IMG/VR virus record: IMGVR_UViG_3300043399_000633 | Span: 32,887 to 96,886 of that record | Origin: a virus | Direction: 5' to 3' (one strand) | DNA length: 64,000 nucleotides | In this document: positions 1-64,000 of the stretch, piece by piece | Position numbering within the stretch: position 1 is the stretch's first letter | Layout of the letters: each line of letters opens with the position of its first letter | Program-made: the position numbers and the translations under genes | Notes under the pieces: generated by a model | Database searches by the model: none | The model's input: the letters and a program-made list of their open reading frames with translations, nothing else | Told to the model about the DNA's origin: nothing

Positions 1-2
1 TG

Positions 3-809
3 GTGGCCAGCCTAAAAGCCAATGGTAAAATCCTTCGTGAATTCAAGGATACTGTTTACTGCCCATTCGGAGCAGAATACTCAATCTTACTCAAGAACCT
101 AAATACAGTTCGTGCAGTTGTCAATGTTTACATTGATGGTGAAGATATGTTGCCAGGAGGTCTTGTTCTAAACGCAGGACAAGAAGTTGACCTAGAGCGT
201 TCGATTAAAAACGGTAACTTGATGGAGGGTAATCGTTTTAAGTTCATTGAGCGTACTAGTGCAATCGAACAATTCCGTGGTGTCAAACTAGAAGATGGTT
301 TGATTCGTATAGAATTTCAATTTGAAATGCCTAAGATAACAACATATATCAACGATACTTGGCAAAACAAAGAATGGATGCCAGGTCATTGGCGTGATAA
401 ACCATATTATGTAGGTGGAATATTGCGTAGTGTTGACTATAGTGCAGGGGAAAATACTAGAATCTCTGCAACTTCTGCAATGAATTCTACACTACAACTC
501 ATGAATCTTAGTGCTAAGGCAGAAGTTCATGATGGAATGGCTACTATGGATTGGTGTGCGAATGAAACTGGTATTACTGTACCGGGTAGCAAAAGTGAGC
601 AGAAGTTCCAAACAACTACGATCAGTGCTTTAGATCCACAAAAGTATAGTATAATTCTTAAGCTACTAGGTGAAACACCAAATAATGAACCGATACGCAC
701 ACCAATCACCACTAAATATAAACCTAAGTGCGTAACATGTGGTAAACAAAATAAAGCTAATGCTAAATTTTGTACTGAGTGCGGCACTGCACTAGAAATA
801 TTTGCGTAA
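3..809 (+). CDS. Hypothetical protein with C-terminal zinc ribbon (probably 5'-truncated)
   Basis: ORF from window edge; C-terminal CVTC...CTEC. Confidence 0.7.
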   Translation: MASLKANGKILREFKDTVYCPFGAEYSILLKNLNTVRAVVNVYIDGEDMLPGGLVLNAGQEVDLERSIKNGNLMEGNRFKFIERTSAIEQFRGVKLEDGLIRIEFQFEMPKITTYINDTWQNKEWMPGHWRDKPYYVGGILRSVDYSAGENTRISATSAMNSTLQLMNLSAKAEVHDGMATMDWCANETGITVPGSKSEQKFQTTTISALDPQKYSIILKLLGETPNNEPIRTPITTKYKPKCVTCGKQNKANAKFCTECGTALEIFA

Positions 810-864
810 AGATACACAAAGTAAATAATAGATCATTATATACACACAGAAAAGGAGCTTATAA

Positions 865-1431
865 ATGAAAACAGTTGGTAATAAATTAGAAGCATTTGTC
901 GTAACAGGCGTCAATCCCGGTAGCGATCAATTCTTTGACATTACGGAAAAGAGTTTTGAAGGTAAGTGGAAAGTAATTGTCTTTTACCCAAAAGATTTTA
1001 CTTTCGTATGTCCAACCGAAATTGTTGCATATGACAAGTTGTTCCAAGACTTTGCAGATCGTGATGCAGTACTGTTAACTGGTAGTACAGATAATGAATT
1101 CTGCAAGTTGGCTTGGCAAAGTGCTCATCCTGATTTAAAGAAGATTAGGCATATTCAATTTGCCGATACACAACGTGGTCATTGGAAAGGCGATACATTT
1201 GTAAACTTGAGCTTGTCAGAAAATTTAGGTATTTTCAGTCCCAAACACGGTGCGGTACTTCGTGCAACATTCATTGTTGATCCAGACAATGTGATTCAAC
1301 ATGTTACTGTTAATAACCTAGATGTTGGTCGTAGCCCAGAAGAAACATTGCGTGTTCTAGATGCTCTACAAACTGGGGAACTTTGTCCTTGCAGCCGTCC
1401 CGTTGGCGGAGACACTTTGAGAACCGCATAA
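865..1431 (+). CDS. ahpC: Peroxiredoxin (alkyl hydroperoxide reductase C)
   Basis: FYPKDFTFVCPTE motif, LRATFIVDP, GELCP; AAGGAG RBS. Confidence 0.95.
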   Translation: MKTVGNKLEAFVVTGVNPGSDQFFDITEKSFEGKWKVIVFYPKDFTFVCPTEIVAYDKLFQDFADRDAVLLTGSTDNEFCKLAWQSAHPDLKKIRHIQFADTQRGHWKGDTFVNLSLSENLGIFSPKHGAVLRATFIVDPDNVIQHVTVNNLDVGRSPEETLRVLDALQTGELCPCSRPVGGDTLRTA

Positions 1432-1439
1432 AATAGTAA

Positions 1440-2078
1440 ATGGCACATTTAATAGCAAATTTGCCACCTATACATTCTTTTGTTCGTCGTGAATTTTTGT
1501 ATGATTTTACTAAAGGTCATAACGAATATGAACCTTGTGTTTGGGTAAGTATCAAAAGTTTACGTGGTCAGGCATTTAGAATAGAGGCATATTTGCCGCA
1601 GTACGGCGCGTTATATGATAAATTGCCGTTGAACGCTTTTGTTAGTAGAAACAACAATCTAAATCCAGAAAATTTTCTGGATTTAGATGTATTACAAATC
1701 TGGGATTGTTTTAGTTATGATTTCACAATCATACAAAAAGCATTTCTTAGGAACTTGAGTTGCAAATTTTACGCAAAGGATAAAAATTTTTACATGGGAA
1801 ATTATTTGTTTACGGTAGATCACTGCGCCCCGGATTTAAATATAATCGATACTAGCTACGCTGAGTGGCCCGAAGATCATAAAAGTTTCAATTTTATCGA
1901 ACTAGACAACGGACAATATGCAGCACAGCCAAACAATCGTTGTATATTTTTAGATGCCTCGAGTAATCCAACAGAATTAAAATTTCCCGATTTTAAGGTA
2001 TGTACAAAAAAGTATGTCGTAGAGACTAATCCTAAATGGGCGCTCGGAGATACTGATACAGTCATGTACACTAAGTAA
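1440..2078 (+). CDS. Conserved phage hypothetical protein
   Basis: 212-aa ORF, colinear with neighbours. Confidence 0.7.
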   Translation: MAHLIANLPPIHSFVRREFLYDFTKGHNEYEPCVWVSIKSLRGQAFRIEAYLPQYGALYDKLPLNAFVSRNNNLNPENFLDLDVLQIWDCFSYDFTIIQKAFLRNLSCKFYAKDKNFYMGNYLFTVDHCAPDLNIIDTSYAEWPEDHKSFNFIELDNGQYAAQPNNRCIFLDASSNPTELKFPDFKVCTKKYVVETNPKWALGDTDTVMYTK

Positions 2079-2104
2079 CACATTATAAAATTTAAGGTAA
2101 TAAA

Positions 2105-2719
2105 ATGCTTGAAACAATTGGCGAGCTTTTTCAAGAAGCATATAAACGAAATTGGATTACTGCTAGAGATGGCAATGCTAGTATCCGCTGGCATGACCGT
2201 GATCATTTCTATGTAACACCAAGCGGCGTTCGCAAACAGATGTTACAACCGGAAATGTTCAAAAAAATGAGTTTAGATGGGCTTACCAGTATGTCATATA
2301 CTGAAATTAGCTCTAATCTAAGGCCTAGTGGTGAATTACCCATGCACATGGCACTTCAGAGCAAGATTGATACTGAGGTTAGAGTTGTATTGCACTTTCA
2401 TCCTACGTATACTGTGGCTGCTATGTATGCTGGAATTCAGCTTCCTGATCTATTAAAAGAGTTTCCAGAACTAAGCCGGTATACAACAGTGGCACCTAAT
2501 GTTCCATTGATCCCGCCGATTACTAAAGAGTTGGCCGATGCTTGTGTTAAAAATATTGGCTATCATCCAGTAACTGGTAAAGTCAAATACAACATTGTTG
2601 GTATGGATAGGCATGGAGTAGTAGCGGTTGACACTAGTCCGTGGAGAGCATTTGAACATATTGAACGATTAGAACATATTTGCAAAATAGTTTTAACTAG
2701 TGGAAAAGTAAATGTCTAA
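2105..2719 (+). CDS. Class II aldolase/adducin family protein
   Basis: DGNAS, TPSG, PSGE..MH, HFHP, HGVV metal-binding pattern. Confidence 0.9.
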   Translation: MLETIGELFQEAYKRNWITARDGNASIRWHDRDHFYVTPSGVRKQMLQPEMFKKMSLDGLTSMSYTEISSNLRPSGELPMHMALQSKIDTEVRVVLHFHPTYTVAAMYAGIQLPDLLKEFPELSRYTTVAPNVPLIPPITKELADACVKNIGYHPVTGKVKYNIVGMDRHGVVAVDTSPWRAFEHIERLEHICKIVLTSGKVNV

Positions 2720-3104
2720 AATTTTTGTCAACGGTACGTTCGATGTATTACATGTAGGTCACATTTATTTGTTAAACTTTGCAAAGAGTTTAGGAAAACA
2801 CTTGACAGTAGCAATTGACTCTGATGAACGTGTTACTAGATTGAAGGGGGCAAACAGGCCTATCAATAACGTGTATGAACGTAGCGTCATGCTACAAAAT
2901 TTAAAGGCTGTAGATGACGTTAAAGTTTTTGACACAGATGAAGATTTAATTGATATCATAAAAACCTGTGATATAATGGTCAAAGGTGGAGATTATAGTA
3001 ACCTACCTATTATAGGTAATGAACATATTGAAGTGATTTTGTTCGAAAGAATACATGGATATTCCAGCACACAAAAGATTCAAGATATTATTAATCGGGG
3101 ATAA
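2712..3104 (+). CDS. RfaE domain II-like adenylyl/cytidylyltransferase (HldC-like)
   Basis: NGTFDVLHVGH, KG.NRPIN, KGGDY, SSTQKI. Confidence 0.9.
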   Translation: MSKIFVNGTFDVLHVGHIYLLNFAKSLGKHLTVAIDSDERVTRLKGANRPINNVYERSVMLQNLKAVDDVKVFDTDEDLIDIIKTCDIMVKGGDYSNLPIIGNEHIEVILFERIHGYSSTQKIQDIINRG

Positions 3105-3822
3105 TTGTAAGGATACATATGTTTACGGAAACGTAAACCGTTTAAGTCCAGAAGCTCCTGTTCCGATATTTCAACCTAATTCAGAAATTGTGTTAGAGGG
3201 TATGGCTGGAAATGTCCGTAAGAACCTCGAAGCACTGCATTGTGAAGTAAGGTTTTATCACAGTGAAATTAGTGAAAAGAAAAGGTTAATCGACCAGCGC
3301 AGCAAACAGCATCTAATTAGAATAGACAATGATGCTAAATGTACTCCGATATTGGGTGCATTCATTGAAACTGCAGAGTTGAATACATATCAAGCAGTGG
3401 TTGTCAGTGATTATAATAAAGGTACGGTACCTACATCTCTTATTGAATGGCTGCGAAAAGAGTACAACGGTCCTATCTTTATAGATACTAAAAAAACAGA
3501 CTTACAACGATTTAACGGATGTTATATCAAAATTAATCAACTAGAAAGAAGTTTAGCAAAAACGTTACCTGATGATGAATGGTTGATAGTTACTAAAGGT
3601 GAAAAGGGCGCAGAATATTTAGGATATACCATTGCACCTGACGTAAGTGACGATGTTATTGATGTTTGTGGAGCCGGAGATACATTTCTAGCAGCATTAG
3701 TTTACAGGTATTTAGACACTAAAGACATTCGTAAATCTATTATTTTTGCTAATAAAGCAGCAGGCATTACAGTACAACACGTAGGAGTATATGCTCCTAA
3801 ACTAGAGGAATTAATACCATGA
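3055..3822 (+). CDS. RfaE domain I-like heptose kinase (PfkB family, HldA-like)
   Basis: RLSPEAPVP, SDYNKG, DVCGAGDTF. Confidence 0.9.
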   Translation: MDIPAHKRFKILLIGDNCKDTYVYGNVNRLSPEAPVPIFQPNSEIVLEGMAGNVRKNLEALHCEVRFYHSEISEKKRLIDQRSKQHLIRIDNDAKCTPILGAFIETAELNTYQAVVVSDYNKGTVPTSLIEWLRKEYNGPIFIDTKKTDLQRFNGCYIKINQLERSLAKTLPDDEWLIVTKGEKGAEYLGYTIAPDVSDDVIDVCGAGDTFLAALVYRYLDTKDIRKSIIFANKAAGITVQHVGVYAPKLEELIP

Positions 3823-4178
3823 GTAGATTAGAAGGTTATGTAGAAAAAGGCTGGGGTCATGAATTTATATTTGCAACTAATGACAAATATTGCGGAAAGA
3901 TTCTCAAGTTCAACAAAGACGCAAAGTTCAGTATGCATTTTCATGCAGAAAAAGACGAGACATGGTTTGTACTACATGGTAAATTTATTGTCAAATACAT
4001 AGACACTAATACAGCTACTGAACACCAACAAGAATTAAATCCAAATGATGTATGGAGAAATTTACCATTGTTCCCACACCAAGTTATTTGTTTAGAAGAA
4101 GGTGTTATAATTGAAGTATCTACACCGGATAGTGTAGAAGATAATTATAGGATAGCAAAAGGGGACAGTCAAAAATGA
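3819..4178 (+). CDS. Cupin, sugar-phosphate isomerase-like
   Basis: KGWG.E, SMHFH..KDETW, EVST...D.YR. Confidence 0.8.
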   Translation: MSRLEGYVEKGWGHEFIFATNDKYCGKILKFNKDAKFSMHFHAEKDETWFVLHGKFIVKYIDTNTATEHQQELNPNDVWRNLPLFPHQVICLEEGVIIEVSTPDSVEDNYRIAKGDSQK

Positions 4179-4471
4179 GTGTTTATATGGTTGATATAGA
4201 TAACACTATTTGTATTAGTAAAGGTAGTGATTATGCTAACAGTGAACCAATAACCAATCGGATTAAACAAGTCAATGAATTATATGATGCAGGGCATAAA
4301 ATAATATATTGGACAGCCAGAGGTGGTAACAGTGGTATAGATTGGACTGATACAACTCATAATCAATTAGCAGCTTGGGGCTGCAAATATAATGAAATAC
4401 GCATGGGCAAACCTGTGTATGATATTTGGATTGATGATAAAGCTATTAATTCTGACGATTTTTTTAAATGA
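4175..4471 (+). CDS. HAD-family phosphatase (capsule-biosynthesis type)
   Basis: DIDNTI, WTAR, GKP..D.WIDDK. Confidence 0.85.
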   Translation: MSVYMVDIDNTICISKGSDYANSEPITNRIKQVNELYDAGHKIIYWTARGGNSGIDWTDTTHNQLAAWGCKYNEIRMGKPVYDIWIDDKAINSDDFFK

Positions 4472-5259
4472 AAATTTTACTTACAGGTCACAGGGGTTTT
4501 ATTGGGTCAAACATGCTAAAGACTTTAGCAGGCCACGATGTAACTACATTTGAATGGGGAGACACATTGCCTAATGTTAGTGGGCACGATTGGGTAATTC
4601 ATATGGGAGCAAATAGTTCTACAGTTGAACGCAACATCGAAAAAATTATGATGCAAAATGTTGACTTCAGTGTATGGTTACTTAAACAATGCATAGAAAA
4701 TGGTATCGATTTTCAATATTCTAGCAGTGCTAGCGTATATGGACTACGTAAAAATAACTTCAAGGAAGACGCACCAGTAGATCCTAGAAATCCATATGCA
4801 TGGACTAAGTATCTATTTGAGCGGCACGTTAACAATATAACACCCAAAGCATTAAAAGGAATACGTGTACAGGGTTTTAGATATTTCAACGTATATGGAC
4901 CTAATGAAGATCATAAGCAAGATCAAGCAAGTCCATATCATAAGTTTACCAAGCAATTTCGTGAAACAGGTAAAATAAAACTATTTGAAAACAGCGACAA
5001 GTATTACAGAGATTTTGTACCCGTCGAGCAAGTATGTCAGACACATATTGATTTTTTTGATGTAAGAGAATCCGGTGTATGGAATGTCGGTACAGGAACC
5101 CCTAAAAGCTTTTTAGATGTTGCATTAAGCATAGCACCTGCAGACTGCATTGAGTACATTCCCATGCCTGATATATTACGCGATAACTATCAAGAATACA
5201 CATGTGCAGACATGACAAAAACACTAGAGAGTCTTAGAAACAAAGGAGAAAAATTATGA
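4468..5259 (+). CDS. hldD: ADP-L-glycero-D-manno-heptose 6-epimerase
   Basis: TG..GFIGS, H.GA.SST, SSASVYG, YxxxK, RYFNVYG, RDFV. Confidence 0.85.
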   Translation: MKILLTGHRGFIGSNMLKTLAGHDVTTFEWGDTLPNVSGHDWVIHMGANSSTVERNIEKIMMQNVDFSVWLLKQCIENGIDFQYSSSASVYGLRKNNFKEDAPVDPRNPYAWTKYLFERHVNNITPKALKGIRVQGFRYFNVYGPNEDHKQDQASPYHKFTKQFRETGKIKLFENSDKYYRDFVPVEQVCQTHIDFFDVRESGVWNVGTGTPKSFLDVALSIAPADCIEYIPMPDILRDNYQEYTCADMTKTLESLRNKGEKL

Positions 5260-5813
5260 CAACGGTAACAAGTATGCCACCTGTAACAATAGGTGGCAAT
5301 TGGCTAGAGCAGGTTAAGGCAAGTATTCCTGATCATGCTAAAGATATTAAGCTTAACTTAGATGCAGTTATTAATCGCAGTGGCCTAGATCCGGTAGATA
5401 CACATGCTATTGCATATGCGTCTGCAATTGCTGCGGGCAATGGTGGTTTGGCATTTGAAATCGAACACAATGGTCCACTATTTACTGCTGAAAAAGAACG
5501 CGAAGCAGCTAAAACAGCAGCAGCACTTATGGGTATGAATAATATATACTATCCATTTGTAGAAATGACACAAGATCCAGACTTAAAAGGACTACCACCC
5601 GGACTGCGTATGAATGCATATGCTACACACGGTGGAGTTTCAAAAAAGAAATTTGAAATGTATGCACTAGCTGCAAGTATTGTCGGTAAATGTCATTTCT
5701 GTGTTAAGAACCACTACGATGTTCTTAAGAAGGAAGGCATGACTGTGCAAGAATTACAGATGGTTGGTAAAATTGCTAGCGTTATTAATGCAGTCGGTAA
5801 AATTGCCATATAA
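5256..5813 (+). CDS. ahpD: Alkylhydroperoxidase AhpD
   Basis: PDHAKDIKLNL, MNNIYY, LRMN, CHFC..NH. Confidence 0.9.
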   Translation: MTTVTSMPPVTIGGNWLEQVKASIPDHAKDIKLNLDAVINRSGLDPVDTHAIAYASAIAAGNGGLAFEIEHNGPLFTAEKEREAAKTAAALMGMNNIYYPFVEMTQDPDLKGLPPGLRMNAYATHGGVSKKKFEMYALAASIVGKCHFCVKNHYDVLKKEGMTVQELQMVGKIASVINAVGKIAI

Positions 5814-6428
5814 ATGAATACTCAATACGCCGTGCAATTGCCCATTGTAATACAATGGATGAATGCATTACGAAAAATTCCTGCTGCTGATAGAGAAAGA
5901 GCACTAGAAGGATTTTGGGACACACAACTAACTAGTAAGTGTTGGATAATCAATACTATTCTAGAGCATAACTTAAACGCTAAGTGTGTTTATGTGTTTG
6001 GTGGCTGGACCGGCGTATTGAGTAGTTTACTTTTATCTAACGAAAATTTAAAAGTAGATAAAGCATATAGCATTGATATTGATCCGTGGTGCAGACCTAT
6101 AGCTAAAAATATGTGTGATAATAATATAAGATTTGCTGCTGTAACTGCTGACATGGGAACATATAAATACTCCACTAATCCTACATTAGTTATAAATACG
6201 AGTACTGAACATGTTAGTCAAGAAGTTTATGACCAGTGGTATGACAATATACCCGATTCTACTACAGTATTGATACAAGGTAACAATTTCTTTTCATGCC
6301 CCGAGCATGTTCGTTGTACAAACTCACTTGATGAATTTTTGAAAATAAATAAAGCATTCGATGTAGTGTATGCAGGCTCATTGGTTAATCCGCAGTACAC
6401 TAGATATATGTCAATATTTAAAAAGTAA
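5814..6428 (+). CDS. Class I SAM-dependent methyltransferase-like protein
   Basis: VFGGWTG, SIDID, INTSTEH. Confidence 0.7.
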   Translation: MNTQYAVQLPIVIQWMNALRKIPAADRERALEGFWDTQLTSKCWIINTILEHNLNAKCVYVFGGWTGVLSSLLLSNENLKVDKAYSIDIDPWCRPIAKNMCDNNIRFAAVTADMGTYKYSTNPTLVINTSTEHVSQEVYDQWYDNIPDSTTVLIQGNNFFSCPEHVRCTNSLDEFLKINKAFDVVYAGSLVNPQYTRYMSIFKK

Positions 6429-6430
6429 CT

Positions 6431-7279
6431 ATGACGGTGTGGAGTTTTTGTCCCGATCAAATTAAAGATACACTATCCAAAGTAATTCAAAAAAATAAAG
6501 GTGACTATGACGATTTAATCGCATATCGCAATAATTGGATTGATTGGATACATAACTTTAGTGGGTGTGAGAATAAAAAACAGTGGGCTGTATGCAATGG
6601 TATTCATGATGCGCTTATCAATCAAGTAAGCTATAAACATAAATCTGTTAACAAGTTTTATGCATTCATCACTGACTATAGATTTTATCACGCGATATTA
6701 CGACCCTATAATCATCAATTAATACTTCCACAACACATTAACAAAATTGAACCTAATAGTTATGTGTTGGTGAGTCAACCCAATCATGAGGGTAAAATTA
6801 CAGACTGGTTTCCACTACTAGTAGAACATTGCAAAAAGGTAAATACGTCTATATTTTTAGATTGCGCTTTTTATGGAACCACCTTTGACACACTCGACAC
6901 TAGTGATTATATTTTTGATTCAGTAGCATTTAGTCTCAGTAAGAATTTTTTACTAGGTGGATTGAGGGCAGGAATTGTGTTTAGTGATAGTCTAGCTGAA
7001 ACGCTTACGATACCTATTAGTACTCATTTTACTTATAACTATTTTAATAGTCAGGCTGTGCTTTCAGCAAATGCTATTTTACCTAAATATAAATCATCCT
7101 ATATTACTGAATTTGCTAAACCTAGACAATTACAATATTGCGCACAGAACAACTTAAAACCAGCAGACATCTGGATGTGGGCTTTTGATTGTAATGGTCG
7201 TAAAATATGTATTACTGAACATATCAAACAAGAAATTCAACTAGATTTAAACAATAGGTACCCGATCCTTATCGACTGA
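6431..7279 (+). CDS. PLP-dependent aminotransferase-like protein
   Basis: FLDCAF, FSLSK, GLRAG fold-type I pattern. Confidence 0.6.
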   Translation: MTVWSFCPDQIKDTLSKVIQKNKGDYDDLIAYRNNWIDWIHNFSGCENKKQWAVCNGIHDALINQVSYKHKSVNKFYAFITDYRFYHAILRPYNHQLILPQHINKIEPNSYVLVSQPNHEGKITDWFPLLVEHCKKVNTSIFLDCAFYGTTFDTLDTSDYIFDSVAFSLSKNFLLGGLRAGIVFSDSLAETLTIPISTHFTYNYFNSQAVLSANAILPKYKSSYITEFAKPRQLQYCAQNNLKPADIWMWAFDCNGRKICITEHIKQEIQLDLNNRYPILID

Positions 7280-7747
7280 TCCCATTAAATGTAGTCGATG
7301 TTCGTCAGAGCAATTCATAAAAGTGTGTTGTTTAGTAGTGTCAACATAATACACAAGACCTTTAGGTAAATGTTGTATGGTTCCGGCACGAAACACAAAA
7401 TAACATTCAGGATTGGTGATTATTGGTATGTGTATTCTAGGAGTAGAATCTCTATGCATACTATAACAAGACCACGGTGATACCATCATTAAACGAGTTC
7501 TTTTTAATTGAAATTTATCAATAAGGTTTTCAACGATAGTTCCGGTAAAAAATTCATTTAATATATTGAATTCTAAGTCAGATCCATAACCTTTGCCCAG
7601 CCCACTAGTGTTTTTATCGTCACCCAACTTGTATTGAATACTTACTTGTTTACCTTTACCGTAATCTACCCATATTAATTCATCTTTAACTGACTCATAA
7701 TATTTTAGTAACGTATCAACTTCTATTCTATCAATTATTTTGATCAT
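7247..7747 (-). CDS. Asp/Asn beta-hydroxylase-like 2OG-Fe(II) oxygenase
   Basis: HRD, RIHIPIITN, HTFMN, RLHL. Confidence 0.75.
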   Translation of the reverse strand: MIKIIDRIEVDTLLKYYESVKDELIWVDYGKGKQVSIQYKLGDDKNTSGLGKGYGSDLEFNILNEFFTGTIVENLIDKFQLKRTRLMMVSPWSCYSMHRDSTPRIHIPIITNPECYFVFRAGTIQHLPKGLVYYVDTTKQHTFMNCSDEHRLHLMGSVDKDRVPIV

Positions 7748-8369
7748 TTTTGTCTATCCTAAATCGTAAAGAAATACCTGTCTTTTCACCAGTGAAATTG
7801 GAGGTTGCATGTAATTTTCTACAATCAAATACTATGATGCTTCCGATTTCAAATGGGTATGCGTTTCCATTCAATCCAAACAATGTATGTTCTGGATATT
7901 GCGGCAAGTAACTACGTAGCTCTGGGTCTATCTGTTTGCCGGTTAATTTTTTTACTGGATACTCATAAGGGCATCCTTTTACTCCTATGTTTATTTCGAA
8001 ACTTTGAACACGATATTGCATACACCACGTTGTGCTATCAAGATGCCACTCTTGATCAAACACAATTAAATATGGCAAAGATTGTGTATACTCTAAAGGT
8101 ATAACAACATTTATTTCATTTTTTAAATGTGGTTTGTAGTCTGTATGAGGTAAGTAAGGAATCGAATGTTTGTAAAAATTTCCAGTGCAATAGGTAATGT
8201 TATAATCAAATAGACTCTGAACATAAGGAACTAACATTTTTAAACATTCGTTAGGTCCTGCTTTGTTCATTGTAACAGTGTCATATTTTTCTTTATTTTT
8301 ATACTCGATAAGGCATTGTTGTATGACATCATTTGGTATAAAATTATGTTTTTGAAAGCTGGGTATCAT
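7731..8369 (-). CDS. 2OG-Fe(II) oxygenase-like protein
   Basis: HTD...FD...LH pattern. Confidence 0.55.
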   Translation of the reverse strand: MIPSFQKHNFIPNDVIQQCLIEYKNKEKYDTVTMNKAGPNECLKMLVPYVQSLFDYNITYCTGNFYKHSIPYLPHTDYKPHLKNEINVVIPLEYTQSLPYLIVFDQEWHLDSTTWCMQYRVQSFEINIGVKGCPYEYPVKKLTGKQIDPELRSYLPQYPEHTLFGLNGNAYPFEIGSIIVFDCRKLHATSNFTGEKTGISLRFRIDKNDQNN

Positions 8370-8400
8370 AAATATTATTTATACACTAAACTTTACTCTA

Positions 8401-9417
8401 ATGAAATGTATCTGGATTGAAAATAGAATAAGTATCGAAACTGATGGGTACACAAGACCATGTTGTTTAGAAACCGATAATCTTGCACGTATCGACAAGA
8501 TAGATAATGGAATTCTGCATAGCTTCAACCACTCAAAATTATTATCGCTAAGAGAAAATTTAAAAGATGGTTATGGACCACTAACTAAACGTTATTGCCA
8601 TAGATGTGAAGATTTAGAAACAAAAGGACAACCTAGTCTAAGAACAATAAGCGGCAATGCAGAAGGTCCGAGAAAACTCAAATATATACAGTTTAAGTTA
8701 AGCAATCAATGTCAGTTGGCTTGTGTTCATTGTGCCAGTGGCCGTAGCAGCACATGGGCAAAACTTAATGGTGAATCGCCCCATGTTAAGAAGGCATTTC
8801 AAATTACCGATGCCTTCATTGATGAACTGAAAATGCTGTTACCTGATATCGAAACATTGAAATTTTCGGGTGGCGAACCTTTTCTTCAACCTGAACATTG
8901 GAAACTCTTAGAAGTATTAAAATCAGAGAATCGTAGTCATTGCAAGTTAGAGTACATAACTAACGGGATTAGTCCAATACGACCTGATCTTTGGGAAGGA
9001 TGGAAATCAATAGATTGTTCTATAAGTGCAGATGGATTTGAGGATACGTATGAATGGTTTAGACGAGGTAGTAGTTGGTCAGAGTTACTAAGTAATATTA
9101 AAATCATTGAGCAATACAGTAATGTGTCTATAAATTTTGCAGTCACACCCTACACTGTTAGCGACTATTTACAGTCTAAAGAATTTTGGTCTGATAAGTA
9201 TCACTTTAGTGAATTCCCTGTCGTCTATCCGGCATATTGCAGTATGCTCAAATTCCCAACAGAATATATACAACAGTTAGATAGGTATACTGAAATTCCA
9301 TTCACTAGTGGATGCAGTCCAACAGGTGATATAAATATTTTTCGAAATTGGGCTAACAAAATTGATACAATGTGGAATACTGTTGGAAAAGCAAAACAAT
9401 TATTTTGGTGGATGTAG
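8401..9417 (+). CDS. Radical SAM protein with N-terminal Twitch/SPASM-like domain
   Basis: CQLACVHC, SGGEP, N-terminal C...PCC. Confidence 0.85.
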   Translation: MKCIWIENRISIETDGYTRPCCLETDNLARIDKIDNGILHSFNHSKLLSLRENLKDGYGPLTKRYCHRCEDLETKGQPSLRTISGNAEGPRKLKYIQFKLSNQCQLACVHCASGRSSTWAKLNGESPHVKKAFQITDAFIDELKMLLPDIETLKFSGGEPFLQPEHWKLLEVLKSENRSHCKLEYITNGISPIRPDLWEGWKSIDCSISADGFEDTYEWFRRGSSWSELLSNIKIIEQYSNVSINFAVTPYTVSDYLQSKEFWSDKYHFSEFPVVYPAYCSMLKFPTEYIQQLDRYTEIPFTSGCSPTGDINIFRNWANKIDTMWNTVGKAKQLFWWM

Positions 9418-9424
9418 TAAAAAC

Positions 9425-10627
9425 ATGAATGAAACCTTTTGCATATTGCCCTGGTTACATCTCTATGTACACACCGATGGTAATGTTTTTCCTTGCTGTA
9501 CTAGTTGGGCAGGAAAAGATTCAGCAGTATTGGGTAGTATAAAATCAGAATCATTAGAACACATATTCAATACAGATAAAATAAAGCAGTTAAGGTTAGA
9601 TATGTTATCTAACAAACACCGCAATGATGTATGCTTTAAGTGCTATACTCAAGAAAAACATGGTTATAATAGTCCTAGAATCGCACATAATCAACGTTTT
9701 CAGCATCTAACGAAAAATTTAATTAGTAGTACAGCAACTAATGGAGAAGTTTCTCCTAACATAAAATCTATTGATATTAGACTTACCAATACATGCAACT
9801 TAAAATGCAGAAAGTGTAATCCACAATTGAGTTCAGCTATCGAGGCTGAGCAAAAAAATAAAACCATATTAATACAAGATGAAACATCTATCGAGATTTT
9901 AGAAGAACAATATCCTAACATAGAACACATATACTTTGCCGGCGGGGAACCTAGTCTAATGAAATATCAGTATGATATTTTAGTAAAATTAATAGATTTG
10001 GGCAGAGCCCACGAAGTATCTCTTGATTATAATATCAATGGAACAAACTTAAAATACAAATCTCTTGACCTATTGTCACTTTGGTCTAAATTTAAAAGAG
10101 TTAATGTACTAGTAAGTATTGATGGGATAGACGAACATGCAGAATACATTAGACATGGGTTCAAGTGGCAATTGATATTAAAAAATATTCATAAGTTAAT
10201 GGAATATCAAAAAACATCTAACAATTTTCATTTGGGATATTTTTGTACAGTTGATATACTAAATGTACACCATATCATTGATCTAACAGAGTACTTCAAA
10301 AATACTGGATTAATTACAGATGACATCAATATGTCATACCATATTTTGATGTTGCCTAGATATTACAACATAGATATATTACCGGCAAAAATTAAACTAG
10401 ATTTGGTTACCAAAATAAATACCTATGTTGATACTAACAAAACAACTAACAATTTAAGTTTTTTTGAAACACTAAAATTGCAGCTCATGAAAAATCATGA
10501 CAAAGATTTTAGTAATGAACTTAAAGAGTTCAAAAAAGTCACTATGAATTTAGACAGGATAAGAGGTGAGAATTTTTGCAATACGTTCCCGTATTATAAA
10601 GAGATGTGGGATAATATTACCATTTAA
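9425..10627 (+). CDS. Radical SAM protein with N-terminal Twitch/SPASM-like domain
   Basis: FCILPW, PCC, CNLKCRKC, AGGEP, SIDG. Confidence 0.9.
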   Translation: MNETFCILPWLHLYVHTDGNVFPCCTSWAGKDSAVLGSIKSESLEHIFNTDKIKQLRLDMLSNKHRNDVCFKCYTQEKHGYNSPRIAHNQRFQHLTKNLISSTATNGEVSPNIKSIDIRLTNTCNLKCRKCNPQLSSAIEAEQKNKTILIQDETSIEILEEQYPNIEHIYFAGGEPSLMKYQYDILVKLIDLGRAHEVSLDYNINGTNLKYKSLDLLSLWSKFKRVNVLVSIDGIDEHAEYIRHGFKWQLILKNIHKLMEYQKTSNNFHLGYFCTVDILNVHHIIDLTEYFKNTGLITDDINMSYHILMLPRYYNIDILPAKIKLDLVTKINTYVDTNKTTNNLSFFETLKLQLMKNHDKDFSNELKEFKKVTMNLDRIRGENFCNTFPYYKEMWDNITI

Positions 10628-10639
10628 TGTATATACCAA

Positions 10640-11206
10640 ATGAAATTTGCTTATTTAAACCTTCCTAAGTTACCAGAAGAATATGTTCAGTTGTGTCTAG
10701 ACAAAGTACCATTGGCCTGGTCTGATCCAAAATTGATAGAACTAAACAAAAAAGAAGGTATAAGTCATAGCATATCATATCTACCCAGTGAAGTAATAGT
10801 TTGGTTGATGCGCAACATTGTTCCTCTTATTGATCCCGTAAATGAACATCCTGAACTAAGATCAAAAATGATGTTACATATCAATGAATACATAGAGCAT
10901 GAAGAAGGCAACGGTGTGCACCCTATGCATTTGGATTATGGTAGAAAATACGCATTTAACTATGTACTAACTCCAGGCGCAGATATATTACCTACTACGA
11001 CATGGTACGAAAACGATAAGAAAACGATTATAGAACAACATCAAATTGAAGCAAAACGTTGGCATATTATCGCAGTTAATCCAGTATGGCATGGGGTAAA
11101 GGGGCAAGAAAAAGACAAATTGAGAACAATAGTTAGTTTATGTTATGATCCTATAGATTTAAATACGTTCGACATACGACAACATTTTGGACATTTAATT
11201 CAATGA
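10640..11206 (+). CDS. 2OG-Fe(II) oxygenase-like protein
   Basis: HLD...WHGV...R. Confidence 0.55.
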   Translation: MKFAYLNLPKLPEEYVQLCLDKVPLAWSDPKLIELNKKEGISHSISYLPSEVIVWLMRNIVPLIDPVNEHPELRSKMMLHINEYIEHEEGNGVHPMHLDYGRKYAFNYVLTPGADILPTTTWYENDKKTIIEQHQIEAKRWHIIAVNPVWHGVKGQEKDKLRTIVSLCYDPIDLNTFDIRQHFGHLIQ

Positions 11207-11718
11207 GATACTACAAATTGAATACAGTTTCAACTGTAAGTAATCTGTTACTAGAGTACACTATCCATTCTAAAGAATGGGAAAACAAAAACAGTTTTGA
11301 TCTTATCACAGTGCCCTACGAGTTGATTAAAACTGATATTACTCTAGACTACTTTTATCGTATATTAAAGGCATATCCAGTAATACTTAGGATGGAGCCA
11401 TATAGTTTCTATAGGTTTCATATTGACGAAAAGCGTAAATGTGCAATAAACATGTTACTAGATGGATTTGACAGTCACTGTTATTTTGCCGATCCCACAG
11501 ACTCTGAAGATGTGTTCAACAATGTTGAAGAATTAGTATATGAGCCTAATACGTATTACTTATTGAACACTACAAAGAAACATGCAGTGATGAATCGTAG
11601 TAAAACGAGATACATGTTTAGTATGGGTACTACTGCCCTCGATCATTCAATAGTTATGAATTTTTATGAAAAACTTCACTCTGCTTTAATTGACACCCAA
11701 TCGAAATCCCAATCGTAA
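11203..11718 (+). CDS. 2OG-Fe(II) oxygenase-like protein
   Basis: HID...NT..KHAV.N...R. Confidence 0.6.
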   Translation: MRYYKLNTVSTVSNLLLEYTIHSKEWENKNSFDLITVPYELIKTDITLDYFYRILKAYPVILRMEPYSFYRFHIDEKRKCAINMLLDGFDSHCYFADPTDSEDVFNNVEELVYEPNTYYLLNTTKKHAVMNRSKTRYMFSMGTTALDHSIVMNFYEKLHSALIDTQSKSQS

Positions 11719-12278
11719 AATTTTTCATAGATTCCCCATTGTTTCGTATGCTGTATAATTATAGGGAAATCAATTTCTAACAAACCGTTATAAAACAAAT
11801 GATGCGGTTGTCTGGTAGAAATGCGATCATACATTTCACCCAATCTTCTACGTTTAAATACTTGAATTAGATTTTTGTTGTAGTCATTGAATGACAACAT
11901 CATCAATTTCATTTGATTTTGTATAGCCCAACGTTTACATGAAGGTAGTAAACTTTCTCTGAGAATGGACAAATGTCTATACTTTTCGTCAGTCCATGTT
12001 CTCACTCCTCCTATTGCTACATAGTTATTAAACTCACTCCTATACACTCCACCGCATGCTATAATTTTTGAATCTTCGAATAAGATTTGGTATTCACCGT
12101 TGATTCCATTAAAACGATCAGTTTTTTCTAGTATATACGGCAATGTGTGCTTTTCTTTTGGCCAGTCATCGTTCCACATATTTTGATATGATAATCTATT
12201 AGACGATATTTCCTTAAGGTACTTGAAAAAAGTTACTCTTTCGGGCTCTGACAATAAATGATACGTTTTAAATTCCAT
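11676..12278 (-). CDS. GNAT-like acetyltransferase
   Basis: IIACGGV, RTW...YR segments. Confidence 0.45.
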   Translation of the reverse strand: MEFKTYHLLSEPERVTFFKYLKEISSNRLSYQNMWNDDWPKEKHTLPYILEKTDRFNGINGEYQILFEDSKIIACGGVYRSEFNNYVAIGGVRTWTDEKYRHLSILRESLLPSCKRWAIQNQMKLMMLSFNDYNKNLIQVFKRRRLGEMYDRISTRQPHHLFYNGLLEIDFPIIIQHTKQWGIYEKFYDWDFDWVSIKAE

Positions 12279-12799
12279 TATGAAATGTCGGTATTGAACA
12301 ACTTATTCTTAGAATGTAAATCCATTAGTTCAGTGTATGTATGTGTTTTTATCCCTATACTTAACATGATTCTATGTGAATTAGTAGTTTTATTCATTAC
12401 TGAGTGAGGTTCAGACACATTTAGAATAGTAAATTGATTTTTTACGTAGTTAACTACATGCTGGTTGAATTTTTTTTCTCGAAGATTTATTTCATATACT
12501 GACGTTATAAAGTTTTCATTTGGCTCAACCATTAACATGTTTAAAGCCACTATCCTAAAAGTATCTTTATGAGTAGGATATTGTGACTTGGGGAAATTTT
12601 TTAAGAATCCGGCATCCGATATCGGGACGTTGATAAATTTGGTAAAAAAACTTTTCAGAAAGGGACTTACGTCGCAACGAAATACCGGTGGCACTGCAGG
12701 GCTCCAATAGTAATTTTTTTCTACTTGCGATTCTAAGTACAGTTGATCCAATATTTTTTCAGGTTGGATTCCGGTATTGTAAAACAAATTGGAAGTCAT
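12278..12799 (-). CDS. 2OG-Fe(II) oxygenase-like protein
   Basis: HKD...PHSV.N...R. Confidence 0.6.
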   Translation of the reverse strand: MTSNLFYNTGIQPEKILDQLYLESQVEKNYYWSPAVPPVFRCDVSPFLKSFFTKFINVPISDAGFLKNFPKSQYPTHKDTFRIVALNMLMVEPNENFITSVYEINLREKKFNQHVVNYVKNQFTILNVSEPHSVMNKTTNSHRIMLSIGIKTHTYTELMDLHSKNKLFNTDIS

Positions 12800-12803
12800 C
12801 TTT

Positions 12804-12815
12804 TATTTATAAATA
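12804..12815. promoter_or_regulatory. Bidirectional T4-like late promoter
   Basis: Palindrome TATTTATAAATA gives TATAAATA on both strands between divergent genes; TAAATA also precedes many other genes. Confidence 0.6.
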
Positions 12816-12819
12816 CATA

Positions 12820-13371
12820 ATGATTTACTATCAAAAATTAGATATTGAAAATTTTGAAGTAATAATAGATGAAATTTTGAGATTTGCTGCTCCTAAGATT
12901 CCTCTGACTCAGAGGTATTTGGATGCAAATCCATTAGATATTTATAGATACACACCAAAATTATTTTGTTTTCTTCGTGAAAATTTTCACAAATTTCCTA
13001 TACTATTTAGGTTCTATAATAGCCCTCCGTATTACCAAATGCCACCTCATATTGACAATCATCCGGAAGCTGAGAATAAAATTGGGTTTAACATTCCATT
13101 GCTAGGTACAAAAGACACCACGATGAATTACTATTCAACCCCGGATGACAATTTAAGACTCACGTATACAGGATTTGCTAACATGCCAGCGCAAACGTTG
13201 AAAGACTATAGTAAACTAACCCTTTTAGCTAGCTTTGAACTTGATAAACCTACATTAGTCAGAACAGATATAATTCATGACATCGTTAATCAAAAAGATT
13301 CAAACAGACTGATTTTGGGTATGAAATGTTTAGGCACTACCTTCGAAGAAGTATATAAATTTAAATCATGA
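12820..13371 (+). CDS. 2OG-Fe(II) oxygenase-like protein
   Basis: HID...HDI.N...R; ATG just after late promoter. Confidence 0.6.
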   Translation: MIYYQKLDIENFEVIIDEILRFAAPKIPLTQRYLDANPLDIYRYTPKLFCFLRENFHKFPILFRFYNSPPYYQMPPHIDNHPEAENKIGFNIPLLGTKDTTMNYYSTPDDNLRLTYTGFANMPAQTLKDYSKLTLLASFELDKPTLVRTDIIHDIVNQKDSNRLILGMKCLGTTFEEVYKFKS

Positions 13372-14132
13372 ATAACTATTTTTCAGCCACTCCAAAGTCT
13401 TTATTTATCCTACAACTAGTTTCGATGATGATACTAGTATTAGGAACTCCCCATGTAGATTTAAATTGGGTATACGTTATTTTATCTGTCATATTTTTTT
13501 ATTTATACAGTATCATAGGCGTAAGTATGATGTTACACCGATATTATAGTCACAAAAGTTTTAATCTCAATTTTTATCTTAAATGGGTATTGACTATTTT
13601 TGCATTACTGGCGAGCCGTGGAAGTCCATTGGGTTGGGTATATATACATAGAATTCACCACGCTACTAGTGATACTGAAAAAGATCCACATAGCCCACAT
13701 TGTGACAATTTCAGGTTTATAGGGTTCAGCCCAAATTATGACGATACCAAAAAAATAAACTATTTTATCGTCAAAGACCTATTAACACCTGCGCACATAA
13801 ACATTGACAAATATTACATGTTAATCATAATTGGATTCTTGCTAATGTTGGGTTTGATAAACTACAATCTAGTAGTTTACATATGGGCATTGCCTGTGCT
13901 TATGGTTAGCATAAGTCAAACAGCATTTAATTATTTTGCACACATGCACGGTTATAGAAATTTTGAGACCAGAGATCGTAGTACAAACAATGTTTACTTG
14001 TGGCCATTTATACTAGGTGATGCCTGGCATAATAATCATCATGCTCATGCAGAAAAATTGTCTACTAAAGTAAAACCATATGAACTAGATCCATTGGCTA
14101 GTATAATTACTTGGTTCAAGCTTGATAAATAA
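13368..14132 (+). CDS. Membrane fatty-acid desaturase (delta-9-like)
   Basis: His boxes HRYYSH, HRIHH, WHNNHH; TM helices. Confidence 0.9.
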   Translation: MNNYFSATPKSLFILQLVSMMILVLGTPHVDLNWVYVILSVIFFYLYSIIGVSMMLHRYYSHKSFNLNFYLKWVLTIFALLASRGSPLGWVYIHRIHHATSDTEKDPHSPHCDNFRFIGFSPNYDDTKKINYFIVKDLLTPAHINIDKYYMLIIIGFLLMLGLINYNLVVYIWALPVLMVSISQTAFNYFAHMHGYRNFETRDRSTNNVYLWPFILGDAWHNNHHAHAEKLSTKVKPYELDPLASIITWFKLDK

Positions 14133-14136
14133 CATC

Positions 14137-14910
14137 ATGATAAAATATATGGCCAGCAGCACAAAAGGTGCACAACTGTTTCAAATTACTGCATTAGTGG
14201 GTACCCTTATAGCGATTGCATTATATGGGCTATCGATTCAGTCTATATTGCTAATACTATTGGGTTACTTCCTATACGGTTGTCTGGGAATAGTAATAAC
14301 ATTTCATCGATACTTAACTCACAGAAGTTATGAAACTCATCCATGGCTAATAAAGATTTTTAGCCTATTGGGTTGTTTTTCGGTTACCGGTAGTCCATTA
14401 GCTTGGGTAGCGATACATATCAATCATCATTTAAAGAGTGACAAACCCGATGATCCGCATAGCCCATTATACAAGGGTTGGAAAATTTTCACACTTGATT
14501 ATGTCACACAAGTAGATAAAGATACTAAATGGCGAATGCGTGGACTAGTAACTGACAAGTATCAACAGTTTTTGCACCGTTATTACTTTCTACTAAACCT
14601 GTTGTATAGTTTAATGTTGTTTTTGATAGGTGGATTTTATCTTATGGTTTTCCTACACTGGGCTCCTGCTATAGTTACTGCGTTAATGAGCAACGTTGTA
14701 AACTATGTAGGGCATAAACCAAATTGGATCGGTGGATTCAGAACTTACAATTTACAAGATCAAAGCTCCAACAACTGGATATGGGCGATTCCTAGTTGGG
14801 GCGAGTCATGGCACAACAATCATCATAGATATCCTAAACGTTCATTTTTTGGAGAAAAATGGTATCAATTAGATATATCTGGTCTAATAATCAAACTTAT
14901 TAAACAGTAA
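14137..14910 (+). CDS. Membrane fatty-acid desaturase (delta-9-like)
   Basis: HRYLTH, HINHH, GESWHNNHH. Confidence 0.9.
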   Translation: MIKYMASSTKGAQLFQITALVGTLIAIALYGLSIQSILLILLGYFLYGCLGIVITFHRYLTHRSYETHPWLIKIFSLLGCFSVTGSPLAWVAIHINHHLKSDKPDDPHSPLYKGWKIFTLDYVTQVDKDTKWRMRGLVTDKYQQFLHRYYFLLNLLYSLMLFLIGGFYLMVFLHWAPAIVTALMSNVVNYVGHKPNWIGGFRTYNLQDQSSNNWIWAIPSWGESWHNNHHRYPKRSFFGEKWYQLDISGLIIKLIKQ

Positions 14911-14934
14911 TACTGTAAAACAAAACTCAATTCT

Positions 14935-15750
14935 ATGTTTTTAGCTCATAAAAATTCCATTGGACAAAATTCTTATCATGTGTTGAATCAATATGATAAG
15001 AAAAAAGTCCTTGTCAAATCAGAAAACTTTTCTCTAGTATCAAACATATGTCCACACCAACAAAGTTTACTATCTGTAAAAAATGGAACAGGTAATCGAG
15101 TGTGTCCTTACCATAATTGGTCATTCACTATAGGTGGAAGTCCTATTACTAGCGGAAGAACTGGGTACTATTGTCAAAACAATACTGCATTAAAAACAGA
15201 ACAAGTTTATGAATGGAATAGTTTATTGTTTTCCACCGACGTCGATTTTAAATGTGACCACGATTTTAGTAAATTGATATTGATGGAACATAGGATCGAC
15301 AGTGTAAAAGCAGATTATAGAAACATTATGGACTTGTTTCTAGATGTAGATCATATTCCTACTGTACACGCAGGTGTTTATGATATGATAGGTATAACTG
15401 ATACTAACGTGAATTGGCAATTCTATCATAACGGTAGTATTCAAACTGTAGCCCAAGGCGCGTCTTGGATTGCATTGTATCCAAATACTATGATTGAATG
15501 GCAAAAGGGTTCACTTTTTGTTACCGTTGCATTACCGATTGACAATAATTTGTCAAAAGTTTGTGTCTATAAATATATGGATTACACCTATTCCACATTG
15601 TGGAATATAAACGAAAAAGTCTGGGAAACTGCTTGGGCTCAAGACAAAGCACAAGCCGAATTGATAACTAAGTTTTCAGAAAACTTAAGCAACTTAGAGC
15701 CCCAAAAAATACACTACAGAGATTTTTTACGATCACATGGAACTAATTAA
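14935..15750 (+). CDS. Rieske [2Fe-2S] oxygenase alpha subunit-like
   Basis: CPH...CPYH; D..HI..VH mononuclear Fe site. Confidence 0.85.
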   Translation: MFLAHKNSIGQNSYHVLNQYDKKKVLVKSENFSLVSNICPHQQSLLSVKNGTGNRVCPYHNWSFTIGGSPITSGRTGYYCQNNTALKTEQVYEWNSLLFSTDVDFKCDHDFSKLILMEHRIDSVKADYRNIMDLFLDVDHIPTVHAGVYDMIGITDTNVNWQFYHNGSIQTVAQGASWIALYPNTMIEWQKGSLFVTVALPIDNNLSKVCVYKYMDYTYSTLWNINEKVWETAWAQDKAQAELITKFSENLSNLEPQKIHYRDFLRSHGTN

Positions 15751-16645
15751 AGATAACTATTTATATGGTACTGGGCACGGTGATACGTGGCATGTAAATA
15801 TTGATCCACCAAAAAGACAAGTAAAAACCTATTTTGAAGAAACGCTAGAAGCAGTTGAATATGTATATGCTAATAAAACTGGAAAATTTCAAGTACTTTA
15901 CAGTGGTGGTATAGATAGTCAGTATGTCTGTGAAGTTTTGCTGCATTTGGGTATAGTGTTTGATCCTGTAATTATTGAATTGAAAAACTCAAATGGTGAG
16001 GTACTTAATATGCATGATATAAAATATGCATATGAGTTTTGCCAATCTAAAAATTTAACCCCGACAATTTATGATTTTGATTTTACTAAATTTTTGGATA
16101 GCGGAAAAAATGTTGAAATCGCTGAATCCGTGACATGTTGTTCATTTGCATTACCTGCAACTATGTATGTTGCTAGTCAATTAGACGGATTTACTTTGTT
16201 AGGAAATGATCCTCCCTACATGAGATTAGAACCAAACAATGTTTGGGTTTTAGAAGAATTAGAGTACATTCATAGTCTATTAAGATTTTATAAAAAATAT
16301 AAAGTTAACGGATGTCCGTTTTTACTATCATATACCCCCGAAATGATGTTATCGTTTCTGATGGACCCCAGTATTGTTGCATTGGGTACTGGTAAGATGC
16401 CAGGCAAGAAAGGCACAAACTCTACGAAGGCACAAGTTTTTAACAATGGCTCTAATTTTAATATACCTTCGTATGATTTTGTATCTAAAACACGTGTTAA
16501 ACAAACCGGGTATGAACAAATCTATCATTCAGAATTGCGCGAACATCCTAATATGAAAATATTTGAGGAGTTCAAAACTAAATGGAACGGAGAATATCTA
16601 GAACCATATGTTGATGTAGTGAAACGTTTATCGGTAAACCAATGA
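15737..16645 (+). CDS. PP-loop (adenine nucleotide alpha hydrolase) protein
   Basis: LYSGGIDS. Confidence 0.7.
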   Translation: MELIKDNYLYGTGHGDTWHVNIDPPKRQVKTYFEETLEAVEYVYANKTGKFQVLYSGGIDSQYVCEVLLHLGIVFDPVIIELKNSNGEVLNMHDIKYAYEFCQSKNLTPTIYDFDFTKFLDSGKNVEIAESVTCCSFALPATMYVASQLDGFTLLGNDPPYMRLEPNNVWVLEELEYIHSLLRFYKKYKVNGCPFLLSYTPEMMLSFLMDPSIVALGTGKMPGKKGTNSTKAQVFNNGSNFNIPSYDFVSKTRVKQTGYEQIYHSELREHPNMKIFEEFKTKWNGEYLEPYVDVVKRLSVNQ

Positions 16646-17079
16646 ATCATTTAGAAATCTTAGACACATACAAAAATTATCAATACGTGTACATGGACAA
16701 TTGCGAAGAATTGTCTAAAGAATATGACAGAATGTATGGTATCATTAAAGCTAGTGGTCATGCATTGGCTTCAGACGCATGGCCACTAGATGGTGGAATC
16801 TTATTGAAAAATGACAACGAAGTCATTGCCGGCGCATTCTTTAACTTATCTAAAAGTCGTGGATCACTATTAATACATATTATCTTTGTTGAAGAACAAC
16901 ATAGAAAACAAGGTATATACATTAAAATGCATTCTTTGATAGACCAAATTGGTAAAAAATTGGATCGTTCATCTATCTATTCATATATACACGCAGATAA
17001 TGAAGTTATGCAAAACCATATCATTACAAAAGTAGGATACAAAACAGTTATGCAATTGGTAAAAAGAGAAATCAAATGA
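16642..17079 (+). CDS. GNAT acetyltransferase
   Basis: FV...HRKQGIY motif A. Confidence 0.75.
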   Translation: MNHLEILDTYKNYQYVYMDNCEELSKEYDRMYGIIKASGHALASDAWPLDGGILLKNDNEVIAGAFFNLSKSRGSLLIHIIFVEEQHRKQGIYIKMHSLIDQIGKKLDRSSIYSYIHADNEVMQNHIITKVGYKTVMQLVKREIK

Positions 17080-17588
17080 CTGATGAACTATTTTATAAAA
17101 TAGAGCAAGATGTAATTTTCTTAGACAAAGTGCGAGAATTTGCATCTACTGCTGAGTGGAAATGGGTACCATTCATGCATATCTCTCCCAACTTTCAAAA
17201 AACTTTGGGATTAGAATTGACCAAGCAAGATTCTTTATTAAGCAAATTGCAAAACAAATTTAACAGTACATTGCGTTTATATATGTTTCCTAGCATGACA
17301 GTATATAATTGGCACAGAGATGCTGAAATGGGATGCTCATTAAATCTAGTTATGGAAGACTATGACTCACATACCTTGTTTAACCCAAGCGACAACAAAG
17401 AAATTATAGATAATGTGATTGAATTAAAATATGAAAAAAACAAATGGCATTTATTCAACTCGCAGATTTTACATACTGTTTTGAATTTGGGATCTAATAA
17501 TAGAATATTATTGACTGTTACGTTCCCCAAACAAGTTAAATATCAAGAAGTACTTGAATATCTTAAAATAGAAGGATTAGTACCATGA
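17076..17588 (+). CDS. 2OG-Fe(II) oxygenase-like protein
   Basis: WHRD...HTV.N...R. Confidence 0.6.
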   Translation: MTDELFYKIEQDVIFLDKVREFASTAEWKWVPFMHISPNFQKTLGLELTKQDSLLSKLQNKFNSTLRLYMFPSMTVYNWHRDAEMGCSLNLVMEDYDSHTLFNPSDNKEIIDNVIELKYEKNKWHLFNSQILHTVLNLGSNNRILLTVTFPKQVKYQEVLEYLKIEGLVP

Positions 17589-18811
17589 ATACTAAATTAG
17601 GTTATTACAAAGTAGGTCACCATGTATTCTACAACAAGCTACAAGCTATATTGTACGCCAATCCTAGTAAAGCAGACATCACCTGGCATTTTAACAATGA
17701 AATATTCGACAGTTATGATTGGACTAATGAACCTCCTATGTCTTTAGACATTATTTACGCAGAACGTGCTAAACAGATAAGAGAACAGTTTGACTACCTT
17801 ATAATTATGGCTAGCGGCGGCGCGGATAGTACTAATGTCATCTACAGTTTTTTAAACAATAATATTATTGTTGATGAAATTATTGCAGCCGCGCCAATGA
17901 GCGGTTTAAAAAATTGGCATATTGATCTATCCGACAAGTCTGCAAATAATACTGTTACAGAAACACTAGTAACGCAGCTTCCTTTAATGGATAAAATATC
18001 CAAAACACATCCCGGCATAAAATTAACACTGCATGATTATTTTGATGACATTCTTAAGATGAAAACTGATGAATGGATTTATGAATCATCTGCACATTGG
18101 ATTCATTTTTCAGGATCAACACGACATTCACTAGATAAGTTTTCACATATTAAAGATATGGCTGAGGCAGGTAAAAGGATAGGTGTTATATATGGAATAG
18201 ACAAGCCCATTATATGCAGAGCAGAATCAGGTAACTTGTATACGGTAGTAATGGATCCGGTTGTCAACGTAGTGACACCGCATTTTAAAGATAGATACCC
18301 CAATGTCGAATCTGTGTTGTTTTATTATTCTCCCGACATGCCAGAACTGATGATCAAACAGGCTCATGAAGTATGCAGGTGGATATATCGACCTGAAAAC
18401 TCCTACGCCAAATCTGTGTTATGGGATAAATCAAAATCATTCGAATTCAATACTAATATCGAGAGAGGAAGTAACTGGCAACGTGCTATAATTCCTTGTA
18501 TTTACCCTTCTATCAGAAGTCAACACGGTGTTTGGCAAGCAGCAAAACAGGGATTAGGATTTAGAGGTGGGTTTCAATTAGATCAATGGATATTAAAATT
18601 ATATGGACAGGAAAAATTTGTACAAATGGTTGAAAGCGACTTGAAACTGTTTATTAAAAAAATAGATATGAAATATATAATTAGCGACAACAAAGCGGAC
18701 GGATTTATTCGCTTTTACCACTATTGGAAAATTGGTCATGAGCGTGAATTTTATCCCACATCGATAGACGATATAAATATCAACTATGCTAACTTTAAGG
18801 AAAAGATATGA
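17585..18811 (+). CDS. PP-loop (adenine nucleotide alpha hydrolase) protein
   Basis: SGGADS, GIDKP. Confidence 0.75.
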   Translation: MNTKLGYYKVGHHVFYNKLQAILYANPSKADITWHFNNEIFDSYDWTNEPPMSLDIIYAERAKQIREQFDYLIIMASGGADSTNVIYSFLNNNIIVDEIIAAAPMSGLKNWHIDLSDKSANNTVTETLVTQLPLMDKISKTHPGIKLTLHDYFDDILKMKTDEWIYESSAHWIHFSGSTRHSLDKFSHIKDMAEAGKRIGVIYGIDKPIICRAESGNLYTVVMDPVVNVVTPHFKDRYPNVESVLFYYSPDMPELMIKQAHEVCRWIYRPENSYAKSVLWDKSKSFEFNTNIERGSNWQRAIIPCIYPSIRSQHGVWQAAKQGLGFRGGFQLDQWILKLYGQEKFVQMVESDLKLFIKKIDMKYIISDNKADGFIRFYHYWKIGHEREFYPTSIDDININYANFKEKI

Positions 18812-19701
18812 AAAAAATATTGGCACTAATGGCTTTGATGATAGGATCTATTGCTAATGCAGGAATAACTGTTCCAGTATACTGGCCGTTTGCGGCCGGC
18901 AGCTCGCAAGCAAACATGGTTAGATCAATGATCGATAACGCAAATACACAGCAAAATAAATATCAGTTTATATTTGTACACAAACCCGGTGCAGGAGGCT
19001 CAGTAGCAGCTAACTCTGTTTTGGAATCAAAAGATTTAGCTATTCTAGCGTCTACCAGTAGTTTCTATATTAGACCAATGTTGTTTAAAGAAAGTCACAA
19101 CATAGATGATTTTAATATGGTTTCTTTAGTTTGTACTGCTCAACCGTTGGCTATATACTCTAAGAAGATTAGTCGCCTTTCAGATGTTCAGGGCAGAGAA
19201 ATTTCGTTAGGTGTCATTCCCGGCTCTATCACTACATTAGTTACGAGAGCAATCAAACGAGAGAATCCAGACATTAGAATATTAGAGGTGCCATACAAAG
19301 GAACACCAGAAGCTACAAGTGACATGTTGGGAGGACATATCGACGGAAGTGTTGATTTTATTGGTACTTCAGTGACTGCACGATTTAGTAATGATATTAA
19401 AGTTTTAGGCATTACGGGTAGAAGAAACATAAACAATTATCCTACCTTTCAGTCATTAAAAGTTAATGGACTAGAAAATATTACGAATGACTATTTTTAT
19501 TTTGTTAGTAAATCAATAGATAGGTCAACTAGACAGGAATTAAATAGAATTTTAAACAATGCTTACACTGAAAGAACAAAGTTTTTATGTGAAGATGATT
19601 TCGGGGAACTAGTTAAATCCCCGTTCAATCAAATAGACATCATACATCAGGCTAATAAGTCCCGTTGGGAAAAGTTAACAGATGGGTTCAATAAAGAGTA
19701 A
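18808..19701 (+). CDS. Bug/TctC solute-binding protein
   Basis: Signal peptide, PFAAG, KPGAGG, VPYKG. Confidence 0.85.
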   Translation: MKKILALMALMIGSIANAGITVPVYWPFAAGSSQANMVRSMIDNANTQQNKYQFIFVHKPGAGGSVAANSVLESKDLAILASTSSFYIRPMLFKESHNIDDFNMVSLVCTAQPLAIYSKKISRLSDVQGREISLGVIPGSITTLVTRAIKRENPDIRILEVPYKGTPEATSDMLGGHIDGSVDFIGTSVTARFSNDIKVLGITGRRNINNYPTFQSLKVNGLENITNDYFYFVSKSIDRSTRQELNRILNNAYTERTKFLCEDDFGELVKSPFNQIDIIHQANKSRWEKLTDGFNKE

Positions 19702-19734
19702 TAAATACTACAATAACCTAGAGGAGTAAAGAAA

Positions 19735-20019
19735 ATGCCAATAGAAATAACATTAGTTTTTATTAGACCTTCTGCGGCAGTGCCGTGGTTTCATGAAACA
19801 TGGCCCCCTTCGCATGCAGAGTACATTAAAACTCATTATAAAGATACTGGAAAATTTGAAGGGTCAAGTGAACAAATCGGCGAAACAACACTAATTAACA
19901 CTTTTCGTTTTGCTAGTCCGGAAGCTATGGAAGAATTCATCAGTGATCCTTATTTAGTATCGATGAAAGAAGCTAGAGATATCTATAACCGTACTAATAA
20001 TATAGAACTATTGGGGTAA
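19735..20019 (+). CDS. Small hypothetical protein
   Basis: GAGGAG RBS, upstream TAAATA. Confidence 0.7.
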   Translation: MPIEITLVFIRPSAAVPWFHETWPPSHAEYIKTHYKDTGKFEGSSEQIGETTLINTFRFASPEAMEEFISDPYLVSMKEARDIYNRTNNIELLG

Positions 20020-20041
20020 TATGGACGTCATTTTGAGTTGA

Positions 20042-21670
20042 TTAAATACTACTATATAGTTCCGTATTGACAAATTCTAAATTTTTTTTAGTCCACTCAT
20101 ATACCGAAATTAATCTATTTGATTCTAACATACCTATACTACTAAACTTTTGATAGTATAAGTAACTACAATCGATTAAGTTTTGTACTTTATGTTTATT
20201 TTTAAATAGATTTCTTTCAGTGTTGTATGTGACCTGGTATGAATTTCTACTGTTGTAGATGTAAAATAATATCATTCCTTCATACCATTCACGTTCATTC
20301 ATTGAATATGTGCTCACTACAGCTTTGGGTATTACCCAATTTTTTTGAATTTGATTATTAAATGCTTCTCCATGTCCTACGATTTCTATTTTTTTAATTA
20401 CTAATTTAAATTTGTCAATATAAGACTGATTTGCGGCAGGGGTATTAGGTAAAATTTCAAATGGCAAATGGTGAGCAAACATGTCCAACGTACCTGCTTC
20501 TGCCATATTATTCTCTAAATTTTTCAATGTTTGTCCTGGTAACCCCCAAATAAAAGTAAGTCTATTGGTATATTTTATGTGTGAAATATTCCCATACTTG
20601 TTTTTAATATTAATAATTAACTGTTTGTGGTCTGGCCACGGTACCTCTGGTCTGTTGATATTTTCGAGTACAGTTTTATCTAAATCTTGAAGATCAAATT
20701 TATATCCTTTAGTGACTTCGGCTTCTATCATCTTATCAAGTAAATAGAATACTTTTTGCTTATTCAATTTACTCCACTGGGGATTGAAAATCTCAGGACC
20801 TTTATTGTTATTATTTATTTTTTTCTCGCACCAATACTCTATGATGTGTTCGTCTTGAGGCGTTAATCCAACGTTTGGATTAGTCCAATACACAAAAGAT
20901 AAATTCCATTCAAAAAAAAGGTCTATTTCTTTTCTCCATAATGGTTCTAATTCATCCTTACCCCATATTCTTACTTTGTTGTGTAACCCGGAACTCCAAT
21001 CACAAAAACTACATGCATATGGGCATCCTTTTGTCGTTTCCCAAACTATTAGTAATTTGTGATCAATATTATCTACGGGAAAATAGGTTTTAAAATACTC
21101 TTTAATATCTTCCAAAAAAGAGAAAATTTCATTCTTATATTCAATATAAGGACTCTTACTAAGTGTTTTTTTATTAACGAACACCTCATGAGGGTAAACT
21201 GTTGTACTATCAGCCGCATTTATAAGTTTTACATCATGCCCGGCTAAAAAATCTAGTATTTTAGTAAATGCATCTTCACCGTCACCGTATACGGCAAAAT
21301 CTATGTAATAGTTATCTACAAAAAAACTTGAATTTTTATGAGCATCTATCTCGGGTCCTCCCACAATGATTATTAAATTCTCAAATAGTGACTTTAACTG
21401 TTTTGCTAGACTAAAGAAAAATTCACGATTCCATACATAAACACTAAATGCTAAAATGTCAATTTTTTCTTTGATAATCAGATCAGTTAGTATTTTTAAA
21501 TTGTCTTCAATATGATTCAGTAAAAACAATGGAGAAGTCCAAATATATTGATTTTTAGATAACCCCGTTGTTTGATGATTTATTTTCAAAAACCAATGTA
21601 TTGGTGACACATAATACTGAAGCGTCGCCGGACATGAGCTTGTAATTGTTTTTATTTTTTTCATGATCAA
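20042..21670 (-). CDS. Cobalamin-binding radical SAM protein
   Basis: FSVYVWN, GGPE, GDGE, KGCPYACSFC, GLPG. Confidence 0.9.
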   Translation of the reverse strand: MIMKKIKTITSSCPATLQYYVSPIHWFLKINHQTTGLSKNQYIWTSPLFLLNHIEDNLKILTDLIIKEKIDILAFSVYVWNREFFFSLAKQLKSLFENLIIIVGGPEIDAHKNSSFFVDNYYIDFAVYGDGEDAFTKILDFLAGHDVKLINAADSTTVYPHEVFVNKKTLSKSPYIEYKNEIFSFLEDIKEYFKTYFPVDNIDHKLLIVWETTKGCPYACSFCDWSSGLHNKVRIWGKDELEPLWRKEIDLFFEWNLSFVYWTNPNVGLTPQDEHIIEYWCEKKINNNNKGPEIFNPQWSKLNKQKVFYLLDKMIEAEVTKGYKFDLQDLDKTVLENINRPEVPWPDHKQLIINIKNKYGNISHIKYTNRLTFIWGLPGQTLKNLENNMAEAGTLDMFAHHLPFEILPNTPAANQSYIDKFKLVIKKIEIVGHGEAFNNQIQKNWVIPKAVVSTYSMNEREWYEGMILFYIYNSRNSYQVTYNTERNLFKNKHKVQNLIDCSYLYYQKFSSIGMLESNRLISVYEWTKKNLEFVNTELYSSI

Positions 21671-22263
21671 GTAAGCAAGTGTGGGTATTTTTTAACGAAG
21701 TCATGAAAAGTCAAATTAAAGAAAGAAAGAGTAAAGATTATTCGTGTATTTTCAATATTTTCAATGCTGTGTGCCTGCCTAACACTCAAAGCATACCATT
21801 TATTGATTTCTAAATGATACTCTTTGTCTACTGTCAAATCTTCATATTTAAATACATTTCCTGTACCTGGCCCGGATTTAAAATCTCCATGTGTAGTGTA
21901 CATTACAGTTTTAACATCTTTCCCTCCATCTTTGATATAAAAATTCAATGCAAAAATCCTTACCCGATCTGCATGCGGAGGCCAACATGCATATTGAAAT
22001 TCTTCTTCTCTTATGTTTTTAATTACACCGACTGCTGCTTTGAAATCCTCTTCGAAGAAATTTTCAAATTCTTTCTTTGCTAAGTAATTTAACTCCATGT
22101 CATCTTCAACAAATTTTCTAGAAACACTGTTTTTTTTGTAATCTTGTATTTTGTCATGCATTGCCTTTAACTCTAACTCTAATGGAGCAGAGTTAGCGAT
22201 TCGGTACGCTGCATTTATAATATCCTCTGAGGGCATTGGAATATTTTTTAATTCTATAATCAT
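21667..22263 (-). CDS. 2OG-Fe(II) oxygenase-like protein
   Basis: PHAD...HSI.N...R. Confidence 0.6.
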   Translation of the reverse strand: MIIELKNIPMPSEDIINAAYRIANSAPLELELKAMHDKIQDYKKNSVSRKFVEDDMELNYLAKKEFENFFEEDFKAAVGVIKNIREEEFQYACWPPHADRVRIFALNFYIKDGGKDVKTVMYTTHGDFKSGPGTGNVFKYEDLTVDKEYHLEINKWYALSVRQAHSIENIENTRIIFTLSFFNLTFHDFVKKYPHLLT

Positions 22264-22271
22264 GTCAATAT

Positions 22272-23474
22272 TTATGTCATCGGGATAGGCTTACTATGCA
22301 TTTCTATAAATTTTAATGGTTTGCCGGTCGAATCGTAGTTAATAAATTTGGGGTTAATGCCATGGATCATCTCCATTACCTGTCCATAATGAAAATCTCT
22401 TTCTTTTTGTGATACCAGTGGGCTTTTGAAAAACCAATTACTATGCTCTTGGAAAAAATATCCTGATGGTTTTTCAGCTTGGAAAATAAATTCTGACCAT
22501 TGTTCGTATAATATTTTTTTAAAGAATATGTCATGGACGAGAAAAGCATCTGCTCCGCTAGGAGTTTTGACCGTAATTTTGTCATAAAAATCACATTTAA
22601 TTTCTCGATTACATATAGGTTCCATTATCCTTTTTAAAATAAAACACTGCTTTTGCCACAATTCCGGCATGTCTACTGTATAATAAAAATGCTCTGTTTT
22701 TGGCTTAAATCCAGCAAAAGCAGCACTGTTGTAATTTCCCCAAACAGTAGTGACGTCATCAAAATATACATAGAATTTTTTATTACCTGGATAAAAAGCC
22801 ATCCTTGGTTTATCACACCCTGTTAATAATGCGGTACTACCTTTATCATTATATTTTCTCAGTAGTTCTCCTATCAAGTTGTGACCTGCCAAGCTGGGGG
22901 ATGCTCCTAGTCCTGAAACCGGAAGTGTATGTAATTTGTTTTGCAGAATTAAATCAATAGCATGGGTAGTGTGATCTAAACATGATATTTTAATTTTTGG
23001 AAATTTGTTGGCAATTTCTTTAAGTTTAGGTTCGGCGGCCTCGCTGTATTCAAATATCAAATTAGATGCTTTTCTATTAGTTCTATCAAAATAAGGTTTT
23101 AATTTTTCTATGGCCTGTATGGGATAGGTCGTTACAATCTCATCAATGTGAATACCATTGTCTAAAAAACTATCTATAACATTGTTACTATCAGCTCCGC
23201 CGCTGTACGCAACGACAATGAAATCATACTTACTTCTTAACTGCTCTGCTCTATCTTTATACAATGTTTTTAGTGATAGCGGGCTTTCATTTTTCCAATT
23301 TAAAGAAGAATAAAAAGAGTCAAAATAATGGTATTTGACTTCTATACTATTACAAGAAGATGCATATCGCAAACATTCAGCTTTATCGAAAAAGTAGTGG
23401 TTATTGGAGCTCCAATAACCACTACTAGTTTGTAAAGCAATATTTTCTGCTTCGAAAACGTTCGTCAGCATCAT
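22272..23474 (-). CDS. PP-loop protein, paralog of 17585..18811
   Basis: SGGADS, GCDKP. Confidence 0.75.
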   Translation of the reverse strand: MMLTNVFEAENIALQTSSGYWSSNNHYFFDKAECLRYASSCNSIEVKYHYFDSFYSSLNWKNESPLSLKTLYKDRAEQLRSKYDFIVVAYSGGADSNNVIDSFLDNGIHIDEIVTTYPIQAIEKLKPYFDRTNRKASNLIFEYSEAAEPKLKEIANKFPKIKISCLDHTTHAIDLILQNKLHTLPVSGLGASPSLAGHNLIGELLRKYNDKGSTALLTGCDKPRMAFYPGNKKFYVYFDDVTTVWGNYNSAAFAGFKPKTEHFYYTVDMPELWQKQCFILKRIMEPICNREIKCDFYDKITVKTPSGADAFLVHDIFFKKILYEQWSEFIFQAEKPSGYFFQEHSNWFFKSPLVSQKERDFHYGQVMEMIHGINPKFINYDSTGKPLKFIEMHSKPIPMT

Positions 23475-24307
23475 AGACCGTATTTTTTCATTGTTTCGAC
23501 ATACAATTCCAAAGCCTCTTCTTTTTCTTTTCCTTGCAATTGAACTGGACCAGCACCCATGGCTTTTAGTTCTTCAGTCCAACCTGAATGTTTAATTGCA
23601 GTTTCTAAGCAACTAATTGCTTTTTGTTTTTGTTCCGGTGTTGCATTTTTGTGTATAAATGCTCCATTGAAACTTACGCTTTGTAATTTTACATTTCCTC
23701 TTACGTAAGGTTTGTTAAATTCAACTCTAAACAGTTCTTTGATTTCTTTAAATTGATTTAACCAATTTAAACCACTAGTGGCACTAATAAAATATACATC
23801 TAAATCTCCATTCATGATTAAAGGTAATGCTTTAGCATCACCTCCAGTGGGAATAATTTGTATGTTAGGGTTTTGTTCTTTTAATTGAAGGGCCATGATA
23901 TGATGTGAAGTTCCTAATCCCGGAATTCCTATATTAATTTTTTGTGTTAATAACGCATCCCAGTCTATAGCCTCCTTCTTTGCTAATGCAAGAACAGGCG
24001 CAGCTATCAAAATCTTATATAGTTCAATCGGTGGATTTTTTACTGGGCTTTTGTTACCAAATAAAACAGGTGAGCCCAAATATATCATGTTAGGAAAATC
24101 TCCTATAAAATTGACAGCAGGCACTGACATTCCTCCTGGTCTATAGAATACTTGAAATTCAGAATTATATTTTTGTAATAATCTTGCATATCTATCAGAT
24201 GTGCCTCCGGGAGGGAAATCTATAACGACACCGCATCCATGTGTTTGTTGTGCATGACTGCTCATAGTTGCCCATAACAATACAAAAATTGCTAAAATTT
24301 TCTTCAT
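23471..24307 (-). CDS. Bug/TctC solute-binding protein
   Basis: Signal peptide, FPPGGTSD..AR, G.GTSHH. Confidence 0.8.
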   Translation of the reverse strand: MKKILAIFVLLWATMSSHAQQTHGCGVVIDFPPGGTSDRYARLLQKYNSEFQVFYRPGGMSVPAVNFIGDFPNMIYLGSPVLFGNKSPVKNPPIELYKILIAAPVLALAKKEAIDWDALLTQKINIGIPGLGTSHHIMALQLKEQNPNIQIIPTGGDAKALPLIMNGDLDVYFISATSGLNWLNQFKEIKELFRVEFNKPYVRGNVKLQSVSFNGAFIHKNATPEQKQKAISCLETAIKHSGWTEELKAMGAGPVQLQGKEKEEALELYVETMKKYGL

Positions 24308-24377
24308 AAAAACTTCCTTTAAAACTTTATTTATTTGGTACCAACAGTTGAATTAAAAAAAACGGGTAAACAAAAAG

Positions 24378-24406
24378 TTGACAAATATCGAAAACAATGC
24401 TATTGT
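24378..24406 (+). promoter_or_regulatory. Sigma70-type promoter
   Basis: TTGACA-17 nt-TATTGT with extended TG. Confidence 0.55.
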
Positions 24407-24444
24407 TTCAACGTAATTTTTTACCAGGACTAAATAAAGATACT

Positions 24445-24585
24445 ATGAATAACTTTACTTGTAACAATATACTAAAACATGAAGGATTATGGTTTATTGC
24501 AGCCATGACAACCTTTGCGCCGGTATATCCTACAAGTATCCGTGGCTCAGAGGATAACCAAAGAGGTAGCCCGGGGACTAGGTAA
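24445..24585 (+). CDS. Putative 46-aa leader peptide containing all 20 amino acids
   Basis: ATG after TAAATA; stop 25 nt before a terminator; no clear SD. Confidence 0.45.
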   Translation: MNNFTCNNILKHEGLWFIAAMTTFAPVYPTSIRGSEDNQRGSPGTR

Positions 24586-24610
24586 AGTCTAACATAGAAA
24601 AGATTTATCT

Positions 24611-24645
24611 AACCCCTGGGAAACTAAAAAGTCCCAGGGGTTTTT
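24611..24645 (+). terminator. Intrinsic terminator (possible attenuator)
   Basis: AACCCCTGGGA/TCCCAGGGGTT stem followed by T-run. Confidence 0.75.
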
Positions 24646-24653
24646 AGTTTGTG

Positions 24654-24851
24654 TTGACAATAAATGGAGAATAGACTAGAATATGGAAAGTTGACAGTCA
24701 CACTTAAGTGTGAATGGCAAAAAGGTAAAAAGAAAAATTTGACAATAAATGGAGAACAGAATAGAATATGGATCGTTGACAGATACAAATTCGAATCTGT
24801 TCAAAAAGATAGAAAAAAACTCTTGACAAAAAATGGAGAAAAGATTAGAAT
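24654..24851 (+). promoter_or_regulatory. Three tandem sigma70-type promoters
   Basis: TTGACAA(T/A)AAATGGAGAA.AGA.TAGAAT at 24654, 24739, 24823. Confidence 0.7.
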
Positions 24852-25130
24852 ACAAAACTTACAAATTTACAGATTGGTCCAAGCATCTATATCTAACGGA
24901 ACAGCAACGCAAGCAATTGATCGCTGAGAAGTTAGAAAGAGCAAGGATTCAATATCTCGCTACGCAAAGGTCACCTCATAAAGTGGCTCAGTAGCAAAGT
25001 GTGAATGGGAAACGTGGTCCCGAGGCGCACTTAAAACATGTCTCAAACGGGCGGACTGTAGGATGAAGCCTCTTGTGTGAGGTGAAAAATTACAGGCTAG
25101 GGTATAACCCTAGCATAGCGTAGAAATACG

Positions 25131-25207
25131 CTATTCTATAGTGTACTGAACGAACAATGCCCCATGCTTTTGGCGCATGGATCGGCCCTCAGTGTACTAT
25201 AGAATAG
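25131..25207 (+). repeat. Long-stem hairpin family member
   Basis: 19-bp stem with G.U pairs. Confidence 0.7.
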
Positions 25208-25214
25208 TGTATAT

Positions 25215-25289
25215 AGGGGGTTCGCCAAGTGGTAAGGCATCTGATTTTGATTCAGACATTCGGTGGTTCGATCCCATCACCCTCTGCCA
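25215..25289 (+). tRNA. tRNA-Gln(TTG)
   Basis: Cloverleaf, CCA. Confidence 0.9.
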
Positions 25290-25290
25290 A

Positions 25291-25430
25291 TCTAATATAT
25301 TCTAGCACTTAGAGAATGACTGCACGGGACTGTGGAGCAAAGCAGGAACCCGGCGGCAATAATTGGGTGGTAGCTTGAACCCTACTTCTTGATTCTCATT
25401 CTGGTTCACTGAGTGCTAGAATATATTAGA
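25291..25430 (+). repeat. Long-stem hairpin family member
   Basis: 21-bp stem enclosing about 98 nt. Confidence 0.7.
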
Positions 25431-25435
25431 TACAA

Positions 25436-25510
25436 GCCTGGTTAGCTCAGCGGTAGAGCAGCGTCTTGATAAGGCGTTGGTCGGTGGTTCGACCCCACCA
25501 CTAGGCACCA
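25436..25510 (+). tRNA. tRNA-Ile(GAT)
   Basis: Cloverleaf, CCA. Confidence 0.9.
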
Positions 25511-25518
25511 CAAATTAT

Positions 25519-25595
25519 GGGCCATTAGTTCAGTTGGTAGAACGCCTGCCTTGCAAGTAGGATGTCGTGGGTTCGATTCCCACATGTGTCCACCA
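25519..25595 (+). tRNA. tRNA-Ala(TGC), bulged acceptor
   Basis: Cloverleaf, G3.U70, CCA. Confidence 0.85.
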
Positions 25596-25604
25596 AAAAC
25601 AAAC

Positions 25605-25645
25605 TGGGATTATTGTCAGTCAGGTCAGACGGCTCAGTTCGAAGT
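25605..25645 (+). pseudogene. Truncated tRNA 5' half upstream of HNH gene
   Basis: D arm GTC-AGTCAGGTCA-GAC; no T arm or 3' acceptor strand. Confidence 0.5.
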
Positions 25646-25694
25646 AACCGTTCAACATTCTTCGTTTGTGATAAATACATCAAGGAGAATAAGT

Positions 25695-26159
25695 ATGTTA
25701 CTTCAATCATCTAAAATCAAGTGCAGGCACTGTGAGAAATTAATTTTTCCGCATAGTGTCACCAGGCACGATGCGGTGTGTCATCTTCACCCGGACAATA
25801 TAAGACTATGTAAGATATGTAACGAGCCAATTTTTAATTGGCGAGAATCAAAGGGAACATGTTCACATGCATGTGCTAATAAGCTGTTCAGAACAGGTGA
25901 AAATCATGGGAATTGGAAACCAGAACGGTATCAAACTACTTGTTTTGAACACCATGAAAGAAAATGTGTAGTATGTGGGGAAGATAAAGTAGTTGCGGTC
26001 CATCATCTAGACCATAGCAAGAAAAATAATCACCCTTCAAACCTGATTCCAATGTGCCCGACGCATCACCAATATTGGCATAGTAAGTATAGAACATTAA
26101 TTGAGGATAAGGTTCTATCTTACATAGAATCTTGGAAGAAAAAGAATAACTCTCTATAG
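25695..26159 (+). CDS. HNH endonuclease with zinc fingers
   Basis: CVVC...VHHLD...N...NLIPMCPTHH; AGGAG RBS; stop inside tRNA-Pro. Confidence 0.85.
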   Translation: MLLQSSKIKCRHCEKLIFPHSVTRHDAVCHLHPDNIRLCKICNEPIFNWRESKGTCSHACANKLFRTGENHGNWKPERYQTTCFEHHERKCVVCGEDKVVAVHHLDHSKKNNHPSNLIPMCPTHHQYWHSKYRTLIEDKVLSYIESWKKKNNSL

Positions 26160-26225
26160 CGTAACCAGGTAGCGTTCCTGATTTGGGGTCAGGAGGTCGG
26201 GGTTCGAATCCTCGTAGGGAGACCA
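26150..26225 (+). tRNA. tRNA-Pro(TGG)
   Basis: Cloverleaf, CCA. Confidence 0.9.
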
Positions 26226-26231
26226 AACATT

Positions 26232-26326
26232 GGAAAGTAATGCAGGCATATTGGTGTGCCGACTAGTTTCGAAAGCTAGGTTCCCATGTGACATGGGATG
26301 GGGTTCGATTCCTCTGCTTTCCGCCA
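26232..26326 (+). tRNA. tRNA-Ser(CGA), 8/4-type fold
   Basis: 8-bp acceptor, 4-bp T stem, 6-bp D stem, long variable arm, GCCA. Confidence 0.75.
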
Positions 26327-26330
26327 GTTT

Positions 26331-26392
26331 TAGGATGCTAACAGCAAATTTTAACATCAAACTGCTAATTTGAAACGTTAAAACGCATCCTG
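26331..26392 (+). ncRNA. ACAGCAA-stem (Y-RNA-like) RNA with anticodon-loop cargo (GCT)
   Basis: TAGGATGC/GCATCCTG stem, TAACAGCAA, TCAAA-CTGCTAA-TTTGA. Confidence 0.65.
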
Positions 26393-26404
26393 TGATATAT
26401 CTGT

Positions 26405-26481
26405 TGGGGTGACATACGACGGGAAGTATACTGGGCTTTGAACTCAGGTCTTAGTCGGTTCGAATCCGACCACCCTTGCCA
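26405..26481 (+). tRNA. tRNA-Gln(TTG), atypical D arm
   Basis: Cloverleaf, CCA. Confidence 0.8.
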
Positions 26482-26518
26482 AATTTTTTGTCAGCATAGT
26501 TTGTCACTAAATAGTGAT

Positions 26519-27343
26519 ATGAATATTTCCTATGCTGATAATGGATGGACTGTGTTCATCAACGATGATCTAACCACATTGTCTAACGACGAAATAAAGC
26601 AAGTTGCTAAATTCGTTGTTACAAATATGGTTGTTGTGTTCAAAAAACAAAACCTTACTCCAGAACAGGAATTAAAATTCTGTAGAGTGATAGGCAATCA
26701 CCAGTACTACCCTGCTTCGTATGAACGAGGAAAGCATATCAGATTGAATGACGGTATACTTAGGGTGACTGGTAAAAAAAATGAATATGGCGAACCTGGA
26801 CTTTTTGGCCATACTTCTGCACTTGATTGGCATGCCAATCAACCTAGTAACAAAGAACGTAAGCCATTGATTTGGTTGTACGGTGCAGAAGGGACTAAGG
26901 GTTCAAGAACAAGCTGGCTCAACAATATTGCTAGCTATCAGGATTTGCCCACTGATCTCAAAAATGAAATTGATAGTCTACAAGTTTTTTGTGGATACGC
27001 AAAAGGCAAGTATTCTAATAGTTCTTATTTTGTAGAACATGTCAATGAGTCTAATCCCATTGATCTTGTTCAAACAAACAAAGAAGGTAAGAAGGGATTG
27101 TTTTTTCCATTCTTACAAATATTCGGCTTTAAAGATAAAGACGAACAGTATTTCAACAAAATAATGCAACAATTGATCGATCATGTCGTTCAAGAAAAGT
27201 ACATGTATCATCATGATTGGGATGACGGAGATGTTGTCATTTCAGAACAAATATTAAGCATCCACAAACGTTGGGCTTTTGATGATATGGAAAATCGTGT
27301 GTTGCATAGAATTGCGTTTGACTATTCAAACGTATACAAATAA
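26519..27343 (+). CDS. TauD/TfdA-family dioxygenase
   Basis: VVVFK.Q.L, WHAN, W..GDVVI...HKR, R.L.R. Confidence 0.85.
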   Translation: MNISYADNGWTVFINDDLTTLSNDEIKQVAKFVVTNMVVVFKKQNLTPEQELKFCRVIGNHQYYPASYERGKHIRLNDGILRVTGKKNEYGEPGLFGHTSALDWHANQPSNKERKPLIWLYGAEGTKGSRTSWLNNIASYQDLPTDLKNEIDSLQVFCGYAKGKYSNSSYFVEHVNESNPIDLVQTNKEGKKGLFFPFLQIFGFKDKDEQYFNKIMQQLIDHVVQEKYMYHHDWDDGDVVISEQILSIHKRWAFDDMENRVLHRIAFDYSNVYK

Positions 27344-27348
27344 TCATT

Positions 27349-27423
27349 GCTCGGTTCGTCTATCGGTTAGGACGCTGGCCTTTCACGCCGGAAAGAGGGG
27401 TTCGACTCCCCTACCGAGTACCA
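27349..27423 (+). tRNA. tRNA-Glu(TTC)
   Basis: Cloverleaf, CCA. Confidence 0.9.
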
Positions 27424-27432
27424 AACAATTTT

Positions 27433-27508
27433 GCCGCTTTAGCTGATGTGGTCATAGCAACGGTTTGAAGCATCGTGGAACTAGGTTCGATCCCTAGAGG
27501 CGGCACCA
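27433..27508 (+). tRNA. tRNA-Phe(GAA)
   Basis: Cloverleaf, CCA. Confidence 0.85.
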
Positions 27509-27514
27509 AACATT

Positions 27515-27590
27515 GCCCGCGAAGTATTAGCTGGTGGTATGCCGCCTTCGTAACGCGGAGGATTCAGTTCGAGGCTGAACGCGGGCACCA
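27515..27590 (+). tRNA. tRNA-Thr(CGT)
   Basis: Cloverleaf with 31-39 mismatch, CCA. Confidence 0.75.
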
Positions 27591-27592
27591 AT

Positions 27593-27681
27593 AGTGAGAT
27601 GCCAGAGTTGGTCTATTGGCACTGATTGGAAATCAGTTGGTCGGAAACGGCACAAGGGTTCGAATCCCTTTCTCACTGCCA
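27593..27681 (+). tRNA. tRNA-Ser(GGA)
   Basis: Long variable arm, CCA. Confidence 0.9.
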
Positions 27682-27684
27682 AAT

Positions 27685-27752
27685 TTGACAACAAATGCAC
27701 TTGGTGATATACTATGTGCATACGCTGAGAAATCAGCGACGATCTTTAAAAA
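27685..27752 (+). promoter_or_regulatory. Promoter plus boxB/boxA-like antitermination leader
   Basis: TTGACA..TATACT, GCTGA-GAAA-TCAGC, GATCTTTAAAAA; similar at 28337, 31556, 36747, 40181. Confidence 0.6.
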
Positions 27753-27754
27753 GT

Positions 27755-27939
27755 TGTGTTCTTAAGGCTGATGACGGCAATCGTCAGAAGGCTTTAATCC
27801 AACCCCGAGCAGAGTAGCTTTGCCGAGCGAAGTGTTAGGGAGTCTCTATCATTTAGCGGATAGGATACCGGCTCATCGAGCGGGTCACGGTGGGTTCGAA
27901 TCCCCCTAGAGTTTATTGGACGTCAGCCTTAAGAACATA
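27755..27939 (+). ncRNA. Unknown structured RNA enclosed by 19-bp stem
   Basis: TGTGTTCTTAAGGCTGATG/CGTCAGCCTTAAGAACATA; internal GGTTCGAATCC T-loop. Confidence 0.55.
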
Positions 27940-27945
27940 TAGTAT

Positions 27946-28020
27946 ACACCGTGAGGCAGCTGGAGTGGCCGATAGTCCTTCAAACTATTGAGATGGGATC
28001 AAAACCCATACGGTGTACCA
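27946..28020 (+). tRNA. tRNA-Glu(TTC), atypical (C33, ATCAAAA T loop)
   Basis: All four stems pair, CCA. Confidence 0.7.
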
Positions 28021-28027
28021 ATCACAT

Positions 28028-28103
28028 GCCGTAGAGTCCACCTGGGGGTGATACTTCACTGTCTATGAAGCAGCGGCGGGTTCGATTCCCGTCTACGGCG
28101 CCA
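28028..28103 (+). tRNA. tRNA-Asp(GTC), atypical
   Basis: Cloverleaf, CCA. Confidence 0.8.
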
Positions 28104-28175
28104 AAATTGAGAACTTCAATGAACACGAGGAGTTTAATTCATGAAGCGTCCTTCATGGTCTCATTCAATTTCTAT

Positions 28176-28254
28176 TCCGCGGAATCCGAGCGTGGTGCAC
28201 GGACTTGACTGTTAATCAATGACTAGCTGGGATCGTCACCCAGACGCGGAGCCA
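28176..28254 (+). tRNA. tRNA-Asn(GTT), atypical
   Basis: CTGTTAA loop, ATCGTCA T loop, GCCA. Confidence 0.7.
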
Positions 28255-28433
28255 AACATTAAGACTTTAAATAATCATACTTAAAGTCTGACTAATGGTT
28301 GACAATAATTCGTGCAGGTGCTACAATACATGCATGAGTTGAGAAATCAACTAGTTCTTTATACAATTTAACGGTTTCAAGGTATTACGTTAAAGAGACA
28401 CTGGGTTTTCACTAGTGTTCGTTGACGTAACGT

Positions 28434-28538
28434 GATACCATATTTCAACGCATTAGTGGAGGTTTGCTCAGTAATAGCAACCTTTAAATGAGATGGCTCT
28501 GATCTTATCACGCCAATAGTGTGTTGAAATATGGTATC
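28434..28538 (+). repeat. Long-stem hairpin family member
   Basis: GATACCATATTTCAACGCATTA/TAGTGTGTTGAAATATGGTATC. Confidence 0.75.
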
Positions 28539-28539
28539 G

Positions 28540-28623
28540 GGAGGTTTGGCAGAGCGGTCGATTGCGCCTGACTGTAAATCAGGTCTTAACAGCACGGTGG
28601 TTCGAATCCATCAGCCTCCACCA
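28540..28623 (+). tRNA. tRNA-Tyr(GTA)
   Basis: Cloverleaf, CCA. Confidence 0.9.
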
Positions 28624-28629
28624 ATTATC

Positions 28630-28728
28630 GGGCACGTAAGCATCTAGCGGAAGATGCTACTCGCTGTGTTGCCATGAATACAGCAAATAAGGAGGAGAGT
28701 GCAGGTTCGAGTCCTGTCGTGTCCACCA
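28630..28728 (+). ncRNA. tRNA-like RNA with elongated anticodon arm
   Basis: Acceptor with G3.U70, D and T arms, ACCA; about 38-nt central arm. Confidence 0.65.
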
Positions 28729-28941
28729 AAACAATCCTTGAGTTTGACTGGTCTGCGCGCGGCTTGTTAATAGTTGGGAATGTCACTTTCGACAGTGACC
28801 TCAAGGGCCCCAAGTTATGGAGATAGAAACTGACAGATTGAATTAAGTCCTCGTGGAGGCGGATACTGGTTCAATGGTCAGCGGATAACGTGGACGGCGT
28901 ATGGGTCATGCCTATACGCAGGCGGTCTCCACCAAGATATA

Positions 28942-29010
28942 GGCTTTAGAGTGATTGGAAATCCTATCTCTTTCATGAGGAGATGTTGCGAGGTTTGAAT
29001 CCTCGATAGC
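28942..29010 (+). pseudogene. Degenerate tRNA(CAT)-like sequence
   Basis: ATCTCT-TTCATGA-GGAGAT arm, T arm; poor acceptor, no CCA. Confidence 0.4.
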
Positions 29011-29102
29011 CCACACAAGTATCCCACACACATCGAATGGTGCGGTAAGGAATCAAGAGATTCTGTCGTGGGAAGTCTAGCAAAAAGCCGTGACGGCTAG
29101 AC

Positions 29103-29179
29103 ACCATAGTTCAGCACATTTTGAAGAAACCCGAGGTCTTCTACGACGGGACGGGGCTCTTAGTGTGCTGAACTATGGT
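29103..29179 (+). repeat. Long-stem hairpin family member
   Basis: ACCATAGTTCAGCACATT/AGTGTGCTGAACTATGGT. Confidence 0.75.
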
Positions 29180-29226
29180 AAAGGAGTAATTAACCTCAAC
29201 CATACTCGGAAGTCATGACTCCGAGG

Positions 29227-29353
29227 ACCCGTGGTAGTTTAATGGCAAAATGAGAGAGATGATGGGTTCGTGACCCATCCGTCCTTAGTCGGGGCGTAGG
29301 TTAAGTGTAAACCGCAGACAGATGAGGGTTTCGAAACCCCTCCCACAATGGGT
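29227..29353 (+). ncRNA. Anticodon-less double tRNA-elbow RNA
   Basis: D arm, T arm, hairpin, D arm, T arm, closed by terminal stem. Confidence 0.55.
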
Positions 29354-29434
29354 TAATATTCAAATTGCTAAAGTAAAATGCTAAAAACCTCAAGTAAATG
29401 ATAAATAGTTACACAACTACTATAGCATTTTACT

Positions 29435-30139
29435 ATGAATTACAAGAACATTTACCATACTCTGATTACTAGAGGCAAAGAAAGAAAGATTGAATCTGAA
29501 TATAAGGAAATACACCATATTATTCCTCGTTGTTTGGGTGGATCAGATGAGATAGAGAATCTGGTCGAACTAACTCCAGAAGAACATTATGTTGCCCATC
29601 AACTCTTGATAAAAATCTATCCAGATAATCATTCTTTAATTTACGCAGCAAGGATGATGATTGTCAATCGTCCATCAAATAAATTGTATGGCTGGCTTAG
29701 AAGAAAATACGCCGAAGCGGTGTCAATAAATCAAACTGCCGAAGGGAATTCTCAACACGGAACTAAATGGATAACAAATTTACAGGGCGAACAAAAGAAA
29801 ATAGAAAAAAGTTTGGTAATTCCCGAAGGATGGGTTGCAGGTAGAAAAAAATTGAGCACTTGTAAATATTGTAACGCATCGTATCTAAAAATTACTAATA
29901 CAATATTTTGTTCAGTGATTTGTAAATCATCTTATACTCAGGAAATATTGAGTACTCGGATGAGTAGTAATAACCCAATGAAGGACCCATCTGTTGCTAA
30001 AAAGCAAGCAGATAAGGTAAGAGGTAAGAAAAAGAGCCCACACAAGAGAAAACGAACAGAGGATCACAATCAAAAATTATCGGTTGCGTCGAAGTTGGTC
30101 TGGGAAAAAAGAAAACAATCTAAAGTGGCGGTAGACTAA
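29435..30139 (+). CDS. HNH homing endonuclease
   Basis: EIHHIIPRCLGG.D...NLV.LT.EEHY.AH.LL; upstream 12-bp inverted repeat around ATAAATA. Confidence 0.9.
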   Translation: MNYKNIYHTLITRGKERKIESEYKEIHHIIPRCLGGSDEIENLVELTPEEHYVAHQLLIKIYPDNHSLIYAARMMIVNRPSNKLYGWLRRKYAEAVSINQTAEGNSQHGTKWITNLQGEQKKIEKSLVIPEGWVAGRKKLSTCKYCNASYLKITNTIFCSVICKSSYTQEILSTRMSSNNPMKDPSVAKKQADKVRGKKKSPHKRKRTEDHNQKLSVASKLVWEKRKQSKVAVD

Positions 30140-30191
30140 TTGGATAAGTCGCGGCGAAATGGTGGTTTCGAAGTCCACCCCACAATGGGTT

Positions 30192-31515
30192 ATTATATTT
30201 CAGCGCATTAGCACTGGCTGCTACCACAGTCAGACGTATTGGTAGATATGCTGGGCAACAACGCCGCCCGGGTAGTGTGCTGAAATATGGTAAGCCTTAA
30301 TCCAACTGAGGAACAAAAGATCGTCAGAGTCGCGTCTGGTAAAGATCAAGTAGTTCCAATTAGGTGACTCAAGGCTGGTTCCCGGCGGGGAGCCATATTG
30401 AAGCACATTTCTTGGCTAGTAGCGGAAAGAATACTTAATCGGGTCAACGAGCCTTTACTCCTCCCGAAGAACGGTATCGTAAAGATATAAGGACCGTCTA
30501 TGTATTGTGAAGTGTGTTTCAATATGGTATGAGAGCCTCTTCAACGACCAGAGTGTCTATTATTGTTGTGGAGATAAAATAGTAGACCGATCTAGATTGG
30601 GCAGTGTCCACTACTCATAATTTGCTCATACCATTTACCATATTAAAACACATTAGCCTACCTCCACCGAGAGGTAGTTAAAGATAATGACAAGCAACAG
30701 CCAGTGTGTTTCATCGAGACATGGTCTTACTCAAGGATCGCGGTGTTGGGAAGAACGGGAATACATAACCGTCTGTAAGCAATCCTGCACATTGAGAGGG
30801 GGTGGAATTCCCCCACCATATTAAAACACATTAGCCTACCCAAGGGCTTGTAGACAGTGGTTGGAAGGATCTACACAAGTGCTATCGCAAGAGGCAGGAA
30901 CCATCCAGGTGGTGCTGGACCCTGCGGGGGCTTCGAAATCCTCAGATAAGCCGTAGTGTGTTTTAATATGATAAGGATACATATGTTGTATGATATTTGA
31001 TGGAACACCATGCTTTCTCATGTCATATAGCAAAAGTGGCAGGTTTGTAGCGTACCTGTTGTATAAAAACGCTATGATCATATTGAAACACATTGATCCT
31101 AACGATTGTTTAGGAAGACTGGCGATTGTTCAGCAGTGTGTTTCAATATGGTAAATGCGTAGGCTGATACGCAACTTTGAGTTCGGTGCGGCAAGCCACA
31201 CAGGTAAAGCTGGTGGCATGGCTCTTCAAAAATCCAGCATGCGGGAGATCAGCACCCGCTACCATAGTTCAACACATTTCTAATGTACAAACAACTACCC
31301 GGGTTAAGTTGGGAAGTGTGTTGAACTATGGTGAATAGGGCCTCGCTCACTAAGGTCCGTTAAGAGCGAGCAATGCCAGCAGGACGGATCTGAGATAGCG
31401 AAGGAAAGTGGGCAGAGGCTGGCTTCCATAGTTCAACACATTCTACCCTACCTCGGCTGGAACGGCTGTGCGAGGATAGGCGAACAGACCCGTTTGAGTG
31501 TGTTGAACTATGGAA
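30192..31515 (+). repeat. Array of 7 long-stem hairpins alternating with 89-108 nt structured spacers
   Basis: Starts at 30192, 30393, 30637, 30815, 31077, 31261, 31424; arms ACCATA(T/G)T.AA.CACATT and AGTGTG.TT.AA(T/C)ATGGT. Confidence 0.8.
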
Positions 31516-31601
31516 CTTGACACAAATTAGTAAGAGTGCTATACTGTGTATCTGTTGTTGAGTGATCAGCACAAATTCTTTAAAAACTTAATTACAATAC
31601 T

Positions 31602-31715
31602 TCTTAGTATTGTTGAGCATACTAGGCTATATCGGTATACTTAATTGGAACCGTACTCCTATGTTAGCATGACGGCTAGGCATCATGTGCTATAGTGTGT
31701 TCAACAATGTTAAGA
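31602..31715 (+). repeat. Long-stem hairpin family member
   Basis: About 23-bp stem; right arm nearly identical to that at 40285. Confidence 0.7.
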
Positions 31716-31720
31716 TTTTT

Positions 31721-31809
31721 GGGTGTTGCTCCCTGTTGCCGGCTGTAACCCGGTAGGCGTTGTTAAGCAGGGCGGTTGCCAAATGGTTCGACTCCTTCAA
31801 CACCCACCA
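31721..31809 (+). tRNA. tRNA-Tyr(GTA)-like, rewired/pseudoknotted D domain
   Basis: 8-bp acceptor, CTGTAAC loop, T loop, ACCA; no D hairpin. Confidence 0.65.
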
Positions 31810-31819
31810 AAAATTTAAT

Positions 31820-31939
31820 GGGGCCTTAGTGTAATGGTAGCATGTTTAAAGACGGTTATCCTGATAGGATACGGACAGCAAACTTTCTCAATTCCACGAT
31901 AAGGAAAAGGTCCAGGTTCGAATCCTGGGGGCTCCACCA
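31820..31939 (+). ncRNA. CCA-ended tRNA body with permuted ACAGCAA stem replacing the anticodon arm
   Basis: GGGGCCT/GGGCTCC acceptor, D and T arms, TATCCT-GAT-AGGATA-CGGACAGCAA. Confidence 0.65.
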
Positions 31940-31947
31940 AAGTTATT

Positions 31948-32023
31948 GCCCTCTTGGAGCAGCGGAGTGCTCGTCGCCCTGTCACGGCGAAGGCCACGGG
32001 TTCGAATCCCGTAGGGGGCGCCA
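31948..32023 (+). tRNA. tRNA-Asp(GTC)
   Basis: Cloverleaf, CCA. Confidence 0.9.
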
Positions 32024-32027
32024 AATT

Positions 32028-32084
32028 TAGGATGCTAACAGCAAATTTTACTCAACTTTCAATTGGTGAAAAAAATGCATCCTG
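32028..32084 (+). ncRNA. ACAGCAA-stem RNA with anticodon-loop cargo (TTC)
   Basis: TAGGATGC/GCATCCTG, CAA-CTTTCAA-TTG. Confidence 0.65.
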
Positions 32085-32095
32085 TCATTTTTAAT

Positions 32096-32169
32096 GGTGT
32101 CTTTAGTGTAGTGGAAGCAAAACTGACTGTGAATCAGTAGGCGAGGGTTCGATTCCCCAAGACACCCCA
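32096..32169 (+). tRNA. tRNA-His(GTG)
   Basis: G-1:C73, CCA. Confidence 0.85.
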
Positions 32170-32177
32170 AACAATTT

Positions 32178-32217
32178 GCCCCAGTAACTCAGTGGACTAG
32201 AGTACTGTGCTACGAAC
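32178..32217 (+). pseudogene. tRNA-Arg(ACG) 5' half truncated after the anticodon loop
   Basis: Acceptor 5' strand, D arm, CTACGAA; followed by HNH gene. Confidence 0.7.
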
Positions 32218-32252
32218 GTTGGAACTTTTGTTCGCAAATGATAAATAAGTAT

Positions 32253-32966
32253 ATGAATTACATAAAACATTATAATATACTTATTAATCGGGCAAAAATC
32301 AGATCATTGACAGAAGATTACGAAACGCACCATATTGTGCCCAAATGTTTGGGTGGAACTGATGATTTTGATAATCTTGTTAGATTGACTCCTGAGGAGC
32401 ATTATACTGCTCATCTATTGTTGGTAAAAATCTATAATAGCCCACCATTAGTATACGCCGCACAAATGATGGCGGTGAGTAGTAAACATCACCGAAGGAA
32501 TAACAAAATGTATGGCTGGCTAAAACGCCGGTACATTGAAATATGCCGCCAACGGATAGGAAATAAAAACGGTAGCTTTGGTAGACATTGGTATACCAAT
32601 CCTTCAACATTAGAAAGCGGTAAATTTGAGGATAGTAAAGTACCTGCAGGGTGGATAAAGGGCCGCAGAATTAAAAAAGAATTAAAACCTAGAAAAACTA
32701 CTACATGCGGATCATGTGGTAAGAATACAAATTCTCACAAGGCCAAATTGTGTAGTGATTGTAAACCGCTTAGTTCGGTGAGACAAGAAAAACAAAAAAT
32801 GTTTTTTTCAGATGAAGAAAAAATAAATGCTTTAAAACTTTTTGACGGAAAAATACGCCCTGCTCTGTTTCATTTAGGATTAAATGACAGTGGGGTACAT
32901 TACAGATGCATGAAAAAATTAAAAGCGTCTTTATACCCTCTGGCTACGAACCAGTTGAAAGGTTAA
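32253..32966 (+). CDS. HNH homing endonuclease
   Basis: ETHHIVPKCLGG.D...NLVRLTPEEHY.AH; paralog of 29435 gene. Confidence 0.9.
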   Translation: MNYIKHYNILINRAKIRSLTEDYETHHIVPKCLGGTDDFDNLVRLTPEEHYTAHLLLVKIYNSPPLVYAAQMMAVSSKHHRRNNKMYGWLKRRYIEICRQRIGNKNGSFGRHWYTNPSTLESGKFEDSKVPAGWIKGRRIKKELKPRKTTTCGSCGKNTNSHKAKLCSDCKPLSSVRQEKQKMFFSDEEKINALKLFDGKIRPALFHLGLNDSGVHYRCMKKLKASLYPLATNQLKG

Positions 32967-33004
32967 CTGGATACATAGAGGTTCGAATCCTCTAAGACGC
33001 GCCA
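32925..33004 (+). tRNA. tRNA-Arg(ACG)-like with D-loop element 3' of the anticodon arm
   Basis: GCGTCTT/AAGACGC-GCCA, CTGG-CTACGAA-CCAG, perfect T arm. Confidence 0.6.
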
Positions 33005-33155
33005 AATTTAAGGATAGACGGTAGATTAGAGTCCCGAGCAATCTAACATATCAGGGGATATGTGAAGAACAACGTGATTGTAAGGTCGTTAAACTCATCT
33101 ATACGAGACAATCCATCGAGGTCGGGTAACGCCGAATAGGTGGGCGCCAAATATT

Positions 33156-33230
33156 GCTGATATAACACAGAGGTAGTGTACTTTCTTGGTAAGAAAGAGG
33201 TCACTGGTTCGAATCCAGTTATCAGCACCA
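33156..33230 (+). tRNA. tRNA-Thr(GGT)
   Basis: Cloverleaf, CCA. Confidence 0.9.
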
Positions 33231-33234
33231 GTTA

Positions 33235-33346
33235 GGGGATACTTACAGCAACATCTATCAAACGATAGGTAGTTGGTTCGATTCCAACTTTTTCCACATG
33301 GGAAAATAGCTCATTAGGTAGAGCATTCGTCAAGAAATGTATCCCG
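33235..33346 (+). ncRNA. YrlA-like RNA (circularly permuted tRNA domain on ACAGCAA stem)
   Basis: GGGATAC/GTATCCC stem; order T arm, closed acceptor hairpin, D arm. Confidence 0.75.
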
Positions 33347-33459
33347 TTTTATTAGCAAGAATTCTTGCAAGAAGAAACCACTGCGACCTTAGCCTGGGCG
33401 GGCGGTATGTCAGTTACGAAACAGTTGGGTAAGAGTCCTTATGCCTAGGCACAAATTTT

Positions 33460-33587
33460 GGAGATGTGATGTAATGGTAGCATAGCACAGCAAAAACCGT
33501 ATTCTGTTTTAGCATACGTGCAGCAACATCTTAGCTATCCCTCTGTGAAAGGGCTTGACCGTGGTTCGATTCCCGGCGTCTCCACCA
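33460..33587 (+). ncRNA. CCA-ended tRNA body with permuted (G)CAGCAA stem and His-like anticodon hairpin
   Basis: GGAGATG/CGTCTCC-ACCA; CGTATTCT..AGCATACG-TGCAGCAA; CCCT-CTGTGAA-AGGG. Confidence 0.65.
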
Positions 33588-33593
33588 AACATA

Positions 33594-33669
33594 GTCCAGT
33601 TAGTTCAGCGGTATGAACGCTACCCTGACACGGTAGAGGTCACTGGTTCGATCCCAGTACTGGACACCA
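33594..33669 (+). tRNA. tRNA-Val(GAC)
   Basis: Cloverleaf, CCA. Confidence 0.9.
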
Positions 33670-33719
33670 GTAGTTGACGATAATTCCGCAGTGTAGTATA
33701 CTGCATATATCGTTTTTTA

Positions 33720-33813
33720 AAGGAGATTGACATGAAACGAGGTAAACTGTAGTGTCATCTTGAGACTCCGTATGGTCCAGGATGGCACGTTAAAGAAAAC
33801 AAAAATACGACCA
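33720..33813 (+). other. SD plus 6-codon mini-ORF (MKRGKL) plus hairpin/pseudoknot
   Basis: AAGGAG, ATG 33732, TAG 33750, 11-bp stem starting at the stop codon. Confidence 0.5.
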
Positions 33814-33814
33814 T

Positions 33815-33889
33815 CCCAGAGAAACTTTGAAGGTGAAGTCCGGCCTCTTAAGCCGAGAGAACTGAGTTCGATTCTCAGCCCTGGGACCA
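33815..33889 (+). tRNA. tRNA-Lys(CTT), atypical
   Basis: CTCTTAA loop, CCA. Confidence 0.7.
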
Positions 33890-33892
33890 TTA

Positions 33893-33968
33893 CGGAGTAT
33901 AGTGAAACGGTTATCACAGCAGACTTTTAATCTGCCAATTTTGGGTTCGAATCCCAGTGCTCCGACCA
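33893..33968 (+). tRNA. tRNA-Lys(TTT)
   Basis: Cloverleaf, CCA. Confidence 0.9.
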
Positions 33969-33976
33969 AAATATAT

Positions 33977-34052
33977 GCGGGTATAGCTCAGTCGGTAGAG
34001 CAGTAGACTTTTAATCTATTGGTCGTGGGTTCGAATCCCCCTGCCCGTACCA
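33977..34052 (+). tRNA. tRNA-Lys(TTT)
   Basis: Cloverleaf, CCA. Confidence 0.9.
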
Positions 34053-34154
34053 TATAAAAGCACATTAGTTACGTTGGGCCGAAAGCTGGAAAGGACAAGT
34101 AACCGCCAGGTTAAAACGGGAGACCCAAAGTGTGATAGTGTGCTTCTATATGGT
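34049..34154 (+). repeat. Long-stem hairpin family member overlapping both flanking tRNA ends
   Basis: ACCATATAAAAGCACATTA/TAGTGTGCTTCTATATGGT. Confidence 0.75.
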
Positions 34155-34226
34155 GATGTAGCATTAAGGTAATGTACCACCCTCATAAGGTGTCCTAAGG
34201 CGGTTCGATTCCGCCCATCACTACCA
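34152..34226 (+). tRNA. tRNA-Met/Ile2(CAT)
   Basis: Cloverleaf, CCA. Confidence 0.85.
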
Positions 34227-34241
34227 AATAAGGAGAATATC

Positions 34242-34424
34242 ATGAAAACTGTATACTTTGAGAATTATAGAAATCATGAAAAATTTGAATGTCACGACTT
34301 GAAAGATATTCGTGTCATCGACGGTATTGAATACCTCAGAGTTTTTAGATTTGGTACGCAACGAGATTGTCTTGTGCGCAAAGACCAACTTAGGAAACTC
34401 AGTAAGAATGAAAAGCCGATGTAG
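34242..34424 (+). CDS. Small hypothetical protein
   Basis: AAGGAG RBS; stop inside tRNA-Phe. Confidence 0.7.
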   Translation: MKTVYFENYRNHEKFECHDLKDIRVIDGIEYLRVFRFGTQRDCLVRKDQLRKLSKNEKPM

Positions 34425-34490
34425 CTCAGTTGGTAGAGCAGCGGACTGAAAATCCGTGTGTCACTGGTTCGAACCCGGTCTTCGGCACCA
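34415..34490 (+). tRNA. tRNA-Phe(GAA)
   Basis: Cloverleaf, CCA. Confidence 0.9.
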
Positions 34491-34497
34491 TATTAAT

Positions 34498-34583
34498 GCC
34501 CCGGTGCAGGGAATTGGCAGACCGGCAGTGTTGAGAACGCTGTGACGCAGGACGTGTGGGTTCGAATCCCACTCGGGGCACCA
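34498..34583 (+). tRNA. tRNA-Leu(GAG)
   Basis: Long variable arm, CCA. Confidence 0.85.
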
Positions 34584-34588
34584 GTTTA

Positions 34589-34690
34589 GGGATGACTACA
34601 GCAACACAAATTTCTGCAGCCATATTTTGCAGGCCAGCCCAGTAGGGGTGTGTCGTGGGTTCGACTCTCGGCTTTAGACACATCATCCAG
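34589..34690 (+). ncRNA. ACAGCAA-stem RNA with three-hairpin cargo including a T-arm-like hairpin
   Basis: GGATGA/TCATCC, CTACAGCAA, GGGTTCGACTC. Confidence 0.6.
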
Positions 34691-34698
34691 TTTTACAT

Positions 34699-34773
34699 AT
34701 CTCTGTAGTTCAATGGACAGAATGATTCTCTCCTAAAGAATAGATATCGGTTCGATTCCGGTCAGAGGTACCA
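34699..34773 (+). tRNA. tRNA-Arg(CCT)
   Basis: Cloverleaf, CCA. Confidence 0.9.
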
Positions 34774-35019
34774 AAAATCAACATCCGACCTAACGCAGGC
34801 AACTGAGGAAGTTCGGGACTTGTGGCAAGTGCGTGTGGGAGGGATGTTCATAGCATGCCGTTAATACCACCGTGATATAACAAGCAACACAAACAGAACT
34901 AGGTAACACTTGCACTATTAGTTCGGGTTGTGGCGAAGATGAATGTTAGGATAAAACAGAATCCCGGCTATGGGATGTTGATTTGACAGAAAAGAATAAA
35001 TGATTTATAATAAGAATAT

Positions 35020-35094
35020 GGGACATTAACTCAGCGGAAGAGTCTTGGTCTTCGAAACCAATGGTCGGGGGTTCGAATCCTCTATGTCCCTCCA
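35020..35094 (+). tRNA. tRNA-Arg(TCG)
   Basis: Cloverleaf, CCA. Confidence 0.85.
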
Positions 35095-35146
35095 ATGATA
35101 CATTAAATAATGTAACAGGCATTTAGCACAAGGAAAGGAGTTAAAA

Positions 35147-35707
35147 ATGGCTGTTCTAGCACTAGATATTTCAGGCACTCCGCGGCAATGGATTTCGTAT
35201 GATGACGCAATTTCATACCATGCTACAAAGAGTGTAGCGTGGAGCATGGGTGATATTGTTGCAAAATACCGCGGCGGTATCCAAAATGACGGTACAGAAA
35301 GCTATATCGAAACTCCAAGTATTATTGCAATTAAGGGACATGGGTTCAATCCTCACAAGCATTCGAGGGTTGCTCTAAGTAACCGTACACTGTTCGGTCG
35401 TGACCGATATGTGTGTGCGTACTGCGGTGGACATTTCCCGAACTTCAATAATCTTAGTCGTGATCACATTGTTCCTAAGTTTCATGGCGGAGAAAACACG
35501 TGGATGAACGTAGTTACCGCTTGCAAGGAATGTAATAGCAAGAAGGGTCACAAGACATTGAAGGAAGCTCGTATGGAATTGTTGTACGTGCCGTACGAAC
35601 CCAATCACTATGAAAACATGATTCTGCAAAATCGCACGATCCTTGCAGATCAAATGGAATACTTGCTTGCAGGTGTTCCAAAACATAGTAGGATCCTATT
35701 GTCATAG
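35147..35707 (+). CDS. HNH endonuclease (McrA-like)
   Basis: RD...CAYCG...DHIVP...GG...W.N.VTAC..CN..K; AAGGAG RBS. Confidence 0.9.
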   Translation: MAVLALDISGTPRQWISYDDAISYHATKSVAWSMGDIVAKYRGGIQNDGTESYIETPSIIAIKGHGFNPHKHSRVALSNRTLFGRDRYVCAYCGGHFPNFNNLSRDHIVPKFHGGENTWMNVVTACKECNSKKGHKTLKEARMELLYVPYEPNHYENMILQNRTILADQMEYLLAGVPKHSRILLS

Positions 35708-35773
35708 GAAGAGGTCATGCAAGGTGTTGACAAAATATCTTGCATGACTTACAATGAGTAAATATTGAATAAC

Positions 35774-35848
35774 GCCGAATTAGCACAGGGGTAGTGCAAT
35801 CGCCTTGTAAGCGATAGGTCGTCTGTTCGAATCAGACATTCGGCACCA
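35774..35848 (+). tRNA. tRNA-Thr(TGT)
   Basis: Cloverleaf, CCA. Confidence 0.9.
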
Positions 35849-35854
35849 AATTTT

Positions 35855-35931
35855 CGGAGTATAGCGCAGTCTGGTAGCGCAACTGCTTTGGGAGCAGTGG
35901 GTCGGGAGTTCGAATCTCTCTACTCCGACCA
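35855..35931 (+). tRNA. tRNA-Pro(TGG)
   Basis: Cloverleaf, CCA. Confidence 0.9.
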
Positions 35932-35940
35932 AGTTTTTAT

Positions 35941-36015
35941 TCCGGTGTAGCACAGCGGTAGTGCAGTTGACTGTTAATCAATTGGTCGTTGGTTCGAACC
36001 CAGCCACCGGAGCCA
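35941..36015 (+). tRNA. tRNA-Asn(GTT)
   Basis: Cloverleaf, CCA. Confidence 0.9.
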
Positions 36016-36023
36016 AGTTTTAT

Positions 36024-36100
36024 ACGGCTGTAGTTCAGTGGACCAGAACAATTGCCTTCTAAGCAATGGGTCGCAGGTTCGAATCCTGCCAGCCGTGCCA
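36024..36100 (+). tRNA. tRNA-Arg(TCT)
   Basis: Cloverleaf, CCA. Confidence 0.9.
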
Positions 36101-36117
36101 ATAATAAAAGAGTCTTT

Positions 36118-36483
36118 ATGAAAGAGTTTACGATACCCGAAGAGTATATAACTGAAGTTGTTGTTAGGACTGAACATGATTTCATAAAGGATCGAAAAAA
36201 TCCTACTTACGAAGACCTAATAAAAATCCTTAGAGGATATGATATAGGTGTTAGCATAAGTAATGAAGATCACGATGAATTTGCAAAATTGCGTGACCAA
36301 CTTGAAAGTGAAGGTTACATAGAATGTCAGCGTGGTTGGTGGAATGGTGATCGTGTATTAAAGCCATTTAAATTGAATGAGTGGAAGTTTAAAAAGAATC
36401 ATAAATTTCCTTGCGCCGCAGCTATGAAAGCTAGTATAGAGTGTGCTAGGAAATATGGTTGGAAAAGTATTTCGCATCTTTGA
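36118..36483 (+). CDS. Hypothetical phage protein
   Basis: ORF between tRNAs; start moved downstream of tRNA-Arg. Confidence 0.7.
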   Translation: MKEFTIPEEYITEVVVRTEHDFIKDRKNPTYEDLIKILRGYDIGVSISNEDHDEFAKLRDQLESEGYIECQRGWWNGDRVLKPFKLNEWKFKKNHKFPCAAAMKASIECARKYGWKSISHL

Positions 36484-36484
36484 T

Positions 36485-36559
36485 ATCTCCCTGGTGTCAA
36501 CGGCAGCATGACGGTCTCCAAAACCGTGGGTGGGGGTTCGAATCCCTCGGGGGATGCCA
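36485..36559 (+). tRNA. tRNA-Trp(CCA)
   Basis: Cloverleaf, CCA. Confidence 0.9.
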
Positions 36560-36773
36560 AAAAAATATTGACAAATAATCGTAGGTGTTATATACTGTGT
36601 ATCTTGATTGAGAAGTTGATGCAAGTAAGCCCTAAGCGAAAGCAGGCATTGAATAAAGTTCTTGACAAGAAATAGCAGGTGTTGTATACTTGCACAGTAG
36701 CCTGAGAACTTACAGGCACAACGTTTCCCGATAACGTAAATCGGAAGCTCTTTAAAAATCATAAAAGCATTTT

Positions 36774-36863
36774 GCCCGGGTGGTGAAATTGGTAGACACA
36801 AGGGACTTAAAATCCCTCGCTTCCGAAAGGGGCGTGCCGGTTCGATTCCGGCTCCGGGCACCA
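36774..36863 (+). tRNA. tRNA-Leu(TAA)
   Basis: Long variable arm, CCA. Confidence 0.9.
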
Positions 36864-37067
36864 TACTATAATGCATCTTTGTCTATATTTTATATATTGA
36901 GGGGACATAGCCTGCCCTAGCGAAGCTAAAGAACCCGAGGATACACATCATATCGTATTAGAAAATTAGACATTCTAATACATTATTTAATATTGATGAT
37001 TGTAACTTTGACTCGGCAACACGGTACATCGAACTAGACACTCGGTGGAGGTGCATTATAGTATGGT
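36860..37067 (+). repeat. Long-stem hairpin family member
   Basis: 20-bp stem starting in tRNA-Leu ACCA; about 168-nt interior. Confidence 0.7.
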
Positions 37068-37076
37068 GAATTAAAT

Positions 37077-37153
37077 GCCTCTGTAGCTCAATTGGTCAGA
37101 GCAGTGGACTCATAATCCATTGGTTACAGGTTCGAGTCCTGTCGGAGGCACCA
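37077..37153 (+). tRNA. tRNA-Met/Ile2(CAT)
   Basis: Cloverleaf, CCA. Confidence 0.9.
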
Positions 37154-37250
37154 AACATAGAAGGGGAGAGTGAGCGGAAACGGCAAGTCTACGACCGCCT
37201 ACTCTTAAACGACAGAACAGGACCGCGTCCCGTAGATTTTAGATATTAAT

Positions 37251-37342
37251 GGAAGGTTGCCCGAGAGGCCTAAGGGAGCGGTTTGCTAAACCGTCGATTC
37301 ACGAAAGTGGGTCCGTGGGTTCGAATCCCACACCTTCCACCA
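37251..37342 (+). tRNA. tRNA-Ser(GCT)
   Basis: Long variable arm, CCA. Confidence 0.9.
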
Positions 37343-37352
37343 AGCATACTAT

Positions 37353-37430
37353 GCACCGGTACCAGAGAGGCTTAATGGCTCGGATTGCAAACCCGTTGAT
37401 TCGTAGGTTCAAATCCTACCCGGTGCTCCA
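37353..37430 (+). tRNA. tRNA-Cys(GCA)
   Basis: U73, CCA. Confidence 0.85.
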
Positions 37431-37435
37431 GATAA

Positions 37436-37527
37436 GGTGAGTTGGCAGAGTTGGTTTATTGCAACAGTCTTGAAAACTGTCGATTCTGAATAAGGGTCCG
37501 TGAGTTCGAATCTCACACTCACCACCA
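37436..37527 (+). tRNA. tRNA-Ser(TGA)
   Basis: Long variable arm, CCA. Confidence 0.9.
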
Positions 37528-37534
37528 ATTAATT

Positions 37535-37624
37535 GGGGGTTGTTCTCTACGGCGGACTGTAAATCCGTTGCCTTGAATATGTAGAGTGGTTGGCGATTAG
37601 GTTCGATTCCTTCAGCCCCCACCA
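37535..37624 (+). tRNA. tRNA-Tyr(GTA)-like, rewired/pseudoknotted D domain
   Basis: Same topology as 31721 with covarying helices. Confidence 0.65.
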
Positions 37625-37630
37625 ATTTAT

Positions 37631-37707
37631 GGTGCGTTAGTTCAGTTGGTTAGAATACCGCCCTGTCACGGCGGTGGTCACCGGTTCGAGCCCGGTACGC
37701 ATCGCCA
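37631..37707 (+). tRNA. tRNA-Asp(GTC)
   Basis: Cloverleaf, CCA. Confidence 0.9.
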
Positions 37708-37969
37708 AGTTTTGTTAAGTGTGTCTCTAATAGAAAGCACTATGTCTAAGCTGGCCAGCAGAAGCATAGTAAAAGGTGACGGTTCGAGGACGCATCATGG
37801 TACCCTCCCGCTGACTATTATTGTGACGTACCCTAGGAGAAGAAATTCTCATAACCGCAGGGCCCATAATTTGCGGATAATGCTGTCTATGTATGTGGTG
37901 ACAGATACTTAACAAATTCAATATCGCCTTTACTGACGGCGTACAATGTGATAAATTGTCAGTACACTT

Positions 37970-38046
37970 GCCCCGATGACGGAATCGGTATACGTGTTGG
38001 ATTCAAAATCCAAATTTTGAGGGTTCGAATCCCTCTTGGGGCACCA
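37970..38046 (+). tRNA. tRNA-Leu(CAA), short variable loop
   Basis: Cloverleaf, CCA. Confidence 0.85.
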
Positions 38047-38133
38047 TATTATAGTACATACTGTTTCGCTGGTGGATACCCAGAGATAGTCAGATCCAGA
38101 CTGAAGAACGGTTTAAGTGTACTATAATATGGT
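38043..38133 (+). repeat. Long-stem hairpin family member
   Basis: ACCATATTATAGTACAT/GTGTACTATAATATGGT. Confidence 0.7.
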
Positions 38134-38149
38134 TAAAGATAAATAACTG

Positions 38150-38776
38150 ATGCGCTATAAAGAATTTTTAATTGAAAGAGTACTGAATCTTCATACACCT
38201 GAAGAAAAGATGCCATACGCAGAAATTGTATGGGATATGCTTCAGCGTAGTTATAAAAAGATAGGTGGCTTCAAAAGTGTTGCTAACATGGAAGAGTTGG
38301 TCAATGAGCCAGGTTATTGGAAGTTGGTCAAACGTGATGGAAAAATTACATCCGTTAACATCTATAAAAAATCACCGAAAACTAAAAATTTCAAAGTTAT
38401 TGCTAGTGCAACAGAAACCGACTACGATCCGGAAAAAGACAAGTATAAAGCAACACCTAAAGGTCTTAGTGACTACGAGATGATTAAAAAAAGTGATATT
38501 AAAATGAAGCGTAGTTGGGCAGAGGTAAGTGGTCCCGCAGAAATCTTGATGAAAAGAAGCGGTGCAACTCCTATACCAAACGAGTATGCAGAGTTATTGA
38601 CTGGTAAAAATATACTAGATTTCAATGATGATGGATATCATTACACTAGGTTAATTCACGGCGAACCTCATGAAAAAGTAATATATGGCTTTGTCAAATT
38701 AAGTGACGAAGGACGAGAAGAATTAGAATCTAGGGGTATCAATATCAAAAAACTTCCTAAAAACATAGAAATTTGA
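38150..38776 (+). CDS. Hypothetical phage protein
   Basis: 208-aa ORF after ATAAATA. Confidence 0.75.
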   Translation: MRYKEFLIERVLNLHTPEEKMPYAEIVWDMLQRSYKKIGGFKSVANMEELVNEPGYWKLVKRDGKITSVNIYKKSPKTKNFKVIASATETDYDPEKDKYKATPKGLSDYEMIKKSDIKMKRSWAEVSGPAEILMKRSGATPIPNEYAELLTGKNILDFNDDGYHYTRLIHGEPHEKVIYGFVKLSDEGREELESRGINIKKLPKNIEI

Positions 38777-38832
38777 CGATAAATCCAAACTGTGATATAG
38801 TGTCATTAAGTTATGAAAAGATTGGGGGTTTT

Positions 38833-39414
38833 ATGATTGTTTATCTACATGGATTTGCAAGTTCAGGTTCTAGTCCAAAGGTCGGTGCATTGCGCGCCCG
38901 GTTTGGTACTGACTCTGTAGTAGCGCCTGATCTACCCTTTGATCCAGCATTAGTTAGGCAATTAGGTTTTGATTTGGTCAACCGGTATGTTAAAACACGA
39001 GCAGCAAATGAAAAATTAATCTTCGTTGGAACTAGTCTAGGTGCATTCTATGCAAGTTATTTTGGTCACGTATATGACTGTCCAATTGTTATTGTAAATC
39101 CTAGTGGTAAGCCTAGCGAAACATTAAAGGCAAAACTAGGCACTAATGTAAATTACGTGACTGGTGATGAGTTTATGGTTTCTTTAGCGCACTTGGATGA
39201 GTTGGCAAATATGCGTAAGTATGTTGCTGAGAATTATTCAGGTTCGTTGGTAAGTTTGTTTGTAGCACGTGATGACGAGGTTATCCCCTTCGAATCTATG
39301 ATCGAAAGTTTTCCGTATACCAGCAAGATGGTTATAATGGATGACGGTGGTCACCGATTCACAAAACACTGGGATCTAGTTGTTGATCGTGTGGCAGAAA
39401 TAATGAACTATTGA
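38833..39414 (+). CDS. YqiA/UPF0227-like alpha/beta esterase
   Basis: YLHGFASS, GTSLG, DEVI, GGH.F. Confidence 0.85.
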   Translation: MIVYLHGFASSGSSPKVGALRARFGTDSVVAPDLPFDPALVRQLGFDLVNRYVKTRAANEKLIFVGTSLGAFYASYFGHVYDCPIVIVNPSGKPSETLKAKLGTNVNYVTGDEFMVSLAHLDELANMRKYVAENYSGSLVSLFVARDDEVIPFESMIESFPYTSKMVIMDDGGHRFTKHWDLVVDRVAEIMNY

Positions 39415-39419
39415 TAGGC

Positions 39420-40007
39420 ATGGATCAGTCTGCAAGAATAAAAAAATATTTATCACAAATACCCAAAAATTTAAATTGGGTAGATGTAGCTTGCGGAAAT
39501 GGGTGCCTATCAAAAATTTTAGTAGATCACGCTGATGCAAATGTTTTGGCTATCGACGCCAGAGATTATTTTCAGTTTAAAACTTATGCTAGGATAAACT
39601 TCATAACAAAAAATATAGAAGATGCCGATTTCTTCGACATAATTAAAACATACGATGCTATTCTATATTTAGGGCATTTTTATCATACTATCAAAAATGA
39701 AGAAATCGTAAAAATCTTTAGCGAGTCAACAGCAAAATATCTATTATTAGAAAGTAAGGTGCATAATTTTAACTCTGCTACCTCCAAAAAAGAAACTGTA
39801 AATTTTTACGTAGAGTCAACCTCTAACAACTATCAGCCTTACTCTGACTCTAATAAAGAGTTATCTATATGTCAACCCAATTTACCATGGACTTTATCTA
39901 TATTAAATAAATATGGTTGGACTATAAATGATTATGATTGTGTAATAGCAAAGTCATCTATAGATGGAAAAATTTTCCAAAGTTACTTGATATTTGCTCA
40001 AAGATGA
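39420..40007 (+). CDS. Class I SAM-dependent methyltransferase
   Basis: DVACGNG, AIDAR, LGHFYH. Confidence 0.75.
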   Translation: MDQSARIKKYLSQIPKNLNWVDVACGNGCLSKILVDHADANVLAIDARDYFQFKTYARINFITKNIEDADFFDIIKTYDAILYLGHFYHTIKNEEIVKIFSESTAKYLLLESKVHNFNSATSKKETVNFYVESTSNNYQPYSDSNKELSICQPNLPWTLSILNKYGWTINDYDCVIAKSSIDGKIFQSYLIFAQR

Positions 40008-40030
40008 TGTATAATGAAACAAATTTGAAT

Positions 40031-40108
40031 GCGGGTATAGTGTTTAACGGCTAGCACGTAAGTCTTCCAAACTTGAAGTGAGGAGTTCGAATCTCCCTAC
40101 CCGCTCCA
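40031..40108 (+). tRNA. tRNA-Gly(TCC)
   Basis: Cloverleaf, U73, CCA. Confidence 0.85.
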
Positions 40109-40222
40109 ATAAGAAAATGGTCAACAATTCTAAAAAAGTTGTTGACAAATAAATCGAAAGCATGTAGAATGCTTGCATACGCTGAGAAATCAGCAACGTT
40201 CTTTAAAAAGTAAATGCAATGT

Positions 40223-40308
40223 TTCTTAACATTGTTGAATACATTGCTCACGGTGCGTACAACGGGCTACGGGTGAGGTAACAACAGTGTGTTCAACAAT
40301 GTTAAGAA
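40223..40308 (+). repeat. Long-stem hairpin family member (5' flank of giant ncRNA)
   Basis: 24-bp stem. Confidence 0.75.
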
Positions 40309-40310
40309 TT

Positions 40311-41201
40311 CAAGGGCAGCTTAATGTCCTACACGGTATGGTTCGCCCAGCTGTGTGAAGAATAAGTCAGGTGACTGACCCAAAGGAGGTAAGCCTACAT
40401 AACTCCGCTAGTAATAGTTCATTTAAGCAAGCCTGCTCACACCCGCGAGGGTGCGTTCACTGAGAAGACCGGTGGATGTAACAATGAAGCAAGTGTGTTG
40501 GAAAGAATGTCTGTTTAAGTCCCCGCAAGGGTAAGACAGGCAGACAGAGAGTAACAGGTGGTGCTGACCTCAACACAAAACCAACTTGCGAATTGGTATG
40601 AGAAAGGGTAGTATTATGATCCGAAGGGTCGCACCTAAGGGTTGTAGTGCAGTATGAGTGGTTAGTGGGCATGTAGTAATACATGTACACCGATCGCAAA
40701 ATACGACTGAGTAGTCCGCGAGACAAAAGGTACGTGGTGTGTTGTATTGAGTAGAGCAAAACTTTATTCAGCAACTGAGGCAGCACATCATAGTAGGTCA
40801 AATGTAGATCAATGGTAGATCGTCTGTATGATGAACAGAATGCTGTCGGTTCAAGTCCGATCATTTTAACAAAAACGCAAAGACTGCCTCGGTTGTATGT
40901 GAAAAACATCTAATACTTGACTCTTCGGAGAATCAAGTCTGACGTAACTCGCAAGGTGAAATCAGTTTATGCAGGATATTTCGTAGCCCGCAAGGCTTAA
41001 TGGACCGCAAGTTCAACGGAATGGAAAGCGTAGAATAGCATACAATGTCAAGTCTACTGCCTGACTCTAAACGGCGATGTTGGTAACAGACTAGGTTACT
41101 GTGTAATAACAGGGCTTAGTGGATATCTAGAGAAGGTTGGCTCGCAAGGCTAACTATAATGCTAGAGGTGTTACTCGGTAAGGATGTAATCTCAGTCCTC
41201 C
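40311..41201 (+). ncRNA. GOLLD-like giant ncRNA with embedded tRNA-like domain (40797..40870)
   Basis: About 890 nt without a plus-strand ORF, many GNRA hairpins (CGCAAG/CGCGAG), embedded cloverleaf, phage tRNA-cluster context; recognised by eye. Confidence 0.7.
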
Positions 41202-41243
41202 ACTATTCTAAAGCGCATTAATATTAGTGTGTTTCAGAATAGT
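41202..41243 (+). repeat. Empty long-stem hairpin family member (3' flank of giant ncRNA)
   Basis: ACTATTCTAAAGCGCATTA/TAGTGTGTTTCAGAATAGT, 4-nt loop. Confidence 0.7.
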
Positions 41244-41262
41244 AGCATAAATAAAATTTATT

Positions 41263-41339
41263 GCCCCGGTGACGGAATTGGTATACGTGTTGGTCTTAGA
41301 AGCCAAATTTTAGGAGTTCGACTCTCCTCTGGGGCACCA
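41263..41339 (+). tRNA. tRNA-Leu(TAG), short variable loop
   Basis: Cloverleaf, CCA. Confidence 0.85.
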
Positions 41340-41354
41340 ATTAAGTTAGCAATT

Positions 41355-41762
41355 ATGATAAAAATAAATAGCGATAGGTCTTGTGGTGAATGTACTATGT
41401 GCTGTCAAGGTCACTTGACAGGATCTGCACATGGATTTGAATTCGGTCCTAACAAACCATGTCATTGGATAAGAGACAGTGGCTGCGGGATCTATCCTTA
41501 CAGACCTGATACACCTTGCAAATCGTTTAAATGTGAATGGAAAGTCAATAAAGAAATTCCTGAAGAATTTAGACCTGACAAATGTAAGGCTATTTTTGTC
41601 AAAAGGCCTATATCTGAAACAGAATACAGATTAGATGTAGTAGAATCAGGCGGCACACTAAGCGCCGATATATTGCATTTAATTATGATTTTATTTCAAA
41701 GTCATAAATACGATCATGTTCAATATCAGCGAAATGGTGCTTGGTATGAATTAAAAAGATAA
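41355..41762 (+). CDS. YkgJ-like cysteine-cluster protein
   Basis: CGECTMCC, C.IY..RP..C..F.C. Confidence 0.75.
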   Translation: MIKINSDRSCGECTMCCQGHLTGSAHGFEFGPNKPCHWIRDSGCGIYPYRPDTPCKSFKCEWKVNKEIPEEFRPDKCKAIFVKRPISETEYRLDVVESGGTLSADILHLIMILFQSHKYDHVQYQRNGAWYELKR

Positions 41763-41764
41763 TT

Positions 41765-41840
41765 GGGGGATTAGCTCATCTGGGAGAGCGACGGTTTTGC
41801 AAGCCGTAGGTGATCGGTTCGAGTCCGATATCTTCCACCA
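41765..41840 (+). tRNA. tRNA-Ala(TGC)
   Basis: G3.U70, CCA. Confidence 0.9.
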
Positions 41841-41846
41841 GACAAT

Positions 41847-41922
41847 TGCGGCGTGGAGAAATGGTATCTCATCAGTCTCATAAGCTGAAGGTAGTTGGTT
41901 CGATTCCAACCGTTCGCAACCA
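41847..41922 (+). tRNA. tRNA-Met(CAT), initiator-like body
   Basis: TGCGGCGTGGAG start, AACCA end; bulged acceptor. Confidence 0.8.
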
Positions 41923-41968
41923 AATAAATAAAATTTTATATGTTAACTAATTTAGCCTGGAGCAAAAA

Positions 41969-42100
41969 ATGGCAAAAAGCGTAAGTGAACGAAAGATTGT
42001 AATGAAGCGTACTAGTCAAGGTGGAAATAAACCCAAAACTAGTTCAATGACTAAAAGCCAAAAGAACTCTCATAAAAAGTATAGGGGCCAAGGAAAATGA
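41969..42100 (+). CDS. Small basic protein (43 aa, ends KKYRGQGK)
   Basis: GGAG RBS; TGA overlaps next ATG; below ORF-track cutoff. Confidence 0.7.
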   Translation: MAKSVSERKIVMKRTSQGGNKPKTSSMTKSQKNSHKKYRGQGK

Positions 42101-42282
42101 GTGGCAAAGGTAGCAGACCGCGCCCATTTAGTGTTTCGCAAGAAGAATACGAAAAACGATGGGATGCTATTTTTGGTCGAGATTTGGAAAATGAAACGGT
42201 CAATGAATACGAAGATGAAGCATTAAAAGATGCTTTCAAGCAGTCAAAATTACAGCAAGAAATTAATTCAAAAAATAAATAA
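42097..42282 (+). CDS. Small hypothetical phage protein
   Basis: Translationally coupled; GKGSRPRP...WDAIF. Confidence 0.7.
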   Translation: MSGKGSRPRPFSVSQEEYEKRWDAIFGRDLENETVNEYEDEALKDAFKQSKLQQEINSKNK

Positions 42283-42286
42283 ATTT

Positions 42287-42362
42287 GGGTAGTTGAGCAG
42301 AGAGGTTATGCACCTCCCTTACAAGGAGGACGATGTTGGTTCGAGTCCAACACTACCCACCA
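42287..42362 (+). tRNA. tRNA-Val(TAC)
   Basis: Cloverleaf, CCA. Confidence 0.85.
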
Positions 42363-42408
42363 AACATATATGTTAGCAGAGAATAATGTCTGCTTAACAT
42401 TGCACAAT

Positions 42409-42482
42409 GCGGGATTAGTTTATCGGTAAAACGAAACCTTGCCAAGGTTTAGTGACCAGTTCGATTCTGGTATCCCGCTCCA
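42409..42482 (+). tRNA. tRNA-Gly(GCC)
   Basis: Cloverleaf, CCA. Confidence 0.9.
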
Positions 42483-42505
42483 AAATTATCAACTAAGGAA
42501 ATGTA

Positions 42506-42721
42506 ATGACCGAAAGTCGAGCAAGATATTCAAACGAAAAAGCCAGTGACATGATTGGTAACAAGTTTGATTTAGTGCTTATCGCAGCCCTCAGAATACG
42601 AGAATTGAAAAAGGGCGTTAAACCTAAAATTCAATGTAATGATGGTCCAACAGTGACCGCACTTAAAGAGATAGAACAAGGCCTAGTAGGTCGAGATTAT
42701 CTGAAAAGAATTCGAAAATAA
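42506..42721 (+). CDS. rpoZ: RNA polymerase omega subunit homolog
   Basis: IGNKFDLVLIAA.R.REL, PTV.AL.EI..G. Confidence 0.9.
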   Translation: MTESRARYSNEKASDMIGNKFDLVLIAALRIRELKKGVKPKIQCNDGPTVTALKEIEQGLVGRDYLKRIRK

Positions 42722-42784
42722 CTTTACCCAAAATGATTGATTGCAATACGTGTGTAGTGTATACTTCATGTATTGAATGATTTA

Positions 42785-42942
42785 AGGATCGGTACAGCAA
42801 CATTCTGCTATTATAGTGAATGGTCTGGATACGGTATGGTGTTAGCTGGAGGGGTCACCCTGTGAAGGCTAACATTGAAATACTACCGGACGAACTCAGA
42901 GTGATGGCCTGAGTATAATAAAAGCAGTCGAAAACGATCCTG
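42785..42942 (+). ncRNA. ACAGCAA-stem RNA with large multibranch cargo
   Basis: AGGATCG/CGATCCT, GTACAGCAA. Confidence 0.7.
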
Positions 42943-42954
42943 TTGTTTTTGTTT

Positions 42955-43188
42955 TAGGATGATTACAGCAAACTAAAAAAAATATCTACTCCAGTTAATG
43001 CAGTAGAAGATGGCCCGGAAGGCAAGTGGAAACACTTCTAGTAGAAATACTAGCGTTAAAGGAACTGATGACCTTGGAAAGACAAGTATGCGCCATCGCA
43101 GACGCAAGGATGGATAGGCTTGAGGAACTGAACCGATGTACTGGGGATGAGGTCAAGCAGAAAATAAAAACCAGTTCCGTTCATCCTG
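42955..43188 (+). ncRNA. ACAGCAA-stem RNA with large multi-hairpin cargo
   Basis: TAGGATGA/TCATCCTG, TTACAGCAA. Confidence 0.7.
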
Positions 43189-43197
43189 TTAGATTAA

Positions 43198-43259
43198 TTG
43201 AATGCTAACAGCAATTTTTAAAAACTCAAATCGCAACTTTGATCTAAAAACGCATTCAG
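43198..43259 (+). ncRNA. ACAGCAA-stem RNA abutting the RBS of the Ro60-like gene
   Basis: TTGAATGC/GCATTCAG, TAACAGCAA, TCAAA-TCGCAAC-TTTGA. Confidence 0.7.
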
Positions 43260-43272
43260 AAAGGAAAATAAA

Positions 43273-44688
43273 ATGAACGCATTTGTTAACGCAGTAGCAA
43301 ACCAAGAAGCACGTACCGCTAACGGTATGAAGGCTCGTAAGTCTAGTGCTAACGCACTGGTCGATCTGTTCTACAACATCGGTGCAAGCCGTGGTAAGAA
43401 CATTGTTCCGGCATTCACTGCTGCCTATGTCCAAGATAAGGACTTGGCATTGCGTATCGCATTGTGGGCGCGTGATGCCCGTAGTGGTGCAGGTGAACGT
43501 CAACTGTTCCGTGATATCTTGACTCATCTTGAAAAGACTGATCCCGATGCGGCAGTTCGTTTGATGAACAAGATTCCTGAACTTGGTCGTTTTGATGACC
43601 TGTTGGTCTTCAAGTCTAAGGACATGAAGGCTAAGGCTTACACGCTGCTTGGTGACAACCTTCGTGCTAAGAATGGACTTGCGGCAAAGTGGACTCCTCG
43701 TAAGGGTGAAGTCGCACGTGAAATCCGTGAATTCTTTGGCATGACTCCAAAGCAATACCGTAAGACTTTGGTTGGAATGACCAGTGTCGTTGAATCGCGA
43801 ATGTGTGCCAACGACTGGGATAACATCAACTTCAGCCACGTTCCTTCACAGGCTGCACGTATTTACAAGAAGGCGTTCAACCGTCATTCTGTAAAGTTTG
43901 CAGAATACGTACAGAAGTTGGTCAGCGGCGATAAGACCGTTAAGGTCAATGCCGGTGCAGTTTTCCCGCACGAAGTTTTGAAGGACATCGTTACCCCTTA
44001 TGGTCGTACGACCTTGGGTAAGACTGAGTTGGATCACTTGACCGCTCAGTGGGATGCGCTTCCTAACTACATGAACGATGCGAACATTCTGCCTATGGTA
44101 GACGTTTCGGGTTCTATGACCTGCCCTGCAGGCAAGGACACTAGCGTTACCTGCTTGAATGTTGCAGTATCGTTGGGTCTGTATCTTGCTGATAAGAACA
44201 AGGGTGCCTTCAAGGATACTTTCTTGACTTTCAGCGGCTCACCTGAACTGTTGACCCTAAAGGGCAACATTGTTCAAAAGGTTGATCAAATGATCAAGTC
44301 TAAGTGGGCAATGGATACTAACCTGCACAAGGCTTTCGACAAGATCCTAAGCGTGGCTGTTGCGAACAATGTTCCTGACACTGACATGCCTAAGATGGTG
44401 TTGATCCTTTCGGACATGCAGTTCAACCAATGTGTTGATCACGATGATTCTGCTATGCAGATGATCGAACGCAAGTACCGTAACGCAGGTTACACTGTGC
44501 CTAGCGTGGTCTTCTGGAACCTAAACTCAAGTGGTAACGTTCCAGTCAAGAGTGACAAGTCTGGTGCGGCTCTAGTCTCTGGCTTCAGCCCAAGCATCAT
44601 GGCAAGCATTCTTGGTGCAGACCCTCAGGAGTTCACTCCTGAAGGCATGATGTTGAAGACCATCATGGCAGATCGCTACAACTGCTAA
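43273..44688 (+). CDS. Ro60/TROVE-like RNA-binding protein (DUF2828-type) with C-terminal vWA domain
   Basis: RD.R.G.GER..F, AKW.PR, Y+K.L, DVSGSM MIDAS, FLTFS..P, ILSDMQF, FWNL, SGFSP. Confidence 0.8.
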   Translation: MNAFVNAVANQEARTANGMKARKSSANALVDLFYNIGASRGKNIVPAFTAAYVQDKDLALRIALWARDARSGAGERQLFRDILTHLEKTDPDAAVRLMNKIPELGRFDDLLVFKSKDMKAKAYTLLGDNLRAKNGLAAKWTPRKGEVAREIREFFGMTPKQYRKTLVGMTSVVESRMCANDWDNINFSHVPSQAARIYKKAFNRHSVKFAEYVQKLVSGDKTVKVNAGAVFPHEVLKDIVTPYGRTTLGKTELDHLTAQWDALPNYMNDANILPMVDVSGSMTCPAGKDTSVTCLNVAVSLGLYLADKNKGAFKDTFLTFSGSPELLTLKGNIVQKVDQMIKSKWAMDTNLHKAFDKILSVAVANNVPDTDMPKMVLILSDMQFNQCVDHDDSAMQMIERKYRNAGYTVPSVVFWNLNSSGNVPVKSDKSGAALVSGFSPSIMASILGADPQEFTPEGMMLKTIMADRYNC

Positions 44689-44703
44689 GGCAGTTTGACG
44701 ACG

Positions 44704-44727
44704 AAATAGGGGCTTCGGCCCCTATTT
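44704..44727 (+). terminator. Hairpin terminator
   Basis: AAATAGGGGC-TTCG-GCCCCTATTT. Confidence 0.75.
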
Positions 44728-44768
44728 CCATATGTTGACAATAAATGGATATTGTGCTATCATAACAA

Positions 44769-44987
44769 ATGATGTACAAGATAAATGAATTAGAATTTTT
44801 AGACTTAGAGTCCGCAATGGACTATGCTAAGTCATTGAACGAATTTGTTACCATTGTGGGTGACGGGTTCGAAGTTTGTGGTCGATTCGGAGTAGATTCA
44901 GTACGTGACGGTAAGTGCCCAGATGGCATTGCATATGACTGGAACAAGGCTAGTCGAATCGGCCGTGTAAGAAAGGAGAGAGTATAA
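44769..44987 (+). CDS. Hypothetical protein
   Basis: Follows promoter; coupled to next gene. Confidence 0.7.
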   Translation: MMYKINELEFLDLESAMDYAKSLNEFVTIVGDGFEVCGRFGVDSVRDGKCPDGIAYDWNKASRIGRVRKERV

Positions 44988-45571
44988 TGCCTAGCGTTTT
45001 CTTAGTAAGCGACACTCACTTTGGTCATCTCGGGGTCTGCAAGTTCATGGGGCCCGACGGTGTGACTAAGCTCCGTCCTTGGGATACTCCTGAGGATATG
45101 GACGAAGAAATGATCAAGCGTTGGAATGAAACCGTAAAGCCCAACGACAAAGTTTATCACCTCGGTGATGTTGTAATCAATCGTAAAGCCCTCAAGACTC
45201 TTGCGAGGCTGAACGGTGATAAGATCCTGATCAAGGGCAACCATGATATCTTTAAACTTGAGGAATACCTTCCTTACTTTAGGGATATTCGTGCATATCA
45301 TGTGATGAATGGATGCATCCTCAGTCATATTCCTATGCACACTGACAACCTTGGTCGTTTCGGTACTAACATTCATGGACATACTCATGCACACCGTGTC
45401 ATGCGTGACAATGGATACCGTGGTCAAGAGATTGATCCTAGGTTTCATTGTGTCTGTGTAGAACAAACTGACTTTAGACCTATCCTCTTTGAAGATGTTG
45501 TAAAGAGGATCAAAGAAGAAGGTGGACAAGTTAGCATGAAAAGTCGAGAAGAGGTCTATGGACCAGGATAA
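44987..45571 (+). CDS. Calcineurin-like metallophosphoesterase
   Basis: DTHFGH, LGD, GNHD, SHIP, HGHTH. Confidence 0.9.
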   Translation: MPSVFLVSDTHFGHLGVCKFMGPDGVTKLRPWDTPEDMDEEMIKRWNETVKPNDKVYHLGDVVINRKALKTLARLNGDKILIKGNHDIFKLEEYLPYFRDIRAYHVMNGCILSHIPMHTDNLGRFGTNIHGHTHAHRVMRDNGYRGQEIDPRFHCVCVEQTDFRPILFEDVVKRIKEEGGQVSMKSREEVYGPG

Positions 45572-45597
45572 AAAAGGGGGCTTCGGCCCCTTTTTTT
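45570..45597. terminator. Bidirectional intrinsic terminator
   Basis: A-run, GGGGC-TTCG-GCCCC, T-run. Confidence 0.85.
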
Positions 45598-45613
45598 GTG
45601 GCTAAATAAATCT

Positions 45614-46042
45614 ATGATTAGATTTATTTACGAAACAGACAAATACAACAAAGACAGAGAAATTGTCGCAATCAATGTTTTTAGGATAGCCAAAACATTA
45701 TTGACACTTCCTACGGAGATAGAAGTAGAGTTTTGTCAGCTAGAGTATATCTATGGGGAATTGTTACTTGATTACAGGTTCAGTAAAAGAATAAGACTAG
45801 ACGAAAATTTATCTAGCAAAGAAATTATCATACCTTTTTTACATGAACTTATACACCTAGATCAAGTGCAAACTAATAGATTGAAGCCTGCAAGGCATGG
45901 AGTTATATGGGACAACAAATTTCATGATGAAAAAATGATTAGTTTGGATCGTCATATTTGGTCCAAACTTCCCTGGGAAGTTGATGTACGTGAAAGACAA
46001 CCCAGGCTACTTCAAAAATTGCTGGAAGCTGGTTTATCCTAA
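45614..46042 (+). CDS. Zincin-like metallopeptidase domain protein
   Basis: HELIH..Q, PWE. Confidence 0.65.
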   Translation: MIRFIYETDKYNKDREIVAINVFRIAKTLLTLPTEIEVEFCQLEYIYGELLLDYRFSKRIRLDENLSSKEIIIPFLHELIHLDQVQTNRLKPARHGVIWDNKFHDEKMISLDRHIWSKLPWEVDVRERQPRLLQKLLEAGLS

Positions 46043-46103
46043 GGTTGACAATAAATGGGTTTGGGCATACAATATGCGTATTGATTGATTGACGGAGCTT
46101 GAA

Positions 46104-46412
46104 ATGACCAAATTCGTGAAAGAGCAGTTTACGTCGGGTGAGTATGCTATGTACAACGGCAGGTTTGTCGCCCGATTCAAGCGCGGTGGTCGAGCTAGTT
46201 TTCTGAGCTTCCTCGTCAAAAACTTCACGGTCGAAGAATACTTCCAAAAACTGGAAGGTGAGAAGATGGCTCCCCTGACGATTCTGGAATCCAAGGGTTA
46301 CCTTCTGCCCCATATCAAAAAGTGGCTCAAGGAAGGTGGGTACGAAGTTACCCCGGCTGGTTTCCGAAAGATGATCGAAGACCAAATTTCGGCTCGTCAG
46401 GCCAAGGCTTGA
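46104..46412 (+). CDS. Hypothetical early protein
   Basis: Promoter plus GGAG RBS. Confidence 0.7.
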   Translation: MTKFVKEQFTSGEYAMYNGRFVARFKRGGRASFLSFLVKNFTVEEYFQKLEGEKMAPLTILESKGYLLPHIKKWLKEGGYEVTPAGFRKMIEDQISARQAKA

Positions 46413-46443
46413 CAATAAATGGGTTTGGGTATATAATACATGC

Positions 46444-46782
46444 ATGGACTCGAAAAACACCCGTAAGCGCAGGACCGATCGTAATCAGGTCATCTACTTC
46501 ATTCAGGATGTAGTGACCCATGAGTATTACATCGGCCTTACGGCTATGTGTTTCAAAGGCAATGTGCGTAAAACCCTGACTCGTCGCATGCAAAAGCATA
46601 TGCAACGGGCTATGACTGAGAACAAGGACTGGGGTCTGTCGCGTGCCTTGCGCGCCCGTGGCGCTGAACGTTTCATTTTCGGTGTTATTGAGATTGTTCG
46701 TGGTAAGCGTCCTGCTCATGCACGTGAAACCGAACTGATCAACACCCTGCAACCCAGTCTCAATACGTTTGGTGTCAAGTGA
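46444..46782 (+). CDS. GIY-YIG nuclease
   Basis: VIY...YYIG.T, R...H, E..LI, N. Confidence 0.8.
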   Translation: MDSKNTRKRRTDRNQVIYFIQDVVTHEYYIGLTAMCFKGNVRKTLTRRMQKHMQRAMTENKDWGLSRALRARGAERFIFGVIEIVRGKRPAHARETELINTLQPSLNTFGVK

Positions 46783-46979
46783 CTAACACTAGCTATCAAC
46801 CTACCCGTAGCCAACACTTAATGTTGGCTGCAGCAGTAGCAGAAAAGTATGGTAAGCGTTCACCCTACGAACGTATTATTGTACACTATGTACTTAAGGA
46901 TACTACATTGGTATTGCATCTTCAAATTGAGAGGCAGTGTCCTGAATTTGGTATTCATTTTGAACGTCTTTATCTATGA
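46779..46979 (+). CDS. Hypothetical protein
   Basis: GTGA overlap with previous stop. Confidence 0.5.
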   Translation: MTNTSYQPTRSQHLMLAAAVAEKYGKRSPYERIIVHYVLKDTTLVLHLQIERQCPEFGIHFERLYL

Positions 46980-46988
46980 AGGTAAATA

Positions 46989-47204
46989 ATGAAAAACATT
47001 AATACAAAGCTTCCCCCGCCAGAGGCTCTTATGGCATTGGATCATCCAACTGCTCGTAAGTTTGAGAAATTTTGGAATACGTATCTGAATGACCATCAAG
47101 GAATGAATGCCTGGATACAAGATAACCCCGAGGAAGCACAAGAACTTCGGGATTTTGTACAGGAATTTCAAGGTCAATATAACCAAATTAAAAACAATGA
47201 ATAG
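46989..47204 (+). CDS. Hypothetical protein
   Basis: AAGGT RBS. Confidence 0.6.
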   Translation: MKNINTKLPPPEALMALDHPTARKFEKFWNTYLNDHQGMNAWIQDNPEEAQELRDFVQEFQGQYNQIKNNE

Positions 47205-47463
47205 CCAACAAATTCAACTTTCAGTGTATTCATACCTCGCTGCCCGTGGGAATGAATTTGATGCACCTTATGGTATTCTTCAAGGTGAACACACCAACAA
47301 GAAGGGTGTTAAGTACAAGTCCGTGACATTTGGTCGCGCCCGTACACTGGATGCAACGGTGGAAATCTATAACAGAAATTTCATGATCTTGCGTACTAGT
47401 CGGCATGGTAGCCAGGTATATAAGAATTATGATGAACTGAAGGAATTTTTGAATTCACTATAA
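47197..47463 (+). CDS. Hypothetical protein
   Basis: ATG overlapping end of previous gene. Confidence 0.6.
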   Translation: MNSQQIQLSVYSYLAARGNEFDAPYGILQGEHTNKKGVKYKSVTFGRARTLDATVEIYNRNFMILRTSRHGSQVYKNYDELKEFLNSL

Positions 47464-47561
47464 CAGGAACAGACTAAAATACGGGCTCAGGTTCCGTATT
47501 TTTGACAATAAATCCGTTTGGTGTTATACTATATTCAAGTTAGAAAACAGGAGTAGATGAA

Positions 47562-47696
47562 ATGAACAAGGGCATTAAGAAGGGTCGTTACGCAAAGGCT
47601 CGGGCCGAGTTTGCCCAGTATGGTCTTCCCTTGCGAATGGTCATGTGCGGCAAAGTTGTCAACGGTCGTTTCTATCTCACCAACCGTACCAAGTAA
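47562..47696 (+). CDS. 44-aa basic protein, copy 1
   Basis: AGGAG RBS; duplicated at 48373. Confidence 0.7.
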   Translation: MNKGIKKGRYAKARAEFAQYGLPLRMVMCGKVVNGRFYLTNRTK

Positions 47697-47708
47697 GGAG
47701 TAGACGAA

Positions 47709-47918
47709 ATGAGCGACATGACCCTTGAAACCCGCCAAGACCTTGTTAGCAGACTCACTGGCGCACTGTTCATAATCAAGGATTGTGCTTCACTGGATCA
47801 ACGATTGACTCACGCCGCTCATCAATCGGACTATTACCGCGATCTGATCCAGCGTGTTGAAGATCTCTTGGCAGCAGAACGGGCACTGCTCAAGCGCCAG
47901 CAAACAATCGGGCGATAG
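47709..47918 (+). CDS. Hypothetical protein
   Basis: AAGGAG RBS. Confidence 0.65.
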   Translation: MSDMTLETRQDLVSRLTGALFIIKDCASLDQRLTHAAHQSDYYRDLIQRVEDLLAAERALLKRQQTIGR

Positions 47919-47984
47919 CCTACCACTTGACAGGGTCTTTGCGGGATGCTATACTGCAAGAACAATAGTAAACAGGAGTAAACG

Positions 47985-48311
47985 ATGTTTTTTCACTTCA
48001 ATCAAAACAATTACGGCGGAAGTTTTGACATCGATGAAAACGTGGCACACCATGTGATCATCGAGGCCTTCGGTGCCCATGATGCCAACCTAAGGGCTGA
48101 GAGTATCGGCATTTATTTCGACGGTGTCAACGACGGTTGGGATTGTCCCTGCTGTGGTGATCGGTGGCACAGTGCTTGGAGCAAGGGAGATGCTGAACCT
48201 TTGATCTACGGCGAGCCCCCTGAGCAGTATGTGGATATGTTTACCCGCAAGGGTGAGCCCTTCTGCCATATCTATTACTTGGATGGCCGAAAGGTCACCT
48301 ACCGAAAGTAA
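47985..48311 (+). CDS. Conserved phage hypothetical protein
   Basis: QNN.GG.F, GIYFDG...DC.CCGDRW. Confidence 0.75.
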   Translation: MFFHFNQNNYGGSFDIDENVAHHVIIEAFGAHDANLRAESIGIYFDGVNDGWDCPCCGDRWHSAWSKGDAEPLIYGEPPEQYVDMFTRKGEPFCHIYYLDGRKVTYRK

Positions 48312-48372
48312 TAACCCACCCCTTGACAGGGTCTTTGCGGGGTGCTATACTGCAAGAACAGGAGCAGAAGAA

Positions 48373-48507
48373 ATGAAGAAGGGCATCAAGAAGGGTCGTT
48401 ACGCAAAGGCTCGGGCCGAGTTTGCCCAGTATGGTCTTCCCTTGCGAATGGTCATGTGCGGCAAAGTTGTCAACGGTCGTTTCTATCTCACTAACCGTAC
48501 CAAGTAA
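48373..48507 (+). CDS. 44-aa basic protein, copy 2
   Basis: Within a 144-nt direct repeat with 3 mismatches. Confidence 0.7.
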   Translation: MKKGIKKGRYAKARAEFAQYGLPLRMVMCGKVVNGRFYLTNRTK

Positions 48508-48945
48508 GGAGTAAGTGATGACTACTGTAGCAAAAATGAAATTTACTCAACGAGTTCGTAACGATAAAATATATGTTACTGTTCGCGGGGACTTTGATTA
48601 CAACACTTTGGTTCGTGCCTTGTCTGAAAGATTTCCCGGTGTTCGTGTAACTTCTGGCGGAGCCTACACTTCAGTTACTGGAGTGTTGGTATGATCAATC
48701 GGATTGATGATTTGGTTTTACGGGCAGCAATGTATTTAGAGGGTGGTGGTGATCCATTCTCTGACAACTTCCTGTCTGAAAATAAGGTTACTTTATCAGA
48801 AGCAATGACGATGGCTGAATATATAGCAAAAGCAATATATTATTATCATAAAAATAAGTCCTGACAGAACACTTAAAAATCATCAATTGACAGGAATCCT
48901 TGTTTGGTGTTGTAATACATACATCGCAGAAAAAAGGACAGTACA

Positions 48946-49176
48946 GTGATTCCAACCTATATCAAAGTTTTCCTGGTTGTCATGGTCTCTATTGGGCTAA
49001 TTGGGATCTTTCGACATCACTATCTGATGTGGACTGGTCGAGTGAATCGCTGGTCCTACGACTGGGGATGGAATAATTTGAGTCGTTTTGATCGGTGGTT
49101 GAGCATCATTGCTGTTGTGTGTGTATTGGGTTTGATTCCAGGAGTGGCTGCGGTCAGCCTGTTGTTTGGTAAATGA
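48946..49176 (+). CDS. Small membrane protein
   Basis: Two hydrophobic helices, AAGGA RBS. Confidence 0.6.
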   Translation: MIPTYIKVFLVVMVSIGLIGIFRHHYLMWTGRVNRWSYDWGWNNLSRFDRWLSIIAVVCVLGLIPGVAAVSLLFGK

Positions 49177-49192
49177 TATTGAGGAGCAAGTC

Positions 49193-49546
49193 ATGAGTAT
49201 GAACATCATGATTACCGCAAGTCGTAAGATCACCTTCAAGAAGAAGAACGGTAAGCGTGGCGGTGAGATTCAAACGGTCAAGTTCAATGAATGGCAAACT
49301 CCTACCCGTGTAACGAAAGAGATCCTCGCCAGTAAGGATCCTGCTCAAACCTACATTGATTGGATCCTTGCTGAATGTAGCATTGATATCGAGACACCTG
49401 TGTTTGCAGAAGATGACATTTTTCAAGAAGGTCCTCCGATCAGTACAGAAGTCTTCAATGCCGGCAAGGAGCATGTGGAAGAGTTCCGTACTTGGATCAA
49501 GGATGTGGAAGAGAACGGTTTCATTGTTAAATTTGAGATGATTTGA
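49193..49546 (+). CDS. Hypothetical protein
   Basis: GAGGAG RBS. Confidence 0.7.
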   Translation: MSMNIMITASRKITFKKKNGKRGGEIQTVKFNEWQTPTRVTKEILASKDPAQTYIDWILAECSIDIETPVFAEDDIFQEGPPISTEVFNAGKEHVEEFRTWIKDVEENGFIVKFEMI

Positions 49547-49593
49547 CAATAAATCCGTTTAGTGTTATACTGTATTCAAGTTAGAAAACAGGA

Positions 49594-49959
49594 ATGAACG
49601 AAATGGCAAGTAAGTTTGTTATCCGCGAGAAAACTACTAATACTTTTTGCACAAGCCAAAAGTTTGAACACTTCTCTCGGGACTTGCAGGATGCGGCACT
49701 ATTCGCCAGCCGTAACAATGCAGAAAAGGCTGTTCGCGGTATGCAGCCTAAGGAGATGAATCCCTACGGTGGGCACACTTGGAGCATCATGAATGAAAAT
49801 GATCGAGTTCAGGTTTTTCACAAAGCCTTTCTTAAAGAGTACATTGAGGAACTGGAGAAGCATCCTCATGCTGTTAAAAATGCCGACTACCTTAAAAAGC
49901 ATGGTGTCGAATTGGCGCAGGATCTAGAGGTTGTTGAAGTTAAACTGGTGATTGTGTAA
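49594..49959 (+). CDS. Hypothetical protein
   Basis: Follows promoter. Confidence 0.65.
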   Translation: MNEMASKFVIREKTTNTFCTSQKFEHFSRDLQDAALFASRNNAEKAVRGMQPKEMNPYGGHTWSIMNENDRVQVFHKAFLKEYIEELEKHPHAVKNADYLKKHGVELAQDLEVVEVKLVIV

Positions 49960-49960
49960 A

Positions 49961-50170
49961 ATGTTTTACGTTTTTGGCATCAATGTTTTTGCAATGTTGT
50001 TTGCACTCAGTGCGGCTTGTTGTTTCCTTTATGTCTACGATGTTATTCAAGGTCGTATGACAATGGGAACTAAGTGGCGGGATCTTACTGTGGAACAGTG
50101 GGTTTTCTCCATCGGCGTTTTTACAGCACCTATCTGGATCGTGGCTATGATGCTTACGGTTGACAAATAA
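49961..50170 (+). CDS. Small membrane protein
   Basis: Two hydrophobic helices. Confidence 0.55.
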   Translation: MFYVFGINVFAMLFALSAACCFLYVYDVIQGRMTMGTKWRDLTVEQWVFSIGVFTAPIWIVAMMLTVDK

Positions 50171-50343
50171 TCCTAACTCTGTTATACTGTATTTCTAGTG
50201 AGCAATAAGGAACGTGTCGTGAAGTTCATCACCAATCGCATTCGTGTGTTTATGTTCGGAATTGCGGTCGCCTTTATCGGGCTGTATGATCCTAGTCTGG
50301 CACTGCGTAGTGCTCACAAGGTTCTTGACGTTTAAGGAGTATA

Positions 50344-50633
50344 TGATGAAGGGAAAGTACAGTCCTACCGTATATGGTAGCGAGGTTGACGGTCCGTATG
50401 ACCGCAATGCCAAGGGTGAAACTCCTGCTCCTTGGGACGGTGATAACTATGACTCAGAGACCATGTTTCCCGGCTATGATGAACATGGTTATGATAGGTA
50501 TGGCTACAGTGCCTATGATGCCAAGGGAAAGTATGTAGGGTTGGGCGGATCAGGTGTAGATCGCAACGGTCTTACAGAATGGGACTATGCAATGATGTCC
50601 GACGAAGAATTTGACTCTTATCTTTGGCAATAA
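50344..50633 (+). CDS. Hypothetical acidic protein (YD..GYD repeats); start approximate
   Basis: AAGGAG RBS before MMKGKY. Confidence 0.6.
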
Positions 50634-50687
50634 ATCCCAACTCTGTTATACTGCATTCAAGTTAGAAATTAACAGTAAGGAGCGCAT

Positions 50688-50942
50688 ATGGAAGATATCA
50701 TCCAAATTCTGCGGAATCGCTTGCAACCCATGGGTACTGCTCCCGTTGTTCTGCTTCGTCCCATCCACAGTGTGGGTATTGAAATGCATGTTGACTTCGT
50801 CCAGAAGTGTGTTGACGAATTGGAGCTGATGCCAATGCGAGTAGAGTTGGGACAGCCTCCCACGAACCTTGAAAAGCTGGCCTATCAACTGCTCCTGGAT
50901 AGTGCCTACATCGTGCCAAAGACAGGCGATGCAAATCAATAA
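50688..50942 (+). CDS. Hypothetical protein
   Basis: AAGGAG RBS. Confidence 0.6.
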   Translation: MEDIIQILRNRLQPMGTAPVVLLRPIHSVGIEMHVDFVQKCVDELELMPMRVELGQPPTNLEKLAYQLLLDSAYIVPKTGDANQ

Positions 50943-51001
50943 TTGACAATAAATCCCAACTTTGTTATACTGTATTTCTACTGAACGAACTGGAGCAAAA
51001 C

Positions 51002-51301
51002 ATGTACGCAAAGTTTTTCAATACTGAATCTGACGCACGTTCGGCCTGCCAGGCTTGGGTCGATCGGACTCGTGGTGACTGGTATATCAGTGATATTCAG
51101 GAGGTTATTCGCAATAAGCAAGACCTTGAAATCTTTGGTCCTTGGATGAGCCGGGATTGTGTTGCTCCTGCCGATCGTCATGAAATTCCCAATGTGCCTG
51201 TTCGCAGGTTGTATGTACGTGCATCCGGCGATTTTAGTCGGTATAGCGAAGACTATGGTGGAACGTCAAGTTCTAGTTTTACGGCAGTGTTTCCTGCCTA
51301 A
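51002..51301 (+). CDS. Hypothetical protein
   Basis: GGAG RBS after promoter. Confidence 0.65.
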   Translation: MYAKFFNTESDARSACQAWVDRTRGDWYISDIQEVIRNKQDLEIFGPWMSRDCVAPADRHEIPNVPVRRLYVRASGDFSRYSEDYGGTSSSSFTAVFPA

Positions 51302-51339
51302 ACATATTTTATTTCTACTGAACGAAAAGGAACAGACAA

Positions 51340-51804
51340 ATGGCTACTCGCTCAACAATCGCCCTTGAATTCGCAGACGGTACTGTCCAGCAGGTCTACT
51401 GCCACTGGGATGGCTATCTAAGTAACAACGGTAAGATTCTGCAAGAACACTATTCGGATCCGTTCAAACTTCGCAGTCTCATTGACCTGGGCGATATGAG
51501 TTCGCTGGGTCCGGAACTTGGCGAAAAGCATGATTTCGATAATCCGCACAAGTACGGCACTGATGAGTTTTTTGCTGAACAGGTTCGTCGTCGTAATTTC
51601 ACTACTTTTTACGGTCGTGATCGTGGTGAAACTGGTTGCGAAGCACGCCTCTTCCGTAATTATAAAGACTATCGTCAAAGTGCCCAATTTGAGGAATATA
51701 ACTACATTCTGCGCACTGACGGTAAGTGGTATGTTAAGTATGACGATATCACTGTGCCGCTGACCGAAGCCTTTGCTATCGAAGCACAAGGGGAAGAAGA
51801 ATGA
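51340..51804 (+). CDS. Conserved phage hypothetical protein
   Basis: MATRSTI...YCHWDGY, YGRDRGE. Confidence 0.75.
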   Translation: MATRSTIALEFADGTVQQVYCHWDGYLSNNGKILQEHYSDPFKLRSLIDLGDMSSLGPELGEKHDFDNPHKYGTDEFFAEQVRRRNFTTFYGRDRGETGCEARLFRNYKDYRQSAQFEEYNYILRTDGKWYVKYDDITVPLTEAFAIEAQGEEE

Positions 51805-51986
51805 TCAAGGTTATTACTAACAGCCTGGGCAGTGGCGATTGGATCCATATTAAGGACGGCGATCACACTATTTTTGAGGGTCATCGTCTAGGGGTACAGG
51901 ATTTGGTATTCGTCCTCGGACGCTTTGCTAATGCTAAACTAATCGAACTCACAGATGAAGAAATGGAAGAAGGGTGGGGTCTATGA
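51801..51986 (+). CDS. Hypothetical protein
   Basis: ATGA overlap. Confidence 0.55.
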   Translation: MIKVITNSLGSGDWIHIKDGDHTIFEGHRLGVQDLVFVLGRFANAKLIELTDEEMEEGWGL

Positions 51987-52204
51987 AGCAAGATTGGTGT
52001 TTTGTTTGGGATAATGAAAAATCCGAACTAACGCTTCATGATAAAACCAAAGAAGAAGCATTTGAAATTGCTCGATATTTTGGCTGGAGGCCGCGAGTTT
52101 GGTATCGTCCCAGTACATGGGGAAACGTGTTTCGTTCCTGGATTTGACAATAAATCGGTACAGTGCTATACTGTATTTCTAGTGAACAGCAACAAGGAAA
52201 AATC

Positions 52205-52654
52205 ATGGGTTTCAAGGAATATAAGGTCAAGGTGTATTCGAATGGGGACAAAGAATGGTCCCTCAATGGTCTACGTCATCGAGAAGGTGGGCCTGCTCTT
52301 GAATATGCCAATGGGGACAAACTTTGGTGGATCGATGGCAACCGTCATCGTGAGGATGGTCCTGCCATTGAATTTGCTAATGGAGACAAACATTGGTTTC
52401 TCAATGGCAACCGTCATCGTGAGGATGGTCCTGCCATTGAATATGCTAGTGGGATCAAACATTGGTTCCTCAATGACAAACGTCACCGTGAAGATGGTCC
52501 TGCTGTTGAATATCCTAATGGGAACAAACGTTGGTGGATCGATGACAAGGAGTTGACAGAAGAGGAATTTCTTAGCCGCAAACGGGGGAATTCATGTGAT
52601 GGTAAGATTGTCGAAATCGATGGTGTTCGATATCAACTGAAGGTGGTGGAGTAA
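52205..52654 (+). CDS. HREDGPA (MORN-like) repeat protein
   Basis: Four 23-aa repeats NG.RHREDGPA.EYANG.K.W. Confidence 0.8.
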   Translation: MGFKEYKVKVYSNGDKEWSLNGLRHREGGPALEYANGDKLWWIDGNRHREDGPAIEFANGDKHWFLNGNRHREDGPAIEYASGIKHWFLNDKRHREDGPAVEYPNGNKRWWIDDKELTEEEFLSRKRGNSCDGKIVEIDGVRYQLKVVE

Positions 52655-52657
52655 ATC

Positions 52658-53041
52658 ATGAGTTTCAAGGAATATACAGTCAAAGTTTTTAAGAATGGGG
52701 GCAAAGAATGGTTTCTCAATGGAAAACGTCATCGAGAGGATGGGCCTGCTGTTGAATATGCTGATGGATACAACAAGGAATGGTGGATCAATGGCAAGCG
52801 TCATCGTGAGGATGGGCCTGCCATTGATTATGCTAATGGACACAAGGAATGGTATATCGAAGGAGTTCCCCATCGTGAAGATGGGCCTGCTGTTGAATAT
52901 GCTAATGGCTACAAGGAATGGTATCTCAATGGCAAAAAGTTGACAGAAGAGGAATTCCTTAGTCGCAAGAGAGGGAATTCATGTAGTGGTAAGATCGTTG
53001 AAATCGATGGTGTTCGATATCAACTGAAGGAAGTGGAGTAA
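52658..53041 (+). CDS. HREDGPA (MORN-like) repeat protein, tandem paralog
   Basis: Three repeats; near-identical C-terminus. Confidence 0.8.
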   Translation: MSFKEYTVKVFKNGGKEWFLNGKRHREDGPAVEYADGYNKEWWINGKRHREDGPAIDYANGHKEWYIEGVPHREDGPAVEYANGYKEWYLNGKKLTEEEFLSRKRGNSCSGKIVEIDGVRYQLKEVE

Positions 53042-53044
53042 ATC

Positions 53045-53257
53045 ATGAATATTCGCAAGTGGTTCAACCAACGTTTTTGCCGACATGATACAGTTGCCAT
53101 TGTTCGCTGGCATCCTAGTGCCCTGATTCCTGAAAACAAGGATAAGGTGGCATGGGTTGATACGCTTGGAGTGGCTAATCTGCTTCGTTGTGAGAAGTGC
53201 GGCAAGTGGTTGACGCCTTTTCGAATCGAGCATCTTCACGGTGAACGTGAACAATAA
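53045..53257 (+). CDS. Small zinc-binding hypothetical protein
   Basis: FCRH...CEKCGK. Confidence 0.6.
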   Translation: MNIRKWFNQRFCRHDTVAIVRWHPSALIPENKDKVAWVDTLGVANLLRCEKCGKWLTPFRIEHLHGEREQ

Positions 53258-53268
53258 AGAGTTTGAAA

Positions 53269-53574
53269 ATGGACAAAATTCTAGTAGATAAGAGCGTGTT
53301 AGAGCAGGCGCTGATGGCCTTGACATGGATGTCGGACTGCTATGTTGGCGATGACGATGATTCAGGCGAATGCGCGTCCTGCCACGAACGTAGCTACATG
53401 CCGCATGCGCCAACCTGCAAGAAGCAGAACGCCATCAATACCCTCCAGTCTGTTCTGGCGCAGCAAGTGGCCGATCCCACAGACCCAGGCCACGATGTTG
53501 AGGTGTTGCGCGAACAGGTGAGGCACTTGGAGCGTCGCGTTCGCGAACTGCACGCGCCGTCGAGGCGGCGCTGA
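53269..53574 (+). CDS. Hypothetical protein (GC-rich segment)
   Basis: CASC...H...C. Confidence 0.55.
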   Translation: MDKILVDKSVLEQALMALTWMSDCYVGDDDDSGECASCHERSYMPHAPTCKKQNAINTLQSVLAQQVADPTDPGHDVEVLREQVRHLERRVRELHAPSRRR

Positions 53575-53586
53575 AGGAGAAGAACC

Positions 53587-53838
53587 ATGACTGACCAACC
53601 CGAAGCCTTGCGGCTGGCTGATGCGCTTGGATCGCACTATGCGCACCTTACGGAAGTGCCCAGAATCAATAGAGAAGCCGCAGCCGAACTGCGCCGACTA
53701 CATAAGATGAATCAGGAACTGCTGGATACGTTGAAGCAGATAGCCGCCACAAAAGATTTTGCCAAAAACTTGAGGCTGAATGGTGCCCCGCTGCCACCGG
53801 CATGGTTCGGATGGCCCGTACTACCATCGCCGAAGTAG
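53587..53838 (+). CDS. Hypothetical protein (GC-rich segment)
   Basis: QPEALRLAD...AAAELRRLH; AAGGAG RBS. Confidence 0.65.
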   Translation: MTDQPEALRLADALGSHYAHLTEVPRINREAAAELRRLHKMNQELLDTLKQIAATKDFAKNLRLNGAPLPPAWFGWPVLPSPK

Positions 53839-53851
53839 AGGGAGAAGAACA

Positions 53852-54265
53852 ATGAATGAGCGAGAACGCGCCGCGATACAGCAGGCGCTAGAGGTGTTAG
53901 AACAACTGCCTGTGGCTGAAGGTTATGTAGCTGATGTAGACGACGCCATCATCGCCCTCCGTGCCGCGCTGGAGCAGCCTTTAGATGATGTGACATCAAT
54001 CATGCTGGATGTGGTACCCGGCGCCGACGGTGAAGGCGTTGAGGTCTTCGCGAAGACCGTGGATGACGTAGTGCGCAAGCTGACCGAGATGGGTCAGCGC
54101 ATCGAAGAACTTGAATTGGGTCACTCACCCCGCCGTGAATGGCGGTCATTGAGTGAGCCGGATATTGAGGCATGCCTGCGCATACCAGCAGGGAGAGACG
54201 AACTATCTCGACTGGAGTTCGCCCGAGCTGTTGAGGCCAAGCTGAAGGAGAAGAATAATCGATAA
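53852..54265 (+). CDS. Hypothetical protein (GC-rich segment)
   Basis: GGAG RBS; FARAVEAKLKEKN end. Confidence 0.65.
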   Translation: MNERERAAIQQALEVLEQLPVAEGYVADVDDAIIALRAALEQPLDDVTSIMLDVVPGADGEGVEVFAKTVDDVVRKLTEMGQRIEELELGHSPRREWRSLSEPDIEACLRIPAGRDELSRLEFARAVEAKLKEKNNR

Positions 54266-54345
54266 CTCGATGCACACAAAGGTTGACGTTTATTCGGCCT
54301 AGTGCTATACTGTGTTGCTAGTGAGCAGCAACCAGGATCTGAGAA

Positions 54346-54594
54346 ATGTGGAAAGCTAAGTACATCATTCACGCTGAAAAGATTCCCATCGTGTTCCCCG
54401 AAATCATCAGCCATGCCGATATGGTTCGAAACATGAGGTGGAAGGGGGAAGATATCGTCGGAGCAGGATTCGTCTATGTTGATGATGATTCCTATAACTG
54501 CTACGGCGAAAGCGTCAGTCTCCATGTCAAGAGTCGTGGTGTAGAGGATGTAAAGATCCTCAACCGTTATCTCGGCGGTCGGGAGGATATTTAA
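54346..54594 (+). CDS. Hypothetical protein
   Basis: Follows promoter; GAGF, CYGES.SL. Confidence 0.65.
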   Translation: MWKAKYIIHAEKIPIVFPEIISHADMVRNMRWKGEDIVGAGFVYVDDDSYNCYGESVSLHVKSRGVEDVKILNRYLGGREDI

Positions 54595-54596
54595 TC

Positions 54597-54779
54597 ATGA
54601 ATACCATGTTCGTACTAATTCTCTTCGCCCATGTTGGTGTGCTGGGTAACGGCAATTCCAACGCACTGACCGTGGCAGAGTTTACCAGCAAAGAGAGGTG
54701 CGAAGCCGCCGGAGTGGCAGCAAAAAAGCTGGCCACTGGCAGCGTCAAGAGCATTGAGTGGGTCTGTGTAGCCAAATAA
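54597..54779 (+). CDS. Small exported protein
   Basis: Hydrophobic N-terminus, two Cys. Confidence 0.6.
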   Translation: MNTMFVLILFAHVGVLGNGNSNALTVAEFTSKERCEAAGVAAKKLATGSVKSIEWVCVAK

Positions 54780-54845
54780 CCAACCAATTGACAAATAATC
54801 CATTCTGTCGTACACTAACGGCACAGTAGATAAACGTAGCGAAAT

Positions 54846-55100
54846 ATGAAAATTAAGTTTTATTCTGATCCGGGTCATGGTTGGGGTGCAGTCAAGCGCC
54901 AAGTTTTGTTTGACCTGGGTATTGCCGACAAGATTTCTCTGTACAGTTACCAAAAGGGTGACACTGTTTACCTCGAGGAAGACTGTGACCTCGCAGAACT
55001 TGTCCGCGCCCTCAAACTCAAGGGTGAAACCGTCGAATGGGATGAACGGACCACTAACGACTATAGCCCTATTCGAAATTACGCTCGGTTCGTGGCTTGA
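54846..55100 (+). CDS. Conserved phage hypothetical protein
   Basis: DPGHGW, YLEEDCD. Confidence 0.7.
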   Translation: MKIKFYSDPGHGWGAVKRQVLFDLGIADKISLYSYQKGDTVYLEEDCDLAELVRALKLKGETVEWDERTTNDYSPIRNYARFVA

Positions 55101-55154
55101 CAATAAATCCTCTTGGGTGTATACTGTAGTTACAGTAGATAGAAGGAGCAAAAA

Positions 55155-55598
55155 ATGAGAAAAGGCGAAATGCTAGGCAAGATGATTGTTCTAGTAACCA
55201 ATGCTCATGCTGGTCAATTTGACAAAGGCGGCAATCCTTATATCTTGCACCCACTCAAGGTTATGCACTACCTCAAGACTGACGACGAGGAGTTGATGTG
55301 CATGGCTCTAGGGCACGATGTTATTGAAGACACCAATGTCACTTACAAAGACTTGCGTGATGTTGGCATCAGTGAGCGTGTCATTGCCGGTATCAAGGCA
55401 TTGACTAAGGTTCCTGGTCAGACCTACGAAGAATATAAGGAAGGGGTGTTTGCGAACGAAGATGCTATGCGAGTAAAGATGGCAGACCTCCGACATAACA
55501 CTGACATTCGCCGACTAAAGGGAGTGACCGAAAAAGATATCGCCCGTATGGCAAAGTATCATCAATTTTACATGGAAATCAAGTCTAGACTTGGTTGA
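55155..55598 (+). CDS. HD-domain protein, small alarmone hydrolase (SpoT/Mesh1)-like
   Basis: H.GQ, PYI.HP, HDVIEDT, VK.AD..HN. Confidence 0.85.
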   Translation: MRKGEMLGKMIVLVTNAHAGQFDKGGNPYILHPLKVMHYLKTDDEELMCMALGHDVIEDTNVTYKDLRDVGISERVIAGIKALTKVPGQTYEEYKEGVFANEDAMRVKMADLRHNTDIRRLKGVTEKDIARMAKYHQFYMEIKSRLG

Positions 55599-55654
55599 CA
55601 ATAAATCCAAATTGTCATATAATATCGGTATAGTCTGAAACAACGGAGTGATAA

Positions 55655-56290
55655 ATGGCTCGCTATCAACGTCCCGATCTGAATCTCAATGCTTCCGATG
55701 TGTGGGGTGCCGCTTGCGCAGCCCAACGTATTAACGGTGCTTACCTCAAGACGATTGAGGAAGGTGTGAACACAGAGACCAATCGTCAAATCATTAACAA
55801 TTTCCTTGCTAACACGGACCTCATCACCGAGGCTGATCGTGAGCAAGGTGAAACCATTCGGACGTATTACAAAGGCTTTACTTTCAAGATCCTGCAAGGC
55901 AAGAAACTGAACGAATTTGATAACACCGCAATGGTAATTGCCAATCGTGATGTCATCCAAACCAACTATGACCTTGCAGTGATCGCAAGTCTGCCCAGTT
56001 GCTATGAACGTGCAGCCAAGCGTGACGACGCTAACCGTAAGCTTCAGCATGCCCGCGGCGGCTTTGTAGGTAGCATCGGCTCCAAGGTCAAGATCAACGT
56101 CGAGGTAGTGCGTAGTGTGTTTAGCCAGCAATGGGGTGTCTTTTTTGTCAGTGGTGTGACCCCCGAAGATCAGGCAGTTTTCTTCAGCTATCGTGAGTCG
56201 ATCCCGGTTGGTAAGTTGATTATCGCTCAGGGAACTGTCAAGGCTCATCGTGACAACAACACCCAACTTACCCGTGTGAAGGTAATCTAA
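55655..56290 (+). CDS. Hypothetical protein, probable C-terminal OB fold
   Basis: GTVKAH...TQL.RVK. Confidence 0.65.
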   Translation: MARYQRPDLNLNASDVWGAACAAQRINGAYLKTIEEGVNTETNRQIINNFLANTDLITEADREQGETIRTYYKGFTFKILQGKKLNEFDNTAMVIANRDVIQTNYDLAVIASLPSCYERAAKRDDANRKLQHARGGFVGSIGSKVKINVEVVRSVFSQQWGVFFVSGVTPEDQAVFFSYRESIPVGKLIIAQGTVKAHRDNNTQLTRVKVI

Positions 56291-56526
56291 TGATCACTGC
56301 AGATACTATACGTCGGTGCGCTTATCTCAGCACTGACCAACTGGAAAATATCCTTCGCAAGAGTTATCCGGAGGATAAAATTCTTCTAAGCACCTTTCTT
56401 GGGATAAACAATAGCGGAGAGTTTACATATGAGTGTATGTATTTCAACGATATCGAAGGTAAATACCAAGTCTGTAAGGTTTTTGTGCACGTTGACAACA
56501 CCAATACTATGATTGCGGATTACTGA
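56290..56526 (+). CDS. Hypothetical protein
   Basis: Coupled start. Confidence 0.6.
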   Translation: MITADTIRRCAYLSTDQLENILRKSYPEDKILLSTFLGINNSGEFTYECMYFNDIEGKYQVCKVFVHVDNTNTMIADY

Positions 56527-56527
56527 C

Positions 56528-56737
56528 ATGAAACTAAATCTTACGAGTAAACATCATCATTTAATTGCAGACCTGCTTTGGCAGGCTGAATCATTGCAAC
56601 AAGCCCAAACTATTACTAAAAGGTTTGGTGTCGATGGGCATATCGTATTTCATTTGATGATGGCTCATGTTTATGATGAAGTCAATGATACTGATTTGGC
56701 TGAGGAAGTTCTGAATAGGATTAAAAATGGGACTTGA
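56528..56737 (+). CDS. Hypothetical protein
   Basis: Colinear small ORF. Confidence 0.55.
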   Translation: MKLNLTSKHHHLIADLLWQAESLQQAQTITKRFGVDGHIVFHLMMAHVYDEVNDTDLAEEVLNRIKNGT

Positions 56738-57116
56738 TCAATACGCATATATTGCTAGTAAGGCAGGTGCTGCATATGATGATCCTAGTAGGCAAGAAAT
56801 TGCTTACTGGCGTAAACATCCAAACTTGCAAGGTTGGATGGAACGGCTGTGGTTATCCAAAGTAGGCAACGATACAGACACGTTTGGTATCTATGACGAT
56901 CCCTTCAATGGTGTAGAGTTGGAACTAGTTTGGGAAGATATCAGTAAACTTGAAGCTGATATTAAGTCTGGTGAAATGGCTAAGCTAGGAACTACAGGAT
57001 TTTTCTTCGGTAAACCTAGCGATGATCATTACTACGAGTATGACCTAGAATTTTGTGCTACGGCTAAGTCGGATCTTTTCTTAGGCCGCAAAGTGTTTTA
57101 TAATTCAAGTTGGTGA
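56727..57116 (+). CDS. Conserved phage hypothetical protein
   Basis: MGLDQY, YWRKHP.L.GWM, GFFFG, Y.SSW. Confidence 0.75.
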   Translation: MGLDQYAYIASKAGAAYDDPSRQEIAYWRKHPNLQGWMERLWLSKVGNDTDTFGIYDDPFNGVELELVWEDISKLEADIKSGEMAKLGTTGFFFGKPSDDHYYEYDLEFCATAKSDLFLGRKVFYNSSW

Positions 57117-57307
57117 AGGAATAAAATGATGAGTAAATTTTCTGAATGGTTTGGCCGCAATCGCAAACCTATTGGGTATACGATTGGTGTATTGAATCTG
57201 CTAGTCGCAGCCAATTATCTATTTACCGGCAATCCGGGCTTAGCCCTAGTGTGGTTTATATTAAGTATAACTATTCTGTTTGACACCTATGAATTTAAGT
57301 GATACAA

Positions 57308-57667
57308 ATGAGTGGATATAGTCTAATATTGCAAATTCGCAGGCTTGAAGAAGAATGTGATAAGCTTGGCTTCATGATGTGCCACAGTAAGCACGGACAT
57401 CACCGTGAATTCGGTGATGTAGTCGCAATAAAGCCCAAGGATGCCGGTAGCCTTCCAATCTTTTCACGTGATTCTGAACTTTTTGTAGGCACTATCAATG
57501 AACTTTCAAAATGGCTTGAAGGTGTCAAATGGGCCCGCAATTATGATCGTATGCTGTTCGGCAAGGGCAATGATGCCAAGCGTGAACGCAAAGAACAAGA
57601 TTGGCGTAATAAACAGTTGATCAATATCCTCAAATCAACAGATGTAAACGACAACGAGGATAAATAA
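57308..57667 (+). CDS. Hypothetical protein
   Basis: Colinear ORF. Confidence 0.65.
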   Translation: MSGYSLILQIRRLEEECDKLGFMMCHSKHGHHREFGDVVAIKPKDAGSLPIFSRDSELFVGTINELSKWLEGVKWARNYDRMLFGKGNDAKRERKEQDWRNKQLINILKSTDVNDNEDK

Positions 57668-57726
57668 AGTTGACAAAATAATCTTATTCTGCGATAATAA
57701 AGTTCAATAACTACTGTGAGAAACAT

Positions 57727-59067
57727 ATGGGTGCTAGTTGGATTCGTAAACTAAATGAAAGTGATAGTCGCCTGCATAAGGAAGATGTTGTTCGCCAAGC
57801 CCTCGCGGCTAGTGTTCTAGGTAGCACTAGTGCTCAAATCTTTTTGGGTTTGACAAAAGCTTGTTACAATCCTTACGTTACCTTCAATGTTCGCCAAGTG
57901 CCCGATACTGTCGGCGTAACGGATGCAGAAAACCCATGGCAAGATTTCAATGAATTGTTGACTAAGCTCAGCAAACGCCAACTCACGGGTAACGCCGCAC
58001 GTGATGCTATCGAAGAAATGGCATATCGGTTTACTAGTGAAGAATGGAATACATTCTGTGCCCCTGTGATTAGGCGTGACCTTCGTGCAGGTATCAGTGA
58101 CAAGACCATTAATAAAATCTGTAAGAAAACTGAATACGAGATTCCAATCTTTGGTTGTCAACTTGCAACTAACAGCGAAGGTCGCCCTGAAATGAAGGGC
58201 ATCAAACGACTTGAGCCTAAGCTGGATGGTGTGCGTGTGTTGATGGTAGCGGTTTGGAGTGATGTCACCGAGGTTACTGTCACAAGTTATAGTCGCAACG
58301 GTAAGGTGTTTGAAAACTTTACTCACATCGAAGACCAGATCCGTACTGACTTTCTGAAACTAATTCGCAAAACCAAGATTGCCCAGCAACTTAGCTATGG
58401 CGTTGTGTTTGACGGCGAAGTGATTGGTAATAGTTTTCAGGAGCTGATGCGTCAAGCCCGACGCAAAGAAAATGTCCAAGCAGAGGACAGTGTGTTTAAT
58501 ATTTTTGACATTCTTCCGTTGCACGATTTCCGTCGAGGTCATTGGAATAGTCAACTTAGCAAACGTATTGAAGCACTTGAAGCAATGCGCCCTGTAATTG
58601 ATCACATGCCTAATGTTGAACTATTGCCCCACATTATGGTGGACCTTGACACCGCAGCCGGGCGTGACCAACTAGATCGATATGCTAAGGACCAAGTTAA
58701 CGCTGGATTCGAAGGCATCATGATCAAGGATGTGAACGCTCCTTACGAATGCAAACGCAATACGTTTTGGATGAAGTGGAAGCCCACGATTACTGTTGAC
58801 TTGACTGTGGTTGGTCTTGAAGAAGGCACAGGTCGTAATCAAGGTCGCCTCGGTGCTCTTGTGTGTGAGGGTACCGACGATGGTAAATTCATTCAAGTAA
58901 ATGTTGGTAGTGGTTATAGTGACGAGGATCGTGATAGCTATTGGGCTAATAGCAATCTGATTGTTGGTCGCACTGCTGAAGTACTGTGTGATGTTATCAC
59001 ACAAAATCAAGACGGTAGCTATAGCCTTCGTTTCCCTCGCTTTGTAAGGTTCCGTGATGACAAATAA
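57727..59067 (+). CDS. ATP-dependent DNA ligase
   Basis: KLDG.R, DGE, FD, EGIMIK, K.K, VGSG, LRFPRF.R.R.DK. Confidence 0.95.
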   Translation: MGASWIRKLNESDSRLHKEDVVRQALAASVLGSTSAQIFLGLTKACYNPYVTFNVRQVPDTVGVTDAENPWQDFNELLTKLSKRQLTGNAARDAIEEMAYRFTSEEWNTFCAPVIRRDLRAGISDKTINKICKKTEYEIPIFGCQLATNSEGRPEMKGIKRLEPKLDGVRVLMVAVWSDVTEVTVTSYSRNGKVFENFTHIEDQIRTDFLKLIRKTKIAQQLSYGVVFDGEVIGNSFQELMRQARRKENVQAEDSVFNIFDILPLHDFRRGHWNSQLSKRIEALEAMRPVIDHMPNVELLPHIMVDLDTAAGRDQLDRYAKDQVNAGFEGIMIKDVNAPYECKRNTFWMKWKPTITVDLTVVGLEEGTGRNQGRLGALVCEGTDDGKFIQVNVGSGYSDEDRDSYWANSNLIVGRTAEVLCDVITQNQDGSYSLRFPRFVRFRDDK

Positions 59068-59323
59068 AAGAATTGCTGAGTTGCGAGAACAGGCATTTGA
59101 ATTATGTAAAAAGTATGATGATGACTGTGGCTCGGACTTAGTAAAGACTGATGAAGTATTTCAGAAGTTCGCCGAGTTGATTGTCAAAGAAATGTGCGGA
59201 ATGATGGAGCAGACAGAAGATGATTTATATGCTATGGATCCTAGCGAACGACCAACTGAATACATCGAATGGTTATATTATTGGCGAACAAGATTTGAAC
59301 AACATTTCGGAGTTAAAGAATGA
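59054..59323 (+). CDS. Hypothetical protein (KFAELI...HFGVKE family)
   Basis: Paralog of 59672 ORF. Confidence 0.65.
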   Translation: MMTNKRIAELREQAFELCKKYDDDCGSDLVKTDEVFQKFAELIVKEMCGMMEQTEDDLYAMDPSERPTEYIEWLYYWRTRFEQHFGVKE

Positions 59324-59492
59324 ACGAAGAATATAAACTTACTACAGACGTTGACGTTGATATGAACACTGTCCCAGAACATGCTACAGTGGATGATATT
59401 CGTTATTTTGAGGATAAAGTAAAACGAAATCCTTGGGATAATAAGGCTATACTACAATTAGCTATGATTAAGAAACATTTCGGAGTAAAAGA

Positions 59493-59675
59493 ATGATTTT
59501 GTATTTTATTTTATTTCTTATCTTATGGACAGTTGTTAGTGTTTGGTGGTTCTTCTATAATCTACCAAACAAAAACAAACCTGGTCGTTGGTATCAGTGG
59601 ATATTTGTGCCGCCTGGTCTGGCAATCGCATTTATAGTTGGAAAGGTCATAAAGTTCAGGAGTAAATTAAAATGA
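59493..59675 (+). CDS. Small membrane protein
   Basis: Two hydrophobic helices. Confidence 0.55.
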   Translation: MILYFILFLILWTVVSVWWFFYNLPNKNKPGRWYQWIFVPPGLAIAFIVGKVIKFRSKLK

Positions 59676-59917
59676 ACGAACGAATTAGAGAACTTTGGAC
59701 TAGTGTCTGTCAAAATGAAATGCCTGAATTAGATGAAACTTGTATGACTCTATCAAGACAAAGAAAGTTCGCCGAGTTGATTTTCCAGGAATGTATTCGA
59801 TGCTGTGAGGGTAATAGTGAATACAAAAACCACACTGATACGGAATGGGGAAAGGGTCTTGCTTCTGGTATCGGTTTGTGTAAAGAAGCAATGAAAACAC
59901 ATTTCGGAGTCAAATGA
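59672..59917 (+). CDS. Hypothetical protein (MNERIREL...KFAELI family)
   Basis: Paralog of 59054 ORF. Confidence 0.65.
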   Translation: MNERIRELWTSVCQNEMPELDETCMTLSRQRKFAELIFQECIRCCEGNSEYKNHTDTEWGKGLASGIGLCKEAMKTHFGVK

Positions 59918-60082
59918 TGAAAACGTTTATTTTACTTGTTGGATGTGTGTTTATGCCGTTCATTTACCTTGGATTCATCTTAGGTGGTGTATATACCCCA
60001 TTAGGATATTTGTATAAAAGTCTTTTTGAACATTACAAATTCACGGAGCCTTTTGGTTATTTTGACAAGAGTTAGATGTAAT

Positions 60083-60292
60083 ATGAACATCGCAGAAGAA
60101 AATACAGCAAGAGCATTGAAGGATCAACCATTATTTGCTACCCGTCAATGGTGGTGTAAATTAGGAATCCATACTTGGTTGATGTGGGCTACACCAGAAA
60201 TAAACAAAAGAGGTGCCTATACTTTTGTTGAGCAATATCGTTCTTGCGGGTGCTGTGGCAAATTTGAAAGAAAAGTGTTGAGTAGGGATTAA
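60083..60292 (+). CDS. Small zinc-binding hypothetical protein
   Basis: C..GIH...C..C. Confidence 0.55.
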   Translation: MNIAEENTARALKDQPLFATRQWWCKLGIHTWLMWATPEINKRGAYTFVEQYRSCGCCGKFERKVLSRD

Positions 60293-60293
60293 T

Positions 60294-60572
60294 ATGGCAA
60301 GTTTAGCAGAATATTTTGAAAAGAACAGATACAAACCTAAATACTTCATCGGTGATAGAGTACGTGGCTTATGGAACGGAATACCATTCTCAGGTACTGT
60401 GGGCAACGATAGTGTAGTCATCGAATCAGAAGGTCCAAGAATCAGCGTATTCTTGGACTTGCCTATTAAGTATGACGGAAAATTTCATAATCTTATTTTT
60501 GTCAAGCACAAGGACATAAATAAAAATGGAAAATTACTCAATTATGAGTTAGGTAATACTTCTGATGCGTAA
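60294..60572 (+). CDS. Hypothetical protein (SH3-like)
   Basis: IGDRV. Confidence 0.65.
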   Translation: MASLAEYFEKNRYKPKYFIGDRVRGLWNGIPFSGTVGNDSVVIESEGPRISVFLDLPIKYDGKFHNLIFVKHKDINKNGKLLNYELGNTSDA

Positions 60573-60786
60573 TTTAATAGGTAAATCTCACACATTTGAG
60601 GATGGTGATAGTATAACCATTATACAAGTAAAGGTCCGTGACGGTAATGAAAATTGGATAACTTATCACGTTCAACAAGGGCCCGGGGTGCCAAGAAAAT
60701 TAGTCATGCGAGAAGAAGAATTCGTTGACACCTACGGTCATTTGTTTGGTTTACTACCAGATGATAACGTGGAAAGGAAAGAATAA
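60565..60786 (+). CDS. Hypothetical protein
   Basis: Coupled start. Confidence 0.6.
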   Translation: MRNLIGKSHTFEDGDSITIIQVKVRDGNENWITYHVQQGPGVPRKLVMREEEFVDTYGHLFGLLPDDNVERKE

Positions 60787-60794
60787 ATATATAC

Positions 60795-62258
60795 ATGAAA
60801 ACACTTTTCAGTCTTACCAACCTAACTTTATTGGTGGCGCTTTCATTAAGCGCCGTTGCTGCCTATTACAGTATCATTGGCTTAACTGCTATATTTGCAG
60901 GTGCAATAATACCCATAATTATTATGGGTACAATCCTTGAAATAGGTAAAATAACAACTACCGTATGGTTGCGAAAGTACTGGAAAAAATGCAGTTTTGC
61001 TTTAAAGCTATATCTAGTCCCAGCAGTAGTATTGTTGGCTGTACTAACAAGTATGGGTATTTTTGGATTTTTGTCTAAAGCACACACCGAAGTTGGTTTA
61101 ATATCTGGTGATTCTCAAGCGAGACTTGCAATAATTGACGAAAAAATAAAAACTCAAAGAGAGAATATAGAACTAGCACGTAAAGCGTTGCAACAACTAG
61201 ATGCTCAGGTAGACACTAGATTAGCTAGAGGAAACAACGAACAAAGTGTAGAACGTGCAGTTACTATACGTAGACAGCAAGCAACAGAACGGATTAAACT
61301 ACAAAAAGAAATTAGTGATTCCCAAGAAATAATAGCAAAGTTAAATGAAGAACGAGCACCAATAGCGGCTGAGGCAAGAAAAATAGAGGCTGAAGTAGGT
61401 CCTATAAAATACATCGCGGCTCTGATTTACGAAGATAATCCCAGTGCCGAGTTATTAGAACGTGCTGTTCGTTGGGTAATTATATTATTAGTTATTGTTT
61501 TTGATCCATTGGCCATTGCACTTGTACTAGCAGCTAATGCAAGTAAAGAATGGGACAAACAAGAAGCAAAAGATAATATAACAAAATCTTTTGTTGAAGA
61601 AACTAATAATGCGCATCCAGAAGTAAAAATTGAAGATACTCAAATAGCCGATAAAAAAGAACCTAGCATATTAGAACAAAATCCATATTTGGCTACCGGG
61701 TTTAAATATCCTGAAAATTATGAAAGAGTTCATCCATTGGTTTATAAATCTGAGCCCGTTGCTCAATCTAAAAGCGAAAACTCAGAAATAGAAGTTAAGT
61801 CAATACCGGAAGAAGAATTGATTACTTCAACTATGCCTCATTCCACGCCTTCAACTACAAAAATTAATTCTTCTAATGCTTACAAAGAAGTTGCAGATGG
61901 GTATGTCATCTATGATGATAAAATGATATCAAAAGACGCACTCAAAGAAATCAAACCAGAATTATTCTTAGAAGTAGATAATGTTGCAAAAACATCTACT
62001 AATTTTGGAACGCATTTTCCAAAATTTGCAAATAAAGGAGATGTATTTGTTCGTGTGGATGTATTACCAAATAAGGTATTTAAGTTCGATGGTGCTAGAT
62101 GGTTTGAATTAAACAAAAACAATACAAGTTCGTATTTAACGAATGATGAGTACGTAAAATTTCTAATTTCAAAAATAGAAGATGGTCAATATGATGTTGA
62201 TCATTTGACAGATGCTGAAAAAGAACAAATAGAATCTTACCTTAAGTCTAGGAAATAA
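60795..62258 (+). CDS. Membrane-anchored coiled-coil protein
   Basis: Three N-terminal TM helices, coiled coil, EVGPIKY, VFDPLA. Confidence 0.75.
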   Translation: MKTLFSLTNLTLLVALSLSAVAAYYSIIGLTAIFAGAIIPIIIMGTILEIGKITTTVWLRKYWKKCSFALKLYLVPAVVLLAVLTSMGIFGFLSKAHTEVGLISGDSQARLAIIDEKIKTQRENIELARKALQQLDAQVDTRLARGNNEQSVERAVTIRRQQATERIKLQKEISDSQEIIAKLNEERAPIAAEARKIEAEVGPIKYIAALIYEDNPSAELLERAVRWVIILLVIVFDPLAIALVLAANASKEWDKQEAKDNITKSFVEETNNAHPEVKIEDTQIADKKEPSILEQNPYLATGFKYPENYERVHPLVYKSEPVAQSKSENSEIEVKSIPEEELITSTMPHSTPSTTKINSSNAYKEVADGYVIYDDKMISKDALKEIKPELFLEVDNVAKTSTNFGTHFPKFANKGDVFVRVDVLPNKVFKFDGARWFELNKNNTSSYLTNDEYVKFLISKIEDGQYDVDHLTDAEKEQIESYLKSRK

Positions 62259-62307
62259 GTAAGTACTATAGTATTATTCGAACACTCGTTTTTAACATAT
62301 ATAATAA

Positions 62308-63510
62308 ATGACACAGGAAAATAAAATTAATCATTGTTCTTTTTGTGGATCACATAAAGATTCAGTTAAAAAATTGATCGTATCAGAAACAGTCGCTATA
62401 TGTAGTGATTGTATTGACTTATGCAATCAACTGGTTTCCGATGATTCTACTATAGATCAAATAGAAAAATCTACAACAACAGAATACGATCCGATAGAAA
62501 TAAAAAACTATTTAGACAAATATGTAATCGGACAAGATAATGCAAAAATGGTTTTAAGCGTTGCAATTACTAATCATTATAAACGAATAGACAATCCACC
62601 TAAAGACTTAGAACTTGCTAAAAGTAATATTTTATTCATTGGCCCCACGGGTAGCGGTAAAACATTGTTGGCTAAAACAGTAGCGAAGTATTTAAACGTT
62701 CCTTTTGTTGTTGCTGATGCTACTTCATTAACTGAAGCAGGTTATGTAGGTGATGATGTTGAATCAATGATTAGTATGTTGGTTAATGCTGCCGGGGGTG
62801 ACGTAAAGCTTGCCGAACGAGGAATAGTTTTCATTGATGAAATTGATAAAATTGCACGTAAGGGTGAAAGTACCAGCATCACACGTGATGTCTCAGGCGA
62901 GGGAGTTCAGCAAGCATTACTTAAATTAGTTGAAGGTACTGTATGTCGTATTCCTGCTAGCGGAGGTAGAAAACATCCCGGCGGAGATATGCATGAAGTA
63001 AATACCAAAAACATACTTTTTATTAGTGGCGGCGCATTCGTAGGTTTAACAGAAATTATTAAGGCTCGTGTAAAGGGCACTACGATAGGATTCAGTGCTG
63101 AGGTAGAATCTAAAAATAATAACGTCGACCTTAGCCATGTGTCCCCGGACGACCTGACTAAATTCGGTATGATTCCAGAATTTATTGGACGTTTCACAAC
63201 TGCAGTAACACTGAAAGATTTGGATAAAAATGAACTTCTTAGAGTGTTAACCGAGGTGAAGAGCAATTATATAGAACAGTATCAATATCTATTTTCAGTA
63301 GACAACATAGAATTACATTTCGATAAAAAATCATTAGAACAAATTGTCGATAATTGCCTATCACTAAAGACTGGTGCTAGAGGACTGCATACTGAAATAG
63401 AAAAAGTGTTAATGCCTCATATGTACAATTTAAAAAACTATGAGAAAACTGGTATAAAAAAGATAAATATAACTCAAGAATTAGTTTTGAATCCTAGACC
63501 CATTATATGA
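62308..63510 (+). CDS. clpX: ATP-dependent Clp protease ATP-binding subunit
   Basis: CSFCG zinc finger, GPTGSGKT, TEAGYVG, RDVSGEGVQQALLK, RKH, IGF loop. Confidence 0.97.
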   Translation: MTQENKINHCSFCGSHKDSVKKLIVSETVAICSDCIDLCNQLVSDDSTIDQIEKSTTTEYDPIEIKNYLDKYVIGQDNAKMVLSVAITNHYKRIDNPPKDLELAKSNILFIGPTGSGKTLLAKTVAKYLNVPFVVADATSLTEAGYVGDDVESMISMLVNAAGGDVKLAERGIVFIDEIDKIARKGESTSITRDVSGEGVQQALLKLVEGTVCRIPASGGRKHPGGDMHEVNTKNILFISGGAFVGLTEIIKARVKGTTIGFSAEVESKNNNVDLSHVSPDDLTKFGMIPEFIGRFTTAVTLKDLDKNELLRVLTEVKSNYIEQYQYLFSVDNIELHFDKKSLEQIVDNCLSLKTGARGLHTEIEKVLMPHMYNLKNYEKTGIKKINITQELVLNPRPII

Positions 63511-63728
63511 ATACAAACGGAAGAAAAGTTATCGTACAAGACGGTAATGTAGATAAAGCCTTACGTAAATTCAAAAAGAAAATTAGTGAGGACGGTTTAC
63601 TTGTGGAGTTACAGGAAAGACAGTTTTATACCAAACCAACTGTCAAGCGAAAGTTAGCCAAGTCACAAGCTAAACGCCGATGGAAAAAATGGCTAGCTAG
63701 TCAAGAGCTACCAAAGAAACTTTTTTAA
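63507..63728 (+). CDS. rpsU: Ribosomal protein bS21
   Basis: DKALRKFKKK...G...E..ERQFY.KP. Confidence 0.9.
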   Translation: MNTNGRKVIVQDGNVDKALRKFKKKISEDGLLVELQERQFYTKPTVKRKLAKSQAKRRWKKWLASQELPKKLF

Positions 63729-63775
63729 CCTAATTACTAGATTTTTTTACGTATTTTTTCTAAAATAAATACGTA

Positions 63776-63840
63776 TGTAGATGCCGATGGTCGGGTCTAC
63801 ACTGTCATTCTTGCTTATAGAAAGGAGAAATGAAATGACA
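63776..63840 (+). promoter_or_regulatory. ROSE-like RNA thermometer
   Basis: TTCTTGCT pairs with SD AGGAGAA upstream of the small heat-shock gene. Confidence 0.6.
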
Positions 63841-64000
63841 AACCTATCTCTACGTTCCTTAGATATCCCATCAATTCATAAATTTGCAGTTGGTTTTGAC
63901 AATGTGTTAGATGAACTCATGCGTCATACTAATTCGCAATCTGGAACAAACTATCCTCCATACAATGTTGTGAAACATAGTGACGACAAGTTTTCAATTG
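63835..64000 (+). CDS. Small heat shock protein Hsp20/IbpA (3'-truncated by window)
   Basis: VGFD...NYPPYNV. Confidence 0.9.
   Translation, partial: MTNLSLRSLDIPSIHKFAVGFDNVLDELMRHTNSQSGTNYPPYNVVKHSDDKFSI

What the first reader, a model, noticed from the sequence alone, without database searches (positions are those of the whole stretch)
30192..31515. Periodic array of conserved long hairpins releasing about 13 unrelated small RNAs
Seen: seven consecutive 17-20 bp stems with consensus arms ACCATA(T/G)T.AA.CACATT and AGTGTG.TT.AA(T/C)ATGGT. Interiors are 33-120 nt, spacers 89-108 nt; both are largely unique and self-structured, and there is no credible ORF. Arms covary within each copy and keep a CATT/AGTG U.G wobble that works only as plus-strand RNA. 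Most spacers start GGT and end CCA. Inference: a polycistronic small-RNA cassette cut at the stems by an RNase III-like or phage nuclease, CRISPR-like in layout but built from inverted arms.
Basis: partly seen in the sequence, partly recalled or inferred. Interest (0 to 1): 0.85.

Follow-up and report, generated by a model that had tools for sequence, protein, structure and literature searches.

The report
Shared-stem hairpin RNAs in phage tRNA island
A large uncultured freshwater phage strings small folded RNAs between its tRNA genes, each closed by the same long stem, in the manner of the function-unknown "stable RNAs" of coliphages T5 and BF23; the family is widespread and is not in Rfam.

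Summary
The seven hairpins are real. An eighth lies at 31602-31715, and nine more are scattered through a 17-kb island of 41 tRNA genes. All are on the tRNA strand.

The stem (N-CCATATTNNAACACATT-N with its complement, about 19 bp) covaries and keeps a U.G wobble. Its base pairs the 3' CCA of the upstream tRNA or tRNA-ended RNA with the first G's of the next RNA.

The same stem occurs in 76 IMG/VR contigs and in at least 120 metagenome contigs, always in tRNA arrays. I found no true copy in 185,579 bacterial and archaeal genomes, in cultured phages or in Rfam 15. It encloses more than 130 unrelated but conserved, structured cargos.

The closest known things are the GenBank-annotated "stable RNAs with unknown functions" of phage BF23/T5. 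RNA III there has the same CCA-to-tRNA stem design. Its annotated ends lie inside the stem with a 2-nt 3' overhang, which is the RNase III signature. The CRISPR comparison fails.

What the released RNAs do is unknown. This scan had already noted the family on other DNA.

The parts
30190..30293 (+). H1 hairpin (arms 30193-30209 / 30274-30290). The cargo folds as three hairpins, a cloverleaf-like topology.
   Evidence: CM 38.8 bits on + vs 17.5 on -
30289..30395 (+). S1 module: starts GG, closed by its own stem, ends with a hairpin followed by CCA
   Evidence: 96% identical copy in L043 and L068
30392..30528 (+). H2 hairpin, 20-bp stem, 101-nt cargo
   Evidence: cargo 100% identical in L043 and L068; missed by the CM because of the long cargo
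30526..30640 (+). S2 module: 8-bp closing stem, tail ending ACCA
30637..30725 (+). H3 hairpin, irregular (insertion in the right arm)
   Evidence: CM 20.3 bits
30724..30818 (+). S3 module, ends with a 5-bp hairpin followed by ACCA
   Evidence: also in L043 and L030, where it is followed by a different hairpin
30815..30972 (+). H4 hairpin, 17-bp stem, 122-nt cargo
   Evidence: RNA-library contigs cover 30816-30970 in two runs
30970..31080 (+). S4 module
31076..31152 (+). H5 hairpin. The cargo has two stem-loops with the same 7-nt loop.
   Evidence: CM 61.2 bits, E 6.5e-13; the same cargo occurs in L030, L043 and L068
31150..31264 (+). S5 module: GGUA...UACCA closing stem
31260..31333 (+). H6 hairpin, 22-bp stem
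   Evidence: 54.4 bits
31330..31428 (+). S6 module
31424..31515 (+). H7 hairpin. The cargo family is shared with L014 and L041, with compensatory changes inside the cargo.
31517..31545 (+). sigma-70-like promoter (TTGACA-17-TATACT with TG) between H7 and H8
   Evidence: 11 of 12 matches
31602..31715 (+). H8 hairpin, the eighth unit of the array: 23-bp stem with 4 G.U pairs and a diverged arm sequence
   Evidence: CM 21.2 bits on + only
28299..28327 (+). sigma-70-like promoter, the nearest near-consensus one upstream of Hd, tRNA-Tyr, tRNA-Met, He, the HNH gene and the array
   Evidence: 11 of 12; no terminator-like site on + between it and 31156
28433..28539 (+). Hd hairpin; its stem ends immediately before tRNA-Tyr (28540)
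   Evidence: 48.8 bits; in L068 the same flanks hold another cargo and a different inner stem
29103..29179 (+). He hairpin, upstream of the HNH gene
   Evidence: cargo swapped in L068 between the same flanks
34048..34155 (+). Hf hairpin. The left arm starts with the CCA of tRNA-Lys (ends 34052); the right arm ends in G1 and G2 of tRNA-Met (starts 34152).
   Evidence: 48.4 bits
36859..37068 (+). Hg, a diverged member with a 25-bp stem and 172-nt cargo; starts at the CCA of tRNA-Leu (ends 36863)
38043..38133 (+). Hh hairpin; starts at the CCA of tRNA-Leu (ends 38046); followed by the ORF at 38150
   Evidence: 40.1 bits
40223..40308 (+). Hi hairpin, 24-bp stem, upstream of GOLLD
   Evidence: 30.7 bits
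41202..41243 (+). Hj, a stem with almost no cargo, directly after GOLLD RNA
   Evidence: 30.5 bits
25126..25212 (+). Ha, a diverged long-stem member (24 bp) just before tRNA-Gln
   Evidence: CM only E 0.3
25290..25431 (+). Hb, a diverged long-stem member (23 bp) between tRNA-Gln and tRNA-Ile

Best explanation
The array is part of a long plus-strand transcript of the phage's tRNA island. Each left arm pairs with the next right arm into a helix of about 19 bp that closes a small structured 'cargo' RNA.

The helix base is built from the ACCA 3' end of the upstream RNA (a tRNA or a tRNA-ended 'spacer' RNA) and the UGGU that holds the first bases of the downstream RNA.

Inferred step: a double-strand-specific endonuclease, most likely the host's RNase III, makes a staggered cut a few base pairs above the base. 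This would release the cargo on an 11-15-bp stem as a discrete stable hairpin RNA. It would leave about 3 nt after the upstream CCA for 3' exonucleases and about 2 nt before the downstream G1 for RNase P. One stem would thus mature three RNAs at once.

Shown here: the structure, its strand, its covariation, its registration with tRNA ends, its spread, and the conservation of the cargos.

Inferred: cleavage, the enzyme and the exact cut site, all by analogy with BF23/T5 RNA III.

Unknown: what the 7-8 hairpin RNAs and 6-7 spacer RNAs do. Some cargos in relatives carry T arms, so tRNA mimicry is one possibility.

The shared arms also serve as homology for recombination that reshuffles modules between related phages.

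The confidence of 0.55 is for the whole chain. Taken separately, I put the RNA-level modular reading at about 0.9 and RNase III-type cleavage at about 0.55.
For: Structure and strand:
- 21 long stems on + against 0.27 expected by chance.
- Covariation: 96.1% of cells paired, 10 of 19 pairs changed on both sides, 0 of 500 shuffles as good.
- 163 of 217 hairpins pair better on the tRNA strand and 8 pair worse.
- CM scores are always higher on +.
- In an independent metagenome set, 76 of 82 hairpins lie on the tRNA strand, 0 lie opposite, and 6 are on short contigs without a tRNA call.

Registration with tRNA ends:
- In 74 of 217 hairpins the left-arm CCA is exactly the CCA of an ARAGORN tRNA.
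- In 24 the next tRNA starts at the penultimate G of the right arm; in the metagenome set, the left-arm CCA is a tRNA's CCA in 44 of 82.
- Upstream modules that are not tRNAs also end in NCCA, often after a terminal hairpin.

Transcription:
- 12 near-consensus sigma-70 promoters, all on +.
- Modules are present in RNA-library contigs of 4 studies.

Cargos are selected:
- 136 clusters of cargo.
- Compensatory changes inside cargos, including the family of H7.

Precedent:
- BF23 RNA I (GG...GCCA, 107 nt), RNA III, RNA IV and RNA 2H are annotated as stable RNAs.
- RNA III lies in a 20/20-bp stem that pairs the CCA of RNA I with the 5' end of tRNA-His.
- The annotated ends of RNA III, RNA 2H and RNA IV fall inside longer helices with 2-, 2- and 1-nt 3' overhangs.
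- RNase III is reported to take part in T4 tRNA maturation (PMC4810235, citing McClain 1979).

Module shuffling with junctions inside the arms.
Against: - No end-mapped RNA data exist for this phage. The RNA-library evidence is assembled contigs, which cannot show ends and may include DNA.
- The host, and hence its RNase III, is unknown.
- The stem sequence is conserved far beyond what RNase III needs (5 invariant pairs and a fixed U.G across about 40 DNA-unrelated lineages). This hints at an additional specific partner.
- The alternative register (a right arm pairing with the following left arm, enclosing the spacer) is almost as good: 15.8 against 16.7 of 17 pairs.
- The T5 and BF23 RNAs are not sequence-level members (CM best E 0.5).
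- I could not see how the BF23 ends were determined. I rely on the GenBank annotation alone.
Confidence: 0.55

Rival explanations
1. The stems are only processing or insulating spacers that help mature and separate neighbouring tRNAs. The enclosed cargos are by-products without a function of their own.
For: Hj has almost no cargo (41202-41243). The stems are registered to tRNA ends. RNase III stems in T7 early RNA and in rRNA operons work this way (established knowledge).
Against: Cargo families are conserved between DNA-unrelated contigs and show compensatory changes. Only 1 of 217 hairpins has a cargo under 10 nt. The analogous T5/BF23 hairpins accumulate as stable RNAs (annotation).
Confidence: 0.15
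2. The conserved stem is a docking handle for a specific protein, as the Y RNA stem is for Ro60. The hairpins would act as ribonucleoprotein particles that display varied cargos.
For: Five invariant base pairs, an almost fixed U.G wobble and a recurrent A.C mismatch across about 40 lineages. Distribution is phage-only. The same phage has another handle-plus-cargo RNA family beside a Ro60-like DUF2828 protein (earlier notes e1-6064126 and e1-6064127).
Against: No candidate protein was found. Two island ORFs tested are not shared by the large contigs that carry the stem. No dsRBD is present. The Ro60-like protein is linked to a different handle. Diverged members keep the pairing but not the sequence (Ha, Hb, Hg, H8; the L068 variant of Hd).
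Confidence: 0.12
3. The primary role is at the DNA level: the inverted arms are recombination or mobility sites (integron attC-like cassettes, MITE or REP elements, or homing-endonuclease targets) that move RNA cassettes.
For: Modules are reshuffled between 96-100% identical relatives, with junctions in the arms. HNH endonuclease genes flank the array.
Against: Mismatches are strand-asymmetric: G.U predominates on the tRNA strand. There is a single orientation in every locus. Copies are confined to a few kb in genomes of 177-335 kb. No empty sites or target duplications appear among 336 flank comparisons. Junction depth within the arms varies, which fits homologous rather than site-specific exchange. 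No integrase is present.
Confidence: 0.05
4. The array is a conformational switch. Each left arm can pair with either the preceding or the following right arm, and the choice controls which RNAs are exposed for processing.
For: The alternative register is nearly as good (15.8 against 16.7 of 17 pairs; better in 9 of 58 neighbouring pairs).
Against: Many hairpins stand alone between two tRNAs, where no alternative exists. Variable positions favour own-arm pairing in 29 cases against 9. 5'-to-3' folding favours the own arm (inference).
Confidence: 0.05

Closest known systems
Coliphage BF23/T5 'stable RNAs with unknown functions': RNA III, with RNA IV, RNA 2H and the CCA-ended RNA I (GenBank AJ604530 annotation)
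   Same: Both lie in a phage tRNA gene cluster on the tRNA strand. RNA III is a long-stem hairpin of about 106 nt whose genomic stem (20/20 bp) pairs the CCA of the preceding RNA with the 5' end of the next tRNA. RNA I (107 nt, GG...GCCA) matches the window's 'spacer' modules. The order RNA I then RNA III then tRNA mirrors the S-H-S-H array. The outer stem is similar in sequence (CCAnA(A)UUGAAA / UUUCAAUnUGG). HNH endonuclease genes lie nearby.
   Different: T5 and BF23 have single copies, not arrays of 8. The inner stem sequence differs and the covariance model does not score T5 (E 0.5). The window's stem is one near-identical handle on more than 130 cargos across hundreds of uncultured phage contigs. 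None of this appeared in the papers I could search.
RNase III processing stems (T7 early mRNA sites; stems flanking 16S and 23S rRNA; RNase III in T4 tRNA maturation)
   Same: Long double-stranded stems in a polycistronic precursor that separate functional RNAs. The staggered 2-nt 3' overhang is seen in the annotated BF23 analogues.
   Different: Those stems enclose either nothing or the main product and have no shared sequence-conserved handle with swappable cargos. Cleavage here is not demonstrated.
tRNA-punctuated release of small RNAs (murine gammaherpesvirus 68 tRNA-miRNA TMERs; E. coli 3'ETS-leuZ and tRNA spacer sponges; mitochondrial tRNA punctuation; synthetic tRNA-gRNA arrays). From my own knowledge.
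   Same: A hairpin or small RNA directly abuts a tRNA, so that tRNA end-processing defines its ends.
   Different: The hosts and enzymes are different, and none has a conserved closing stem that pairs the CCA with the next tRNA's 5' end.
CRISPR arrays
   Same: Periodic alternation of conserved and unique segments, transcribed as one precursor.
   Different: The arms are inverted, not direct repeats. The unique parts are structured and conserved between phages, not target-derived. I did not search for cas genes. The Rfam CRISPR-DR match is at chance level (E 6.6).
Y RNAs / YrlA with Ro60
   Same: A conserved stem handle plus a variable, sometimes tRNA-like, module. The phage encodes a Ro60-like protein.
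   Different: No Rfam Y RNA or YrlA match. Earlier notes link the Ro60-like protein to a different handle (ACAGCAA). Here the conserved stem takes the place of the acceptor stem, not of the anticodon stem.

Membership tests
T5/BF23-type stable hairpin RNA (RNA III type) | Lies inside a phage tRNA gene cluster, on the tRNA strand | tested here: met
   41 tRNAs on +; all 17 hairpins on + within 25.1-41.3 kb
T5/BF23-type stable hairpin RNA (RNA III type) | Long stem whose base pairs the CCA of the upstream RNA with the first bases of the next tRNA | tested here: met
   Hf, Hg, Hh and 74 of 217 copies in relatives; BF23 RNA III shows the same
T5/BF23-type stable hairpin RNA (RNA III type) | Accumulates as a discrete stable RNA with ends inside the stem | not testable with these tools
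   Only assembled RNA-library contigs were available; they carry no end information
T5/BF23-type stable hairpin RNA (RNA III type) | Sequence homology to RNA III | tested here: inconclusive
   The CM built on the window family gives E 0.5 at best on T5. The outer stem shares about 11-12 nt.
RNase III substrate | About two turns of uninterrupted double-stranded RNA | tested here: met
   17-25-bp stems; consensus 19 bp
RNase III substrate | Staggered cleavage leaving 2-nt 3' overhangs | not testable with these tools
   Inferred only from the annotated ends of the BF23 analogues
RNase III substrate | The enzyme is available (phage-encoded) | tested here: not met
   No PF14622 match in this fragment or in 5 large contigs, and no dsrm match in this fragment. 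A host enzyme would be needed, and the host is unknown.
CRISPR array | Direct repeats separated by similar-sized unique spacers | tested here: not met
   The arms are inverted and alternate left/right. CRISPR-DR2 match E 6.6.
Integron cassette array (attC) | Integron integrase next to the array; attC core sites | tested here: not met
   No PF00589 match. The arm ends CCATAT/ATATGG do not fit RYYYAAC/GTTRRRY (read from the sequence).
MITE / REP-like mobile DNA | Both orientations, dispersed copies, target-site duplications, empty sites | tested here: not met
   Single orientation; confined to tRNA islands; no empty sites in 336 flank comparisons
Any Rfam 15 family | A match at or near the gathering score | tested here: not met
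   Nothing in 30192-31515 at E up to 10 except chance mir-653 and CRISPR-DR hits. Only tRNA, GOLLD, tmRNA and group I introns were found in 14 related loci.
tRNA | Cloverleaf with D, anticodon and T arms and a free acceptor end | tested here: not met
   No tRNA hit in the array. Some cargos in relatives carry T arms, and one carries D and T arms, but they are closed by the long stem.

The most novel reading that the evidence does not exclude
The stem is a universal 'socket' of a phage RNA toolkit. It would let any small structured RNA be matured and stabilised from a tRNA operon by ordinary host enzymes, and be swapped between phages by recombination at the arms. The more than 130 cargos, some of them tRNA-mimicking, would be a large unexplored repertoire of phage effector RNAs, for example decoys or inhibitors of host tRNA-targeting defences or of translation factors.
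Probability: 0.25. Interest if true: 0.85.

Novelty: new variant of a known kind. Interest (0 to 1): 0.7.

Why it matters
Phage tRNA arrays are now seen as counter-defence and translation-takeover modules. The non-tRNA RNAs embedded in them have been ignored since the T5 and T4 "stable RNAs" of the 1970s and 1980s.

This family gives those orphans a common architecture. One conserved stem is registered to the CCA and G1 ends of its neighbours. The family has a large natural sample: hundreds of contigs and more than 130 cargos, some with covariation. It also yields a testable maturation rule.

T5 and BF23 carry the same design, so the mechanism can be tested in a cultured laboratory phage and host. 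If the cargos are effectors, this is a sizeable new class of phage small RNAs. The stem may also serve as a natural, enzyme-free-standing cassette for expressing small RNAs from tRNA operons.

Tried and rejected
- blastn of the whole array and of one hairpin against 50,697 cultured-phage records gave no true match.
- Rfam at gathering and at E up to 10 gave nothing for the array.
- My first pattern was mistyped by one base and found nothing relevant. It was corrected.
- The same pattern in 185,579 bacterial and archaeal genomes gave 2 chance hits, with no complementary arms and no tRNAs. The stem is therefore not a host tRNA-operon element.
- Complementarity of cargos and spacers to the phage's own 97 kb was only at chance level, 10-16-nt matches. 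There is no sign of antisense targets in cis.
- I searched for phage RNase III, dsRBD, tyrosine integrase, RNA ligase and RtcB. RNase III was searched in this fragment and in 5 large contigs, RNA ligase and RtcB in this fragment and 4 large contigs, and dsRBD and integrase in this fragment only. None was found. Circularisation by a phage ligase and an integron-like mechanism therefore get no support.
- The island ORFs 38150-38776 and 41229-41762 were tested as candidate partners. They are not shared by the large contigs that carry the stem.
- Anticodon-loop mimicry in cargos: there were 8 'U2/R6' 7-nt loops against 1.2 expected, but most are T-loop sequences, not anticodon loops.
- Laying reads gave only assembled contigs from four metatranscriptomes, so there is no information on ends, strand or level. 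Parts without cover mean nothing.
- The CM missed H2 and H4 because of their long cargos. They rest on the stem scan.
- Literature searches found no description of the family.

Full report
**Setting.** The window is bases 32887-96886 of a 96.9-kb IMG/VR viral contig that CheckV rates 27% complete, so it is a fragment of a very large phage. Positions 25.1-42.5 kb hold 41 tRNA genes, all on the + strand. A GOLLD RNA wraps tRNA-Ile. There are four small HNH endonuclease genes and 12 near-consensus sigma-70 promoters, all on +. The finding lies in the largest tRNA-free gap of this island.

- The island has 21 uninterrupted stems of at least 17 bp on +, 9 on -, and 0.27 on average in shuffles.
- The arms fit N-CCATATTNNAACACATT-N and its partner.
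- The differences between partner arms are almost all G.U on the + strand.
- An eighth unit, with a diverged arm sequence but 23 pairs, lies at 31602-31715, behind a promoter at 31517-31545.
- Nine further members lie elsewhere in the island. A covariance model built from 60 foreign copies finds 12 window members at E<0.01. All are between 28.4 and 41.3 kb, and each scores higher on + than on -.
- The 'spacers' fold as closed modules that start GG and end NCCA, often after a terminal hairpin.

**Registration with tRNA ends.** Where a tRNA lies upstream, the first three bases of the left arm are its CCA. This is so for tRNA-Lys with Hf, tRNA-Leu with Hg and tRNA-Leu with Hh. Hf's right arm ends in G1 and G2 of tRNA-Met.

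Across related loci, 74 of 217 hairpins have this exact offset to an ARAGORN tRNA, and 24 have the exact downstream offset. The discriminator base also pairs, so the helix base is ACCA:UGGU. Hairpins with no tRNA upstream still begin with CCA and follow a stem-plus-N-CCA end.

**Spread.**
- One exact pattern (22 fixed bases) hits 76 IMG/VR contigs.
- It gives only two chance hits in 596 Gb of bacterial and archaeal genomes and none in cultured phages.
- 75 of the 76 IMG/VR loci are one-directional tRNA arrays; one has no tRNA call.
- In the metagenome set, 76 of 82 hairpins are on the tRNA strand, 0 are opposite and 6 are on short contigs without a tRNA call.
- The 76 loci fall into about 40 groups with no alignable DNA in common.
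- In contigs of 177-335 kb the copies sit within a few kb.
- Arrays of alternating hairpin and 65-140-nt module recur in many loci.

**Covariation and cargos.** On 60 hairpins with unrelated cargos, 96.1% of cells pair, 10 of 19 pairs change on both sides, no shuffle matches this, and slid registers pair at 30-50%. Five pairs never vary, and the U.G wobble at position 16 is nearly fixed.

The 217 hairpins carry 136 unrelated cargo clusters. Within clusters, cargos are conserved between unrelated contigs and show compensatory changes; this includes the family of the window's H7. About 15% of clusters have a T arm placed just before the right arm. One has both a D arm and a T arm, so there the conserved stem stands where an acceptor stem would be.

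**Evolutionary dynamics.** Relatives that are 96-100% identical in single modules (L043, L068, L030) carry them in another order. Cargos and spacers move independently and the junctions lie in the arms. RNA-library contigs from other lakes join S1 to H4 and S2 to H5.

Between identical flanks, one phage has one cargo and its relative has another, sometimes together with the inner half of the stem. Among 336 flank comparisons there is no empty site. This looks like homologous exchange at the shared arms, not site-specific insertion. No integrase is present.

**The precedent.** GenBank AJ604530 (BF23 tRNA region) annotates RNA I, RNA III, RNA IV and RNA 2H as 'stable RNA with unknown functions'.
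- RNA I is 107 nt, starts GG and ends GCCA on a closing stem, like the window's spacer modules.
- RNA III follows it and abuts tRNA-His. Its genomic stem is 20/20 bp and pairs the CCA of RNA I with the 5' end of tRNA-His. This is the same design, and the outer stem is similar in sequence.
- The annotated RNA III starts 4 nt after that CCA and ends with a 2-nt 3' overhang on a 12-bp stem.
- RNA 2H and RNA IV also end inside longer helices, with 2- and 1-nt overhangs.

That is the geometry of RNase III cuts. RNase III is reported to act in T4 tRNA maturation (PMC4810235). The covariance model does not score T5, so I treat this as the same kind of element and not as a family member.

**Mechanism proposed.**
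- Transcription from host-type promoters (inferred).
- Co-transcriptional closure of each cargo by its arms (structure shown).
- A staggered double-strand cut about 6-7 bp above the base by host RNase III (inferred by analogy). No phage RNase III was found in this fragment or in five large contigs, one of them 95% complete.
- Trimming of about 3 nt after the upstream CCA, and RNase P removal of about 2 nt before the downstream G1 (inferred from established tRNA processing).
- Products: 7-8 hairpin RNAs and 6-7 CCA-ended RNAs from this array.

Their function is unknown. I found no phage ligase to support circularisation, no antisense targets in the phage fragment and no co-occurring protein.

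**Verdict.** The feature is real, strand-specific and selected, and it is widespread in uncultured freshwater phages. It is absent from Rfam and from the literature I could search. Its closest relatives are the obscure T5/BF23 stable RNAs, so I rate it a new variant of a known kind.

This scan had already noted the same stem family on other DNA (e1-5980227, e1-5739795 and others).

Noticed in passing
window 40734-41198: GOLLD RNA (Rfam 226 bits) with tRNA-Ile (40798-40870) inside it. Hairpin Hi lies upstream and hairpin Hj starts 4 nt after its end. A GOLLD copy is also in relative L043.
   Followed up: partly
window 27755-27939: A second class of long stem (19 bp, TGTGTTCTTAAGGCTGATG with its complement, about 147 nt between the arms). 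It recurs with compensatory changes in L014, L043, L068 and L071.
   Followed up: no
window 24654-24851, 27685, 28299, 31517, 34983, 35727, 36568, 36662, 39987, 40142: Twelve sigma-70-type promoters matching 11-12 of 12 consensus positions, all on the + strand, with three in tandem at the head of the island. The phage seems to rely on host RNA polymerase for this region.
   Followed up: no
window 31820-31936 and 31720-31806: A 117-nt stretch scores as tRNA (40.7 bits) with a long insert. Next to it is a weak tRNA-Sec-like hit (23.6 bits). Earlier notes read these as a tRNA-shaped RNA with a Ro-type handle and a pseudoknotted tRNA-Tyr.
   Followed up: no
window 29435-30139 and 32238-32966 (also 25551-26159, 35147-35707): Four small HNH endonuclease genes lie inside the tRNA island. 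The two that flank the array share a 119-nt repeat at 73% identity. This parallels the HNH genes in the T5/BF23 tRNA region.
   Followed up: partly
window 26438-27343, 38773-39414, 39411-40007: A TauD-family dioxygenase, a UPF0227 alpha/beta hydrolase and a SAM methyltransferase are encoded among the tRNAs. They may be RNA-modifying enzymes.
   Followed up: no
L054:1183-1301 (oriented coordinates) and other loci listed: Some cargos in relatives are tRNA bodies (D arm and T arm, or T arm alone) whose acceptor stem is replaced by the conserved long stem. Rfam scores one of them as tRNA at 40 bits.
   Followed up: partly
several cargo families, e.g. L007:1391-1464, L040:2767-2851, L036:10422-10494, L055:7989-8063: Otherwise unrelated cargos end with the same purine-rich run AAAGAGAG just before the right arm. 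It may be a shared single-stranded motif.
   Followed up: no
L083 (BF23, AJ604530) 3020-3380, 4056-4227, 5371-5473: The annotated ends of BF23 stable RNAs III, 2H and IV fall inside longer genomic helices with 1-2-nt 3' overhangs. This suggests RNase III makes them. I found no paper that says so.
   Followed up: partly
genome G000:C1 about 2300-10100 (upstream of the window): A long stretch of GGT/AGT-rich tandem repeats, which produces many spurious 'stems' in the hairpin scan. It is probably a repetitive structural-protein gene.
   Followed up: no

Follow-up and report, generated by a model that had tools for sequence, protein, structure and literature searches.

Two stretches of the window, the 64,000-nucleotide piece of viral DNA analysed here, resemble tRNA-Tyr(GTA) genes that lack a D hairpin, and their sequences are exactly as an earlier note on this DNA had described them. 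In both (31721-31809 and 37535-37624, + strand) the acceptor has 8 bp, the anticodon arm carries GTA, the T loop is of the form TTCGAyT and the 3' end reads ACCA; only 9 nt separate the acceptor from the anticodon stem, and six of these pair with the variable region. The copies are 70% identical to each other, and covariation among their homologues indicates, far beyond chance, that they are genes of a conserved tRNA family with a fold other than the cloverleaf.

Copy 1 (89 nt; 80.3 bits with model R1) belongs to the subfamily with anticodon loop CUGUAAC. The 8-nt 5' strand of its acceptor (31721-31728) pairs with 31798-31805, and the 5' strand of helix A, CCCTGT (31731-31736), pairs with GCAGGG (31767-31772). 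The anticodon arm (31737-31755) has a 6-bp stem that includes the 26:44 pair (U31737-A31755) and a loop at 31743-31749 with GTA at 31745-31747; it is followed by the helix B 5' strand GGC (31756-31758), which pairs with GCC (31778-31780). An A/U-rich linker (31759-31766) joins this strand to the 3' strand of helix A, directly after which stands CGG (31773-31775), a candidate equivalent of G18-G19. The T arm (31783-31797) combines a four-position stem, ATGG/CCTT with one U.U, and the loop TTCGACT, and the gene ends with discriminator A73 and an encoded CCA (31806-31809). Copy 2 (90 nt; 98 bits with model R1) represents the CUGUAAA subfamily and lies 7 nt downstream of a tRNA-Ser (end 37527) and 6 nt upstream of a tRNA-Asp (start 37631), both called by ARAGORN. 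Its acceptor 5' strand (37535-37542) pairs with 37613-37620, its helix A joins CTCTAC (37545-37550) to GTAGAG (37581-37586), and its anticodon arm (37551-37569) has G37551.U37569 at 26:44, with loop 37557-37563 and GTA at 37559-37561. Helix B pairs GCC (37570-37572) with GGC (37592-37594), TGG (37587-37589) directly follows helix A, and the T arm (37598-37612; TAGG/CCTT, loop TTCGATT) precedes A73 and CCA (37621-37624). In both copies these helices are assigned by covariation across the family.

The earlier note had also reported the GG motif after helix A, the crossing of helix A by helix B and a helix A around the anticodon arm. All are present in both copies; the extent of helix A in copy 1, given as CCCTG/CAGGG, is instead 6 bp including one U.G. 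A canonical class II tRNA-Tyr(GTA), likewise noted before, is encoded by the same phage at 28540-28623 (+ strand; ARAGORN call, Rfam tRNA 57.8 bits). The array also carries tRNA mimics, namely Y-RNA-like elements.

A conserved pseudoknotted fold

From the 5' end, the common fold comprises the 8-bp acceptor, a UU linker, six nucleotides that form the 5' strand of helix A and an unbroken 6-bp anticodon stem; then, directly, the 5' strand of helix B, the A/U-rich linker, the 3' strand of helix A and UGG; and finally the 3' strand of helix B, 2-3 nt, a 4-bp T stem with a normal T loop, and A73, after which the phage copies encode CCA. A continuous 12-nt 5' strand thus serves helix A and the anticodon stem (6 bp each, no break between them), while the 3' strand of helix A lies 30 nt downstream, within the variable region. 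Helix B (3 bp) occupies the position of the class II variable-arm stem. Because the two helices interlock, the variable-arm 'loop' provides the missing strand of a D-stem-like helix, and the acceptor/T branch keeps its usual 12 bp in an 8/4 division.

At least 146 distinct sequences with this fold, 84-100 nt long, were collected: virus contigs supplied 101, bacterial genomes 43 (chiefly from tRNA arrays of Planctomycetota) and the window two. A pattern scan of virus contigs found 91 loci, about 85 of them with the common architecture. The search patterns held the T loop and some motifs fixed, and the diversity of the family is therefore under-sampled. The Arg anticodon UCU occurs on the same scaffold in six phage sequences, and no canonical tRNA-Arg(UCU) was found in the fetched region of the contigs that carry it.

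Covariation was assessed in alignment A1 (64 distinct sequences) and alignment A4 (76 distinct phage and bacterial sequences). The A1 score was 0.538 against 0.157 after shuffling, with none of 500 shuffles reaching the observed value. In A4, 97.8% of cells were paired against 77.9% in shuffled alignments (0/500), 20 pairs had changes on both sides, and the score of 0.581 compared with 0.179 for shuffled alignments and at most 0.132 for every slid register. Helices A and B, whose loss in homologues would have spoken against the fold, are maintained among the 76 sequences (98.9% and 93.2% paired): compensatory changes affect five of the six helix A pairs, and the middle pair of helix B is CG in 34, UA in 23, GC in 7 and AU in 3. 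All six pairs of helix A form in 65 of 66 sequences (27 different combinations of strands), and the core of helix B, in one fixed register, is paired in 60 of 66 (permutation mean 38, maximum 46).

The remaining helices behave similarly. All six anticodon-stem pairs covary, the 26:44 pair forming in 106 of 110 sequences as G.U, U-A, A-U, C-G or G-C, as do all four pairs of the T stem (pair 2 is AU in 96, UA in 27, GC in 3 and CG in 1; pair 1 is frequently U.U or G.U). In A4 the acceptor is 99.8% paired with five covarying pairs; G8-C65 is present in all sequences and, since neither 7:66 nor 8:65 ever varies, the eighth acceptor pair is read from conservation alone. The A/U-rich linker that leads from helix B (5' strand) to helix A (3' strand) measures 5-12 nt, mostly 7-8, and of the triplets after helix A in 66 sequences, 62 are TGG, three CGG and one AGG. 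Covariation across the 146 distinct sequences thus strongly supports the alternative tRNA topology suggested in the earlier note.

Standard tools pass over the family. Neither copy is among the 41 tRNAs that ARAGORN called in the window, and RF00005 (gathering threshold 29 bits) gave no match at either site, even at E up to 10. The best Rfam match for both was tRNA-Sec (RF01852), an assignment rejected on its scores (23.6 and 28.2 bits, below the gathering score of 47) and on the anticodon, GUA and not UCA. Model R1 separates the family cleanly, members scoring 60-104 bits and ordinary tRNAs at most 42. Since tRNA finders miss the family, tRNA sets of phages and arrays are mistakenly judged to lack Tyr and, in some cases, Arg-UCU. 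No published description of a pseudoknotted tRNA-Tyr without a D hairpin was found in the literature.

Evidence for a role as tyrosine tRNA

The bacterial tRNA-Tyr identity set consists of A73, G1-C72, G34/U35 and a long variable arm (PMC9976931). Each has its counterpart here: A73 is present in 140 of 140 Tyr members, G1-C72 is invariant in both alignments (140 rows), all Tyr members have GUA, and helix B stands at the variable-arm position. The anticodon loop has 7 nt (CUGUAAA or CUGUAAC) with U33 and A37, so that, together with the 12-bp acceptor/T branch and the canonical T loop, the features conserved are those of translation. CCA is encoded in 86 of the 140 Tyr members and is absent from 41 of the 43 from bacterial genomes.

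Array composition points the same way. Among 31 loci with at least 15 amino-acid specificities, canonical Tyr is missing in 24 and any other amino acid in at most six, and eight phage arrays have canonical genes for 19 amino acids, lack only Tyr and contain the pseudoknotted element. Presence of the element where only canonical Tyr is missing indicates that it is most likely a working tRNA-Tyr and not a decoy. In eight syntenic Planctomycetota arrays it lies between tRNA-Leu(CAA) and tRNA-Glu(CUC), and no canonical tRNA-Tyr was found in the fetched array region. Judged from sequence and gene context, both stretches in the window thus very probably encode a functional tyrosine tRNA whose core is not a cloverleaf, and belong to a family found in phage tRNA arrays and in long accessory tRNA arrays of bacteria, chiefly Planctomycetota.

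The window phage keeps a canonical tRNA-Tyr, as does Lacipirellula limnantheis I41, an isolate whose chromosome is completely sequenced and contains one copy of the pseudoknotted tRNA, where the canonical gene lies in a Thr-Tyr-Gly-Thr-tuf operon (one genome checked). In these two the odd tRNA is therefore not strictly required, and another role is possible. RNA-library contigs compared with the window left copy 1 uncovered and reached the bin of copy 2 only through a conserved neighbouring tRNA.

In the arrangement that we propose by reasoning from the fold, helix A would stack on the anticodon stem and UGG would face the T loop in the role of G18-G19, so that 6 + 6 + 1 + 2 stacked layers would approximate the canonical distance from anticodon to elbow, with the A/U-rich linker lying in a groove of helix A. 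The RNA would be excised from the polycistronic array as its neighbouring tRNAs are, charged by the host TyrRS through A73, G1-C72 and G34-U35, and would read UAY codons; no TyrRS gene (PF00579) was found in 97 kb of the window phage.

Possible reasons for the fold

PtuAB/Septu and Retron-Eco7 cleave tRNA-Tyr in the variable loop, and phage tRNA-Tyr with a different variable loop escapes cleavage (PMC13096335, PMC12673091), which makes escape from a tRNA-targeting defence such as PtuAB/Septu plausible. Our leading guess, tentative and well short of an even chance, is that the fold was selected for withstanding nucleases that recognise or cleave tRNA-Tyr at its D or variable region. A broader version, slightly more doubtful, is that the fold might be a general natural alternative to the cloverleaf on bacterial ribosomes, recruited for two or more identities (Tyr GUA, Arg UCU) and kept in phage and bacterial backup arrays because defence nucleases directed at tRNAs, such as PtuAB/Septu, could neither recognise nor cut its rebuilt D/variable region.

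The molecule might instead be a functional tRNA-Tyr whose fold is not adaptive: an accessory tRNA would have lost its D arm, pairing with the long variable loop would have made good the loss, and mobile tRNA arrays would have spread the product. Members occur in accessory arrays only and are patchily distributed (6 of the 151 Planctomycetota genomes sampled), a canonical tRNA-Tyr lies elsewhere in the one genome checked, and the fold retains the TT-CCC start of the canonical D region of bacterial tRNA-Tyr, as in the E. coli sequence. This reading is about as possible as the broader version above; the maintenance of the fold by strong purifying selection, through many compensatory changes, in carriers that have diverged widely, the coexistence in one phage of two subfamilies only 70% identical and the recruitment of a second identity, Arg UCU, all weigh against it and suggest that the design itself is useful.

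Considerably less probable is a tRNA-Tyr mimic acting outside translation as a decoy or sponge for a PtuAB/Septu-like tRNA-Tyr nuclease or for TyrRS, the latter an idea raised in the earlier note. It would suit the window, where the normal tRNA-Tyr makes the odd copies unnecessary for UAY decoding and Y-RNA-like mimics share the array, and overexpression of tRNA-Tyr does neutralise PtuA-PtuB toxicity in E. coli (PMC12673091). In most arrays, however, no other Tyr gene accompanies the element, although all or nearly all of the other 19 amino acids are served; conservation extends to the anticodon loop, A73, the 12-bp branch and CCA; an Arg anticodon occurs on the scaffold too; and if the target were a nuclease reading the variable and D region, a decoy would be expected to retain that region, not to rebuild it. 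Degenerate pseudogenes or chance look-alikes with coincidental helices, which rejection by standard finders and single-sequence folding z-scores of only -1.0 and -1.15 might suggest, are refuted: across the 146 distinct homologues all helices show compensatory changes, none of 500 shuffles reached the observed level of pairing, and a clean score gap separates the family from ordinary tRNAs.

If the family is charged and decodes, it represents a natural exception, in phages and bacterial chromosomes, and would show that another chain topology can produce the L-shape; the Lacipirellula limnantheis I41 copy makes the question directly testable. The family is also a concrete candidate in the arms race over tRNA-Tyr cleavage and a structurally distinct, ready-made scaffold for orthogonal tRNA engineering.

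Comparison with known systems

The family shares with canonical class II tRNA-Tyr(GUA) (RF00005) the GUA in a 7-nt loop, U33, A37, A73, G1-C72, a helix at the variable-arm position, a TΨC-type T loop, CCA and location in tRNA arrays; it differs in lacking a D hairpin, in its 8/4 rather than 7/5 branch, in its 6-bp anticodon stem and in a variable-arm 'loop' that pairs with the 5' strand. With tRNA-Sec, the (8/4)/(9/3) allo-tRNAs and phage 8/4 tRNA-Ser and tRNA-His it has in common the 12-bp 8/4 branch, 6-bp helices both at the D position and in the anticodon arm, a long variable region and presence in phage tRNA clusters (PMC5389517). Those molecules, however, are nested cloverleaves that keep a D hairpin (6-bp stem and tetraloop), whereas in the present family the variable region supplies the second strand of the 6-bp helix and the strands are connected in the opposite sense; no Tyr species was reported among 8/4 tRNAs (Mukai et al., 2017; PMC5389517).

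D-armless mitochondrial tRNAs (mt-tRNA-Ser(AGY), nematode mt-tRNAs) likewise have no D hairpin between acceptor and anticodon stem, but are shrunken and flexible, without a compensating helix and often with degenerate T loops (PMC7609411). The present family is full-sized (84-100 nt), its helix is rebuilt, its canonical T loop and UGG are conserved and its carriers are phages and Planctomycetota chromosomes, and assignment to the mitochondrial class was rejected. The tRNA-Tyr of phages T5 and SP15, which escapes Retron-Eco7 and Septu PtuAB, also has a variable region unlike that of the host and is a known precedent for selection on this region (PMC11555353, PMC12673091, PMC13096335); it is a normal cloverleaf with a longer variable loop, while for the pseudoknotted fold resistance is a candidate property only. 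The tRNA-like structures of plant RNA viruses (TYMV and others) offer another case of pseudoknot-based tRNA mimicry, some of them being aminoacylated, but there it is the acceptor stem, at the 3' terminus of an mRNA genome, that the pseudoknot forms (PMC9976931), whereas the pseudoknotted tRNA-Tyr has an ordinary acceptor, carries its pseudoknot in the core and is encoded by a free-standing gene within an array.

Detection and setting of the two genes

The stretches at 31721-31809 (copy 1) and 37535-37624 (copy 2) read as an earlier note had described them: tRNA-Tyr(GUA) genes in which two crossing helices (helix A and helix B) take the place of the D hairpin. ARAGORN called neither copy, and neither matched the Rfam tRNA model RF00005; in Rfam both were aligned to tRNA-Sec only, at 23.6 and 28.2 bits against a gathering score of 47, and in both sub-threshold alignments the D region was merely skipped. 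Single-sequence folding recovered the acceptor, helix A, and the anticodon stem with unremarkable z-scores, such that homologues were needed to decide the structure. The normal tRNA-Tyr also noted earlier was called by ARAGORN as a canonical gene at 28540-28623 (+ strand).

The source record (IMG/VR) is 96.9 kb long with a completeness estimate of 27%, indicating a jumbo phage, and in a search of sequencing runs the window was matched mainly by freshwater and lake metagenomes. The 41 tRNA genes predicted by ARAGORN are all on the + strand and span 25.2-42.5 kb of the window, a region that also contains GOLLD RNA and Y-RNA-like elements. The record carries exactly two copies of the pseudoknotted tRNA, which are identical at 64/91 positions and represent one subfamily each (loops CUGUAAC and CUGUAAA); the neighbors of copy 2 lie 6-7 nt away, a spacing typical of any tRNA in the array. 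No TyrRS gene was found in the 97 kb of this 27% complete record. Two RNA-labelled runs matched the window, as contigs and at 7% of words; copy 1 was uncovered, and the bin of copy 2 was touched only via a conserved neighboring tRNA.

At 26232-26322 of the window lies a tRNA-Sec-like fold with an 8-bp acceptor, 6-bp D stem, 4-nt loop, and long variable arm (folding z-score -3.7; Rfam tRNA-Sec 32.6 bits, below threshold; no ARAGORN call), whose anticodon appears to be CGA (Ser) and which resembles the type described by Mukai 2017 (8/4 tRNA-Ser or allo-tRNA). The element at 32925-33004, overlapping the end of ORF 32238-32966, has a 7-bp acceptor, 5-bp T arm, discriminator G, and CCA, lacks a D arm, and carries an 8-bp hairpin in place of the normal anticodon arm; its 62-nt core shares 92-94% identity with unannotated stretches of Streptomyces and Microbacterium phages. 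Directly 3' of copy 1, a Y-RNA-like RNA (31819-31939) combines a tRNA-like acceptor and D and T domains with a large insert. Besides this RNA, the stretches 31819-31939, 33268-33324, and 43273-44688 include a weak YrlA match (29.9 bits) and a protein in which DUF2828 and DUF7788 domains were recognized (E 3e-49). Rfam tRNA matches at 41848-41918, 26405-26478, and 33460-33584 (52, 34.5, and 30.8 bits) had no ARAGORN call; the last, 125 nt long, may carry an insertion. A full-length GOLLD RNA (RF02032, 226 bits) occupies 40734-41198, and a tRNA-Ile(GAU) call at 40798-40870 falls inside it. The tRNA-His at 32096 was considered as an 8/4 species and rejected, its sequence being that of an ordinary tRNA-His with G-1. 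Protein genes include a radical SAM cluster upstream of the tRNA array (8401-10627 and 20042-21670, - strand; one SPASM and one B12-binding domain), an ATP-dependent DNA ligase (57727-59067), and a ClpX-like ATPase (62308-63510).

Conservation and covariation of the fold

A search of virus contigs with the pattern CTGTAA-N(30-45)-GGTTCGANTCCTTCA returned 91 loci, about 85 of which share the whole architecture. A covariance model of 64 distinct sequences scored members at 60-104 bits, and no ordinary tRNA in these loci exceeded 42. Applied to one genome per prokaryotic species, the same pattern yielded 62 loci and about 45 members, nearly all from Planctomycetota (Pirellulales, Planctomycetaceae, Isosphaeraceae, and Fuerstiella). 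Among them is Lacipirellula limnantheis I41, whose complete chromosome (NZ_CP036339) has its array copy at 5957110-5957199. CCA is not encoded in 41/43 distinct bacterial copies. An anticodon-free pattern added phage members with differing T stems, so that the family numbers 146 distinct sequences, 101 of viral and 43 of bacterial origin besides the two in the window. A blastn search of copy 2 against GenBank phages gave no match. Near the tRNA arrays of related phage contigs, ARAGORN also called permuted tmRNA genes (L013:307-783, L051:7022-7494, L078:7114-7545, and L030:7387-7805).

In a MAFFT alignment of 64 sequences, pairing was 98-99.6% in each of three stems (acceptor, anticodon, and helix A), with both-side changes in five of six helix A pairs. 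Helix B was just 72% paired, because one class is offset in register by a 1-nt difference in linker length. Fitting a covariance-model alignment to helix B left the shorter-linker class mis-registered, and this alignment was replaced by a fixed-rule parse together with class-wise MAFFT alignment. By the parse, the 3-bp core of helix B is fully paired at one register in 60/66 sequences (permutation mean 38, maximum 46; neighboring registers 0-22), using pair types that include GCC/GGC, GUC/GAC, GGC/GCC, GAC/GUC, GCU/AGC, and GCA/UGC. The nucleotides 26 and 44 flanking the 5-bp anticodon stem pair in 106/110 sequences (shuffle maximum 88), as G.U 72, U-A 9, A-U 9, C-G 8, and G-C 8. This extends the anticodon stem to 6 bp and places it directly against helix A, the 5' strand having no unpaired base between them. 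Because 26:44 covaries better, it was preferred to a fourth, outer helix B pair in which N44 would pair with the base following the 3' strand.

The structure including 26:44 was scored on 76 distinct phage and bacterial sequences (the locus L015 was excluded for its long insertions). Pairing reached 99.8% of cells in the acceptor, 98.9% in helix A, 98.0% in the anticodon stem (all six pairs covarying), 93.2% in helix B (middle pair CG 34, UA 23, GC 7, AU 3), and 94.7% in the T stem; homologues thus maintain helices A and B, whose loss would have spoken against the earlier note's reading. Over the whole structure 97.8% of cells were paired against 77.9% when shuffled (0/500), and the covariation score was 0.581 versus 0.179 for shuffled alignments, with no slid register exceeding 0.132. 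All four T-stem positions covary across the family (pair 2: AU 96, UA 27, GC 3, CG 1), which gives a layout of 8-bp acceptor and 4-bp T stem, with the reservation that pairs 7:66 and 8:65 are invariant and thus carry no covariation signal. The triplet after helix A is UGG in 62/66, CGG in three, and AGG in one.

Amino acid identity and array context

From its array context, the pseudoknotted element is strongly predicted to be the Tyr tRNA of its arrays. Canonical Tyr is missing from 24/31 fetched loci with at least 15 amino acid specificities, the next most often missing specificity being absent from six, and in eight loci with 19 specificities Tyr is the only one lacking. All Tyr members retain the discriminator A73, G1-C72, GUA, U33, and A37. 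A pure decoy role, of the kind suggested earlier for TyrRS, is unlikely given that most arrays would otherwise have no Tyr gene.

The chromosomal array of Planctomycetota is syntenic and comprises 27-34 tRNA genes, with the element between tRNA-Leu(CAA) and tRNA-Glu(CUC) (loci L134 [= G001:C1:5955540-5960638], L094, L097, L098, L117, L119, L130, and L132), and no canonical Tyr occurs in the array regions examined. The order is Phe-Glu-Pro-Ile-Lys-Lys-...-Asp-Leu-[Tyr*]-Glu-Leu-Met-..., the tRNA genes being divergent, without encoded CCA, and lower in model score than dispersed housekeeping genes. A housekeeping function for the element in this phylum was rejected, since the canonical tRNA-Tyr of Lacipirellula resides in a Thr-Tyr-Gly-Thr-tuf-Trp operon and only 6/151 sampled genomes contain the fold. 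The array, with about 30 of the 74 tRNA-model hits in Lacipirellula, is an accessory set beside the canonical tRNA-Tyr elsewhere in that genome. Long accessory tRNA arrays are known from Planctomycetota and other phyla, in papers that do not mention a pseudoknotted tRNA (PMC8421152, PMC4758250).

Two anticodon-free scans returned only GUA and UCU among the matches listed. Six phage sequences carry UCU (Arg) on the same 8/4 pseudoknot scaffold, with discriminator G, U, or A and encoded CCA (L157:6499-6583, L169:5650-5733, L171:7939-8024, L187:3379-3463, L199:6973-7057, and L208:6391-6478, - strand). The fetched regions of these loci contain no canonical tRNA-Arg(UCU), and two of the six have a canonical tRNA-Tyr. 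The scaffold is therefore not bound to a single identity.

Possible defense escape and comparison with known folds

E. coli tRNA-Tyr is cut in its variable loop by PtuAB, part of Septu and Retron-Eco7, and a different variable loop lets a phage tRNA-Tyr escape (PMC13096335, PMC12673091). By analogy, a pseudoknot fusing the variable and D regions is a tentative candidate, of rather modest probability, for escape from PtuAB-like nucleases, in keeping with the evasion of defenses proposed earlier.

Rfam contains no family for the pseudoknotted tRNA, and the papers searched describe 8/4 tRNAs and allo-tRNAs, armless tRNAs of mitochondria, and tRNA-like structures of viruses, but not this fold. Both the anticodon arm and the helix B 5' strand fall within helix A, and the helix B 3' strand falls beyond it; the strands therefore interlock as an H-type pseudoknot, bearing out the crossing read from the sequence at the outset. 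Helix B occupies the sequence position of the class II variable-arm stem, its "loop" holding the helix A 3' strand between an A/U-rich linker and UGG. In cloverleaf terms, D-stem positions 22-25 are represented by the strand entering the anticodon stem, and positions 10-13 together with the D loop by the strand with GG after it, which amounts to a re-threading of the molecule's central part. We infer that six layers each from the anticodon stem and helix A, together with U and GG, approximate the number of layers from anticodon to elbow of a normal tRNA. In combining the 8/4 split with a 6-bp helix at the D position, the fold recalls tRNA-Sec and allo-tRNAs.

What the first reader, a model, noticed from the sequence alone, without database searches (positions are those of the whole stretch)
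31820..33587. Inside-out Y RNAs: CCA-ended tRNA bodies whose anticodon arm is replaced by the permuted handle
Seen: 31820..31939 and 33460..33587 have an open acceptor stem, ACCA, D and T arms. The centre holds the handle with strand order reversed and closed by a loop (TATCCT-GAT-AGGATA-CGG-ACAGCAA; CGTATTCT-GTTTT-AGCATACG-T-GCAGCAA), then a displaced 7-nt-loop hairpin (AC-GAT-AA; CT-GTG-AA). 31820 has G3.U70 and A73, the AlaRS identity elements. Inference: circular permutants of the YrlA-like RNA that could be aminoacylated while tethered to the Ro-like protein.
Basis: partly seen in the sequence, partly recalled or inferred. Interest (0 to 1): 0.8.

Follow-up and report, generated by a model that had tools for sequence, protein, structure and literature searches.

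The report
tRNA-shaped RNAs with Ro-type handle
Two odd "tRNA genes" in a large freshwater phage are conserved tRNA-shaped small RNAs that carry, as a side arm on the anticodon stem, the same docking motif found on the small RNAs encoded beside the phage's Ro60-shaped protein, so they are most likely back-to-front relatives of the tRNA-mimicking Y RNAs and not working, intron-bearing or decaying tRNAs.

Summary
Both elements (31820-31939, 33460-33587) pass Rfam's tRNA model, with 57 and 66 nt in place of the central 11-13 nt of the anticodon arm. They have a 7-bp acceptor stem, A73, CCA, and D and T arms.

The insert carries the window's "stem + 3 nt + ACAGCAA" handle with strand order reversed and closed by a loop. 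The 33460 copy is degenerate.

A covariance model finds 20 such RNAs in phage contigs (71-141 bits; ordinary tRNAs reach at most 47). Acceptor, D, T and anticodon stems all covary.

A 40-54 nt handle module sits in the 5' strand of a retained 5-bp anticodon stem, usually between nt 29 and 30.

The distal loop is 7-9 nt and differs among near-identical orthologs, so decoding and an intron are both unlikely.

The neighbouring DUF2828 protein is predicted to fold like Ro60. Handle motifs lie within 700 nt upstream of its gene in 63 of 65 related loci.

In the 31820 type, the tRNA-Ala-like acceptor end (G3.U70, A73) is invariant in 24 variants. Charging remains untested.

This scan has reported the same class on at least seven other genomes. 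I found no paper or Rfam family for it.

The parts
31820..31939 (+). Element 1: tRNA-shaped RNA with a closed handle side arm and encoded CCA
   Evidence: Rfam tRNA 40.7 bits. Own model R1 123.7 bits. 24 distinct orthologous variants in viral and metagenome contigs.
31820..31826 (+). Element 1 acceptor 5' strand GGGGCCT. It pairs with 31929-31935 (GGGCTCC), giving G3.U70 and U7.G66. A73 is at 31936 and CCA at 31937-31939.
   Evidence: Sequence. The 3' strand and A73 are invariant in 24 variants, although the search pattern fixed only the 5' strand.
31829..31843 (+). Element 1 D arm (GTGT-AATGGTA-GCAT), with A14, A15, G18 and G19
   Evidence: Rfam alignment. D stem is 100% paired in 19 sequences, and 2 pairs change on both sides.
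31845..31847 (+). Element 1 anticodon-stem nt 27-29 (TTT), pairing with 31905-31907 (AAA)
   Evidence: The family shows TTT/AAA, CGT/ACG, CTT/AAG, ACT/AGT and CAG/CTG at these positions.
31848..31893 (+). Element 1 insert of 46 nt: A-rich strand, closed handle, spacer, ACAGCAA, linker ending in TT
   Evidence: Parse of 20 family members gives inserts of 40-54 nt at the same place.
31857..31871 (+). Element 1 closed handle helix TATCCT-GAT-AGGATA
   Evidence: RNAalifold predicts this hairpin on A2. The helix is 92.5% paired, and 3 pairs change on both sides. The same 5' strand, AGGAT(G/A), is used by the open handles.
31875..31881 (+). Element 1 heptamer ACAGCAA, 3 nt after the handle 5' strand
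   Evidence: Spacing is the same as in the open handles.
31892..31907 (+). Element 1 distal anticodon-like hairpin TTCC-ACGATAA-GGAA(A). The loop has C33.
   Evidence: The stem covaries (TTTCC/GGAAA becomes TTTGC/GCAAA in L287), and the loop takes at least 10 forms of 7-9 nt among orthologs.
31912..31928 (+). Element 1 T arm CCAGG-TTCGAAT-CCTGG
   Evidence: Five covarying versions of the stem occur among orthologs.
33460..33587 (+). Element 2: tRNA-shaped RNA with a degenerate closed handle and encoded CCA
   Evidence: Rfam tRNA 30.8 bits. R1 81.6 bits. Orthologs are L202:7489-7616 (81.1 bits) and L190:1-88.
33498..33526 (+). Element 2 closed handle CGTATTCT-GTTTT-AGCATACG, spacer T, then GCAGCAA
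   Evidence: Sequence. There is one T.C mismatch. L202 is identical here, and L190 has the consensus form.
33487..33493 (+). Element 2 extra ACAGCAA heptamer, directly 3' of the D arm
   Evidence: Also present in L202. Its role is unknown.
33539..33553 (+). Element 2 anticodon-like hairpin CCCT-CTGTGAA-AGGG
   Evidence: The orthologs have CTGTAAA (L202) and CTGTCAA (L190).
33233..33350 (+). YrlA-type RNA on the same handle: handle open, order T arm, closed acceptor, D arm. This is the permutation partner of elements 1 and 2.
   Evidence: Rfam RF02553 gives a partial hit of 29.9 bits over model positions 27-81. MFE z-score is -4.65.
43273..44688 (+). DUF2828/DUF7788 protein with a predicted Ro60 fold, the presumed partner of the handle
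   Evidence: Pfam. AlphaFold2 model pLDDT 93. The Foldseek top 13 PDB matches are all Ro60/TROVE, with TM 0.47-0.66. D277, S279 and S281 are invariant in 73 homologs.
42785..43260 (+). Three tandem open-handle RNAs directly upstream of the protein gene
   Evidence: In related loci, 63 of 65 have at least one handle motif within 700 nt upstream of the gene.

Best explanation
These are non-decoding, tRNA-shaped small RNAs that act as partner RNAs of the phage's Ro60-fold protein (DUF2828/DUF7788, 43273-44688).

Each is transcribed within the tRNA island. Because it keeps a full acceptor stem, D arm, T arm and the tertiary-contact bases, it is presumably matured like a tRNA: 5' end by RNase P, and a 3' CCA that is either encoded or added.

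A conserved helix-plus-ACAGCAA module branches from the 5' strand of the anticodon stem and is the docking site for the protein. The RNA therefore couples a Ro-like ring to a body that tRNA-binding factors can recognise. It has the same parts as the YrlA-type RNA on the same handle, but the handle is closed and the acceptor end is free.

Shown here:
- the structure
- its conservation and covariation
- the shared handle
- the genomic linkage of that handle to the gene
- the predicted Ro60 fold

Inferred:
- binding of the protein
- tRNA-type processing
- what the particle does. The most likely roles are tRNA surveillance or protection, or acting as a decoy in the contest over tRNAs.

Whether the 31820 type is charged with alanine is open.
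For: 1. tRNA frame. Rfam tRNA scores are 40.7 and 30.8 bits. U8, A14, G18, G19, the T loop and 7-bp acceptor stems are kept.

2. A real family. Model R1 gives 20 matches at 71-141 bits, against at most 47 bits for ordinary tRNAs. All 7 acceptor pairs change on both sides and 99% of cells pair. The covariation score is 0.494 against 0.137 in shuffles, reached by 0 of 500 shuffles. RNAalifold independently recovers the acceptor, D, handle hairpin, anticodon-like hairpin and T helices.

3. Side arm, not replacement. Nt 27-29 and 41-43 covary across the insert.

4. Same handle as the open forms. Both have AGGATN, then 3 nt, then ACAGCAA. The motif occurs 228 times on the gene strand and 4 times on the other strand in 946 kb. 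It lies within 700 nt upstream of the gene in 63 of 65 loci.

5. Protein. pLDDT is 93, and the top 13 PDB fold matches are Ro60/TROVE.

6. Not a decoder. Orthologs that share one acceptor have at least 10 different loops of 7-9 nt, and 31820 has C33.

7. CCA follows each genome's own habit. L162 encodes no CCA on its tRNAs or on its two elements.

8. Precedent. M. smegmatis YrlA is cut by RNase P and receives CCA in vivo (PMC4201824).
Against: - No experiment shows that the RNA exists with these ends, or that the protein binds it.
- The protein gene lies 9.7-11.3 kb away from the two elements, not beside them.
- Single-sequence folding does not favour the cloverleaf (z-scores -1.1 and +0.1). 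That is common for tRNAs, but it gives no support.
- The handle of 33460 is degenerate: a mismatch, a 1-nt spacer and GCAGCAA.
- L044 keeps the hairpin but lacks the heptamer.
- Four of the five fragmentary records checked that hold such RNAs show no DUF2828 gene in the part available.
Confidence: 0.68

Rival explanations
1. They are working tRNAs with an extra arm. They are charged (alanine for the 31820 type), delivered to the ribosome and read codons through the retained anticodon-like loop. The outcome could be deliberate mis-sense or, with 8-nt loops, frameshift decoding, possibly switched by the Ro-like protein.
For: The full tRNA frame, CCA and a 5-bp anticodon stem are kept. Many loops read Y/A-U-NNN-A-A. 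G3.U70 and A73 are invariant in 24 variants of the 31820 type.
Against: Within one acceptor type the 'anticodon' changes freely. The 31820 type shows GAT, GTT, TGA, TGT, GTC and others, and the 33460 type shows GTG, GTA and GTC. Loop length also varies from 7 to 9 nt. 31820 has C33. The identity elements expected for the nominal anticodons (a long arm for Ser, G73 for Asp, from general knowledge) are absent. The window already has ordinary tRNAs for these codons.
Confidence: 0.1
2. They are tRNA genes interrupted by an intron that is removed to give ordinary tRNAs.
For: The insert lies inside the anticodon arm. Short repeats at its borders (TT...TT in 31820) make several excision registers possible.
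Against: - At 40-54 nt the insert is far too small for a group I or II intron, and Rfam gives no intron match.
- It lies in the stem (29|30), not at 37/38, and I saw no bulge-helix-bulge.
- Its sequence is the conserved handle, found more than 200 times elsewhere as a free-standing RNA end.
- The product would have non-conserved anticodons.
- Contigs from two metatranscriptome libraries cross the insert unbroken, and no joint was found in four runs. This is weak evidence, because DNA carry-over is possible.
Confidence: 0.05
3. The helix plus ACAGCAA is not a protein handle but a processing or structural signal of the RNA island, for example a nuclease site. Its link to the DUF2828 gene would then be only shared location.
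For: The island holds other families of closing stems around varied cargos (notes of this scan). No binding data exist.
Against: The motif keeps its place directly upstream of the gene in 63 of 65 loci whose proteins are 73-89% identical to the window's. Such RNAs also co-occur with a 49%-identical homolog in another record. Bacterial Y RNA genes lie beside rsr in just this way (PMC4201824). One member has full YrlA architecture.
Confidence: 0.1
4. They are decaying tRNA pseudogenes hit by an insertion.
For: ARAGORN does not call them. 33460 has a bulged T stem and a degenerate handle.
Against: Compensatory changes occur in every helix. The insert is conserved across contigs with 77-100% identity and across ten different acceptor types.
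Confidence: 0.02

Closest known systems
YrlA-type Y RNAs with Ro60/Rsr in bacteria and mycobacteriophages (Rfam RF02553; Chen et al. 2014, PMC4201824)
   Same: A tRNA-like body (acceptor, D and T arms) joined through the anticodon side to a stem-bulge module for a Ro-type ring protein, and encoded near that protein's gene. M. smegmatis YrlA even acquires an open, CCA-ended acceptor after RNase P cleavage.
   Different: In these elements the gene order is that of a tRNA. The handle is closed by a loop and the acceptor is open in a single chain. A 5-bp anticodon stem with a loop is kept. The motif is ACAGCAA, not GNCGAAN0-1G. The protein is DUF2828/DUF7788, not Pfam TROVE. RF02553 does not match the two elements.
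D. radiodurans Yrn1 (PMC4201824)
   Same: A Y RNA in D-to-T order that keeps an anticodon-like stem-loop.
   Different: In Yrn1 the Ro-binding stem takes the place of the acceptor stem, so there is no free CCA end. Here the acceptor is free and the handle is a side arm.
Dictyostelium Class I RNAs (Rfam RF01414; Kjellin et al. 2021, PMC7919456)
   Same: The open handles of this window align to the family consensus: an end stem, then CUUACAGCAA, and a 3' end reading CUG(U). The element at 32030-32084 scores 22.2 bits. The motif positions T3, C6, C9, A10 and A11 agree.
   Different: The score is below the gathering score of 41.5. Class I RNAs are eukaryotic, about 60 nt, always end-paired, and reported as unique to dictyostelids. 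No tRNA-framed closed form is described there.
tmRNA, including the two-piece forms from permuted genes (Rfam RF04321)
   Same: A tRNA-like non-decoding RNA with a G3.U70 acceptor end that is charged with alanine. It also sets a precedent for circular permutation of a tRNA-like RNA gene.
   Different: There is no tag reading frame and there are no pseudoknots. A full D arm is present. Only weak partial hits were found (15-17 bits), and ARAGORN finds no tmRNA.
Thermus phage phiLo Ro60 with Yrl1/Yrl2 (PMC12135203; PDB 9KOP, 9L5Y)
   Same: A phage-encoded Ro60-fold protein whose stem-bulge-stem RNAs are encoded upstream of it. 9KOP is the top fold match of the window's protein.
   Different: The phiLo RNAs have a CGAA bulge and no tRNA frame. 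Protein sequence identity is about 16%.

Membership tests
tRNA (Rfam RF00005) | Covariance-model score at or above the gathering score (29 bits) | tested here: met
   40.7 bits (31820-31936) and 30.8 bits (33460-33584), each with a large insertion in the anticodon arm.
tRNA (Rfam RF00005) | 7-bp acceptor stem, discriminator base, CCA end, and D and T arms with the conserved tertiary bases | tested here: met
   The acceptor stem covaries at 7 of 7 pairs.
tRNA (Rfam RF00005) | Uninterrupted 5-bp anticodon stem with a 7-nt loop, U33, and an anticodon kept among orthologs | tested here: not met
   A 40-54 nt insert lies in the 5' strand. Loops are 7-9 nt. 31820 has C33. At least 10 loop sequences occur among 24 variants that share one acceptor.
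tRNA (Rfam RF00005) | Aminoacylation and decoding | not testable with these tools
   G3.U70 and A73 are invariant in the 31820 type. That permits charging by AlaRS but does not show it.
YrlA (Rfam RF02553) | Model score at or above 69 bits; order T arm, closed acceptor, D arm between the ends of a terminal stem | tested here: not met
   RF02553 does not hit either element. The order is acceptor-D-handle-hairpin-T-acceptor. The neighbour at 33233-33350 has the YrlA order but scores only 29.9 bits.
YrlA (Rfam RF02553) | GNCGAAN0-1G motif near the 5' end (PMC4201824) | tested here: not met
   The conserved motif is (A/T)CAGCA(A/C).
ACAGCAA-handle RNAs beside DUF2828 genes (undescribed class; relative of Rfam RF01414) | A 6-8 bp covarying helix whose 5' strand is followed after about 3 nt by ACAGCAA | tested here: met
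   31820 has AGGATA-CGG-ACAGCAA. 18 of 20 family members keep (A/T)CAGCA(A/C). 33460 meets the feature only loosely (mismatch, 1-nt spacer, GCAGCAA).
ACAGCAA-handle RNAs beside DUF2828 genes (undescribed class; relative of Rfam RF01414) | [quoted passage not shown] | tested here: not met
   The helix is closed by a GNNA-type loop (GAT in 31820), and the RNA ends are those of the acceptor stem.
ACAGCAA-handle RNAs beside DUF2828 genes (undescribed class; relative of Rfam RF01414) | Co-occurrence with a DUF2828 gene | tested here: met
   A DUF2828 gene is present in the window. It is present in the DUF2828-centred loci L044, L047, L050/51, L053 and L054. It is also in L128, L136, L156 and L190 and in the record of L129. 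Four short fragments show none.
Ro60 / TROVE proteins (for the 43273 protein) | HEAT-repeat ring plus vWA domain fold | tested here: met
   Model pLDDT is 93 and pTM 0.91. Full-length Foldseek matches to 2I91, 1YVP, 9KOP, 9L5Y and 2NVO have probability 1.0. This is a predicted structure.
Ro60 / TROVE proteins (for the 43273 protein) | Sequence membership in a Pfam TROVE-type family | tested here: not met
   Only PF11443 (DUF2828) and PF25043 (DUF7788) match at E <= 0.001. phmmer against PDB sequences finds no Ro60.
Ro60 / TROVE proteins (for the 43273 protein) | MIDAS-type DxSxS in the vWA domain | tested here: met
   D277, S279 and S281 are invariant in 73 homologs. Reading them as a MIDAS motif rests on general knowledge.
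tRNA introns (group I, or bulge-helix-bulge type) | An intron-family match, or a bulge-helix-bulge at the borders; a position in the anticodon loop; a spliced product | tested here: not met
   No intron family matches at E <= 5. The position is 29|30, in the stem. No joints were seen in four runs, and RNA-library contigs cross the insert.
tmRNA | Tag reading frame and pseudoknots joined to an Ala-type tRNA-like domain | tested here: not met
   ARAGORN finds none. Rfam gives only 15-17 bits on the T arm and acceptor.

The most novel reading that the evidence does not exclude
The 31820-type RNAs are charged with alanine by the host AlaRS while bound to the phage Ro-like ring. That would give a single-chain, aminoacylated Y-like RNA. 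It would carry a Ro-type surveillance protein to EF-Tu, to the ribosome or to tRNA-targeting host nucleases, or would use the charged end to escape exonucleases. The closed-handle form would also be the evolutionary intermediate from which YrlA-type order arose, by tandem duplication of a handle-bearing tRNA. Tandem copies do exist in L151.
Probability: 0.2. Interest if true: 0.85.

Novelty: new variant of a known kind. Interest (0 to 1): 0.63.

Why it matters
Ro60 and its Y RNAs are a conserved but poorly understood RNA-surveillance particle. Why bacterial Y RNAs mimic tRNA is still an open question.

These phage RNAs show a third way of joining a tRNA body to a Ro-type handle. It is a single chain with a free, tRNA-Ala-like CCA end and a retained anticodon-like loop, and it is conserved in many uncultured freshwater phages.

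They offer simple constructs for testing three things: whether the tRNA half is there for maturation and stability, for charging, or for meeting tRNA-binding factors.

They also extend the Ro/Y-RNA idea to a large protein family (DUF2828) that has no published function. Its handle motif is the one known from the unexplained Class I RNAs of Dictyostelium.

Tried and rejected
- ARAGORN does not call either element.
- Rfam at E <= 5 over 24-46 kb gives no family for the handle apart from the weak Dictyostelium Class I match, and gives no intron family.
- Single-sequence RNAfold does not give the cloverleaf, and z-scores are weak (-1.1, +0.1). I rely on comparative evidence instead.
- The exact closed-handle pattern in IMG/VR returned at least 120 stretches. 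Most are chance matches in coding DNA, as expected for 17 fixed bases, and only about 15 lie in a tRNA frame.
- A stricter pattern in 185,579 species genomes gave 62 stretches and none passes model R1. I found no cellular copy, but an exact pattern is a narrow net.
- Megablast of 31000-35000 against GenBank phages found only single conserved tRNAs.
- Neither body is close to any of the window's 41 ordinary tRNAs, including its two tRNA-Ala genes.
- I looked for loop-to-heptamer pairing (for example CTGT with ACAG in 33460, TGCT with AGCA in L128). It is not general, so I dropped it.
- An inner helix between the A-rich strand and the stretch after ACAGCAA (AAAG/CTTT in 31820) is not kept in all members, for example L050. 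I do not claim it.
- Laying four runs gave only contigs. There were no ends, no strand information and no joints. Parts of the stretch without cover say nothing.
- Literature searches for DUF2828 found no functional study.
- I considered tmRNA, a pseudogene and an intron, and rejected each for the reasons given under the rival explanations.
Full report
**Setting**

The window is the last 64 kb of a 96,886-bp virus record from freshwater metagenomes, estimated to be about 27% complete. Positions 25.2-42.5 kb form an RNA island on the + strand. It holds 41 tRNA genes called by ARAGORN, a GOLLD RNA (226 bits) and many unassigned structured stretches.

**Observation**

- 31820-31936 scores 40.7 bits.
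- 33460-33584 scores 30.8 bits.

In each alignment the acceptor stem, D arm, T arm and discriminator match fully. The centre of the anticodon arm is replaced by 57 and 66 nt.

Read directly, 31820 has an acceptor GGGGCCT/GGGCTCC with G3.U70, then A73 and CCA. Its centre reads TATCCT-GAT-AGGATA-CGG-ACAGCAA, followed by the hairpin TTCC-ACGATAA-GGAA.

33460 has an acceptor GGAGATG/CGTCTCC, A73 and CCA. Its centre reads CGTATTCT-GTTTT-AGCATACG-T-GCAGCAA, followed by CCCT-CTGTGAA-AGGG. That helix has a T.C mismatch. There is also a second ACAGCAA just after the D arm. So the description is accurate.

**The handle**

The heptamer RCAGCAA is enriched in the window: 34 occurrences against 17.7 expected, a count reached by none of 100 shuffles. 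It clusters on the + strand of the island.

In its usual form it follows, after 3 nt, the 5' strand of a 6-8 bp helix that joins the two ends of an RNA. The typical form is AGGATG-NNN-ACAGCAA ... CATCCT-GT. Examples lie at 26332, 32029, 33236, 42785, 42956 and 43199.

Across 80 related loci I collected 187 distinct open handles. Their helix covaries, for example:
- AGGATG/CATCCT
- AGAATG/CATTCT
- TGAATG/CATTCA
- AGGATC/GATCCT
- GGGATA/TATCCC

One open-handle RNA (33233-33350) has the YrlA order of T arm, closed acceptor, D arm. It matches the core of Rfam YrlA at 29.9 bits.

In the two elements under study the same 5' strand, spacer and heptamer are present. However, the 3' strand comes first and a short loop joins the outer end of the helix. 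Following the chain from the D arm gives handle 3' strand, loop, handle 5' strand, ACAGCAA, hairpin, T arm. This is the connectivity of the YrlA-type RNA, opened at the acceptor and closed at the handle.

**A conserved family**

An exact-pattern scan of IMG/VR mostly returned chance hits in coding DNA. About fifteen, though, lay in the same tRNA frame.

I built a covariance model from eleven of them (R1). It separates the class cleanly: 20 matches at 71-141 bits, against at most 47 bits for the hundreds of ordinary tRNAs in the same loci.

On the 20-sequence alignment:
- 96.7% of cells pair.
- 15 of 22 pairs change on both sides.
- The covariation score is 0.494, against 0.137 in shuffles (reached by 0 of 500) and at most 0.12 for slid partners.
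- All seven acceptor pairs covary. There are about ten different acceptor stems around a nearly constant core.

RNAalifold, run without my structure, recovers the acceptor, D, handle hairpin, a hairpin before the variable region, and T. Single-sequence folding gives no support (z-scores -1.1 and +0.1), so the case rests on comparison.

**Correction to the anatomy**

I parsed each member. The three bases after N26 pair with the three bases before the 4-nt variable region, and these pairs covary across the insert: TTT/AAA, CGT/ACG (three members), CTT/AAG (three), ACT/AGT (three) and CAG/CTG. The next two pairs are the conserved CC/GG of the TTCC/GGAA hairpin.

The RNAs therefore keep a normal 5-bp anticodon stem and a loop. 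The 40-54 nt handle module is inserted in the 5' strand of that stem. In most members the insertion point is between nt 29 and 30. In 33460 it is at 27|28 or 28|29. In the TT/AA types it is ambiguous, because of short repeats at the borders.

The insert consists of:
- an A-rich strand ending in GG(T/C)
- (T/G)ATCCT
- a GNNA-type loop (GAT in 31820)
- AGGAT(A/C)
- usually CAG
- (A/T)CAGCA(A/C)
- a variable linker ending in TT

So the anticodon arm is not replaced, and the 7-nt-loop hairpin is not displaced.

**Is the loop an anticodon?**

Probably not. Many loops do look the part, reading A/C-U-NNN-A-A. But loop lengths are 7, 8 or 9 nt, and 31820 has C33.

RNAs with one and the same acceptor also carry different triplets. 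To widen the sample I searched viral and metagenome contigs with a pattern that fixes only the 5' acceptor strand and D arm of the 31820 type. This gave 24 distinct full variants at 77-100% pairwise identity. Among them the loop takes at least ten forms, including:
- ACGATAA
- ACGTTAA
- ATTGAAA
- ATTGTAA
- ATTTGAA
- ATGTCAA
- ATGATAA
- ATATGAA
- ACTATGAA(G)
- ATTGTCAA

The 33460 type reads GTG here, GTA in L202 and GTC in L190. A decoder could not tolerate this, and a spliced product would be no better.

The hairpin stem itself is real. L287 has TTTGC/GCAAA in place of TTTCC/GGAAA.

**Intron?**

The insert is far too short for a self-splicing intron, and no intron family matches. It lies in a stem, and its sequence is a motif found hundreds of times as a free-standing RNA end.

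In two metatranscriptome libraries, contigs of 181 and 233 nt cover 31729-31909 and 31798-31942 without a break. No joint was reported in any of four runs. These are contigs and DNA carry-over is possible, so this is only a weak hint that the RNA keeps its insert.

**The acceptor end**

In the 24 variants of the 31820 type, the 3' acceptor strand GGGCTCC and A73 never change. The search did not constrain them. Both wobble pairs, G3.U70 and U7.G66, are never converted to Watson-Crick pairs. By contrast, the T stem occurs in five compensated versions, and only 55% of the free columns are invariant.

From memory, and not checked here, the first five pairs plus A73 equal those of E. coli tRNA-Ala. 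This points to selection on the sequence of the acceptor end and not only on its pairing. It fits recognition by AlaRS, but equally by another factor.

It holds for this subfamily alone. In the 20-sequence family alignment, only the five members of this subfamily (5 of 19 rows with the 5' end present) have G3.U70. 33460 has A3-U70.

CCA is encoded in most members. In L162, whose ordinary tRNA genes lack CCA, the two elements lack it too. This suggests the elements are handled like the genome's own tRNAs.

**The protein**

ORF 43273-44688 matches Pfam DUF2828 and DUF7788, not TROVE. It has no sequence match to solved structures.

I built an AlphaFold2 model on 73 diverse homologs (pLDDT 93, pTM 0.91). 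Its best 13 PDB fold matches are all full-length Ro60/TROVE entries: Xenopus and human Ro60, D. radiodurans Rsr and Thermus phage phiLo Ro60. Their TM scores are 0.47-0.66 and probability is 1.0. D277, S279 and S281 are invariant, as expected for a vWA metal site. So "Ro-like" holds at the level of predicted fold.

Linkage to the handle is strong:
- In 946 kb around 80 homologs (73-89% identity), the handle motif occurs 228 times on the gene's strand and 4 times on the other.
- 63 of 65 loci have at least one copy within 700 nt upstream of the gene.
- Closed-handle RNAs lie 5-11 kb upstream on the same strand in the window and in L044, L047, L050/51, L053, L054, L128, L136 and L156.
- L129's record holds a 49%-identical homolog.

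**Mechanism**

The best-supported reading is a tRNA-shaped partner RNA of a Ro-type protein. The tRNA frame gives it tRNA-style maturation and stability, and offers a surface for tRNA-binding factors. The side arm docks the ring.

Chen et al. (PMC4201824) showed that YrlA RNAs mimic tRNA. They also showed that M. smegmatis YrlA is cut by RNase P in its closed acceptor and receives CCA in vivo, which yields a two-piece Y RNA with an open CCA end. They raised the possibility of aminoacylation and of protection from exonucleases. The RNAs here encode that state directly, in one chain.

What the particle does is inference. In a phage with more than 40 tRNA genes, the natural candidates are surveillance or protection of tRNAs, or decoying of tRNA-targeting host enzymes. 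Nothing here tests these.

**Comparison and novelty**

The class differs from its nearest relatives as follows:
- From YrlA: gene order, motif, protein family, and the retained anticodon stem-loop.
- From Yrn1: Yrn1 places the Ro stem at the acceptor.
- From tmRNA: there is no tag frame and there are no pseudoknots.

The open handles align to the consensus of Dictyostelium Class I RNAs, which is an end stem, CUUACAGCAA and a 3' CUG. The score is 22.2 bits, below the gathering score. The conserved motif positions agree with Kjellin et al. (PMC7919456). A note of this scan gave me that lead.

I found no paper on DUF2828 function and no Rfam family for the closed form.

Notes of this scan report the same closed-handle, tRNA-framed class on at least seven other genomes, and the wider DUF2828 handle system on about 200 genomes. 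My analysis was done before I read those notes, and it agrees with them.

I rate this a new variant of a known kind: a Ro/Y-RNA particle with a tRNA-mimic RNA.

**Verdict**

- The aminoacylation idea is open, with one suggestive piece of evidence for the 31820 type.

Noticed in passing
window 32178-33005: A tRNA-like gene appears split by about 790 nt. The insert holds a 242-aa ORF (32238-32966), which has no Pfam hit at E <= 0.001. The 3' part at 32925-33004 scores 24.9 bits with R1. No group I intron family matched at E <= 5.
   Followed up: partly
window 28632-28731: A CCA-ended RNA with acceptor GGGCACG/CGTGTCC (G3.U70, A73) and a T arm, but no recognisable D arm. It contains ACAGCAA at 28680 without the usual AGGAT helix. 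No Rfam tRNA hit; there is a weak beta-tmRNA fragment hit at 28701-28766 (13.8 bits).
   Followed up: no
window 40734-41198: GOLLD RNA (226 bits, full length) with a tRNA-Ile(GAT) gene (40798-40870) lying inside its span.
   Followed up: no
window 32030-32084, and the other open handles (26332, 43199): Open-handle RNAs align to the consensus of Dictyostelium Class I RNA (RF01414: end stem, CUUACAGCAA, 3' CUG) at 22.2 bits, below the gathering score. That family is reported as unique to dictyostelids.
   Followed up: partly
L117, minus strand, around 5646-5700 of the reversed locus: A minimal closed handle with no tRNA body: GGGGC-CAAAATAA-ATCCT-GTCA-AGGAT-TTTA-ACAGCAA-TTTAT-GCCCC, directly after a tRNA.
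   Followed up: no
L151:8597-8818 (minus strand): Two closed-handle tRNA-shaped RNAs in tandem, 5 nt apart. The second has a degenerate T loop (TTTAGCGAT). Such tandems are the arrangement from which a circular permutation to YrlA order could arise.
   Followed up: no
window 33351-33459: About 110 nt lie between the YrlA-type RNA and element 2. They are absent in L202, where the two RNAs abut. Content unexplained.
   Followed up: no
L205, L207, L211, L215, L220, L229, L244, L254 (OZ242322.1, a Thermodesulfobacteriota MAG): Eight separate stretches of one chromosome match the closed-handle pattern, but none passes the RNA model. This is probably an unrelated repeat family.
   Followed up: no
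window 44987-45571: A calcineurin-like phosphoesterase (Metallophos_2, E 4e-7) is encoded 300 nt downstream of the Ro-like gene. It is a possible RNA-end-healing partner.
   Followed up: no
L044:567-691: A family member that keeps the closed helix (CATCCT-GGCA-AGGATG) but has TTTTCCGCAC in place of the CAG-ACAGCAA stretch.
   Followed up: no
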